Positions 1-54,789 of a DNA stretch of 54,789 nucleotides are shown here, piece after piece. Numbering within the stretch: the first letter of the stretch is position 1; each line of letters starts with the position of its first letter. The translations under genes and the position numbers were made by a program. Under the pieces are notes generated by a model, which did no database searches, was not told the origin of the DNA, and worked only from the letters and a program-made list of their open reading frames with translations. The stretch spans positions 1-54,789 of the forward strand of contig JAKEGK010000125.1 in the NCBI GenBank assembly GCA_022627515.1, given 5' to 3'. The DNA comes from Gammaproteobacteria bacterium. Its GTDB lineage: Bacteria > Pseudomonadota > Gammaproteobacteria > SZUA-152.

Positions 1-1024
1 GGTCGTAGGACCGCGCAAAAGACGCTATTCCTTCCTCAAGCAGTTGCTCACATATCTGCTTCAGCCGCCTTCGCGCCAGATTTATCTCCATGCTGTCTTC
101 CAGTACTGACCGCACATTGCCGCGCGCCATAAATGTTTCGAGTGTTTCAGGAGGCATGGTGTTTATAGTCTCATCCCCAACCAAAGACTCGACATAGAGC
201 AATTCCGGATACTCGGGATTTTTGACACTGGTGCTGGCCCACAGCATACGTTGTTTGTTAGCACCCCGCGCAAACTGTTTCCGGTACTCCTCTGCCTGAA
301 TGATTTCATTGAATCGCTGATAAGCATGCTCGGCATTGGCCACCGCGATTTTTCCTTTCAGTTCGAGCGCCGCCGGGGAACCGATTTTGTCCAGCAAGGG
401 ATCCACCTTGCTGTCAATGCGGCTAACAAAAAATGAGGCCACCGAAGCAACATGTTTCGGATCAGGATTTTTTTGCAGGCCGCGCAGATAAGCGCCGGCG
501 ATAGCTTCGTATTGGGAGACCGAAAACAGCAACGTAACGTTCACGTTGATGTTCTCGGCTATCAATGTTTCAATGGCTGGAACAGCATTACTGGTAGCAG
601 GCACCTTGATCATGAGATTCGGACGTTTAACATGACGCCATAGCGTGCGCGCCGCTTCTATGGTTGCGTTGGTATCATTGGCAAGATGCGGTGAAACTTC
701 CAGGCTGACATAACCGTCCACACCCTCTGAACTGACATAAACGTCGTGCAACAGGTCAGCCGCCGCCTGTATATCCTGCAATGTGAGCCAATGGTAAAGT
801 ACATTGGCGTCTATGGCGTGGTCAGCCTGTATCAGATCACGAATGGCCGCGTCATAATCCCGGCTTTTCGTGATTGCCTTTTCGAAAATCGTGGGATTAC
901 TGGTAACTCCGCGCACGCCAAGCCCCACCATCTCCTTCAATCCGCCATTGTTAACCAGATTCCGGTCAATATAATCCAGCCACACCGATTGCCCGTGATC
1001 AAGCAGCGTCATAAGTTTTGACAC
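1..1024 (-). CDS. tal: Transaldolase (3' end runs off the window)
   Basis: Not in the ORF track because there is no stop codon in the window. Manual translation from GTG at 1024 (GGAGG upstream) gives GQSVWLDYI, GVTSNPTIFEKAI, GYVSLEVSPHLA, NLMIKVPAT, INVNVTLLFS, SVASFFVSRIDSKVD and QRMLWASTSVKNP, all transaldolase motifs. Confidence 0.95.
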   Translation of the reverse strand, partial: MSKLMTLLDHGQSVWLDYIDRNLVNNGGLKEMVGLGVRGVTSNPTIFEKAITKSRDYDAAIRDLIQADHAIDANVLYHWLTLQDIQAAADLLHDVYVSSEGVDGYVSLEVSPHLANDTNATIEAARTLWRHVKRPNLMIKVPATSNAVPAIETLIAENINVNVTLLFSVSQYEAIAGAYLRGLQKNPDPKHVASVASFFVSRIDSKVDPLLDKIGSPAALELKGKIAVANAEHAYQRFNEIIQAEEYRKQFARGANKQRMLWASTSVKNPEYPELLYVESLVGDETINTMPPETLETFMARGNVRSVLEDSMEINLARRRLKQICEQLLEEGIASFARSYD

Positions 1025-1081
1025 AGTACATCCCTCCTTTCCCTAAATGCACCAGAACATGCTATTACGGTTGCACTCAAA

Positions 1082-1471
1082 TTATTTTTCAGTTTCGATT
1101 TGCTCTTCCTTTATGAAACCTTCAGCCCATTCGTCTTCAGGTTCTTCTGGCGTCGCGGTTAATTTTTCCGCTTCCGGATCGCGGAACTCGGTTAAAGGCG
1201 CGGACCAGTCATCGCGGGAGGTATCGGTAACCTCCGTACCGAAGTCATCAATCTCGGCAATGTCCATAGCGCCACTCCAGTTTTCCGGCTCGTCACTCAG
1301 CTCAATATCAAGGTCGTACCAATCGTTCAAACTGAGCTCTTCGATATCACCGTCGAAATGCTGCAACTCGACGGTAGCGTCTTCTTCATTGAGCGCAGTC
1401 ACGGTAAAGCGTTGGCCTTTATCCAGATGGGCGTACCAGTTTCCAACTATAGGATCAATCTCGCGGGGCAT
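1082..1471 (-). CDS. Small acidic conserved hypothetical protein (DUF6763-like)
   Basis: 129-aa ORF with GAGG upstream. The pattern PIVGNWY...FTVTALNEE..TVELQHFDGDIEEL...W resembles DUF6763 (from memory). Very acidic tail. Confidence 0.65.
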   Translation of the reverse strand: MPREIDPIVGNWYAHLDKGQRFTVTALNEEDATVELQHFDGDIEELSLNDWYDLDIELSDEPENWSGAMDIAEIDDFGTEVTDTSRDDWSAPLTEFRDPEAEKLTATPEEPEDEWAEGFIKEEQIETEK

Positions 1472-1955
1472 GATGTATTTCCTCTTAAAATCCGAAGATT
1501 CCAGCTAATTTTAAATTTTAGTATACAAATATAAAGCATGAATTTCACAGGTTGGTTTTGACATAAATCCGATTTGTGTCAAATAAATTACGGATAAAAG
1601 ACACTGGAACAGCAATATATGATTTTTCACCTGCCAGAAGTTTTACTTGCCCTCTTGCAGTCACGGGTTTAATGGCGAATCCGTTTTTAAGCATTAATTT
1701 AGATGATGATTTAAAAAACTGTATAAACAGCGCAATCTGGATAACATATATACAATCATTGCATCCTTAACCGGCCAATAATGAAACATGTTATTCGAGA
1801 TCCTGAAAGAGGGGGGGAACGTAATGTTTCAGAATCCACTGCGGGACAGAGTGCCATCGTCAAATGACTCGACCGGGAACGCGGTCACGCCACCCTGACG
1901 TCATCGCGGAAAAAAATACTCCGGTAAATTTCCTTGAACCTGAATTGATGGTTAA

Positions 1956-4900
1956 CTAAAACTTGCCAATCACGTTGATAAACAGGCCGTGACTGTCGTA
2001 ATCCAGATCCGTCAGGTCATCGGAGAAATCCGTGAAGTTATAGCCGGCGCCCATCTTGATATGCCGGTCGAAATGGCTATAGATGGCTAGCAGAATACCG
2101 CTGCGGGAATCACCCGCGGCCGGTATGTCAAGCAGGCGGCCTTCCAGTAAGGCATCCCATTGATGGGCAAAATGCCAGTCGCCTCTTAAGATATATAGCG
2201 ACGCATCACTCGCAAAGAATTGCTGATTTTCACGGTCAAGGCTCAACTGACCGAAGCGATGCGCGTATTTGCCACCCAGGGTCCACTCGCGTGTCACGTC
2301 ATACATGACGTCAGCGGAAACCACATGGCTCTTCTGGATATATTGCGCGGCGCTATTGTTCAATGTTATCTGATCCGTACCTGGCATATTATAGAAGTAC
2401 GTGTATTTGAACAGCGCATTCAACGCATCATTACTGACAGGCCGGAACGCGTAACCCACCACCGCTTCGGTAAAATTGCCGTTGTAAAAATCACCGAGCG
2501 AGCTTTCACTTTGCGAGTAATTCAGTTTTCCGATAATCCGCCAGTCCGGGTTCAACTGGTACTTGATGCTGTTTTTCATCAACCATGTCGTGCGTTCGGC
2601 GAAGGTGGTATCCGGCTGTTCCGTTTCGTCAACGCGGTATTCCAAAGCGCCCGCATACGTGAATGATTCAAACTTATAGCCAATCTTGAAACCTGCCGCG
2701 GTGCGGTTGGTTTCAGCGCCGGTGTTGTTATCCTTGAGTGTGCCGATATCAATGTGGCCGCCTAAGTTCAGGTTGTCAGTCACGGCAAGGTCAACACCCA
2801 TTGCGTGGGTCAGCCCGGTTGGCACATCGCCATGCGTATAGCGTTCTTCCAGGTAGATGCTGGCGCTATCGGAGTACTGGCTCTTGAATCCGGTCGCCAT
2901 ATTGCCCTGGCGCGCTTTAACACCGTTGTCCGTGCGTTCATTCTCCAGCGCATAGCTGACATAAAGATCCGTGGCGTCCGTCATCCTGTAGCCGCTGCCA
3001 AGTTTGACGGCTGTACCCAGATCACCAGAGGATAATTCACCATCCAGTTTGAAACGGTCTGTGGCGCGGTATTCGCCGCCTACACCCACGCGGCCGTTAT
3101 CGTCACGATTACCATCAACTTTGGCAGTATCCTGAATATAACCATAGGCCAGCCAATGCTCGCGGGAATCGAACGTTGTTCTGAACGCTACATCAGTACG
3201 CTCACCCTCTTGCTGGGTCAGAGGCGCGGTAGGTGAATTGTCGGTGCGTTTGTCATTGCGCACGCCTAATCCGAAAGTCCAGTGCTCACCCATGAGATAA
3301 TCAACATTCATTTCGAGGGCTTCCGACTCAAGCGCGTTTTCCTGTTCCATCGCATCGGCCTTGAGTTTGACATTCACGGATTCATACACCGGCATTTGCA
3401 GCATTACACCAGTCTGCGTGGTATCGGTCAGTGCGATCAGTCCGGGCGCGGAATATCCTGCATCCAATTGCTGGTTAAAGAAAGTTAGCGTGCCGTTTAT
3501 GCCATCAAAGATATCTTCCATACGGATGCTGATATCCACCCGTTGGCCTTTGGCCTCAACATCAGTGCCGGGCGCTAACGCAAATTCGTTAAACTGGTAA
3601 CCGCCGTCCGTGGAGGACAGTGTCGAAGACACCAGGCCCAGACTGTTGGACTGTTCCAGTTTAAGCCAGGTGCCGGCGGTTTTTCTAAACGTTAAATCAT
3701 AGGCGCTAAGACTGGTTTCATTGCCGGCTGAGTCCTGATCCTCCATCGTGAATCCCAGTTTCGCAAGATCGTTAATCCAGTAATGCATCCGGCCGCCGGT
3801 GGTTACATCGTTCAGCTCTTCAAATCCGGGTGTGTATTCGTAACGCACCAGCAGGTAAGCATGATTGCCGCCATAGTCTCTGCTGTCGACCAGGGTGTCG
3901 GATGCCGCCGATGCGGAAAGCGGTTCACTGAGCATAATCCGCCCCTGAATATAATCGATATCATAGTCCAGGCCATGGGTCAGGTTTTTCACGCCAACCA
4001 CCAGTCCGGATACCGCGTCACGGATTTCTATGCGCACCCGCTCGGAACCGGTGAGGATATCCTGGTGCCGCAGATAGTACAGTGACCCGCCGGTGCCGCG
4101 GAATTCGTCCCGCCCCGCCAGGGTACCCGGTTCAGCGGCAAACAGGTTGGCGGCAAAGCGCTTCTCGCCAAAGGCTGTGGCAGCAGTGGTTTCATAGTTG
4201 ATGTTTGCGCCATAGAGGCCACGGTCCACGTGGGCAAGATTGTTATCCAGGTAGGCAATATCGAAGTTGCCCCACAAGCCATAGTTCCAGTCTTTTTGCC
4301 ATTTCAAGTAGAACTTGCCGGATGTCGGCGCGTCCTCTTCCACGGTGCTGTCGTCACCGAAGGTCGGATAGTAATAATCCGGATCAATGCGGCGGAACAA
4401 GGCCTCGGGGGACTTGTTCATGAAGTTGGAGAACAACTCATCCACCGGTCCTTCACGGGTATCGGCACTGGCGGTCAGCACCGAGTCATTGGCAAACCTG
4501 CCTTTAATATAGAAAGCCAGGCGGCCGTCGATGCCAAACTCACCGCGGTAATCATCGTCATTGCCGGTAACCAGTTGCGCCGGTCCACTGGTTTCGTCCT
4601 GGCTGGCGGTCAAGTCCGCAATACCGACGTAGAACCAGTCAGTTTTATCCAAAGATAAGTCGCGTTGATAAACGCTGCCGTTACCCGCATCATCGGTGAT
4701 GGCCACTTCCACGGTATGCAGGCCGGAAGGCAGAATAAACTCGCCGGTGAACTCGCCATTGCCGGCTACAGGCAGTTCACGTCCCGCAAACCACAGCTTA
4801 AAGCCTTGCGGAACATCCTGGCCGTAAATCCGGACCGCACCACCATGCAAGGGAATGTTATTCAGCGCCAGTCGGTTCTCGCCGTAACCCACCAGTAATT

Positions 4901-7900
4901 CCTTCTGATAATCGCGGGCGCTGTAATCGGTCTCCAGCCAGTCGAGTACCCATAGCTTCTGTTCCGCGGTTTCGTCAAAATTACCCTGTTTGTCATAGAC
5001 GCGCAGCACGTAGTTCAATTCCGTGCGTGGTGTTGTGTAACTGTCCGGACCGGCTTCCCACTCCGCCTCCCCATATTGGTTTATCGGGATAATGAAAGCT
5101 GGCGTATCACGTGTGGATTTTCCGGCGCCAAACAGCCGCACTTCCGCCCTGGTGATAAATGCCGGATAGTTGCTGTATAGCTTGAAATGCGTGCGGTTTT
5201 CCACGAACGCAGTCTCCGCGTTGTCAACCTGGTTGATCACATTGGGCCACGCCGTAACGTTAAGGCGTGGCTTCACCTGCAGGTTGTCAAACTTGAAGCG
5301 CACCTGCGCCCTGTCCAGCTCAACGTCGGTGCAGCGCTGCACATCGGGAATGTTCTTGTTTGGATCGTCAACCGGCTGACCGTCCACGGAGATGCGCATC
5401 AGGTTCAAGGCATACGGATTTTTGGTTTCCACATCACGGGTAAAGCGTTTGATTGAAACGCCTTCCATTTCATCCAGCACCGCCAGTTCATCGTAGACGA
5501 CCAGCACTTCGACCTTGGACTGATCCAGCTCGACAAAGCCGGTGTTCACTACGTCATGCGACTGCACGTAACCATGTCCTTCAAACTGAACCTGTTTATC
5601 CGGCAAGCTCATTTGCTGCTGGATGAGTTCCATGGCGCGGCGCGCGCGCGCCGTGGACAGGCCGATGTCATCGCCATAAACCATGGCGGTGCGGCGGTCG
5701 AGGCGTTTATTACTGGTGTAGCCGATAAAGCGCAGCCGCACATTACCCTCGTTTTTGATATCGTCCATGGCGCGTTGCAGGCGTTTGACATAACCTTCCG
5801 GAACCACTGGCTGACCGTTTTCAAAATAAAGGGGCGGTATGTCGCCTTCCGGCGGATTGTAAATACGTTCCACGGTTTCGGCGCCAGCCGCTTCCGGACA
5901 GATCTGCGGTTCATCCGGCAAATCTTCCAGCGGATCATCGTGCCAGAATTCCACTTCAACACGCCGGTTCAGGGTGCGGCCTTTCTCGGAATTGTTGGAC
6001 GCCAGCGGCTGACTTGAACCTTTACCGGTGCTGTCAATGGCGGTGTTGGGCAGTCCCAGAGCTTCCTGCACCGCAATAGCAACGCGTCGCGCGTTGGCTT
6101 TTGAAAGTCCCTCGTGATCGCCGTAGATGCGTTCGTCGCGGCCGGTTAACGGTATGTTATCGGTGTAGCCAATAAAGCGCATTTGCACGTTATCCTTGCC
6201 GGACAAGTTAGCCAGCGCCTGTTTCAGTTGATTGATAAACTGCGCGGGAATTTCCGACACGCCTTCATCGTAATGAAACGGCGGCACCAGATTTTTCAGT
6301 TTGGCGCGGCGGGAATGGCCTTCCTTGTAACGCAGCTTACACATGGTTTCCACGCGGCAAACCATGATGCGCTTGATGTCCTTATCGAGTTCAACCTGCC
6401 GTTCCACCTGCTCTTCACTGACTTCGTCGTACCATACTTCAACTTCCACACGGCGGTTGCGCGCCCTGCCCGCTTCAGTATCATTACTGTCGGCCGGTTT
6501 TGTTTCGCCCAATCCTTCATAGGAGATGGCTTCCGGCGGCAATAACAGCGCGCGCTGGAAGAATTCCGCCGTGGTGCCGGCCCGCTCCCTGGAAAGGCCC
6601 ATGTTGTCTTCGTATTGCTGTTTCAATTCACCAAACAGCGGCACGTTATCGGTATGACCCACGAAGTGCAGGCGCACGTTGACGCGGCCGCGCATGGTAT
6701 TGAGCACTTCCCGCAATTTGTTGACGTAGTCTTCCGAAATATCCGCAGTGCCGGATTTGAACAAAATGGGCGGAACCAGGTTGTTCAGTTTTTTCGTGTT
6801 ATATTTCTTTTCCGTAACCTGTTGTGTTTCAATCGTTGGGACATCATCGTTCTTGTAAACGCTGGTATCCATCCAGGGCGTATAAGTGTAACCGTAAGGC
6901 AGTTGCATTTCGGTGTCTTCGCCAAAGGTGGAACGGTTCAGCACACCGGACGCGTAGTCCAGCGTATCGATACTTGAGCCATTATCCACCGGTCCGCCAT
7001 GACGCCAGAACACCTCGGTTTCAATTACAAGTTCATTAACGCTGACATCTTTCCATTTATCCAGGATCGCTTCCTTCAGCGCTTTTAGCCGGTCATCCAC
7101 CAGACCCGCCGGTTCCACATCCGCCAGGTAAGTAATACGTAATACGGAAGCTTGCTTGCGTAATTCTTCAACGAGTAAACCTAGCCGCGGCGTCCATTGC
7201 GGACGTACTTGTGCCGAATCGGGATGGAATACACCATCGGCTACGCTCAATGTCACCACGTGATGCACGGTAGCGCCGAAGTTAAAGCGCGCCATTTTGC
7301 CCCGGGTGAGGCGTTGCACGTGCGGATTTTCCGTCGTGACCCGGTAACCGCTGGGCAGGGATCTTTCATCCAGTTTGAGAATAAAGTTACCGCCCCGGTC
7401 TTCGTCAGGCACGGCGGCGCAGGTTACATGGAAGCGGCCATGTTCGTCCGTGGTAACCAGCAATCCGCGCGCCGTCGCAAGCCGCGCACCGGCAATGCCG
7501 GTTTCACCCTCATCCTGATAACCATTGAGGTTCCGGTCATCAAACACTTTACCGATAATATCAGAACAATCAAACGTGGGATCAGGCACGACCCGTACCG
7601 TGGCGCTGGCTTCGCCGGACACGTTAGCCGCGGTCAAGTTACTGTATACATGGGCGCGATTGACATATTCACCTTCCTGAACACCGGCGCCGACAACCAG
7701 TAACAATTCCAATGTATACGTGGTGTCGACTTCGATAGATGCCACATCCCAAATTAACCGCAGATTATTCAGCACCGGTTCCGTCGAAGTTCCATTAAGA
7801 CGCGCTGAACCTTCCACGTATTTAAATCCGGGCGGCAGGCTATCAATGATCGACACATTCGTCAGCGGCACCGGCAAGGTGTTGTTTACCGAAATCGTAT

Positions 7901-10900
7901 AGGGAACCAGATCGCCCCTGCTGACATTAACCATCGGTGTTGTTTTGGTGATTGTCACCACCTGCCCCAGATCGGGATCCAACGGAATATGATTATTGAA
8001 CAGCTGGCTTTCACCGGGGATTTGTCCGTTATCCAGTGTCAAATGCAAGTGATAGTTGGTGCCGGCAGTGCGTGGTGCGATAGATAATGGCGGCAGATCC
8101 GCAAACGTCTGTACCTCGCAATGGTTGGTGGTTGCCGGCACCGCGTCATCAATACTGCCCAGGCAACCGGGCGCCGAAAATGGCGTGGTCGCAGCATTGG
8201 TTAACGGCGGTATCGCCACTGACTCGCCACCCACGTAGCCGGACGGCGGCGGCGTCACGCGGATCAGATAATCGCTGCTATTGTTACATTCGGGTTCGTT
8301 AAAGTTGATATCAAACTTGTAAAACCCGTCCGCCAATGTAACCTGGTTTTGCTGAGCCTGATCATTGAAACAATTACCTGGTAACAGCGTATTGGTAGAT
8401 GCGCGCAACATGGCAACCGTAGCGCCTGCCACCGGTATGCGCACAATGGAATTGTAGATGACACCATCAGGATCAATCGGCAGGTTCAGATCCAGCAGAT
8501 TGGTATTGGGATAGAGAATAATGTCATAGATACGTTGCAACGCATTGGTAAAAGCCGAAGAAGCCTCTCCCAGCTTGGCTGCCGTGGCAGTGGCGCCGGG
8601 TGCGACAAAACGCAATTCGTACCGGTCGGGACTATAATAGTTCGCCGCCAAACCATTAATCTGGTATTGACCGTTGACATCTGTCGACACGCTGTGCAAC
8701 AGGTTGCCTCTGAAATAAACTTCGACGCGCCAGTTTTCCAGCGTGCGCTCGCCGCTGTTGTCAAACACATCATCGAAATTGGCGTCATGCCACACCCGGC
8801 CGTTGAGATTGGCAACTCCCGACATAGCGCCGATATCGATGGAGACACTGGCGGATGCCGTCTGGGTCATGGCATTCCAGTACACCTGCGCGGTATTGAT
8901 AACGGCCTGGCCGATGGGGAGATTGGCATCCAGTAATACCCTGAAACGCAGCTCAACAACCTGATTCGGCTGCAACAAGCCATAAGTATTGCCGTAATCC
9001 GCGGTAATCGTGGGCGCGAGGTAAGTAACACCCGTGGTGAATCCATTCATTGTCGCCGAACCGGCCACATAAGTCTTATGACCGGGAACCGGCAGATCCA
9101 GGTTATCGTAAATTACCACATTCGTTGCCGGCACCGTGCTCACGTTGGTGACACGTACTACGTATTCGAGCTGACCGCCTGCAACGGCGGGGCCGCCGCC
9201 AACAACCATCACCGCTTTGGTGATTGCCAGTTGCTGCGCGTTGCCGACCGCAATTAATGTGGGCTGACGACCGTTTGATGGAATACCATCGGCGTCGGTA
9301 AGTTCCCGCGGCAACTCATTGCTGTCGATGTATCCCTGGTTACTGATAATGGTGCCGGACGGTGTTGCGGCATTAACTACCACATCAAAGGTGATAACCG
9401 CCGTTCCGCCGGGCGATAGATATCCCACTACCGGCAGCGGCGGTGTCAGATCCGACGAACTGACCGGTATACCGGCAATCAACGGCGATATGCCGTTATC
9501 CGGTTGCGCGACCGGCAGACCGTTCAGGTAAACGGAATCGGGTACATACGCGGTGTCATTCGGGACGGCGTCGGTGAATATCACACCGGTGGCATCCACA
9601 CCGCCATAGTTGGTTATCGTAACGGTATAACGCAGCACATCATTAGGATCGACAATACCTGGTGTGCTGTTATCCTCCTGCAAGGCCACTGTTTTCACTG
9701 CGATGATCAACGGCAGGCTACCCACCACATCGAGCGTTGGATCATCGGGCGTTGGAGTCGCCGGATCATCGGAAGGTTGTTGCGCAATGGGGCCGCTGTT
9801 ACCCGCACCGTCGGCATTGACATAACCCTGGTTTGAGATAATCGTGCCGCTAATCACATCGGCATTGATCATCACATCAAAGGTAATGGTTGCGACATTA
9901 TCCGTGGCGGCGCCGGCATCGGCTCGCATGAAACCGGCCGTGGTGTTTTCCGGCGCGTTGATCAGCATGCCGCTTTCAATGGCTGAGACACCCGCGGACG
10001 GATCGGCAACCGTGACACCATTCAGCGTGGTGGTGCCGGCAATGTAAGTGGTATTGTTGGGAATGGTATCCTGCAGCAGGGTGCTGACCGCGTTTTCATT
10101 ACCGATGTTCTTCACGGTAATGGTGTAACGCAGCGTTTCGCCGGGCAGCAGTTCCGTGGGCGAACCGGTGATGTCGTCCGATATTTTTTGCACCTGGAAC
10201 CGTGGGGCGGACGCGATCAGGGTTTGTGTCGGATCTTCATCGCCAATGACACTGGGATTGTCCGCGCCATTAACATTGGGGTCATCGCTGGGCAGCGGGG
10301 TCAGGTTGTAAATCTGCAATTGCGCCTGGTTCAGCGCCAGCGTACCGCTATCAATTACAGAAACCAGAGTCACGTCAAATTCAATGGTGACACTGTCATT
10401 GCCGCCACCGGCAACCGTCATCGACAGATTGCGCACTTCCAATAGTCCGGTACCATTCGCACCACCGTTCGGATTGGTGTTGGAAATATCGGCGCCCGCC
10501 GGTACACTGATGATAGTCAAGCTTCCCGGTACAAACAGCGCCGGACTGTTTAAGCGGTCCACTTCGTCAAGGATGGAAAAGACAGGCACGTCCACCGGAC
10601 TGACATTGGTGGCCACGATGCGGTAACGCAGAGTATCGCCCGGCGAAGCATCGGCGCCCGGATCCTGGCCGGTAGTGGTGTTTATAACGTACTTCTGGAA
10701 CTGGATGATCGGTGACTCGGTAACCGTGGTATAGGCATCTTCATGGTCCAGCGTACCAGCCGTGCCGTCAGTGATCGCTCTTGAATAGGTACGGATTTCT
10801 CCCGTGGCGCCGGCTCCCGCGGTATCACCGCTGAACCACTCTGTTACCCCTGCAATATTGGTTAACGAAGTATTATTGGCGGAATCCGTATCCAGGGTTA

Positions 10901-13900
10901 CATCATAGTTAATAATCAGGCGATGATCGGCCGGAATAGCCGCCGCAGGTGTCAGCATCGTCAGGATCAACGTACAGATAGGTGTGCCTGTGGCAAAGTT
11001 AACGGTAAAGTCTGTGTTTTCCACCAGCGGCGCACCGGCGGCAGTGACACCATCCGCCAGGTATAACTGCGCGGAAATATTGTAGGGCGCCACATCGCAC
11101 ATGCCACCGGGAACAGGATTGGGTATATAGTCGGTAATCGTTGCATCGTAGGCATCACCCGTTCCGGCGTTATGCACATTAAGGGTAAATGAGGCGGGCA
11201 AGCCCACACGCATGGTGGCAGGTCCGGATTTTTCCAGTGTTAAATTGTCAGGACCTGCTATGGTCATGTTGGCCGTAGTCGCTGGCGAACCGTTTTGTTG
11301 CGTGGCCGGAGTATTGGCTAACTGGTTATAGGTGTAATTCGCGGTATTGTTAAACAACAGGCCGCTGACATTCGTTGCGGTGTTATCTACCTGCACGGTA
11401 ATGTCGATCACCGCCTGCTCACCGGCCGGAATGTCGATACCGTTTGACGTGTCTTCAATCACCAGACTGGTGACAGTACCGGTATTCACCGGCGTCCACG
11501 GCTGTGACCCGCTGATCTTGGTAACACTGACAAAACTCAGATCAGCCGCCGGTGCACCAAGGTCATCCAGAATACGCACATCATGTAACGTCACTGGTAT
11601 AGGCGTTGCGGGAACGGTAATGCGGTAGGTAAAAGTCTCACCAACAGAAACTATCGTGTCCGCCGGATTAGCCTTCGCCAGTGCGCCAACGACCGGTGAA
11701 GTCAGTGAGGTGGTTGCCGTGTTAGTGGGTCCATAAATTTCCCTTACGCCGTTGATGCCACCCAGAACCGGCGCTGCTTCATCATCAAACGAATAATAAT
11801 TGATACCCGTGACGGCATTAGTCAGAGTGAGCCCGGCGCCCAAATCGGCATCGGCTTGCGCCTGGTAAACGATGGTAAGTGTTTCGCCCGCCCCAATGGT
11901 ATAGGCATCAGCAACACCGCTATCAAAACTCCAAATGGCAATCCCCGTTACCGGATCGTATGTTGGCGCTACATTAGCAACAGGACCACCCGCCAATGTG
12001 GTGCTCACCATGGTTATGGTTGCGGCGCCGTTACGCATGCCCGCGGGAATGACATCCTGCAATACCAGATCATAGGCCGGGGCCGTACCGCTGTTGACCA
12101 TATTCACTGTGTAAGTCACCAGTTCATTGGCATTGATAATTGTATCTCCACCAGCGGGCGCCGCGGATTTATTTACTGTCAGCAGCGGCTGCAGTACGGT
12201 AATAACTGTATCGATATCGGAATTTGTCGTCGTGCCGGACACTGTGTCATAGCTTGCGGTTACGGTATTGTTCAACGGCGTGGAATTAATCTGCGGGAAT
12301 ACGTTATCCATAACCCGCGCCCGGTACACGATGACAAAGTCGTTTGCCGTATCGTCAACGGGTTGATTGGTCACATTACCGAAGCTCCAGGTTACCGTGG
12401 TGGGGCCGGTGGCGGGATTACCCGCCTCCACAGCGGCGACGAAATCAGCATGGGTAAACGGCGCAACAGCACTATACGGCGCGGTGGTGTCTCCGTTGAT
12501 GCTGACGATGCCCGCGAAGTCCAGACCTTGTGGCAGAGTATCAACCAGCTGAAGATTCGCCAGTGTTCCTTCAGGTACCGTCAATGTCAATGCGTACTCG
12601 ACAATGTCACCGATCCGCGCGTTATCGTCACCAGCGCCATAGGTATCGCTGCTGCGAACCTTGGTAATTGGGGCATTGATGTTTGGGGAGTTTAGTGTCT
12701 CTGTTGCCGGCGCCGTGATGTAGTCGTTGAGCCCGCCGATGCCATCCAAGCCGTTACGCTCATACAGGCTCAAGCCGTCGATACCGGTCCATTCTGCAAC
12801 CACGCTATTGTTGAGCACCTGTCCCGCGAGCACATTGTTAAGTAAACGCACATCGTATTCGAATGCAATGGGGGTGCCTTCGGCAATGTCGATGTCGGCA
12901 TTGCCATCCGCCAGGCTCCAGACCAGTGTTTGCGGTGTGGTGATACCATCACCTGTGATAACTGGCGCGCCGATGGTATTGCCGGCGCCAGTCACGGTGG
13001 GATTGCCTTCGTAAACCAGCCCGAGATCCAGGTTGTCGGTTATGGTAACGTCAAACACGTCCGAAGAATCGGCGCCACCAACAGCCGTCAATGCCACGGA
13101 GTAACGTACGACTTCACCGGCGCTGGGCGTGAGATTGTTTGCAGTCTTGGTAATATTGCTGATATGCGGCTCGACGATATTGATCGTCACTATGTCAGTA
13201 CTGACCAATACTTGCTGTGTTGCCCCGATCGGCGTGAAGGTATACGTATACGACACTGTGTTGTCAATATCAACACCTTGCTGAGCGGCCAGTGTGTTTC
13301 GTACACGGGCGTGCAACTCGATCACTGCCTGATCCCCGGCCGGCATTTCCGCGATTGCGATGTTCATCTGGGTTGCGGTGCTGGTGTCTATCACACCAAT
13401 ACCGCCCGTGACATTTACGCTGACAAATTCGAGGTTCGCATCGAGCGTATCAGTAATCTGCAGGTTGTACAGCGTAGTGGCGCTTACTGCACCAGGCACA
13501 GTGATTTGATATATCACTTCCTCGCCAATGGTTGCTTCCGGACTGCCAGGTGCGGGCGAGATCAATACTTTGGTGGGCGGCGCACTGGTATATAAAGTGG
13601 TGGTTGCAATATTACCGGGACCATATATTTCGCGTATACCACTCACGGCTCCCAGCACCGGCACGGCTTCGTCATCGAATGAAAAATAACTGCTTACCAG
13701 CGCCGCATTGATCAGCGCCAAACCCTGCGCGATGGTGCTATCGGCCTGTACCTGGTAAACAATCGTGAGAGTTTCACCAGCGTCAATGGTATAAGCATCG
13801 GCAACACCGGTATCAAAATTCCAGGTAGCAATCCCGGTTCCGGGATTGTATACGGGTACAACATCTGTTACACCCGCGCCCGCCAGGGTGGTGCTCACCA

Positions 13901-16900
13901 CTGTGATCGTGGCCGCGCCGACACGCATACCATCAGGGATGATATCCTGCAATGCTACATCGTAGGCAGGCGCTGTGCCGTTGTTGACGATATCCACGGT
14001 ATAGGTAACTATCTCATCGGCATCGATAAAGATATCGCCGCCAGCGGGCGATGCGGATTTGTTCACCGTCAGATTCGGCTGGAGAATAGTGATAACAGTA
14101 TCGGTGTCCGATTGATTGACGGTTCCCGTGGCTGTGTCATAACTCATTGCCACGGTATTGTTGAGCGCAATCGAGTTGGTTTGCGCGAACACGTTATCCA
14201 TCACGCGGGCGCGATAAATGATGACAAAGTCATTGCTCAAGTCGTCAATGGGCAGATTGGTGATGTCGCCGAGGGTCCACGTCACTGTGGTCGAACCGAG
14301 CGCCGGATCGCCCGCCTCTACTATATTTGCTGCTGGGATATCCGCGTAGTCAAATGGCGCAACGGCCGTAAAAGGATCTGGCCCGGTATTGCCGTTAATG
14401 CTGACGATGCTTTCGAAGTTCAGGCCTTGCGGCAGGGTATCGACCAGCTGGAGGTTGCCCAGCGCGCCTTCTGGCACCGATAACGTTAATGTGTATTCAA
14501 CGATGTCGCCGATACGCACGTTGTCATCACCCGCACCAAAGGTATCGCCGCTGCGCACTTTGGTAATAGTGGCGTTGATGTCCGGAATGTTTAACGTCTC
14601 CATGGCCGGCAGCGTAGTGTAATCATTCAGTCCGCCGATACCGTCCGCGCCGTCACGTTCCTCGCCATTCGAACTATCGGTGCTGGTCCATTGCGTCACA
14701 ACACTGTTGTTCAGCGCCTGGTTTGCCAGCACGCTGTCGAGCACGCGCACATCATACTCAATGGTGACAGACGTTCCCTCAACAATATCAATATCAGCTT
14801 CGAGTACGCCCCAGACCAGAGTCTGCGCCGTGGCAATGCCATCACCGGTAATATCCGGCGCGCCGATGGTGTTGTCAGCGCTGACACCGCCACCGACGGT
14901 AACGGTGGGATTGCCTTCGTAGATCAGCCCAAGATCCAGGGTATCGGTGAGCGTCACATCAAACACATCTGAAAAGTTGGCGCCGCCACTGGCCGTCAAT
15001 GTCACCGAATAGCGCACAATCTCGCCGGCTGTTGGCGTGGTGTTATTCGCGCTCTTGGTAATTGTTGTAATTTGCGGTTCGACCACGGTCATGTTGCCGG
15101 TGGTGACGCCAACACCGGCGGTTTGCGTGGCGTTATTGCCGTTGGTTCGATTGTAGGTAAACGACGCCGTGTTATTAAATAACAGGCCAGCCTGGTTCGT
15201 GATGGTATTCTGTAATTGTACAGTTATCTCTATTACCGCCTGTCCATTGGCTGGAATGTCGATGCCGGCGCCGGTATCCTCAATGACGAGGTTGGTGCTT
15301 GTGCCGGAATTGGTGAGACTCCATGTGCCGCCGGATACGACGCTTGCGCTCACAAAGCTCAAGTCCGCATTGGACGCGCTCAAATTATCCAGGATGCGCA
15401 CGTCATACAAGGGAACATCCACTGCAGCAGCAGGCACGGTGATGGTGTAAGTGAATTGCGCACCGATAGTGGCAGTCGCCTGGCCACTGGTCTTCGACAA
15501 AGGCCCGGGTGTTTGTATGACGATGTCGGTGGAATCCGCCGGATCGCCGGGCGCCGCAATGCCGTTGACGTAGGGGTCGTCACTGTCTGCCGTGAGAGGC
15601 GGAGGGCCGTTGGCGTTAAAGGTCGCCTGGTTGGACACAACGGTCCCGTTAGCAAGCCCCGGCAACAGGTCGATCTCGAATTCAACCACCAGTTCCTGGG
15701 GCGGGGCAAGATCCAAAGGCGGAGGATCGCCGATGATCTGCAACAAACCTGTCACGTTATTAAACGTGTATGTGGCGCCCGCCGGCGGCGGCGCCACCAT
15801 GTTAAAGGTCGTGAGGTCAAATTTGGCTGGATCCAGCGTGTCACTGAAGGTGACATCATCGATGATGTAGGTAAAATTGAACAGCCGCAGCCGGTAACGC
15901 AAGGTGTCGCCCGGCGCGGCCGTGGTTGCCGGGTTCTCGCCGGTTATCAGGTTGCGGACGGTTTTCTGAAAGATATAACCTGTCAGCGCTGCTGTGATTG
16001 TATGATTGTCCTCGTGATCGGCAGTACCAGGGGTGCCGTCGCTGAGCGTGCCGGTAAATGTGGCGCGAGGATAAGCACCATCACCGCTGTACCACTGGGT
16101 TGCGCCGGCGACGTTGGTATGCGTTGTGCCATCGGTAACATCACCGTCGAGCTGGTTGTCATAGGTAATAATCAAACGCTCATCGGGTCCAATGACCGCG
16201 TTTGATGTCAACATGGCGAGGCTGAGCTGACAGGCAGGATCACCGGTGTAACCAATGGAATAATCAACACCCGGTGACAGTATTCCGGAAACCGGGGTCA
16301 CTCCATCCGATTCAAAGATCTGCACGCTGACGCTGGCTATTCCGGCCGGTGTTGCAAGGTAGTCGCACATGCCGGCGGGCAACTGATCCAGTATGGTAGT
16401 CTGCCAGGCGTTGCTGCTGCCGGTGTTTTGAACGTCGATGGTAAAGGTTGAATTTATGCCCAGATTCAAGGCGGTGTCGGGACTTGACTTTGTGACCACC
16501 AGATTTGGCCCGCCGATAGTCATCGGATCAGTCACGCCATTCTCACCGGGGAGAGGGTCAAAGAAATTCGGTTCCTCTATGCCGTCGCCATCGAGGTCAA
16601 TATTAATAAGCCTGCCGAATGACCAGCGCGCAGTATTGAAAAACTGCGTGCCCACGACATTTGAATTGTCAGCAACAACGGTGATAGCGATTGCGATCTG
16701 GTCACCCGCTGGAATGATTACACCGGGATTACTACCGGGATCGATCTCGAATGTGAGTAATCCACCAACATTTGAAAAAGTATGTGTTACCGGCGTGCCG
16801 CTGCCCACCCAGGTAACCGTGGGTGTTCCCACTAGAGTGAGGTCCGCACCTGTCGCATTGAGATCATCCGTAATAGTAATGCTGTGTAAATCATTCTCCG

Positions 16901-17534
16901 AACCAAAATTATTGAGGAAAGTGCCCGTTGCCGGGTCATACAACACCGGAACCGTCAGCGTGTAGGTAAAGGGCTCGCCAATACCCACGGTTGTGACGCC
17001 CGGCGGGTTCTGTTTATTGATAGCCTCGACCGGTATAAAAAGATCCTGGCAGTTATTGTTGGAGCCGTAATCCGATCCATTAACGAACCAGATCCGGTGG
17101 TCGATATTGGAGCAGGCCATGTTACCCGTAAAAACCACATTGTCGAATGTGATCAAATAGACGGAAGGATCATTGGTTTGAAAGCTGAGGGTAACAGTCA
17201 GCGGATTGGACGCCGGAAAGTTTATAAATGTACAGTCGGTATCGATGGTAATCTGGGTGCCAAGCGCGGCGAGGTGAACAGGATTGCTGCCGTCTATTGT
17301 GCCAAAGAACGGGTCCGCGGAGCAAAACTCGCCGGCCTGCGCTGACGAGGCCGCGCCCAGCAGGAGCATGACGGCCAGACGCCTAAGTATAGCGCTCCAG
17401 TGGCATCCTGCCCTCGCCGCGGCCCGCGGGTTCAGGGAAAGCAGTAAAAGCAGCAGCCCTGCCTTTAGCGGCAAAAACCAGGTCCTTTCTGTTGCAGGCT
17501 CCTGCATTTTAAATCCTTTTTTCGCCACGAGCAT
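1956..17534 (-). CDS. Giant surface/outer-membrane protein: DUF11/isopeptide repeats, SdrD-B-like domains, OmpA-like domains and a C-terminal beta-barrel
   Basis: Uninterrupted 5192-aa ORF; likely start is ATG 17507 with AAAGGA upstream. It has a signal peptide ending AQA and 18 modules of the form K...(Y/F)xI/V...D(x)L/IP...N. SdrD-B-like segments: NGRVWHDANFD and IIGKVFDDRNLNGYQDEGE. OmpA motifs: GHTDN...LSRERA...NRRVEV and GYTDN...NRRVEV. The C-terminus is rich in amphipathic beta strands and ends FINVIGKF (terminal Phe). Confidence 0.93.
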   Translation of the reverse strand: MLVAKKGFKMQEPATERTWFLPLKAGLLLLLLSLNPRAAARAGCHWSAILRRLAVMLLLGAASSAQAGEFCSADPFFGTIDGSNPVHLAALGTQITIDTDCTFINFPASNPLTVTLSFQTNDPSVYLITFDNVVFTGNMACSNIDHRIWFVNGSDYGSNNNCQDLFIPVEAINKQNPPGVTTVGIGEPFTYTLTVPVLYDPATGTFLNNFGSENDLHSITITDDLNATGADLTLVGTPTVTWVGSGTPVTHTFSNVGGLLTFEIDPGSNPGVIIPAGDQIAIAITVVADNSNVVGTQFFNTARWSFGRLINIDLDGDGIEEPNFFDPLPGENGVTDPMTIGGPNLVVTKSSPDTALNLGINSTFTIDVQNTGSSNAWQTTILDQLPAGMCDYLATPAGIASVSVQIFESDGVTPVSGILSPGVDYSIGYTGDPACQLSLAMLTSNAVIGPDERLIITYDNQLDGDVTDGTTHTNVAGATQWYSGDGAYPRATFTGTLSDGTPGTADHEDNHTITAALTGYIFQKTVRNLITGENPATTAAPGDTLRYRLRLFNFTYIIDDVTFSDTLDPAKFDLTTFNMVAPPPAGATYTFNNVTGLLQIIGDPPPLDLAPPQELVVEFEIDLLPGLANGTVVSNQATFNANGPPPLTADSDDPYVNGIAAPGDPADSTDIVIQTPGPLSKTSGQATATIGAQFTYTITVPAAAVDVPLYDVRILDNLSASNADLSFVSASVVSGGTWSLTNSGTSTNLVIEDTGAGIDIPANGQAVIEITVQLQNTITNQAGLLFNNTASFTYNRTNGNNATQTAGVGVTTGNMTVVEPQITTITKSANNTTPTAGEIVRYSVTLTASGGANFSDVFDVTLTDTLDLGLIYEGNPTVTVGGGVSADNTIGAPDITGDGIATAQTLVWGVLEADIDIVEGTSVTIEYDVRVLDSVLANQALNNSVVTQWTSTDSSNGEERDGADGIGGLNDYTTLPAMETLNIPDINATITKVRSGDTFGAGDDNVRIGDIVEYTLTLSVPEGALGNLQLVDTLPQGLNFESIVSINGNTGPDPFTAVAPFDYADIPAANIVEAGDPALGSTTVTWTLGDITNLPIDDLSNDFVIIYRARVMDNVFAQTNSIALNNTVAMSYDTATGTVNQSDTDTVITILQPNLTVNKSASPAGGDIFIDADEIVTYTVDIVNNGTAPAYDVALQDIIPDGMRVGAATITVVSTTLAGAGVTDVVPVYNPGTGIATWNFDTGVADAYTIDAGETLTIVYQVQADSTIAQGLALINAALVSSYFSFDDEAVPVLGAVSGIREIYGPGNIATTTLYTSAPPTKVLISPAPGSPEATIGEEVIYQITVPGAVSATTLYNLQITDTLDANLEFVSVNVTGGIGVIDTSTATQMNIAIAEMPAGDQAVIELHARVRNTLAAQQGVDIDNTVSYTYTFTPIGATQQVLVSTDIVTINIVEPHISNITKTANNLTPSAGEVVRYSVALTAVGGADSSDVFDVTITDNLDLGLVYEGNPTVTGAGNTIGAPVITGDGITTPQTLVWSLADGNADIDIAEGTPIAFEYDVRLLNNVLAGQVLNNSVVAEWTGIDGLSLYERNGLDGIGGLNDYITAPATETLNSPNINAPITKVRSSDTYGAGDDNARIGDIVEYALTLTVPEGTLANLQLVDTLPQGLDFAGIVSINGDTTAPYSAVAPFTHADFVAAVEAGNPATGPTTVTWSFGNVTNQPVDDTANDFVIVYRARVMDNVFPQINSTPLNNTVTASYDTVSGTTTNSDIDTVITVLQPLLTVNKSAAPAGGDTIINANELVTYTVNMVNSGTAPAYDLVLQDVIPAGMRNGAATITMVSTTLAGGPVANVAPTYDPVTGIAIWSFDSGVADAYTIGAGETLTIVYQAQADADLGAGLTLTNAVTGINYYSFDDEAAPVLGGINGVREIYGPTNTATTSLTSPVVGALAKANPADTIVSVGETFTYRITVPATPIPVTLHDVRILDDLGAPAADLSFVSVTKISGSQPWTPVNTGTVTSLVIEDTSNGIDIPAGEQAVIDITVQVDNTATNVSGLLFNNTANYTYNQLANTPATQQNGSPATTANMTIAGPDNLTLEKSGPATMRVGLPASFTLNVHNAGTGDAYDATITDYIPNPVPGGMCDVAPYNISAQLYLADGVTAAGAPLVENTDFTVNFATGTPICTLILTMLTPAAAIPADHRLIINYDVTLDTDSANNTSLTNIAGVTEWFSGDTAGAGATGEIRTYSRAITDGTAGTLDHEDAYTTVTESPIIQFQKYVINTTTGQDPGADASPGDTLRYRIVATNVSPVDVPVFSILDEVDRLNSPALFVPGSLTIISVPAGADISNTNPNGGANGTGLLEVRNLSMTVAGGGNDSVTIEFDVTLVSVIDSGTLALNQAQLQIYNLTPLPSDDPNVNGADNPSVIGDEDPTQTLIASAPRFQVQKISDDITGSPTELLPGETLRYTITVKNIGNENAVSTLLQDTIPNNTTYIAGTTTLNGVTVADPSAGVSAIESGMLINAPENTTAGFMRADAGAATDNVATITFDVMINADVISGTIISNQGYVNADGAGNSGPIAQQPSDDPATPTPDDPTLDVVGSLPLIIAVKTVALQEDNSTPGIVDPNDVLRYTVTITNYGGVDATGVIFTDAVPNDTAYVPDSVYLNGLPVAQPDNGISPLIAGIPVSSSDLTPPLPVVGYLSPGGTAVITFDVVVNAATPSGTIISNQGYIDSNELPRELTDADGIPSNGRQPTLIAVGNAQQLAITKAVMVVGGGPAVAGGQLEYVVRVTNVSTVPATNVVIYDNLDLPVPGHKTYVAGSATMNGFTTGVTYLAPTITADYGNTYGLLQPNQVVELRFRVLLDANLPIGQAVINTAQVYWNAMTQTASASVSIDIGAMSGVANLNGRVWHDANFDDVFDNSGERTLENWRVEVYFRGNLLHSVSTDVNGQYQINGLAANYYSPDRYELRFVAPGATATAAKLGEASSAFTNALQRIYDIILYPNTNLLDLNLPIDPDGVIYNSIVRIPVAGATVAMLRASTNTLLPGNCFNDQAQQNQVTLADGFYKFDINFNEPECNNSSDYLIRVTPPPSGYVGGESVAIPPLTNAATTPFSAPGCLGSIDDAVPATTNHCEVQTFADLPPLSIAPRTAGTNYHLHLTLDNGQIPGESQLFNNHIPLDPDLGQVVTITKTTPMVNVSRGDLVPYTISVNNTLPVPLTNVSIIDSLPPGFKYVEGSARLNGTSTEPVLNNLRLIWDVASIEVDTTYTLELLLVVGAGVQEGEYVNRAHVYSNLTAANVSGEASATVRVVPDPTFDCSDIIGKVFDDRNLNGYQDEGETGIAGARLATARGLLVTTDEHGRFHVTCAAVPDEDRGGNFILKLDERSLPSGYRVTTENPHVQRLTRGKMARFNFGATVHHVVTLSVADGVFHPDSAQVRPQWTPRLGLLVEELRKQASVLRITYLADVEPAGLVDDRLKALKEAILDKWKDVSVNELVIETEVFWRHGGPVDNGSSIDTLDYASGVLNRSTFGEDTEMQLPYGYTYTPWMDTSVYKNDDVPTIETQQVTEKKYNTKKLNNLVPPILFKSGTADISEDYVNKLREVLNTMRGRVNVRLHFVGHTDNVPLFGELKQQYEDNMGLSRERAGTTAEFFQRALLLPPEAISYEGLGETKPADSNDTEAGRARNRRVEVEVWYDEVSEEQVERQVELDKDIKRIMVCRVETMCKLRYKEGHSRRAKLKNLVPPFHYDEGVSEIPAQFINQLKQALANLSGKDNVQMRFIGYTDNIPLTGRDERIYGDHEGLSKANARRVAIAVQEALGLPNTAIDSTGKGSSQPLASNNSEKGRTLNRRVEVEFWHDDPLEDLPDEPQICPEAAGAETVERIYNPPEGDIPPLYFENGQPVVPEGYVKRLQRAMDDIKNEGNVRLRFIGYTSNKRLDRRTAMVYGDDIGLSTARARRAMELIQQQMSLPDKQVQFEGHGYVQSHDVVNTGFVELDQSKVEVLVVYDELAVLDEMEGVSIKRFTRDVETKNPYALNLMRISVDGQPVDDPNKNIPDVQRCTDVELDRAQVRFKFDNLQVKPRLNVTAWPNVINQVDNAETAFVENRTHFKLYSNYPAFITRAEVRLFGAGKSTRDTPAFIIPINQYGEAEWEAGPDSYTTPRTELNYVLRVYDKQGNFDETAEQKLWVLDWLETDYSARDYQKELLVGYGENRLALNNIPLHGGAVRIYGQDVPQGFKLWFAGRELPVAGNGEFTGEFILPSGLHTVEVAITDDAGNGSVYQRDLSLDKTDWFYVGIADLTASQDETSGPAQLVTGNDDDYRGEFGIDGRLAFYIKGRFANDSVLTASADTREGPVDELFSNFMNKSPEALFRRIDPDYYYPTFGDDSTVEEDAPTSGKFYLKWQKDWNYGLWGNFDIAYLDNNLAHVDRGLYGANINYETTAATAFGEKRFAANLFAAEPGTLAGRDEFRGTGGSLYYLRHQDILTGSERVRIEIRDAVSGLVVGVKNLTHGLDYDIDYIQGRIMLSEPLSASAASDTLVDSRDYGGNHAYLLVRYEYTPGFEELNDVTTGGRMHYWINDLAKLGFTMEDQDSAGNETSLSAYDLTFRKTAGTWLKLEQSNSLGLVSSTLSSTDGGYQFNEFALAPGTDVEAKGQRVDISIRMEDIFDGINGTLTFFNQQLDAGYSAPGLIALTDTTQTGVMLQMPVYESVNVKLKADAMEQENALESEALEMNVDYLMGEHWTFGLGVRNDKRTDNSPTAPLTQQEGERTDVAFRTTFDSREHWLAYGYIQDTAKVDGNRDDNGRVGVGGEYRATDRFKLDGELSSGDLGTAVKLGSGYRMTDATDLYVSYALENERTDNGVKARQGNMATGFKSQYSDSASIYLEERYTHGDVPTGLTHAMGVDLAVTDNLNLGGHIDIGTLKDNNTGAETNRTAAGFKIGYKFESFTYAGALEYRVDETEQPDTTFAERTTWLMKNSIKYQLNPDWRIIGKLNYSQSESSLGDFYNGNFTEAVVGYAFRPVSNDALNALFKYTYFYNMPGTDQITLNNSAAQYIQKSHVVSADVMYDVTREWTLGGKYAHRFGQLSLDRENQQFFASDASLYILRGDWHFAHQWDALLEGRLLDIPAAGDSRSGILLAIYSHFDRHIKMGAGYNFTDFSDDLTDLDYDSHGLFINVIGKF
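11676..15494 (-). repeat. Intragenic tandem duplication of a four-domain block (about 1.9 kb, two copies)
   Basis: Paired motifs recur at 1896-1923 nt spacing: ITKSANNTT/ITKTANNLT (15054/13146), ITKVRSGDTFGAGDDN/ITKVRSSDTYGAGDDN (14559/12660) and VNKSASPAGG/VNKSAAPAGG. Confidence 0.85.
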
Positions 17535-17572
17535 ATCTCAGTCGCTGCCATTTTGATCCGACCTAACAACGC

Positions 17573-18946
17573 TTATGACGCCGGCAGGAAGTCGATCGGA
17601 TAAAGAATAGTTATCTGTGGAACACCTTCTTTCGCGCCGAAGTTGAATTTCTTCACGCGCTCCACGATTTCCTCCAGTAGTTTCTTGTGGTCCATATCGG
17701 TCGATTCCACTTTGACGAACGACACGCTGCCGTTAGGTTCAATGGTGATGCGCAACACCACTTTGCCCTGCAAGGTGGGATTGACACGCAGCTCGCGGTT
17801 GTAAATGCGGTACAGCGCCGCCTTGTATTTATCAAACACAATCTGGATTTCTTCGTCAGTGCGTGACGGACCCGCGCCTTCGCTAAGGGGACGGTCTTCC
17901 GCAACCGCCGTACCAATCGCGCTGTCAACCCGCGAGAAAGCCACGGCGGCAATCTGGTCACCGGTACCGGCAACATTGCGGCTGAGCGAAGAACTCCTGA
18001 TACCACCGCTGCTGCTGGTAGCCTGGGAAGTTATGATCGAACGCTGCGTGCGTTTGGCGGTGGAACCGGCGTTACTCAGATTGGCATTGGCGCCGAGCTT
18101 GTCGAGCGCCGCGTCTTCCAGCAAGTCCGCAAAATTATTCTTGAACGCGAGCACGCCCTTTTCTTTCACCTTCTCGCGGGCGTCCTGCCGTTCTTCCTTG
18201 GTGGGCTCTTTCTTTTCCGTCTTTTTCTGTTCTTCCGGCTTTGGCTGCTCTTTCTTTGGCGGTGGTTTGGGTTTTTCCTTCTTGATCAGCTTGGCCAGGC
18301 GCTCCGGCACCTCAACCGCTTTAGTGCGGTCGGGAATCGGCACTTCATACAGCGGGACCAGCCATCCGAGCAGGATACTGATAAACAGCACCAGTAACAG
18401 TATCTTGCGGAATTGCCTTTCATCCTTATCCCGCTTCGTCCACGGCATGACGGTAACGCGGTAAGGAATGGGCTTGATTTCGCGCTCAACGATATATTCA
18501 TGCTTGGCTTCTTCTTCCTGTTCTTTCAGTAAGTCAATTTCTTCTTCAAGATACGCGATCTCGATATTCCGTTTCCTGATTTCTTCAAGCGTGGCGTCAC
18601 GGCGGTCGGTTACTTTTTTGATGCGCCGTTCAAAGAAAGCGACCTGATCGCGCAAGCGGCTGAGCTGGCCTTCAACCTGGCCGTCATTGACCAGTCCTGA
18701 CCAGAATAAGGCGTTACCGCCGATTTCATTGAGTTTTTCGAGACTCTCACAAACACCGGATAGCACTTCATATTTGCGGTGTTCGTCCGAAATGCCGTCC
18801 AGTTCCGTGTCTATGGACTGTAGTTCTGTTTCAAGGCGTTTTATTTCCGTCTGATAGCCATCTATTCTGGCATAGCATTTATCAAGCCTCTGATACAGGT
18901 TATGTTCATTTTGTGCAACTACAGCGCTCATAAAATTCACATCCAA
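17573..18946 (-). CDS. AgmX/PglI C-terminal (TonB-C-like) domain protein, GltG-like energy transducer
   Basis: N-terminal coiled coil, one TM helix (ILLLVLFISILLGWLV), a Pro/Lys/Glu-rich linker, and the C-terminal domain RTDEEIQIVFDKYKAALYRIYNRELRVNPTLQGKVVLRITIEPNGSVS...YPIDF. Confidence 0.88.
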   Translation of the reverse strand: MDVNFMSAVVAQNEHNLYQRLDKCYARIDGYQTEIKRLETELQSIDTELDGISDEHRKYEVLSGVCESLEKLNEIGGNALFWSGLVNDGQVEGQLSRLRDQVAFFERRIKKVTDRRDATLEEIRKRNIEIAYLEEEIDLLKEQEEEAKHEYIVEREIKPIPYRVTVMPWTKRDKDERQFRKILLLVLFISILLGWLVPLYEVPIPDRTKAVEVPERLAKLIKKEKPKPPPKKEQPKPEEQKKTEKKEPTKEERQDAREKVKEKGVLAFKNNFADLLEDAALDKLGANANLSNAGSTAKRTQRSIITSQATSSSGGIRSSSLSRNVAGTGDQIAAVAFSRVDSAIGTAVAEDRPLSEGAGPSRTDEEIQIVFDKYKAALYRIYNRELRVNPTLQGKVVLRITIEPNGSVSFVKVESTDMDHKKLLEEIVERVKKFNFGAKEGVPQITILYPIDFLPAS

Positions 18947-19009
18947 CTTCTTTTGTTGCCTCTACATCCGCAATTGCCGGTTTACTTACAGCAACTGCAT
19001 ATCCCGTCC

Positions 19010-19507
19010 TTAACCTTGCTTCGCTTTCTGAATAACCGCCAGGGATATTTTTTCATATCCGGCAAACGTGCAACTGCTCATGACTTTTCTCAGCACTTTA
19101 AAAGGCACCGTTTTATGCGAAAGTATTGTCACCTCCCTGCTCTCCGCTATCACCTTAGTGCTGACGCCAATGACATTGTTTTTAATGGATTCCAGTTTGC
19201 TACTGATTGCCACGATAGCATCCTGCTTGGACGCGATAATATCTTCGACTGTTACCACCATCTCACCCTGCACCGTGACCGACTCTTCGGACACGATAAT
19301 GACCGCGGTCTCCTTGGGTTTGGTCTCAACGACCGAATCCGGCAGGGTAATAATTTTGGGAGGCTCCAGCACTTCACTGGCGGAAGAATTTACCAAAAGA
19401 AAAAACACCAGGATTGTAAACACATCCACCAGTGCAGTCAGGTTCATGGCTGGTATCCGTTTTTTGCGGTTTCTGGCCATACGCTTCATGCGCCGCGTGT
19501 TTTTCAT
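19010..19507 (-). CDS. ExbD/TolR-family motor subunit (AglS-like), conserved Asp present
   Basis: TM motif MNLTALVDVFTILVFFLL (Asp28) followed by a periplasmic ExbD domain. ATGA overlap with the upstream gene. Confidence 0.9.
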   Translation of the reverse strand: MKNTRRMKRMARNRKKRIPAMNLTALVDVFTILVFFLLVNSSASEVLEPPKIITLPDSVVETKPKETAVIIVSEESVTVQGEMVVTVEDIIASKQDAIVAISSKLESIKNNVIGVSTKVIAESREVTILSHKTVPFKVLRKVMSSCTFAGYEKISLAVIQKAKQG

Positions 19508-19992
19508 GGCGCTTCTCCCAATGACATATCCGGAAACAACGCCACTTTCTCAATCTCCTCTCTGCCTTCCTGCTTCAGTTCGGCACTGCGCACCGCGTCC
19601 ATAATCCTTACCATGTGGTTATATTCAATATCCGGCTCTATCAGAATTGTGGCGTCGGTCTTGTCGGGATAATTTTCCTTGATCTTTAACAGGTAATCAG
19701 TAAGTTTCGCGATATCGTGTTTACCTTCCAGGTTGGGTATACGCGCCACCACGCCCTGGCCGTTGCCCAGCTCCAGCACATCATTGCGCACGATGACTTC
19801 GATGATGACTTGCGGCTTATCAATAGCACCACCGGCGCCTGACGGTATATTCAGTTCCATGATTGTGATACGCGAAAATACGGCGGTTATCAGCAGGAAC
19901 GGCACCAGCACCACCATCAGATTCAGGAACGTAGTGACGTCCAGCTCTGGTGGTTCCTTGGATTTGGAGTGGTAATGATGTTTTCTGGACAT
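19504..19992 (-). CDS. ExbD/TolR-family motor subunit (AglQ-like), Asn at the conserved Asp position
   Basis: TM motif LDVTTFLNLMVVLVPFLLITAVF. C-terminal ILIEPDIEYNHMVRIMDAVR is typical of ExbD. Confidence 0.88.
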   Translation of the reverse strand: MSRKHHYHSKSKEPPELDVTTFLNLMVVLVPFLLITAVFSRITIMELNIPSGAGGAIDKPQVIIEVIVRNDVLELGNGQGVVARIPNLEGKHDIAKLTDYLLKIKENYPDKTDATILIEPDIEYNHMVRIMDAVRSAELKQEGREEIEKVALFPDMSLGEAP

Positions 19993-20007
19993 TCAGGAGA
20001 TCCCTAC

Positions 20008-30001: not shown

Positions 30002-30448
30002 ATGAAGGAATTTTCCAGGACATTTAATATCCGTTGGGCTGATGTCGATGTAAACCGCCACATGCGGCATTCCGCATATAATGACTACGCAGCCCATGTA
30101 CGAATTCAATTGTTGAAAGAAATCGGCATGGATATCGACACACTCGCCGGCCTGAATTTTGGCCCGGTACTGTTCCGGGAGGAAACTGTCTTTTTCCGGG
30201 AGATCGGCATGAATGAAGATATAAAGGTAAACGTGAAATTGAAAAGCGCGCGCAACGACGGTTCACGCTGGTCATTTGTCCATGAATTTATTAACAACGA
30301 AGGCAAGGTAGCGGCCACCGTTACCGTGGATGGAGCATGGATCGACTTGAAAAAGCGCAAACTCACGGCGTTGCCTGATGAGTGCAGGGAATCGATGTTC
30401 AATATCCCCCGCACCGATGATTTTGCTTTTGAGCCGGACAAAACCTGA
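30002..30448 (+). CDS. Acyl-CoA thioesterase (4HBT/hot-dog fold)
   Basis: Motifs IRWADVDVNRHMRHSAYNDY, GPVLFREETVFFREI and GAWIDLKKRK. Confidence 0.9.
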   Translation: MKEFSRTFNIRWADVDVNRHMRHSAYNDYAAHVRIQLLKEIGMDIDTLAGLNFGPVLFREETVFFREIGMNEDIKVNVKLKSARNDGSRWSFVHEFINNEGKVAATVTVDGAWIDLKKRKLTALPDECRESMFNIPRTDDFAFEPDKT

Positions 30449-30484
30449 TAAACCAAATGAAATACAACATCTGGTTTGCTTTTA

Positions 30485-31831
30485 TTAAAGCAATGCGTAT
30501 CCCAGACCAATAACCGCACAGGCGCCAATAACAGGAACTATTCCAACCTTACATCGGAACAGGGCAATAAATGCCGCTATTCCCATCACAGCTGAAAACC
30601 ATTCAAAATCACCTTCAAAACCCTGCGGCCAAAGCACGTGATAGGCGAAAAAAAGCGCGAGGTTGAGCACGACCCCAACCACGGCCGCGGTTATACCGGT
30701 TAACGGCGCAGTGAATTTCAAATCATGCCGGGTCGCCTCAACCGCTGGTCCGCCAATGAGTATAAAAAGAAAGGACGGCAGAAAAGTAAATAACGTTGCG
30801 ATGGCCGCGCCCGCCGCACCCGCCAGGGGAAGCATTTCTGTTCCAAAGATTTCTTTGGTCCATCCGCCAACGAAACCAACAAACGCGACAATCATAATCA
30901 ACGGACCTGGCGTGGTTTCTCCCAGCGCGAGACCGTCAATCATCTGCGCGGCGCTGAGCCAGCTATAGTGTTCGACGGCGCCCTGATAAACATAGGGCAA
31001 CACGGCGTAAGCGCCGCCAAAAGTAACCAGCGCCGCTTTAGTAAAAAACCACCCCATCTGAGTCAGTGTGCCTTCCCAGCCATAGGTCATGGCAAGCAGT
31101 GTCATGACAGCACTCCAGATAACCAGACCCGCCAAGCTGAACGCAACCATTCGCCTCAATTTGAACCGTGCATGCATAGGAACCGCGGTATCGTCATCGA
31201 TGAAGGCGGGGCCGTAGGATTTATTCGAAGCGGCATGGTGACCGCCAGCCTTGAATTTTTCAGGCGCGAATCGTGAACCTGCGTAGCCAATGACGCCTGC
31301 CATTACCACGATATAGGGAAAAGGCGCAGCGAAGAGAAATATGGCCGCAAATGCCAATACGGCTATCGCGCGCAGCACATTATTCGTCAATGCACGGGAG
31401 CCAATACGGTAGGCTGCGAAAATCACAATTGCCGTCACAGCGGGCTTGATACCATACAAGATACCTTTAACAACCGGCACATCGCCATAGGCCAGATAGA
31501 TCCACGTTAATGCAATGAGTATGAATAGCGATGGCAGGACAAACAGCACCCCGGCAACAATGCCACCCCATACTCCATGCATTAACCAGCCAATATAAGT
31601 TGCGAGTTGTTGCGCCTCAGGTCCTGGCAGCACCATCGTATAATTAAGCGCATGCAAAAACCGGTGTTCAGAAATCCATTTTCGTTTTTCCACCAGTTCC
31701 TGATGCATCATGCTGATCTGCCCAGCCGGTCCACCAAAACTGATAAAGCCCAGCTTAAACCAATACGCGAATGCGTCCAGAAACGATACCGGCTTTACAG
31801 GCTCTGACACTATTTGGGCGGACGCGGACAT
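30485..31831 (-). CDS. chrA: Chromate efflux transporter (long-chain CHR family)
   Basis: Two CHR domains with KLGFISFGGPAGQI, LPGPEAQQLA, ALVTFGGAYAVL and GETTPGPLIM. Confidence 0.95.
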   Translation of the reverse strand: MSASAQIVSEPVKPVSFLDAFAYWFKLGFISFGGPAGQISMMHQELVEKRKWISEHRFLHALNYTMVLPGPEAQQLATYIGWLMHGVWGGIVAGVLFVLPSLFILIALTWIYLAYGDVPVVKGILYGIKPAVTAIVIFAAYRIGSRALTNNVLRAIAVLAFAAIFLFAAPFPYIVVMAGVIGYAGSRFAPEKFKAGGHHAASNKSYGPAFIDDDTAVPMHARFKLRRMVAFSLAGLVIWSAVMTLLAMTYGWEGTLTQMGWFFTKAALVTFGGAYAVLPYVYQGAVEHYSWLSAAQMIDGLALGETTPGPLIMIVAFVGFVGGWTKEIFGTEMLPLAGAAGAAIATLFTFLPSFLFILIGGPAVEATRHDLKFTAPLTGITAAVVGVVLNLALFFAYHVLWPQGFEGDFEWFSAVMGIAAFIALFRCKVGIVPVIGACAVIGLGYALL

Positions 31832-33255
31832 TTTCCTATTTTTCCAAACTAATATTTTTAAACTTGCATTTATGAGAGCTTTATTGAGTTTTAACCAGAA
31901 GCGGCCGGTTGTTTAATAATGCACACAGAAATGGTGCTGGGAAATAAGGACGCCAATCAGCTAGTCTGCTACTAATATAATAATATATAAAGAAATATTT
32001 TCCACCCGGACCACGCTTTCTACATCTATAACCATCCGGTTGACCGATGAAAATACTCTGTTTTAGCAGGAATAAGGCTTACGGGACAGTTGCATATAAA
32101 TAAGCCGCGCCTTGAAACAATGTAATAAAAAGGCGTAGCGTAACTGAAAGATTTGACAGGTAATGCATTAAAAAACCAAGTAAAGAAGCGATGCTGCTTA
32201 TTTTTTTACGGCTATGAATACGACTATGACTTGCAAAGAAACCGGTGAACGTGCAAAAAATCGGCTCCTTTAACCAAGGTTGTGGTGCGCAAGAAATTCT
32301 TGCGCCAGGCTTAAATCCCGAGCGCAAATGGTTTATGAGCCAACACGGACAAGGCTAGGCTATCAACCTTATTTTTTTCTCAACTGTGGTGACACTTAAT
32401 CTTACCCAGGAATTACACATGAGGACAGAGAAAAGAAATAGAAACACAGCTGAAAAACGTGCACCATTGCTGGAGTTTCAGAAACCTTCGTCCCAAACTT
32501 GTATAATGTTCCAGTTGTATAACTCTACCCGAAGGCCATTTGGCCTTGTCAATAAGCGACAACAGCGAAGCTAAATCACTGATGTTGCATATTCTTGGTA
32601 AGCTCGCCATAACTGCTTGACAATTTTTTTGCATCACTAGGGTCTATTACACCACAAAGTTACATCAGGCTTATTGATTCATTGCCTGCAGGTAATTGTT
32701 GAAAATATTCCCTCAGATTTTTCTTCTTTTGATAAGAGCAACCGCGCCCATATTCCAAAAACCCGGCATGCACAATCACCGGTCCCGATTACCGCTACAT
32801 GCTTAGTTGCTGAATTGATATAACTCGTTAATTACCCGGTGGTTTCATCAACTGCGCACCTTAGTGCGAATCTTTCTCTATTGGCCTCTCACTTTATGCG
32901 CTATTCAGTTGCGGTAATTGCGCGCAGCGCATAATCGATTTTCTGAAACACCAGTTTGCAAATTATTGCCCGACTACGTATTGACAACATCCCTTTTGCA
33001 AGGTGCATAATAGGCTCACATCTACGGTAAATCTTTCTTGGTTAAAATGGAGTAACCGGCCAAGTCCATCCTGGTTGATCTCTTTGCGGTTATCTTAGCT
33101 GTTTTCTTTATTGTTCTGGTGTTTTCGAGTAAGTAACTCTCAGAAACGTTGGAGCGAACACTTACTCAATCTACCAGCCACTCATCAATGCTTACGCATC
33201 AGCAATGTGCTGCGTGCGTCTCATTCCAGCAGCCATACGTGGGGAGGTTGTGGTT

Positions 33256-34968
33256 ATGCGCGGTTGCAGATATAGAGTTTTACTTTCAGTTCTTCTGGTT
33301 GTCCTCGCCGGTTGTGGTGGCGGTGGCGATGACAATGGCGGTGGAAATGCCCCAGCTGAAACACAGGAAAAAATCAGCCTGAACGGGCTAACGATCAGTC
33401 ATACCGACCAACGGCGCGGACAGAATTGCATGGAATGCCATTTTGCCGGGAATAATCCCATTGTCTACACGGTGGCGGGAACTGTTTATCAATTGAATAA
33501 TTTTACGGCGTTATATCCCAATGCCTTGATCAAGTTTTATAGCGGACCAAATGGCGCCGGCTTGCTGCTTGGCGAAATCGAAGTCGATGCCAACGGAAAT
33601 TTCTACACAACAGAGTCTATGGAGTTTTCATCCGGCGTTTATCCCGCAATAGAAGGCGCCGCAGGTGAAACGCCAATTTATATGGGCAATTTCATCACTC
33701 ATGGTGAATGCAATAGTTGTCACGGTGCATCAACTTTACCCATATATATGGGACAGGAACTGGTAGATAATGTTGAACGAGTCAGTGAACATGGTCTGAC
33801 CTTAAGCCATACCGATGACCGCCGTGGTTCGGACTGCATGACCTGCCATACCGGTTATACAATTGCCGGAACCGTATACGACCTTGGGCTCGAGAACTTT
33901 TATGCCGACGCGACCTTATATTTTTACACAGAACCTGAAGGGGGTGGCCGTCTTGTGGAAACGCTGGAAGCCGATGCCAATGGTAATTTTTATACCACAC
34001 TTCCGGTAACTTTTGATACCGGCCTGTATCCTGTAATTGAAAGCTCCGATGGTATCGATCATCAATATATGCCCAGCAGCACCACGACTGGTTCCTGTAA
34101 CAGTTGCCACGGAATCAGCGTACTGCCGATTTATTCAGGGGAAAAAGTCCACAAGTTAATCAGTCAACACGGAACCACAACCAGCCACACCGATGAACGC
34201 CGTGGTCAAAATTGCATGAACTGCCATATCCAGGGCACGGGCAATCCCTACATCTACTCCATGGCGGGTACTGTTTATCAATTGAATGATCCTACCCAGG
34301 TATATCCCAACGCAACGCTTAACTTGTATTCGCGTCCTGATGGCAAGGGAGATTTGGCGGCAACGATAGAAGTCGATGCCAACGGCAACTTTTTTACAAC
34401 GGAGCCGATTGATTTTACGGCGGGTTTGTATCCGGCAATTACCGGCAACGCCAGTGATGATCCAATTTATATGCCTGCCAGCACCGCCAGTGGCGAATGC
34501 AACAACTGCCATAACGGCGTTGGACTAACCCGGATTGTCGCGGCAGGGGAACCTGTGGGGCGTGTCAGTGCGCATGGCACAACATACAGCCATACCGATG
34601 GCCGGCGCGGTGTAAATTGCTTAAGTTGCCATAATATTGGAGGAAGCAATCCCTATCAATATTCAGTGGCCGGTACCGTTTATGAAATTAATTTGCAGAA
34701 ATTTTATCCTGACGCAACGCTGTATTTGTACAGTGGCCCGCAGGGATCAGGCGACCTGGTGGCAACCATTGAAGTTGATGGTAACGGGAATTTTTACACC
34801 ACTGAGCTAATTGACTTGGGAAATGGTCAGGGTACTGGTGTCTATCCCGCCATAGTGGGGCGTAATATTGATTCGCCAATCCATTATATGAATGAACGCA
34901 CCAATGAAGGAGGATGCAGTAACAGCAGTTGTCACGGTGTTACCCGTGCGCCGATTTATGCCGAATAA
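33256..34968 (+). CDS. Octaheme c-type cytochrome lipoprotein made of four tandem diheme/beta-sandwich modules
   Basis: ATG 33256 with GGAGG upstream; lipobox LAGC. Seven CxxCH motifs plus one CSNSSCH. Four repeats of SHTD.RRG..C..CH...AGTVY...E.D.NGNF.TT...YP.I...YM...G.C..CH. Confidence 0.88.
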   Translation: MRGCRYRVLLSVLLVVLAGCGGGGDDNGGGNAPAETQEKISLNGLTISHTDQRRGQNCMECHFAGNNPIVYTVAGTVYQLNNFTALYPNALIKFYSGPNGAGLLLGEIEVDANGNFYTTESMEFSSGVYPAIEGAAGETPIYMGNFITHGECNSCHGASTLPIYMGQELVDNVERVSEHGLTLSHTDDRRGSDCMTCHTGYTIAGTVYDLGLENFYADATLYFYTEPEGGGRLVETLEADANGNFYTTLPVTFDTGLYPVIESSDGIDHQYMPSSTTTGSCNSCHGISVLPIYSGEKVHKLISQHGTTTSHTDERRGQNCMNCHIQGTGNPYIYSMAGTVYQLNDPTQVYPNATLNLYSRPDGKGDLAATIEVDANGNFFTTEPIDFTAGLYPAITGNASDDPIYMPASTASGECNNCHNGVGLTRIVAAGEPVGRVSAHGTTYSHTDGRRGVNCLSCHNIGGSNPYQYSVAGTVYEINLQKFYPDATLYLYSGPQGSGDLVATIEVDGNGNFYTTELIDLGNGQGTGVYPAIVGRNIDSPIHYMNERTNEGGCSNSSCHGVTRAPIYAE

Positions 34969-34985
34969 ATTATTTGCGCAATACA

Positions 34986-35026
34986 TTTGTTAACGGGATG
35001 CGACCAGCACTTGTCCCGTTAACAAA
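34986..35026. terminator. Putative intrinsic terminator / inverted repeat after the octaheme gene
   Basis: 13-bp inverted repeat TTTGTTAACGGGA...TCCCGTTAACAAA just after the stop codon. Confidence 0.55.
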
Positions 35027-35071
35027 ATATGAAGTGCCAATAAAAAGTGCTTTAATCCGGAGAATGTCACA

Positions 35072-35275
35072 ATGAGTAACAAAATGTTAAGTGTAGCCGT
35101 AATTCTTGTCATTGCCATAATTGCTGCGTTCGCGAATACCGACGATAAATGGCAGGATAGCAGCGCAAGCAATGCGGCCGCCGGCAGCGGCAGTGTGGAA
35201 AGCCGGTCGGAACCCGCTAGCGTGGTTGAAGAGAAAAAAGAGCCCAAGACCAATTGGGAATACGGGCGTTACTAA
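35072..35275 (+). CDS. Small exported or membrane-anchored hypothetical protein
   Basis: GGAG upstream; hydrophobic N-terminus, low-complexity linker and a WEYGRY tail. Confidence 0.5.
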   Translation: MSNKMLSVAVILVIAIIAAFANTDDKWQDSSASNAAAGSGSVESRSEPASVVEEKKEPKTNWEYGRY

Positions 35276-35348
35276 CAGCCCGAAAGGCTAAATTATTCAG
35301 TTAATACGCGATTTATTCTGTAATAAAAATGTTTTTTTTACAAATATT

Positions 35349-35392
35349 GAGTGTTTTCCGGAATTCGCCTTAGGTGAATTCCGGCAACACTC
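35349..35392. repeat. Long imperfect palindrome (stem-loop)
   Basis: GAGTGTTTTCCGGAATTCGCC-TTA-GGTGAATTCCGGCAACACTC; stem of about 20 bp. Confidence 0.6.
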
Positions 35393-35746
35393 CCGGCTTT
35401 AATTTCAGGCCACATATTGCTTTTATTTTTGGTTCTGGTTATTTGATTTCCATTACGTTTAAAGATGTATATTCATTAACTGCGCGTATAGGCAGCCTGC
35501 GTTTGACACTTTAGAGTATATTCATAATCAATCCTGTATGACATTTGCCGGTAATGTCATTGCATCTTTATAAATCCAGTGCTCCGGACAATAAAACTTC
35601 ACACCAATAGATCACCGCACTCATAAGCACGATCACACAAACAAAGTTAAGTTGAATGATGACATTTTATTTAGGGTCTTTTTATCAATCACTACCCGTC
35701 TTCCCTACGTTCTTAATACATATATACTGTCTGAAATTGGTAATAC

Positions 35747-35774
35747 TTGACTATTTTACTATGTCTTCTATAGT
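35747..35774 (+). promoter_or_regulatory. Putative sigma70 promoter for the three-gene cluster at 35.8-37.0 kb
   Basis: TTGACT-N16-TATAGT, about 35 nt upstream of the ATG at 35809, which has an AAGGAGG RBS. Confidence 0.5.
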
Positions 35775-35808
35775 TTATTTACAGGTACTCCATAAAGGAG
35801 GCATGCCC

Positions 35809-36018
35809 ATGAATATTCGCACAACCACCGATCCTATTTCACTCCGCGATGTGCCAGATCCCGATCATCATCCTTGCATTTACGAAGGTGATGGCGATAA
35901 CGGCATTGAAATCTATTTCGAGTCTGAAGAGAACCGCCAGACTTATATGCAAATCGAAGTCACTGACCACATAGTACTGCAAAGCAACCTGTCCGACAGC
36001 TACGTTGCGGAAGGATAG
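35809..36018 (+). CDS. Small acidic YHS/TRASH-like hypothetical protein (69 aa)
   Basis: Strong AAGGAGG RBS before ATG 35809; the ORF-track start at 35656 is probably too early. TDPIS...IYEG.....IYFESEENRQTY resembles a YHS domain without the usual cysteines. Confidence 0.65.
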   Translation: MNIRTTTDPISLRDVPDPDHHPCIYEGDGDNGIEIYFESEENRQTYMQIEVTDHIVLQSNLSDSYVAEG

Positions 36019-36149
36019 CGATCACAATTTTATTAAGCAACTTTATTTTATTAGCTTCAGCAATCTGGCAGCCGCATCGCATGGGGTTAGTCCCATGTCG
36101 CAACACAGCAATATAAAAACCTTTTTTAATAAATTCTCCGGGGGAAGAT

Positions 36150-36473
36150 ATGACTTATTTAGCAACAGTTTCGTCATTGGATTGTGACGAGGAAGGCTTT
36201 CTAAGGGATCCGACAACCTGGAATGTGTCAGTCGCCGAACAACTTGCCAGCTTGCACGGTATTGACCAGCTGGATGGAAAACAATGGGCGCTGATTACTT
36301 CGTTACGGCAATATTATTTTTCCTATAACCACTTGCCGCCGCCACGCCGGATTTGCCGTATCCATGAAATGTCGAACAGCTGCATGAGCATTTTGTTCGA
36401 TAATCACGGGATAGAAGCCTGGCGGATTGCCGGATTACCCGATCCCGGCGAAGAAGTAAAATCTTACATGTAG
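36150..36473 (+). CDS. TusE/DsrC/DsvC-family protein lacking the C-terminal catalytic Cys (RpsA-type)
   Basis: Family motifs DEEGFLRDPTTWNVSVAEQLA and QWALITSLRQYY. It ends AWRIAGLPDPGEEVKSYM with no terminal Cys. Confidence 0.88.
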   Translation: MTYLATVSSLDCDEEGFLRDPTTWNVSVAEQLASLHGIDQLDGKQWALITSLRQYYFSYNHLPPPRRICRIHEMSNSCMSILFDNHGIEAWRIAGLPDPGEEVKSYM

Positions 36474-36520
36474 CGATACGGGCTTCTTTACCCAATTATC
36501 CAGCGCACGGGGAATTGACC

Positions 36521-36970
36521 ATGATGCGACGAATATTTTTTCTATTACCAGATCCCGAACACGCCAGACTTGTAGTTGACGACTTAAAACTTCAGCGGAT
36601 TGATCAGACACGCCTGCATATTATCTCCGGGCCGGAAAAGGATAGAGTTTACAAAATCGAAAGGAGCTTATGGTCCGGTAACATTGTTCTGTTTTTTTTG
36701 GCGACATTTATTACTTTCTTTTTCCTTGGGTTTGAGCTGTATCATTTCGCCGCTATCACACTCGCGATTATGTTTACATGTTTGATCCTGGGCACTCTTT
36801 TCACAATCAAGATTCCCAATGTGCATGTTTCAGAATTTGACGCAGCTTTAAAACACAGGGAAGTGTTGTTGATAGTGGATGCCGACAAACAGCAGATGCA
36901 TGATATTGATAACATAGTGCATCGCCGCCATCCGGAAGCGATTACCGGTGGAGTGGGCTGGACCTTATAA
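36521..36970 (+). CDS. Conserved two-TM membrane protein
   Basis: N-terminus MRRIFFLLPDPEHARLVVDDL, two TM helices, C-terminus EVLLIVD...VHRRHPEA..GGVGW. Confidence 0.72.
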   Translation: MMRRIFFLLPDPEHARLVVDDLKLQRIDQTRLHIISGPEKDRVYKIERSLWSGNIVLFFLATFITFFFLGFELYHFAAITLAIMFTCLILGTLFTIKIPNVHVSEFDAALKHREVLLIVDADKQQMHDIDNIVHRRHPEAITGGVGWTL

Positions 36971-37338
36971 TATTTTGAAGTACCATCCGCGGTAAATAAC
37001 AGAACCTGCCTTAACATAACTGCGCCTGGCAAACTGCTCCCGCACGAGTTTATCCATGATTTTGAATGCGTAAACCAAGTGCGACTATGCGCCAGGAAAA
37101 ATTGCTGCATGCGTATTTTCCGAGTGCTCGTAATCTCAAATGCGTTATTTTGTAAGAAATCCATGTCAATTCTGTAAATTTATGTAAATTCATATTGTGT
37201 GCGTTAAACCACATAGAATGCAGGCTTGAATCACTTAATAAATTCGAGTAAGTTCGGTCTCCACGTAATTATAAAAGGTAATCAATACAATTAAATATTT
37301 CATTCATAGTTGTTCAAAATTAAGGGCGGAACTTACTC

Positions 37339-38766
37339 ATGGACATACAACACAGGGATGTAGTGTTTGTCAGGACCACTGGCTTTTCATTAATCACTTT
37401 ACTTTTTATTCTAATTCTCGCCACCAGCGCCTGCGCACCCGCGTCCACAGACAGCGCGCAAAATCAAGTGTCCGGTGCTATAGAACCCGCGAAAGCCGAA
37501 GCCGGCGCCATCCAATTTAGAAACGCCGGAAACACTGTACAACTGGATGCTTCTGGATCGAGCGGTACAGGTCTAACTTATCATTGGACATTTAGAAGTA
37601 TTCCATCGGGGAGCACGGCGCGGGTTTCCGATTTTGAAGCAATAAATCCCACATTTGTCGTCGAACAGCCCGGGAGCTATGTAGCGCAATTGATCGTAAT
37701 GGATGGCGCCAATGGCACATCCAAGGATTTTACGGTAGTTAATATTGCGGCAACACAAGGAGGAGAACTCAATGCGAGCCTGCTGGACCACACCGGCCTC
37801 GATGCAAACTGTCAGTCTTGCCATAATGGCGTTAACGCATCCGGCCGGCCTGTTAATCACATAGAATCAACTGAGGAATGCGTGGTATGCCACACCGTTG
37901 CAGCGTGGACACCGAACATTGCGATTGATCACAATGAAATCCTTGGTACATGCTCAAATTGCCACAATGGAATCCGGGCGCCAGGGATGCCAGCGACCCA
38001 TATCGTAACATTCGAAGAATGTAATCTTTGCCACAACGCGGGCACCACGTTCTCTGTGGCCATAATGCCGGCTGAAACCTTGACTACGCTTGATGACCAT
38101 CCCCCAATCGGTGATTTACTGTGCATAGACTGTCACAATAATGTGGTTGAAGAAGGCAAACCGGCCGATCACATACCCGCCTCCGACAATTGTGAATCAT
38201 GTCATACGACCAGCGACTGGGAAGTTGGCGTTACCAGTGGCGACGGCAGTGAAGATGACGAGGTTGAAGGTGATGAGGACGACGATGACGAAAGCAGCGA
38301 AGAAGAGAATGATCATCCTCCCATTGGGGATCTGTTATGCATAGATTGTCATAACAATGTGGTTGAAGAAGGCAAAGAGGACGACCACATTCTGACAACT
38401 GACCTGTGTGAAGCCTGCCACAACACCAATGATTGGGAACCGGTGGTGACCGTTGATCATACCCAGGTCATTGGCGAATGCAGCAGTTGCCATGATAACG
38501 ATACCGCGCAAGGCAAACCCGACGACCATATTGTTACAACCCAGGAATGTAACGTCTGTCACAGCACCACCGAATGGACACCTACAATTTCAGGCGCTGG
38601 CGGAACCGGCGGAGGCAGTTCGGGCGGCACGGTTGACCACAGTAATTTTACGCAGGCAACAGTATGCATGGATTGTCATAACGGTACCATTGCAACAGGC
38701 AAACCCGCCGGGCATGTGATAACCAGTTCAGATTGTGACGTCTGCCATACCACCACGGCATGGTAA
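37339..38766 (+). CDS. Dodecaheme c-type cytochrome with an N-terminal PKD/Ig-like domain (possible lipoprotein)
   Basis: Hydrophobic leader ending TSAC. PKD-like segment VQLDASGSSG..LTYHW...PTF....PGSYVAQLIV.DG. Twelve CxxCH motifs arranged as six H...C..CH...G.P..H.....C..CH units. Confidence 0.9.
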   Translation: MDIQHRDVVFVRTTGFSLITLLFILILATSACAPASTDSAQNQVSGAIEPAKAEAGAIQFRNAGNTVQLDASGSSGTGLTYHWTFRSIPSGSTARVSDFEAINPTFVVEQPGSYVAQLIVMDGANGTSKDFTVVNIAATQGGELNASLLDHTGLDANCQSCHNGVNASGRPVNHIESTEECVVCHTVAAWTPNIAIDHNEILGTCSNCHNGIRAPGMPATHIVTFEECNLCHNAGTTFSVAIMPAETLTTLDDHPPIGDLLCIDCHNNVVEEGKPADHIPASDNCESCHTTSDWEVGVTSGDGSEDDEVEGDEDDDDESSEEENDHPPIGDLLCIDCHNNVVEEGKEDDHILTTDLCEACHNTNDWEPVVTVDHTQVIGECSSCHDNDTAQGKPDDHIVTTQECNVCHSTTEWTPTISGAGGTGGGSSGGTVDHSNFTQATVCMDCHNGTIATGKPAGHVITSSDCDVCHTTTAW

Positions 38767-38805
38767 ATCCAGGTACACACAGTGCTTCAATAACTTTACG
38801 GCAAA

Positions 38806-38834
38806 GCGGGCCAGCAAATCATTGTCTGGCCCGC
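38806..38834. terminator. GC-rich hairpin after the dodecaheme gene
   Basis: GCGGGCCAG-N11-CTGGCCCGC; the U-tract is weak. Confidence 0.45.
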
Positions 38835-38845
38835 CAAACTATTTA

Positions 38846-39010
38846 GAACCTATCTCAAAACTGATAAGTCAGCGGATTCGGGGATGCTTTTCAAAACCAT
38901 GTCTCAGCAGTATTTTTAATGCCAGAGATCTGTTGGCGTTAGACAGTCACTGATCTGCAATTTATTTTGCGGGACAGCAGTGAGCTGAATTGTAATTTTG
39001 AGATAGGTTC
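38846..39010. mobile_element. MITE-like element, copy 1 (165 bp)
   Basis: Perfect 15-bp terminal inverted repeats GAACCTATCTCAAAA / TTTTGAGATAGGTTC and no ORF. The same end sequence occurs at 51294. Confidence 0.7.
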
Positions 39011-39067
39011 CAGATATCGATACTAACAACCTTGGTCACACTACCGTTCACAAGTAATTCGCTATGG

Positions 39068-40027
39068 CTAATCGCTCGATTCCGCCGCCTTATTAAATAC
39101 CCGGTTGCGCAAATCCAGCAATGACATTTTTTCCGGAAGCGTTAATTCGCCGGAAATACGCTCACTCTTTCCCGCTTCCACCTCAATCGGAGCCGAATCA
39201 ACAACGTTGCTCCTGGTATCCCGTTCTTCTTTGGACTCCAGCTTGTTCAAATAGTCTTTATAATAGTTGAGAAATTTGCGTTGCTGGTCTGCGCGCAGCC
39301 CGTTTACGTTGAGATTGTCTGGAGATACTGTAAGAAGGTTATCTGGAAATGCCGGTTTTCTTTTTATTGAATGTTCCATGATGAGGCGTTTTTCTTCATG
39401 GCAACTTTGATAGCAATATTTTAATTGTACATCCCTGGACAGATCCTTGACGCCAAGTGTATCGATCACATTCCGTTTCACCGGATCAACGACAAACACG
39501 CTATCCCCGCGCCGTGTCACCACATACAGCCTGGATTCATCGGCTCCGAAAATCTGGCAATAAGGTTCACTGTCAACTTTGAGTTTTAAAGTGCCGGACA
39601 CTTTCCTTTCTGTAACATCGATAACGGACAAGGTGCCGTCAAGCAGGTTTGTTACAAACGCCACCGAATCTTGATTGTTAGCTACTACACTAATGGCGCC
39701 CCTTCCCACTTTTATAGGGATTGGCTGTTCCAGTGACGGTTGATTGTTTATGTCAATAATTATGAGCGACTGTTCCAGGAGATCCACGATATAAACGAGA
39801 TTGCTATTCTTGCTTTGCCATACGCTAATTGGTCCTTTGCGTTTTTCGATGTGATGCATGATTTTCATCAACGCCGGATCATTTGCAATATCGATTTGCT
39901 GAAGCCGGTAAAATCCTGCAAATACATCCTGATTATTTCCGGTATCCTCCGCGGCACAGGTGTCAACCGCGGCCAACAACATACTCATGGCCGCAATCAA
40001 TCCCAACGCTTGAGCTTTCTTATTCAT
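39068..40027 (-). CDS. Secreted YncE/YVTN-type beta-propeller protein with a CxxxCH motif
   Basis: Signal peptide from ATG 40027. YVTN-like blades: IKVGRGAISV...AFVTNLLDGTLSVIDV and RLYVVTRRGDSVFVVDP. CYQSCH follows the blades. Confidence 0.75.
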   Translation of the reverse strand: MNKKAQALGLIAAMSMLLAAVDTCAAEDTGNNQDVFAGFYRLQQIDIANDPALMKIMHHIEKRKGPISVWQSKNSNLVYIVDLLEQSLIIIDINNQPSLEQPIPIKVGRGAISVVANNQDSVAFVTNLLDGTLSVIDVTERKVSGTLKLKVDSEPYCQIFGADESRLYVVTRRGDSVFVVDPVKRNVIDTLGVKDLSRDVQLKYCYQSCHEEKRLIMEHSIKRKPAFPDNLLTVSPDNLNVNGLRADQQRKFLNYYKDYLNKLESKEERDTRSNVVDSAPIEVEAGKSERISGELTLPEKMSLLDLRNRVFNKAAESSD

Positions 40028-40858
40028 TTCGCCCCCTTGTCCCAATCAATATAAACTGGCGCAAACAGCATGATTTTTTTTAATCCCTACCTGACAGATA
40101 CAGGAAACAAAAAGATATTAGTGAGACAACTTTTTCTTTTAAAAAACCAGGCAGATAACAATGACTGACAAAATGACTGCGATGTTTTCGTGCATGGTAT
40201 GTATATTTTAACGCCGAAACCCGCAGCACTTTCATCGTTATCCAGCAAGGCCACGCGTTACATGGATAGGTATTCTATTCAATTAACTAAAACTTATAAA
40301 TAACATATTTACTTTTCTTTGGAGCAATACTTCTAGTGAAGGAATCCCTTGTTTACCTGATTATTACTGCCCTAACCAAGCTTGATTAACAAAAAAACAA
40401 CAGGACGCCGTCGCACGAATTATTAACACTTTCGTTTCGCCCCCGCGCCGTGATTTATTTTTAATTAATCTCTATCCAGATTCAGTCAATTTGCTGCACT
40501 GGGAATTAGCCCCTGCGCTTTTAAAGCGTAAGATAATACTTACAACAAGTAGTCCCGGATTCCATAAAAAGAATTATTTTTCTTTAAAAATGTTTGTGCT
40601 GCTTTAATACCATGTATGACGCTTTATTGATGAAACCATACCTGGCAGCAGATACAACGGCGAAAGGTTACCGTTAAATTGCCGTAAAACAGTGATACTT
40701 TAACCAACCGCTTGATTAAAATTTTCCGTATTTACTCCAATTAAACTTTGATTATCAACCGTAACAGGGCTATAAGTTTATTATCACACCAACCTTCAAA
40801 CATAGTATCAATAATTGCTGGTGCGCCGGGATTCCAGGGTGCGTAGTAACCCGTCAAA

Positions 40859-41227
40859 ATGAGACAGAAGAATATGCTGAGTCCTGTAGACCTTGATAAT
40901 TTCTTTTTAGCTTTTTTTTCCGCGGCGCTGGTCATTTTAATGGGAGCGGCGTACGCGCTGTTTTTCACGCTCGCCAAATTAAACGGCCGGCGGTTATTCA
41001 TGGTTACTGCTTATCTGTCTTACGGCCTGTTAGCAGTCAGCGTTTTGCTGTTGGCGGAGGCGCTCAATTTGCGGGGTTATTGGCATATCATTGTCTGGCT
41101 GATGCTGGCAGGTTATCTGCTGGCGCCCCATGGTATCTGGCATTTGTGTTGCGGAACTCACGTTGCGGCACACGAAACAGCAAATGCAGGCGACAACGGG
41201 CGTATACCCGCAAAGACAGAAGTCTGA
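40859..41227 (+). CDS. Small membrane protein immediately upstream of norC (possible NorH-like accessory subunit)
   Basis: Three to four hydrophobic helices; ends 43 nt before norC. The start may be 40874. Confidence 0.75.
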   Translation: MRQKNMLSPVDLDNFFLAFFSAALVILMGAAYALFFTLAKLNGRRLFMVTAYLSYGLLAVSVLLLAEALNLRGYWHIIVWLMLAGYLLAPHGIWHLCCGTHVAAHETANAGDNGRIPAKTEV

Positions 41228-41270
41228 ATATATTTCATGTTTTTAAAACAACGTCGGGGAGGGACAATCT

Positions 41271-41867
41271 ATGGCGTCATCAACCTGGTGGAGTAGTGAA
41301 GATTTATGGCGGAAGTTTGCAATTTGGGTAACCGCTATCATGTTCCTGGTATTAATCATCCTGACATTTGATTCCGTGTCCGAAATAAAATCAGGAACCG
41401 ACAGGGTGCCACCCTACTCCGTCATTAATCAGCGTATTGACTATACCTTTGATGAAACGCGCAACCGCATGGCGCCGATTATCGGCAGCGAGGCGCCGTT
41501 GTTTGGCGCAGCACTTACCACCGAGCAGGCGGAAGAGCTGGTCACCAAAGGCAAACTGACTATACAGGCCAAGAATTGCATTAACTGCCATACTTTATTG
41601 GGAAACGGCTCCTACTATGCGCCGGACCTTACCAAGGCTTGGCTTGATCCTGCCTGGGGCAGCGAAGCCATTCGTGAACAACTCATGATTGGTTTTCTAA
41701 TGAATCCGTCAGCGAATGCCCGGACATTTGGTTCAGGACGCAAGATGCCAAACCTGGGGATTACTGAGGAAGAAGCAAAAGGCATTGTCGCTTTTTTAAA
41801 ATGGATGAGCGCCATTGACACCAATGGATTTCCCCATAATTTTCAGCCAATGAAGCAAGGAGGCTAA
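41271..41867 (+). CDS. norC: Nitric oxide reductase cytochrome c subunit
   Basis: N-terminal TM helix; KNCINCHTLLGNGSYYAPDLTK; Met ligand in RKMPNLG; directly upstream of norB. Confidence 0.93.
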   Translation: MASSTWWSSEDLWRKFAIWVTAIMFLVLIILTFDSVSEIKSGTDRVPPYSVINQRIDYTFDETRNRMAPIIGSEAPLFGAALTTEQAEELVTKGKLTIQAKNCINCHTLLGNGSYYAPDLTKAWLDPAWGSEAIREQLMIGFLMNPSANARTFGSGRKMPNLGITEEEAKGIVAFLKWMSAIDTNGFPHNFQPMKQGG

Positions 41868-41869
41868 CC

Positions 41870-43375
41870 ATGACTGCCATTGCCGGAAAGCTGGATAGCA
41901 AAATTTTAAATGGTGGCCAAAAGCTGGCGGTTAAATATTTCATGGTTGCCATCGTGTTGTTTGTCGCGCAGGTTGCGTTCGGGCTTATAGCGGGTTTGCA
42001 ATATATATTTCCTTCGTTGTTTTATGAAATGCTGGATTTTAACGTTAACCGCATGGTGCATATCAATGCGATGGTGGTCTGGATGCTTTATGGCTTTATT
42101 GGCGCCGTTTACTGGCTGGTGGAAGACGAATCCGGACGCGAAGTGGTTGGATTAAAACTTGGCAATATTGCATTTTACGTTTTAACCGCGGCGGTCACGG
42201 TTGTAGTCATCGTGTATTTGTTTGTACAAACAGGCCCCGGCACCCATAAAACACTATGGCTCATTAACGAAGGTCGGGAATATATCGAAGCGCCGCGCTG
42301 GGCGGATATTGGCATTGTCGTTGTTATACTGGTGTTCTTTTACAACATATCCATGACTTTTATGAAAGGCCGCTGGAGCGGTATATCCGGCGTGCTCGTG
42401 CTTGATCTTGTCGCACTGGCCGGTATTTATCTATGCGGTATGTTTTTTACAACCAACGTTTCCATTGACCAATATTGGTGGTGGTGGGTCATTCATCTTT
42501 GGGTCGAGGCTACCTGGGAAGTGCTGGTGGGATGTATCATGGCATGGGGACTGATGAAAACACTGGGCGCCCGCAGAAAAATTGTAACCACCTGGCTTTA
42601 CATTGAAGTGGGTTTAATGTTTGGCTCCGGTATATTGGGATTAGGACATCATTATTTCTGGATCGGCACGCCGGAATACTGGTTAAGCATTGGCGGTTTC
42701 TTTTCCGCGCTGGAACCCATTCCCCTGGTGGCGATGGTGGTGCATGCCGTTTATGATTCAGGGGTACACCGCTTCAAGAGCACCAACCACCCTGCCCTGG
42801 CGTGGTTAATCGCCCATGCGTTTGGCAATTTTTTCGGCGCCGGCGTATGGGGATTCATGCATACCTTACCTCAAATTAATCTTTACACTCATGGTACTCA
42901 ATGGTCTGCTTCGCACGGCCACCTGGCCTTTTTTGGCGCTTATGCCACGATCAACATCGCGTTCTTTTATCTGGCGATGCAAAAATGGCGCGGTAATGTC
43001 TGGATGTCAGCGGGACTCGCGGATAATGGCTGGAAATGGAAATGGTCGCTCGGATTGTTAAATACCGGTGTAGTCGGAATGACGATTGCCCTGCTGATCG
43101 CCGGTTACGAACAGTCCTTTATTGAACGCGCAATGGGCGGATCAACCTGGCAGGCATATTTCGAAGGGCAAATGCATCCATGGTACATACAGGCCATGCA
43201 ATGGCGCGTGGTATTCGGCATCGTTACTGTATTGGGTGTCGTGTTGCTGGTGTGGGATCTGCTCACCATTGGGCGTAAGGAAGCACGTACCGCCGCGGTT
43301 CTTGAATCGCCTGATACGAAAGAATCCTTTAAACCATCGTCAACAGGCGCCGCAGCCGGAGCATCCGCAGGATAG
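41870..43375 (+). CDS. norB: Nitric oxide reductase large subunit (cNOR)
   Basis: Motifs RMVHINAMVVW, GREYIEAP, WWWWVIHLWVEATWE, LGHHYFWIG, FMHTLPQIN and SHGHLAFFG. Confidence 0.96.
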   Translation: MTAIAGKLDSKILNGGQKLAVKYFMVAIVLFVAQVAFGLIAGLQYIFPSLFYEMLDFNVNRMVHINAMVVWMLYGFIGAVYWLVEDESGREVVGLKLGNIAFYVLTAAVTVVVIVYLFVQTGPGTHKTLWLINEGREYIEAPRWADIGIVVVILVFFYNISMTFMKGRWSGISGVLVLDLVALAGIYLCGMFFTTNVSIDQYWWWWVIHLWVEATWEVLVGCIMAWGLMKTLGARRKIVTTWLYIEVGLMFGSGILGLGHHYFWIGTPEYWLSIGGFFSALEPIPLVAMVVHAVYDSGVHRFKSTNHPALAWLIAHAFGNFFGAGVWGFMHTLPQINLYTHGTQWSASHGHLAFFGAYATINIAFFYLAMQKWRGNVWMSAGLADNGWKWKWSLGLLNTGVVGMTIALLIAGYEQSFIERAMGGSTWQAYFEGQMHPWYIQAMQWRVVFGIVTVLGVVLLVWDLLTIGRKEARTAAVLESPDTKESFKPSSTGAAAGASAG

Positions 43376-43570
43376 CGTCTTAACCTGGAACATCACAAAT
43401 AATAAAAAGTGCCGTACGTAAAACGCGGCTATCTTTCTGATGTATTAAAGTAGCGCAGTATTAATTCAGCGGTGAATGCATTGAAGTATGAAAGCATCGT
43501 GCCGGACAAATAACATCGTTACCCTCAATAAGAATCTTAAAGGATTCTTAATGAGGGTAACCCAGCGTGA

Positions 43571-44059
43571 TTATATACCTCGTGCGGATAATCCGAAAAA
43601 CCGGCGAAAAGCGCTGCCTGCGGTTGTGCCGCCTAAGGTGGCGGTGCCTGATGATGGCGGCGAGCAACCCGAACCCATGCCCATTCCCATTGAACCTGAA
43701 CCCATTCCAGGAGGGGGTGTCGGCGTTGGTGTTGGTGATGGCGCAGGTGTTGGATCGGGAGTTGGCGTGGCTGCCGCGCAAAACAGATTGTAGGTCGAAG
43801 GGCTTAAGGACCATTGGCCAGCCGCGGTCAAATCGTTGGCGCTTCGGTTATTAGTGGTGGAGTGACATGAAGAACACGAACCCACATCCGGCACGGTCGG
43901 ATTCGGCGCGCAAGCGCTTGCAACTGCACCTGCAATGGCGCCGGTTGCATAACTGGCTTTTATTGGCAACAACACCAGTAAAGCTACTGAACACATTATA
44001 AAACCATTAAAATTCACTACACGATTTCGAGCCGAACAAGTAACAAGATCATTCTTCAT
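43571..44059 (-). CDS. Small secreted monoheme c-type cytochrome with Pro/Thr and Gly/Met-rich tail
   Basis: ATG 44059 with GGGGG upstream; signal peptide ending ASYA; CSSCH; tail TPTPDPTPAPSPTPTPTPPPGMGSGSMGMGMG. Confidence 0.7.
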   Translation of the reverse strand: MKNDLVTCSARNRVVNFNGFIMCSVALLVLLPIKASYATGAIAGAVASACAPNPTVPDVGSCSSCHSTTNNRSANDLTAAGQWSLSPSTYNLFCAAATPTPDPTPAPSPTPTPTPPPGMGSGSMGMGMGSGCSPPSSGTATLGGTTAGSAFRRFFGLSARGI

Positions 44060-44726
44060 CGTATGCCCCCGCATTTTCTATATCCCATTTACAAAGACCA
44101 CACACATTGCTTTTTTTACGGCCTCCTCTTCATTTTTCTTCTTACGTACACCGACGGCGTAAATTATATACCTATTTTATTACATAGGTAACAAGCATTT
44201 TATTAAGCAATCTTTACATGATAGGTTTCTATTACTAAAGACAACAGGCAAGTTCTTCGATGAAAAAACGTTTTATCACTTAACTACCTCGATTAATTTT
44301 GTCCGTTAATTCACTAGGCTGTTGTCAGAATTATTGCCGGACTATATACAGTATGCTCAAAGATGCGTAGCCATATTAACAAACTACGTAGTACGCGGAT
44401 TACAGACAGTGCGCGCTAAAACTAAGATACGCAGTATAGATAATGTCATTCAACATATTCGGGAATAATTTATTTTCCGTTAACTTTCTTGATTACCCCG
44501 GCACTTAGATTCCGGAAATCAGCAGACAATCAGGAAAAATCGATAGTCAGTGAAGCAGCCAAAATCTTACAAGCTTTAACTTTAGCGCGTTCCTGATAGT
44601 TATAATAGCTGTGGGATTTTACCGCATTTAGTACCTCGTGCTAACGCAGCAAGCATGGGTTAGACAAGGTAGACCGAGCGTTTTATGGATAATGTCAGGT
44701 AGTTTTTAAAGGCATTCAATAACTTG

Positions 44727-47633
44727 CTACCATGTTATCGTCCATTGTTTGTCGTCGTTGCGGCTGACCTGGATATCTACCTTGATCTCTTTTTTGTCTT
44801 CTCGGTCGTAATCGCTTTCTCCGGTCTCCAGGTTTGAGAAATTGACTTGTGCTTTTGCACTGTGAAATTTCAAGTCATGACCGGTTTGCATGACTCTAAC
44901 CGAGTAGGTGGAATATTTATCAAACAGCTTCTCGATGAATTGCCTGTTTTTGTTTTCAAAGGTGCTCAAGTTGGCCACCGCTGAAATATCCTTGTTTTTC
45001 AGGCTTTTTTCCAGCTGAGATAACATCAGCTTGATCGTTTCAGGCTCGTTTTTTGCCGCGGCCTTTTCTTCCTGAATCATGTTGCGCAGAATAACGAGTT
45101 GTTTTTTGCCGTAGTTGATCTGCCGCAGGGTGTTCACCACATCTTCCGCTTTATCAAACCGGGCCTCGTTTAAATACTGATAATATGATGACACATAATA
45201 CGCGTAAATCCTGTCGATGCCCGCCAGTGCATCCTTGCTGCCCGGACTGATCCGGAGCACCTCGCGGTATTTTGCATAGGCGTTGTTGCCGGCGGGACTG
45301 GTTAATTTGCCGCGGATAAAATCGCGCTCAGCGGTTTTGAGCAAATTACCGATGGATTTGCTTTTTTCAACCATTGCTCCGAAGTTTTTTTCCGCTTCCT
45401 TGAGTGCAGGCGCATTTGGATCAATGGACGCTATCTTTTCATAGGTTTTTTCGGCGCTGCTGATCCGGCCGGATTTGATGAGTTCACGCATCGCATCGGA
45501 CAATCTGGCGACTATTACACTTATGCCTTCATTGGCGCGCTGATTGTCAGGGTCCAGTTCCAATACTTTCGTATAGAGAAACAATGCATTGGCCGGATCA
45601 GGACGCGTCAAGCGGTTTTGTTTTAAATAGTTATCCGCCTGTTCCAGATTCTTTGCGATGGTTTGCAGGCGTTTTTCATAATCCTTCAGTCTGGCGAGCA
45701 GCGGTTTTATGACTTGCGGATCATCGGTGATTAATTTCAGTTCTTCGATATGGTGACTGGCCTGCCGCCAGGATTCTTCATCAATGGCCGCGTTTATTAA
45801 ATTCCTGTATCGCTGGATCAGGGCAGACAGTCCCTGCAATGCTTCCGGATGATCCCCTTGCAGCGTCAATATGGTTTTGTAACGGTAAACCGCGTTATTG
45901 TTTTCCGGCTGCAATATCCTGTTATTGGCAATATCAAGCTTGGCTTGCGCCAATAAACCTTGAACCAGGTCTTCAGTTGCCTGTTTGATCGTTGATTCGT
46001 GGCTATCTACGGATGCTGCGGTATTTAAGGAAATTACGGCTTTTGAATCTTTTTGCGAAACAGTTTCCACGACTTCTGCTGTCAGTGTTCCAGGCTCTTT
46101 ATCTTCGTAGCTAAAAGCGGCGATCAGCAGACCGGCCGTTATTAGCAAAACAAAGCTGCCGCCGCCGATCAGCGCCATCTTCCTGTACTTGTGTAGAAGC
46201 AATCCATATATGTTATTTAACCTCGCGGACCATGGTTTTACAGAGCTCATAATGGCTGTTGTTAATTCCCACCATTTATTGAGCCATTGCACCGCCGTGT
46301 TTTTCTTTCCGGGCGCCGGGGATTCTGATTGGTCCACCTTCGCCGCCCGTTGCATCACGCCGGTTTGTTCCACAGTTGCGGTTTTATTTTCCTCGGTTGG
46401 TTCCGGGGAAAGCACGTTGACGGATTCTTTGCACGATTCAGCGGCGGATTCTGCGGAAAGTTGAACGTTGGTTAGTGGATGTGATGGCCGGTAATGAATT
46501 CTCGTGCTGTCGTCTTCATCATCGCCGCTGGTAGCCTGGGCAATGACCTGAGCAGATTCCCCTGTCAGGCGCTGAGCCGCGGATGAAGGACCGCTGGCAT
46601 TGTTCTTCTGCTGCGCGCCGCCTGATACAAAGAATGTTGTCGCGCTATCCGGTGAATTGATGGTTTCTCTGGGCGCCGTATTTGTTTGATCACCCTCTTC
46701 CACAACAGGTAACGGAGTTAACTCAATGTGGCCAGTCAGCTTCTGCGTCCACTCCAGCGCATTCTGTGGACGGTCTTCCGCATGAAACATCAGTGCGTAA
46801 TCAACAGCGGCTTTAAATGCCTGCGAGTAAGGTAAATTTTCCATTTGACTCAAAGGCTGGTAAATATCACGCTTCTTCTTCAATAACGCCGCGCCGCGTT
46901 CCATGGCATCAGCTGGTTTATTCCCCGTCATGCAAAAATAAAGCGTTGCGCCAAGGCCATAAATATCTGTCCATGCGCCCTGCGCGTCCTCGGATTCGTT
47001 GTATTGCTCGAATGGCGCATAACCTGCCGTGACCAGGCTGGTCAGGGCGCGGGTCCGGCTGCCAATGGTCTGCCGCGCGGATCCAAAATCCAGCAGCACC
47101 GGCGTACCATCATGACGCAGATATATATTGGACGGCTTGATATCCCGGTGAATAAAACCGGCGCCGTGGACCAGCGCAAGCCCTTCGATAATTGGAATGA
47201 AAATGTTTAGCAATTGTTGTTCGCCAAACGGCGCTTTTTCCATATAGGCAATTGCCAGGTCATCACCTTCCTCGTACTCCATGACCATATAGGCGGTTTT
47301 GTTGTGTTCGAAAACACTCACCACGCGGATAATGGCGGGATGATTGAATTTGGCAAGTGTCCTCGCTTCGACCAGAAAGCGTTCGAGGCCCCAGTCAAAC
47401 AGCTCCTTGTGATTTTTGGTGATGGGGTGAACCGTATAGGTTGAGTCACGGCAGGCGAAATCAAGCGGCAGATATTCCTTGATGGCGACTTTGCGCTGCA
47501 GATTCCGGTCGAGCGCGAGATAAGTTAATCCGTATCCGCCCCGGCCGATAACTTCCTGCAGTTCATACCAGTGCAGCGAATACCCGATGGGCAGCGCATC
47601 CGTTGAACCTTCGCGTCGAAAATTGTTGTCCAT
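44727..47633 (-). CDS. Membrane-bound Hanks-type Ser/Thr protein kinase with periplasmic TPR-like repeats
   Basis: Kinase motifs IGRGGYGLTY, VAIKEY, HRDIKPSNI, LLDFGSA and GYAPFEQY. One TM helix, then three repeats of the form R/K-L..P...NA...Y..VL. Confidence 0.93.
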   Translation of the reverse strand: MDNNFRREGSTDALPIGYSLHWYELQEVIGRGGYGLTYLALDRNLQRKVAIKEYLPLDFACRDSTYTVHPITKNHKELFDWGLERFLVEARTLAKFNHPAIIRVVSVFEHNKTAYMVMEYEEGDDLAIAYMEKAPFGEQQLLNIFIPIIEGLALVHGAGFIHRDIKPSNIYLRHDGTPVLLDFGSARQTIGSRTRALTSLVTAGYAPFEQYNESEDAQGAWTDIYGLGATLYFCMTGNKPADAMERGAALLKKKRDIYQPLSQMENLPYSQAFKAAVDYALMFHAEDRPQNALEWTQKLTGHIELTPLPVVEEGDQTNTAPRETINSPDSATTFFVSGGAQQKNNASGPSSAAQRLTGESAQVIAQATSGDDEDDSTRIHYRPSHPLTNVQLSAESAAESCKESVNVLSPEPTEENKTATVEQTGVMQRAAKVDQSESPAPGKKNTAVQWLNKWWELTTAIMSSVKPWSARLNNIYGLLLHKYRKMALIGGGSFVLLITAGLLIAAFSYEDKEPGTLTAEVVETVSQKDSKAVISLNTAASVDSHESTIKQATEDLVQGLLAQAKLDIANNRILQPENNNAVYRYKTILTLQGDHPEALQGLSALIQRYRNLINAAIDEESWRQASHHIEELKLITDDPQVIKPLLARLKDYEKRLQTIAKNLEQADNYLKQNRLTRPDPANALFLYTKVLELDPDNQRANEGISVIVARLSDAMRELIKSGRISSAEKTYEKIASIDPNAPALKEAEKNFGAMVEKSKSIGNLLKTAERDFIRGKLTSPAGNNAYAKYREVLRISPGSKDALAGIDRIYAYYVSSYYQYLNEARFDKAEDVVNTLRQINYGKKQLVILRNMIQEEKAAAKNEPETIKLMLSQLEKSLKNKDISAVANLSTFENKNRQFIEKLFDKYSTYSVRVMQTGHDLKFHSAKAQVNFSNLETGESDYDREDKKEIKVDIQVSRNDDKQWTITW

Positions 47634-48085
47634 AACACTCTTGATATGTAGTTTTTTACACTGGTGATTTTATAAGTGTCATTTGATACTGGTTTTCAAT
47701 ACTTCTGTCATTCAAATTTTGTTACTGCATATTATTTAACCATATTCGCCAAACAGGTGTTCACAGGCAACTTTTCATCAGATACATATAAGAAGGCTGA
47801 TTGTCTCAAATTTTGACCAGGCTGCGATAGAAACTTATGCATTTTCTTGCTGTGCACTATGACACACACGGCGATCTTTTAGCCGCAATTATAAAGTGAT
47901 CCAACCCGAAATCAAAACAATTGTTTAACAATAGTACAAGGTGATTTGATTATTTTTCTGTATCAATTCTGACACCCCGTTTACCAGACTATTTAATGAA
48001 GTTGCACTATTGGAATAGATGGACGCCGCTGCCGTTTTAAACGGCCCGGCATAAATTAAAAGCAAACGCCATTCCAGGCAAACCG

Positions 48086-49849
48086 CTAAGACCGGCTCTT
48101 GAATTTTCCAGCATGTTTCTTTTTATGCCTGGCGGCTTTAGGTTTACCCGATTTGCTACTATCGGATTTCGCAGCCTTTTTCTCCGCGACATCCAATTTT
48201 GTAATTTGTATCGGCTTGCCAACGATGCGTACTTTTTTTAATGTTTGAAACACATCCTTGGGCATGCCGGTGGGTAAATCCACGATACTGTAGTCATTGT
48301 GAATATCCACCTTGCCGATGTATTCACTATCCAGTCCAATTTCATTGGCAATGGCGCCGACTATGTTACCGGCTTTCACACCGTGAATACTGCCCAGACC
48401 AATCCGGTAGCTTTCCATGTCAACAATATCTCTATCCTTGCGCGCCGGCTTACTTTGTGGCGATGAACTTCGTTTTTCTTTTTTGCTTTTGGGTATATCC
48501 TGCTGCGTTACTATTTCCGGCTTGCTGACAAGCAGCAATGGAACATTGCCCTGCACCATTTTTGCCAGCGCGGCGGCGATTTCCAGCGCGGGTACATCGT
48601 GTGTTTGCTGGTATTGCGCAATTAATTGATGATAAAAAGCCAGCTCTTCGGTTGCGAGCGTGTCGGTGATGCGCTGAGTGAACCGCGCAATACGTTCGTT
48701 GTTAATGGTTTCGGTGGAAGGCAGCTCCATCTTTTCAATTTTTTGCTTGGTGGCTTTTTCAATTGCGTATAACAGCCTTTGTTCCCTGGGCGCCACAAAC
48801 AAAATGGCTTCGCCACTGCGGCCGGCACGGCCGGTGCGGCCGATACGATGGACATATGCTTCTGTGTCATAGGGAATATCGAAATTGATAATGTGACTGA
48901 TGCGTTTGACATCAAGCCCGCGCGCGGCGACATCCGTCGCAACCAGAATATCCAGTTTGCCTGATTTAAGTTGTTCTACGGTTCTCTCGCGTTGCTTCTG
49001 CTGAATGTCGCCATTCAGCGGGGCGGATGCAAACCCGCGCGCCTGTAATTTTTCGGCCAATTCCACCGTGGCGGTCTTGGTTCGCACGAACACGATCATG
49101 CCGTCAAACGGTTCCGCTTCGAGAATGCGGGTCAAGGCGTCCAGTTTATGCACCCCGCTCACCGTCCAGTAGCGTTGCCGGATTGTTTCAGCGGTGGTGG
49201 TGCGCACCTGCATTGTGACTTCGACCGGCTCCCGCAAATATTTTTTTGCGATGCGCCGGATTTGCGGCGGCATGGTGGCGGAAAACAACGCCGTCTGGTG
49301 TTCGCCGGGTATTTGTTCCAGTATCCATTCGACGTCATCAATGAATCCCATGCGCAGCATTTCATCCGCTTCATCCAGCACCAGGCAGCGCAGCGTCTGC
49401 AATGACAGCGTTCCGCGGCGCATATGGTCCATCACACGTCCCGGCGTGCCGACAACGACATGCACACCCCGTTTTAATTGTCGAATTTGTCCGCTGTAAT
49501 CCTGGCCGCCATAAATTGGGAGCACATGAAAACCCGGTAAATGCGCGGCATATTTTTGGAACGCCTCCGCAACCTGGATGGCGAGTTCACGCGTGGGCGC
49601 CAGGACCAGCACCTGGGGTTGCATGGTTTTCAAGTCGATTCGTGACAATAAAGGCAACGCGAAAGCGGCGGTTTTGCCGGTGCCGGTTTGCGCCTGGCCA
49701 AGCACATCCTGTCCCGCCAGTAAATGGGGAATGGTTTGAGCTTGAATCGGGGTCGGATTTTCATAACCGGCGTCGTCAAGCGCCTTAAGCACCGGATTAA
49801 TAAGGGATAAATTACTGAACGTGACGCCGGTTTGCGAATCGGATGACAT
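48086..49849 (-). CDS. deaD: DEAD-box RNA helicase DeaD/CsdA
   Basis: Motifs AQTGTGKT, PTRELA, DEADEML, SAT and HRIGRTGRAGR, plus a C-terminal DbpA-type RNA-binding domain (GNIVGAIANE). Confidence 0.95.
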   Translation of the reverse strand: MSSDSQTGVTFSNLSLINPVLKALDDAGYENPTPIQAQTIPHLLAGQDVLGQAQTGTGKTAAFALPLLSRIDLKTMQPQVLVLAPTRELAIQVAEAFQKYAAHLPGFHVLPIYGGQDYSGQIRQLKRGVHVVVGTPGRVMDHMRRGTLSLQTLRCLVLDEADEMLRMGFIDDVEWILEQIPGEHQTALFSATMPPQIRRIAKKYLREPVEVTMQVRTTTAETIRQRYWTVSGVHKLDALTRILEAEPFDGMIVFVRTKTATVELAEKLQARGFASAPLNGDIQQKQRERTVEQLKSGKLDILVATDVAARGLDVKRISHIINFDIPYDTEAYVHRIGRTGRAGRSGEAILFVAPREQRLLYAIEKATKQKIEKMELPSTETINNERIARFTQRITDTLATEELAFYHQLIAQYQQTHDVPALEIAAALAKMVQGNVPLLLVSKPEIVTQQDIPKSKKEKRSSSPQSKPARKDRDIVDMESYRIGLGSIHGVKAGNIVGAIANEIGLDSEYIGKVDIHNDYSIVDLPTGMPKDVFQTLKKVRIVGKPIQITKLDVAEKKAAKSDSSKSGKPKAARHKKKHAGKFKSRS

Positions 49850-49940
49850 TAAAGATACCTAAGTGCAAGTGATAATATAGTTAGCGCAGTCCAGGCATTG
49901 ATCCGGCGAGCGCGGAGGGGATGTTATTTTCAAGGCATGG

Positions 49941-49955
49941 AGGCGGCGCATTATA
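49941..49955 (-). promoter_or_regulatory. Candidate -10 box and GC-rich discriminator upstream of deaD
   Basis: Minus strand reads TATAAT followed by GCGCCGCC. No well-spaced -35 box is visible. Confidence 0.35.
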
Positions 49956-50031
49956 CAACATAAATAAGTGCCGCGTTTACAAATAATCCTCAACGAAGCC
50001 GGGAGAAAATCAGAAATGATTGGCGCCCTGG

Positions 50032-51174
50032 TTATTTGCAGCCGGTCAGGGCCTTTGGAACGAGGCAATAACATTGATTGATGGAAACCCCCTGCCCCAG
50101 TTCGGATTTGCTCAGCGCTTTGCCTCCCAGGCACTCGTCAAATTTAAAATAGAAATACTTATCCAGCGTTTGCAGGGCAATGGACATGTCCTGGACGAGA
50201 AAAAAGTTATCTGTGCCGGGGTAGGAACGGAACAGTTCTGCGGAGAGATAAACACGGGCTTTACCGTCTTTTTTGACTATACGATGCGTTTCCCGGACAT
50301 GTGTTTCAGCCTGCAGAGTAAACAAGCGGGTGCGCAGTTTCTCCATGAGCGGAATCAATTTGGATTCGTGTTTTATCAATTCCTCGCGGGTGAAATGCTG
50401 CTCCAGCAGGGTGGAAAAGTAGGTATAGGGTTCAAAATCAAACTGGGACAAAATCATGGAAGACGTAACAAGATCCATGGAATCGTCTTCGATGGGTATG
50501 GGCGAGTAGTGATAATTCTCCGTGCAGGCAATGGCCTTGATAAACGCGTCCTTGGCCGTTTTGCAGGACTTTATCTGCTTTTCAATTTTGGCGGCAAAAC
50601 TGCCCGCAACGCCGCCGGTAATATCGGCTTTGACAAACTTCGGTTCCACCGCGGGTTCATAGTGTTTGCAGGTAACAAAAGGATCTTGCAGTGGCTCAAA
50701 TGCCGTGCATACACCTTCACTTTTAAACTCCCCCGTGAAGTTCCTGCAGAACTCCGCGCCGGTGCTCATTTTACAGAAGAGGCAATTGTAGTTATTTTGC
50801 TGATCCTTGCGCAGCAGGAGGCGGGACACGCCGACTTTTGGCGCCTGTTCCTGCCAATCCATGAGATAAACCGTCCGGCCCGCTTCCAGCAGATCGGCAA
50901 GCGGAATGTCGTTAAGATAGCCCGCGCCTAATATTGCAATATTATCCGGCGCAAGGGCGAGGATCAGCCTGGATATATTCTGCTTATGTTCGGCGAATGC
51001 CTTTTCACATGCGCAGAAACCTTCCCGGGTGAAGGAATTTTCACCGCTAGCTGATATATAGTTGTTCCAGAAAAACGACTTTTCCAACGTATTCTGTCCA
51101 AATCCGCTTTTCGGTGAGACTAACGATTTTCTGAGTTTCTCAACAGGATTTTCAAGTTGCCGGCTCAATCCCAC
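50032..51174 (-). CDS. Hypothetical protein with a class I SAM-methyltransferase-like fold and a Cys-rich insertion
   Basis: Motifs IAILGAGYLNDIPL, VYLMDW, FVKADIT and DLVTSSMILSQF. The insertion carries CLFC..C..C..C. Confidence 0.7.
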   Translation of the reverse strand: MGLSRQLENPVEKLRKSLVSPKSGFGQNTLEKSFFWNNYISASGENSFTREGFCACEKAFAEHKQNISRLILALAPDNIAILGAGYLNDIPLADLLEAGRTVYLMDWQEQAPKVGVSRLLLRKDQQNNYNCLFCKMSTGAEFCRNFTGEFKSEGVCTAFEPLQDPFVTCKHYEPAVEPKFVKADITGGVAGSFAAKIEKQIKSCKTAKDAFIKAIACTENYHYSPIPIEDDSMDLVTSSMILSQFDFEPYTYFSTLLEQHFTREELIKHESKLIPLMEKLRTRLFTLQAETHVRETHRIVKKDGKARVYLSAELFRSYPGTDNFFLVQDMSIALQTLDKYFYFKFDECLGGKALSKSELGQGVSINQCYCLVPKALTGCK

Positions 51175-51292
51175 TCATTCAGTATGCAAATACAAAACCA
51201 AATATAGCCGGTGGATATTTGCATTATCAAGCTGACGCATCACTTGTCTGTAACTTGTCCGCACTTAAAATGTGCCGAACAGAATTTTTATT

Positions 51293-51490
51293 AGAACCTA
51301 TCTCAAAATTTCCAATAAACCAAAGAAGTCGCGGTATTCAAGTTATCGACTCCGGCGGCGCATATCAAAACACGCTATAAATACGTCCATTCTTGTATAG
51401 AAAAGAACACTCGTTGGCGGCATCCCTGCCGCCGGCGGTTTTGAAACGTGTCCCTGTATTCTCTAACTTATTAATTGTGAGATAGATTCT
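51293..51490. mobile_element. MITE-like element, copy 2 (about 198 bp)
   Basis: Ends AGAACCTATCTCAAAATT and AATTGTGAGATAGATTCT match at 16 of 18 positions as an inverted repeat. Internal hairpin GGCGGCA-TCCC-TGCCGCC. Confidence 0.65.
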
Positions 51491-51693
51491 GCTTACTATG
51501 AACTGTATGAAGTAGTGAATCCCATGAATTAACAGGTTTTGAAATTTAAAGTTGGCCTCTTCAGGGAGTTTTAATTAGTTGATAATTTCTGTCATGTATT
51601 GATTAAAGCGGAGCAACAGCGAAACGTTTCTTTACCATACCATTATTTTTTATGGCCGCTGTTGCCAGCCGCCGGGCATACGTATGTATTGTT

Positions 51694-52208
51694 TTAATGA
51701 CTGGCTTTATTCAGAATTTCTCTTGCTGCTTCTATAGAATTGCGCCGGACGAGATTTCTTTGCGGAGCCCGGTTTATCTTATGGATAATATCCGGTAAAT
51801 CCGCATGTTTGAATCGTCCCTCATGCAGCACGTAGTCGGTGTATAAGTGAACAAGATCATTCATGTTGCCGAGAAGGCTCTTGTTATTGGTTTTGGTCAG
51901 ATTCATCTGTGAATATTCTTCCAATACCCGGTCAATAATAAAATCGTCAAAGCCCTCTATTGTTAGTAACTGTTCCACACCGTGAATAAATACGAGGGGG
52001 AAATTTCTTATGTTGTCTTTTCTTATTCCATAAATAATGAATGAAAGCAATGTTCGCTCATTCATAAAGATAATAGTTTTTTTCTATCGAGCGTGAAAAT
52101 ATTTGCGTACCAGTCACCAAGTGAAGAATCCTGGTTTTCACTTTCGGTGAGTTCACTATTTTCAACACCCAGTTCTTTTAATAATTTTTGTGTACATCTG
52201 ATTTGCAT
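51694..52208 (-). pseudogene. DUF6933-like gene split by a 1-nt frameshift in an A7 run
   Basis: From ATG 52208 the frame reads MQIRCTQKLLKELG...LGDWYANIFTLDRKK and then changes at GAT-AGA-AAA-AAA-CTA. One extra A gives ...DRKKTIIFMNERTLLSF, which joins the 123-aa ORF in the track. Confidence 0.75.
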
Positions 52209-52728
52209 GACATTATTCGGTAACAAATTGCAATTTGAGTGACTATAAATAACTGAAGCTTTGCTCCCCGGGTCAATGTAAGACGGCGTACTAAATGTTT
52301 AAAAAATATGAGATGCCGGCTTCCACTCGCATCACCCAACGTAAAACGATTGATGTAATGACCCCGCAGTGTTTTCTGATACAGCCGTATAAATAGAAAG
52401 GTTTAGTATAGAATAGATTTGGAAAGTTTGATGTATTAAATATTTTGGATTTATCCCAGCCAGAACCTTCACATTCACACCTTAATTTAGACTGATGGCA
52501 CAAACTGGCAAATCAGACGCTATAAAACGTCAGCTTTGACATTTCTGGATTATTGATAATTTGGTTAAAATTGGACTCTTTGGTTTCGCATCGCACTATT
52601 GTGGTTCACGTCACTTAATACTGATTGCGCAGCTTATCTGGAAGAATAGAGAGCATTGATTCGGAAAACTTATATTTTTAGCGCCGAGTAATTTATAGCC
52701 TAAACGGTGCTTGAGTCCTGTTTGCGCT

Positions 52729-54759
52729 TTACAGCATCTGTTCAAACTCGAGCGATGCGAGCCTGTCGCACAGTTCGCTCTCAGTTTTCTCTTTTTCCTT
52801 CTCTAGCACTTGGATCGCGTCGCGGTGCTCGCGTAACTTGTCCTCTTCCGCCGACAATTCAGATACGTAACGATCGCGCAAGCCACGCTCGCTTTCGGAA
52901 TTGCCCAGCGCTTTCAGGTTCTCGCGCAACCGCTTTTGATTGGTAAAAATGACTTCGATTTCCTTATTCAGCAGGCCGATCTTGTGCTGCAGCGCCGACA
53001 CCGTGCTGTTGAGCGACACAAGTTCCTCGATTTGCTTGGCAATCTTGGAACTAATGTATTTGCTGTTGACCCAGGACCCAATAATATCCTGACTCACGCG
53101 CTGTATTTCAATGGACTCGCTGATGCTGATTTTTTCGTTCACCGCGAACCGGGTCGTAGTTTTGGGTGGCGCGTCGATCCGGAACCTGTAGAAATTCCCG
53201 GTACGCTCGGCCGGCGCCGCTGTCTCCACCAGTTCCCACCCCGGGTTGAACCGGTGTTCCAGGAAAAGATCCAGCGGCTTGCCGCTCTTATTGTTAATGA
53301 TATAAGTGCGCGTATCGATGACATAGCGATGCAGGTGCATCGTGCCGCGCACGATGCGGCTCAAATAGTAAGGCATGTTCTTTTTTGAGGTGTCGATTGA
53401 AATAACACAACCCAACTCAACAGAAAAAGGAATAAGCCGCTCTTCATCGGGCTTAATGGTCTCAATCATCGCTTCGCCCGCGTAATACTCGTCCTCCAGC
53501 ACCGTCATCGGCCCGCCTTCCAGCACGTTGCCGGTGGTATTCTTGAACAGAATCGCCGATATTGGATTCTTTGCGCGAACCTCAGTATTGTAGACCGCCA
53601 CGCGTTTGCCATCGAAAGTTGTCTGCAGGATAGGCACCAGCGCCGATTGACCGCGTTTGACGGTGACGGGATTTTTGATTTTATAATGGAACAGATCGCC
53701 GGCCTCCATCGTGCGCGTTTGCACCTCCACCGAACGCTGACGCGCGTCTTCTTTTAGGGACGCCGACACGGAGCGTTTCGCTAACCGCGTTTTTTCCAAT
53801 GACGGCATGGGGGCAGCAGCCGCGGCAAAGGGCATGCGCGCTCTCTCTGGTTCCTCTGTAAAAATCTCATCCGCCATTTCCAAAACCGGCGGGGCGTACG
53901 CCTGCTCTGCTTGTACCTGGACAATGGGCCGCTTCTGATACCGGGGTGAATAGAGATCGTGTATGAACGAAACCGGCAAGCCGGCCACCAGTGACAGCTC
54001 AACATTCTCCCAGTCCTCGTCTTGCGTGTTGTCCACCAGCGCCCAGCCCTGCAGCAACGGCTTGCCTTTGCCCAGCAGCAGGCGGTAGGACGTCTTCCAC
54101 ACGGGTGTCTCGACCACATAACTGGCGAGAATCCTCCGCTCGCCCTTGCCTTTGGCAAAAATAGTGAGCTTTTTAAGATCCTTTTTCTTAGCCGAAATCA
54201 GGATATCGAGCAGGTGTTGCAGATCCTTGCGCAGGCTCTCGTCGAGGAAAACAATGGAAGTGATATCCAGCAGGTCATACGACTGGAGCGACTCGCCGTT
54301 CACCAGCAAGGCCAGTCGATAACTTGTGAGTGTGGTGTCATTCTCTTTTCGCGTGACCGTTTCGATACCAATCACGGTGCCCGTGATCTGTTTCGCGCCA
54401 ACGTGCACGTAGACGCGCGCCCCTTTGGCCTGCGACAGCAAGTTCGTCAGCGAATTGTTATCCGAAAGATGAAGGCTGGTATCCTCCAATTGCTTTTCGA
54501 CCGGCTTGGTCGATTCGTAACTAATGCTGGCAATCAACCCATTATCCAAATCCAGCGTAGTGAGCGATTTAAGCACATCGTTCATCTCCGCCGCCTTGAA
54601 GAACAGATCAACCGTTGCGTCACCCCGTATCGCGCCAACGCGCTCAAAATAGCCTATGCCATGCTTAAACAGGGCGATCTTGCAGATAGGCAGTGTGTGG
54701 TCTGTTGTATCCCCGGATTTCGGCTGGCGGCTAACAGGCGAACTGGATTTCTTTTTCAT
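52729..54759 (-). CDS. DUF4139/DUF4140-family protein
   Basis: Motifs LPICKIALFKHGIGYFER, MNDVLKSL, PVWKTSYRL, LQGWALVDNTQDEDWENVELSL and FHYKIKNPVTVKRGQSALVP; C-terminal coiled coil; no signal peptide. Confidence 0.85.
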   Translation of the reverse strand: MKKKSSSPVSRQPKSGDTTDHTLPICKIALFKHGIGYFERVGAIRGDATVDLFFKAAEMNDVLKSLTTLDLDNGLIASISYESTKPVEKQLEDTSLHLSDNNSLTNLLSQAKGARVYVHVGAKQITGTVIGIETVTRKENDTTLTSYRLALLVNGESLQSYDLLDITSIVFLDESLRKDLQHLLDILISAKKKDLKKLTIFAKGKGERRILASYVVETPVWKTSYRLLLGKGKPLLQGWALVDNTQDEDWENVELSLVAGLPVSFIHDLYSPRYQKRPIVQVQAEQAYAPPVLEMADEIFTEEPERARMPFAAAAAPMPSLEKTRLAKRSVSASLKEDARQRSVEVQTRTMEAGDLFHYKIKNPVTVKRGQSALVPILQTTFDGKRVAVYNTEVRAKNPISAILFKNTTGNVLEGGPMTVLEDEYYAGEAMIETIKPDEERLIPFSVELGCVISIDTSKKNMPYYLSRIVRGTMHLHRYVIDTRTYIINNKSGKPLDLFLEHRFNPGWELVETAAPAERTGNFYRFRIDAPPKTTTRFAVNEKISISESIEIQRVSQDIIGSWVNSKYISSKIAKQIEELVSLNSTVSALQHKIGLLNKEIEVIFTNQKRLRENLKALGNSESERGLRDRYVSELSAEEDKLREHRDAIQVLEKEKEKTESELCDRLASLEFEQML

Positions 54760-54789
54760 TTTTATGCTCCCTGGTGGACTGGCGTGATA

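Follow-up and report, generated by a model that had tools for sequence, protein, structure and literature searches.

A predicted outer-membrane barrel with some 40 strands, its giant repeat-protein partner and the neighbouring Glt-type motor operon in Gammaproteobacteria

The last 894 residues of a giant protein from a gammaproteobacterial contig are predicted to fold as one outer-membrane beta-barrel with some 40 strands, which would exceed every barrel solved so far, and they belong to a module family that is large and widespread and has no curated name. The window, i.e., the whole stretch of DNA analysed (54,789 nucleotides; contig JAKEGK010000125.1), had received a first-pass annotation in which this C-terminal part was read as a wide-pore translocon like SprA of the type IX system, fused to its own cargo and energised by an inner-membrane motor. 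Three elements of that reading hold, namely the very large (predicted) barrel, the fusion with a cargo and the presence of an ExbB/ExbD/TonB-like operon directly upstream, whereas the kinship with SprA and a general link between barrel and motor do not.

The fusion gene (1956..17534; like all features given below it lies on the minus strand) is an open frame without stops that encodes 5,192 aa and joins a giant repeat 'cargo' protein to an outer-membrane barrel protein. Searches with Pfam and NCBIfam matched DUF11, isopeptide-forming D2, DUF7619, SdrD_B and three OmpA stretches in this protein. The cargo or passenger part (7218..17534; about 3,440 aa) is built of Ig-like repeats, and its N-terminus, a hydrophobic stretch ending in ...AQA, resembles a signal peptide by eye. 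It is followed by a conserved cargo C-terminal domain (about aa 3440-3516; 6987..7217) that ends in ...FWRHGG; this domain of about 75 aa is kept across seven systems, with Y, E and R invariant in the seven-sequence alignment, and in relatives the cargo protein terminates at a domain of the ...FWRHGG type, after which the barrel protein opens with its own signal peptide. Three OmpA-like stretches of the peptidoglycan-binding type (about aa 3591-4000; 5535..6764; PF00691, E 1.8e-24), also matched by TIGR03350 and further OmpA-type models, place cell-wall-binding domains between cargo and barrel. Immediately ahead of strand 1 lies a conserved beta-rich region of about 230 aa (4641..5333), which is found in nearly all family members of at least about 1,150 aa, shares 25-35% identity with its counterpart in eight short-form loci (tblastn) and corresponds to the beta strands at residues 40-257 of a 1,154-aa AlphaFold2 model. 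It may be a periplasmic dock or plug; its coevolution with the barrel is limited to scattered pairs (87 inter-domain pairs in the top 400 vs 138 expected by share). The same genome encodes a second fusion protein, a paralogue with adhesin domains of the Big_1 and Invasin_D3 families.

That the C-terminal unit of about 900 aa is a real module, as had been proposed, is evident from homologues that align over its residues 1-894 (1959..4640) and from near stand-alone forms (e.g., P0175, P0257 and P0259), in which a signal-peptide-like start (by eye) and 25-85 residues precede the module. The AlphaFold2 model of the 894 aa (pLDDT 81.4, pTM 0.74) has 40 long strands, and the same 40 strands recur in the 1,154-aa model (pLDDT 81.1, pTM 0.79), so that both models agree with the earlier suggestion of a barrel far above the size of an autotransporter; a 22-strand TonB-dependent transporter is far exceeded as well. 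The strands alternate in hydrophobicity, as the first reading of the letters had suggested: across the 40 predicted strands and 368 homologues one face carries hydrophobic or aromatic residues, the other polar or charged ones, with average Kyte-Doolittle values of +0.75 vs -1.23. The terminal Phe noted at the same time is present as well, in the C-terminal signal ...GKF that closes the protein. The module has the general marks of an outer-membrane barrel, i.e., an even strand number, amphipathic antiparallel strands, a C-terminal aromatic residue and, in split and near stand-alone forms, signal-peptide-like N-termini. We rejected an autotransporter barrel because of the 40 predicted strands and because no autotransporter, POTRA or ShlB-type Pfam family was found at E<=10 in the last 514, 894 or 1,200 aa; a TonB-dependent-transporter barrel was rejected because neither Plug nor TonB_dep_Rec was found in Pfam at E<=10. 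In VIA comparisons TonB-dependent transporters align to the barrel model only at an rmsd of 12-22 A.

Residue coevolution (mfDCA on 368 homologues, effective number 269) supports one unbroken meander from strand 1 to strand 40: for 37 of the 39 consecutive strand pairs the score lies above the 99th percentile of the 740 non-adjacent pairs, and no non-adjacent pair stands out (maximum 4.1 vs 4.3-11 for most neighbours). This bears on the alternative that the chain folds into several smaller barrels, or into a 22-strand TonB-dependent transporter with extra domains, which we regard as improbable. Chains with several barrels are described in print (Solan et al. 2021, PMC8346858), porins, like barrels of VDAC size, align with parts of the model, a TonB-like gene adjoins, and the aggregated score between strand 1 and strand 40 (2.1-2.3; 74th percentile) lies within background, just two of their residue pairs standing out (14-886, Z 5.3; 15-883, Z 4.0). 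However, the two consecutive pairs that fall short apart, the meander is backed throughout, including where sub-barrels would have to break, the pTM values of both models indicate one rigid unit, and the missing Plug and TonB_dep_Rec matches speak against a transporter. None of the alternative closing pairs tried (1-8, 8-40, 9-40, 7-28 to 7-32 and 8-26 to 8-29) scored above background in mfDCA; pairing of strand 1 with strand 8 had at first scored 4.13 and was discarded when the score fell to 1.38 with the full alphabet.

The single barrel favoured here may be lobed or pinched, not round, because 16-strand porins align to about 250 residues of the model at an rmsd of 6-7 A across the range 1..894. 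A round barrel of 40 strands would measure about 7 nm between backbones, an estimate from the strand-number formula. Since the loops of the barrel are short, a lumen of such a size must hold some filling. Loop 3-4, which is long and contains two short helices (module residues 61-109; 4314..4460; DSSP), touches a small inserted beta domain, the coevolving pairs of this loop being 44-103, 84-194 and 73-229. No other part of the module is as well conserved as the inserted domain (module residues 171-279; 3804..4130): in a 47-sequence alignment its 109 columns hold 24 of the 87 module columns conserved at >=90%, in 12% of the length, which is far beyond chance. Coevolution links strand 162-170 to strand 280-288 (scores 7.6, 6.4 and 7.5), and the domain between them would sit in loop 7-8, on the extracellular side. 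According to VIA, residues 174-271 of the model match a domain of the phage DT57C neck (8hqo_R; Z 8.1, rmsd 1.6 A over 67 residues). For the module as a whole, phmmer and profile searches of the PDB returned no sequence relative, clusters from the ESM Atlas were either unnamed or labelled 'outer membrane protein', and Foldseek and VIA found generic barrels but no specific structural relative.

The inserted domain is also the region of the motif that had suggested SprA. The segment quoted is present, with 'YYLRHQD' beginning at module residue 188 (window position 4079) and 'KLGFTM' ending at residue 299 (window position 3744), within 6 nt of the span 3745-4085 given for it. SprA/Sov, a very large single-chain barrel of 36 strands, acts on large surface proteins in concert with an inner-membrane motor driven by protons, and a giant single-chain barrel with such a protein and such a motor as neighbours would fit a diverged SprA/Sov-type type IX translocon; in the wide VIA search, moreover, no solved chain has more residues aligned than SprA (612). 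Nevertheless, we consider such a translocon very improbable. A 128-aa motif segment, searched against 177,635 PDB sequences, found no SprA chain at E<=10, the family profile found no sequence at all among them at that threshold, although the library includes the SprA entries 6H3I and 6H3J, and hmmscan against Pfam and NCBIfam returned neither SprA_N (PF14349) nor any other SprA model at E<=10. The structural likeness is that of barrels in general: 6h3i_A aligns at Z 8.1 and rmsd 13.3 A (VIA), and the Foldseek comparison proposed as a check placed 6h3j_A at rank 31 (TM 0.23/0.15, 5% identity). Furthermore, 40 strands are predicted here vs 36 in SprA, and the motor belongs with the ExbB/ExbD/TonB (Glt) motors, not with GldLM. 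The genome-wide search for PF14349 was blank, which says little because control genomes were equally blank. On sequence comparison, the homology of the barrel with SprA, including the resemblance of its motif, is largely refuted.

The module family comprises 3,292 representative clusters (50% identity) at E<=1e-3 and 919 at E<=1e-30; 4,053 of 8,000 scored candidates match the module at E<=1e-3, and 39 of the 401 genomes sampled from the phylum contain it. Its members are annotated merely as 'OmpA family protein' or 'MotB'. Among the 120 matches listed, all fused homologues (2,889-6,030 aa) carry both PF00691 and PF01345. Outside such fusions the barrel is tied to its own cargo, as the first-pass annotation had supposed, through a conserved pair of adjacent genes: at 10 of 11 loci, chosen from 38 other genomes with module matches, a giant ORF with DUF11, DUF7507 or SdrD_B (Pfam) lies directly upstream of the barrel gene on the same strand, and many of these cargo ORFs overlap the barrel gene by 1-4 nt. 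The exception is genome G291, in which an unrelated gene of helicase type precedes the barrel; genome G008 shows the order cargo, then barrel too (tblastn). All nine barrel ORFs of split systems start like signal peptides (by eye), and at two loci the OmpA domain is placed at the C-terminus of the cargo and not on the barrel protein. A complex prediction for the barrel and the cargo C-terminal domain, made without controls, scored 0.00 and weighs neither way, and a search of the genome contigs for related loci gave no confirmed locus. A split form of about 1,700 aa is present in the cultured species Microbulbifer litoralis, Thiohalomonas denitrificans and Geomonas propionica, which makes genetics and cryo-EM feasible.

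We propose that the barrel is a dedicated outer-membrane exit and anchor for a giant, wall-tethered fibre, and that in the present lineage a motor may energise the system; we give this proposal an even chance. The chain would be exported by Sec, and BAM would insert the barrel by way of its C-terminal Phe signal. The OmpA-like domains would remain in the periplasm and bind the cell wall, along with the conserved cargo C-terminal domain, while the repeat fibre of about 3,400 residues would leave the cell through the wide lumen; both this passage and the surface exposure of the cargo are putative. With the OmpA domains bound to the wall and the fibre threaded through the lumen, the barrel would serve as exit pore and collar of a wall-anchored fibre. 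In this lineage a proton motor of the inner membrane (ExbB-ExbD-ExbD) may supply the energy for exporting, exposing or pulling the fibre, with a GltG-like TonB protein and the three TPR proteins as intermediaries. We infer the Sec, BAM, wall and exit steps from the order of domains and standard knowledge of the families, and the motor step from the gene neighbourhood alone.

Alternatively, module and OmpA domains together might be mainly a tether between outer membrane and wall, similar to SlpA, with a cargo that does not pass the lumen and is either periplasmic or brought to the surface by other means. The default topology, which puts everything N-terminal of strand 1 in the periplasm, is in line with such a tether, as are the frequent company of OmpA-like wall-binding domains, the lack of a nearby motor in most family members and the best VIA match of the module, SlpA (8ae1_A; Z 13.6, 460 residues aligned at 11% identity, but rmsd 12.3 A). 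Yet OmpA-free forms are common (the domain is absent from 26 of 30 scanned proteins of 1,095-1,392 aa), the constant partner of the barrel is not a wall component but a protein with adhesin-type Ig repeats (DUF11, SdrD_B, Big_1, Invasin_D3), and a fibre of 3,400 residues would probably be hard to fit into the periplasm. We think it unlikely that tethering is the main role.

The motor that had been postulated in the inner membrane has a counterpart in the genes upstream. Nearest to the fusion gene is a TonB/GltG-like transducer (17573..18946; 457 aa) whose coiled coil lies in the cytoplasm and is followed by a single membrane helix and a linker rich in Lys, Pro and Glu. Its C-terminal domain belongs to the AgmX/PglI type and passes NF033768 (65.8 bits vs a cut-off of 40); the gliding_GltG model (E 6e-13) matches this C-terminal domain only, and TonB_C is matched too. 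Then come two ExbD/TolR-like genes (19010-19507 and 19504-19992; PF02472, E 3e-13 and 1e-14), a proton channel of the ExbB/TolQ/MotA type (20008..20658; PF01618, E 1.4e-24) and three TPR proteins of 255, 1,146 and 728 aa (21046..27502; TPR families), whose size and order fit GltE, GltD and GltC. The operon's first gene (27465..27986) encodes a secreted protein of 173 aa that matched no family and occupies the same place in G008, G105 and G215. All seven genes of the Agl-Glt core-complex set were identified by Pfam within this one operon. With the equivalog models for GltG, GltJ, GltC and GltE the matches are local and far under the cut-offs (among them gliding_GltE, E 4e-9, and gliding_GltC, E 1.5e-5, both weak), and the GltD model gave no match among the operon proteins. 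The order orf173, TPR, TPR, TPR, ExbB, ExbD, ExbD, TonB-like, cargo, barrel is kept, and the operon is syntenic in four genera of three families (G002, G008, G105 and G215); it is contiguous in G008 and, as seen without orf173, in G002, and divided over contig ends in G215 and G105. The postulated motor is present directly upstream in four genera, but it is not general: just 6 of 37 module-bearing genomes have the 1,146-aa Glt-type TPR protein (GltD-like). Conversely, in the phylum sample 8 of the 11 genomes with GltD gave no match to the module at E<=1e-20, and downstream of four other core complexes neither cargo nor barrel is present.

Judged by analogy, the motor set appears to match the 'core complex' thought to be ancestral to the Agl-Glt gliding machine of Myxococcus. 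For Luciano et al. 2011 (PMC3169522), as for the preprint of Islam et al. 2020 (10.1101/2020.07.22.216333), this complex is a single operon of seven genes in Gammaproteobacteria and Geobacter to which no function is assigned, and barrel and fibre would offer a candidate target for the gammaproteobacterial version. A bolder and more doubtful reading, advanced only tentatively, is that we are dealing with an undescribed class of export-and-anchoring device, in which a barrel of about 40 strands would release a folded, isopeptide-stabilised fibre whose base is tied down by OmpA domains, and that, in this lineage, the ancestral Agl-Glt core complex might find in barrel and fibre its missing outer-membrane partner and its substrate. 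If so, the core complex would be a proton-driven machine that deploys or pulls a surface fibre, a forerunner of the focal-adhesion gliding of myxobacteria. Should the barrel model hold, thousands of family members would form barrels exceeding the 36-strand SprA, which in a 2026 preprint (10.64898/2026.03.07.710327) still counts as the largest known barrel. That giant adhesin-like proteins are the constant partners of the family suggests a route of secretion or anchoring outside the recognised types.

Among known systems, type V secretion is similar in that passenger and outer-membrane barrel are encoded in one chain or in adjoining genes. Inverse autotransporters (intimin/invasin) also bear a periplasmic wall-binding domain, and the likeness to them extends to the paralogue with Big_1 and Invasin_D3. 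However, type V barrels have 12-16 strands, in contrast to the 40 predicted here, and the order in the present family is cargo, then barrel. SlpA of Deinococcus radiodurans (8AE1, 8AGD) likewise joins a large barrel, of 30 strands, to a wall-binding domain, but it is trimeric, has a coiled coil and an SLH domain in place of OmpA domains and lacks a giant repeat partner. SprA/Sov shares with the present system the very large single-chain barrel, the large surface protein and the proton-driven motor; its solved chain exceeds 2,100 residues, whereas the module measures 894 aa and has short loops. Closest in strand number are families 002 and 003 of Solan et al. (PNAS 2021, PMC8346858), single-chain barrels of 40 and 38 strands predicted from sequence and contact maps, which exceed the solved barrels and to which no function was assigned. 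The likeness of family 002 to the present one is a likeness by description, the main text giving no accessions, and the pairing with a cargo, the link to OmpA and the Glt-type operon are features of the present family that do not appear in that description. With the Agl-Glt core (AglR/Q/S and GltC/D/E/G), by contrast, the likeness lies in the inner-membrane part: one ExbB/TolQ-like and two ExbD/TolR-like proteins, three TPR proteins and a transducer of the TonB-C type are encoded in one operon, and the C-terminal domain of the transducer passes the AgmX/PglI model. This is a likeness in model matches, size and order. The two systems part at the outer membrane, where the candidate partners are a predicted 40-strand barrel and a DUF11 fibre instead of GltA/B/H/K and CglB.

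The giant gene (1956..17534, minus strand) is translated as an open reading frame of 5,192 aa, whose N-terminus appears by eye to be signal-peptide-like and is followed by a repeat region of about 3,400 residues (DUF11, isopeptide-forming D2, DUF7619 and SdrD_B) and, C-terminal to this, by three OmpA-like peptidoglycan-binding stretches (Pfam and NCBIfam). No Pfam or NCBIfam family scored above noise in the final ~1,190 residues. The ~900-aa C-terminal unit described in the first-pass annotation is a real module, as homologue alignments span its residues 1 to 894 (module numbering is used below); the strings quoted from it are present in the translation, at a position agreeing to within 6 nt, and the protein does end in Phe. 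Near stand-alone forms (P0175, P0257, P0259) consist of a signal-peptide-like start, 25-85 residues and then module strand 1. The module belongs to a very large family, with 3,292 matching clusters (50% identity) at E<=1e-3, of which 919 reach E<=1e-30, and with 4,053 of 8,000 scored candidates matching in a second search; it is present in 39 of 401 genomes sampled phylum-wide. No curated family covering it was found in Pfam or NCBIfam, and its members, where named, are labelled 'OmpA family protein', 'MotB' or 'hypothetical protein'.

AlphaFold2 predicted an almost all-beta fold for the 894-aa module (47-sequence alignment; mean pLDDT 81.4, pTM 0.74) and similar scores for a 1,154-aa construct with the conserved upstream region (pLDDT 81.1, pTM 0.79); the identical set of 40 long strands was counted in both models, leaving out residues 171-279 and two bridges of 3-4 residues. 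We tested this topology by coevolution (mean-field DCA with the full alphabet on strand columns; 368 homologues, effective number 269): the 740 non-adjacent pairs contained no outlier (maximum 4.1), and their 99th percentile was exceeded by 37 of the 39 consecutive strand pairs; none of the candidate internal closing pairs tested rose above background. The chain therefore runs as one uninterrupted meander of 40 strands. Between strands 1 and 40 the aggregate score showed no detectable pairing (74th percentile), with signal in only two single residue pairs (Z 4.0 and 5.3), covariation being limited at the highly conserved last strand. The wide barrel proposed in the first-pass annotation is supported, but its closure into one barrel we only infer. 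Porins of 16 strands match ~250 residues at rmsd 6-7 A across model range 1..894, suggesting that the N- and C-terminal strands are adjacent in the model and that the barrel may be lobed, not round. Family-wide, the strands have a hydrophobic/aromatic face (mean Kyte-Doolittle +0.75) and a polar face (-1.23). In the window protein, Gly, Asp, Arg, Thr and Lys are abundant on the polar face, which would fit a water- or protein-filled lumen.

The motif at 3745-4085 had been taken as reminiscent of the T9SS translocon SprA. Strong coevolution links strand 162-170 to strand 280-288 (scores 7.6, 6.4 and 7.5), so residues 171-279 form an insertion between two adjoining barrel strands, which, counted from a periplasmic N-terminus, would sit in an extracellular loop. 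Coevolving pairs 84-194 and 73-229 connect the insertion to the other long loop (residues 61-109), and no part of the module is better conserved than the insertion (24 of 109 columns at >=90%, versus 50 of 615 in strands 8-40); model residues 174-271 align to a small neck domain of phage DT57C (8hqo_R; VIA Z 8.1, rmsd 1.6 A over 67 residues). The motif is thus a real, functionally important element, not a SprA signature. SprA models in Pfam and NCBIfam did not match the module at E<=10, and no SprA chain was found among PDB sequences at the same threshold, whether the query was the family profile or the motif segment. The structural comparison with SprA, LptD and ushers suggested in the first-pass annotation gave generic barrel matches only: SprA came at Foldseek rank 31 (6h3j_A; TM 0.23/0.15, 5% identity) and with VIA at Z 8.1 and rmsd 13.3 A (6h3i_A), and all remaining matches were likewise generic (SlpA, LptD, BtuB, MtrB, porins, ushers). 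We therefore reject kinship with SprA.

The module is tied to its own cargo, as had been proposed. Of the 38 further module-bearing genomes, 11 were picked as good full-length matches, mostly on long contigs; in 10 of these 11 loci a giant DUF11/DUF7507/SdrD_B/DUF7933 ORF lies directly upstream on the same strand, many of these ORFs overlapping the barrel gene by 1-4 nt; the exception, G291, has a helicase-type gene there. All nine barrel ORFs inspected by eye start with a signal-peptide-like N-terminus, and the cargo proteins share a conserved ~75-aa C-terminal domain, which in the window passes directly into the segment that, in genome G215, begins the mature barrel protein; judged from sequence, the window gene is a cargo and barrel pair, fused. 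In genome G008 the pair is separated by a single in-frame TAA (L014:7312-7325), which may reflect a recent split, read-through or a sequencing error; its barrel ORF keeps its own signal-peptide-like start despite sharing the cargo's frame, whereas in the other genomes the 1-4-nt overlaps join different frames. Fused forms are common, DUF11 and OmpA families occurring in all of at least 120 proteins of 2,889-6,030 aa among the matches listed. The window's genome holds a second fused paralogue (contig C306, L003:2-6985; an open frame of 2,327 aa running off the contig start), whose module is 27% identical and which carries DUF11, fn3, Big_1/Invasin_D3, SdrD_B and OmpA domains; an ORF of 437 aa containing a Glucodextran_B-like domain comes after it. 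The gene break falls before or after the OmpA domain; in L021 (genome G346) and L022 (G173) that domain lies at the cargo C-terminus, not at the barrel protein's N-terminus, indicating that the break point shifted during evolution. OmpA-like domains act in the periplasm, and so the cargo C-terminus is most likely periplasmic; the repeat fibre would then exit through the barrel. The closest named homologues among the matches listed, P0002 (80%) and P0007 (71% identity), are labelled Kaarinaea lacus, a genus assigned to cyanobacteria (Nostocales) in NCBI taxonomy; this label conflicts with those of other relatives, Gammaproteobacteria (one close, 75% identity) or Myxococcota (~49%).

Directly upstream of the giant gene lies an operon encoding, in order, a 173-aa secreted protein, TPR proteins of 728, 1,146 and 255 aa, ExbB, two ExbD and a 457-aa TonB-like protein, the same composition as the Myxococcus Agl-Glt gliding core complex. 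The C-terminal domain of the TonB-like protein scores above the cut-off of the NCBIfam AgmX/PglI model and matches the GltG model locally, and operon proteins match the GltC and GltE models weakly. The TonB-like protein (17573-18946) has a cytoplasmic coiled-coil extension of ~170 aa, to which transducers of paralogous and other core complexes do not align, alignments beginning near residue 160. The full order through cargo and barrel recurs in G008 and in G002, which belongs to the same genus, and also, split over contig ends, in G215 and G105. The motor invoked in the first-pass annotation adjoins the giant gene, but not as a general partner: the 1146-aa Glt-type TPR protein occurs in only 6 of 37 module-bearing genomes, the module in only 3 of 11 genomes with that protein (phylum sample), and neither cargo nor barrel lies downstream of four further core complexes, including one in the window's genome. 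The motor-barrel link is lineage-specific. The window's genome has at least four further copies of this TPR protein at 33-41% identity (C89:7767-10271, C61:6097-8601, C280:23208-24575, C66:41423-42814), that on C89 within a complete TPR-ExbB-ExbD-ExbD-TonB-like operon followed by neither giant gene nor barrel. Elsewhere, the window encodes two multihaem cytochromes with MtrC/MtrF-like domains (33205-34968 and 37339-38766), one also with a magnetochrome and the other with a PKD domain, and a cytochrome c and haem-copper oxidase subunit I (41271-43375).

The most likely role of the barrel is that of an exit pore and collar dedicated to a giant fibre anchored in the cell wall, a reading in which we infer the pore role, lumen and motor coupling; the shape of the original proposal (a very wide barrel, its own cargo, an adjoining motor) is retained, but not the SprA kinship. 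A full-text literature search found no paper that describes this barrel together with such a cargo, OmpA domains and a Glt-type operon. Luciano et al. 2011 (PMC3169522; Gammaproteobacteria, a betaproteobacterium, Geobacter and Fibrobacter) and Islam et al. 2020 (10.1101/2020.07.22.216333; Gammaproteobacteria and Geobacter) describe the core complex itself as a single operon whose function is unknown. Among large barrels, Solan et al. (PNAS 2021, PMC8346858), whose family 002 may be the present one, used sequence and contact maps to predict a large-barrel superfamily with members of 38 and 40 strands. Von Kuegelgen et al. (PNAS 2022, PMC9388160) mention three barrels of Deinococcus predicted to have 38 strands, and a 2026 preprint (10.64898/2026.03.07.710327) still names the 36-strand SprA as the largest known.
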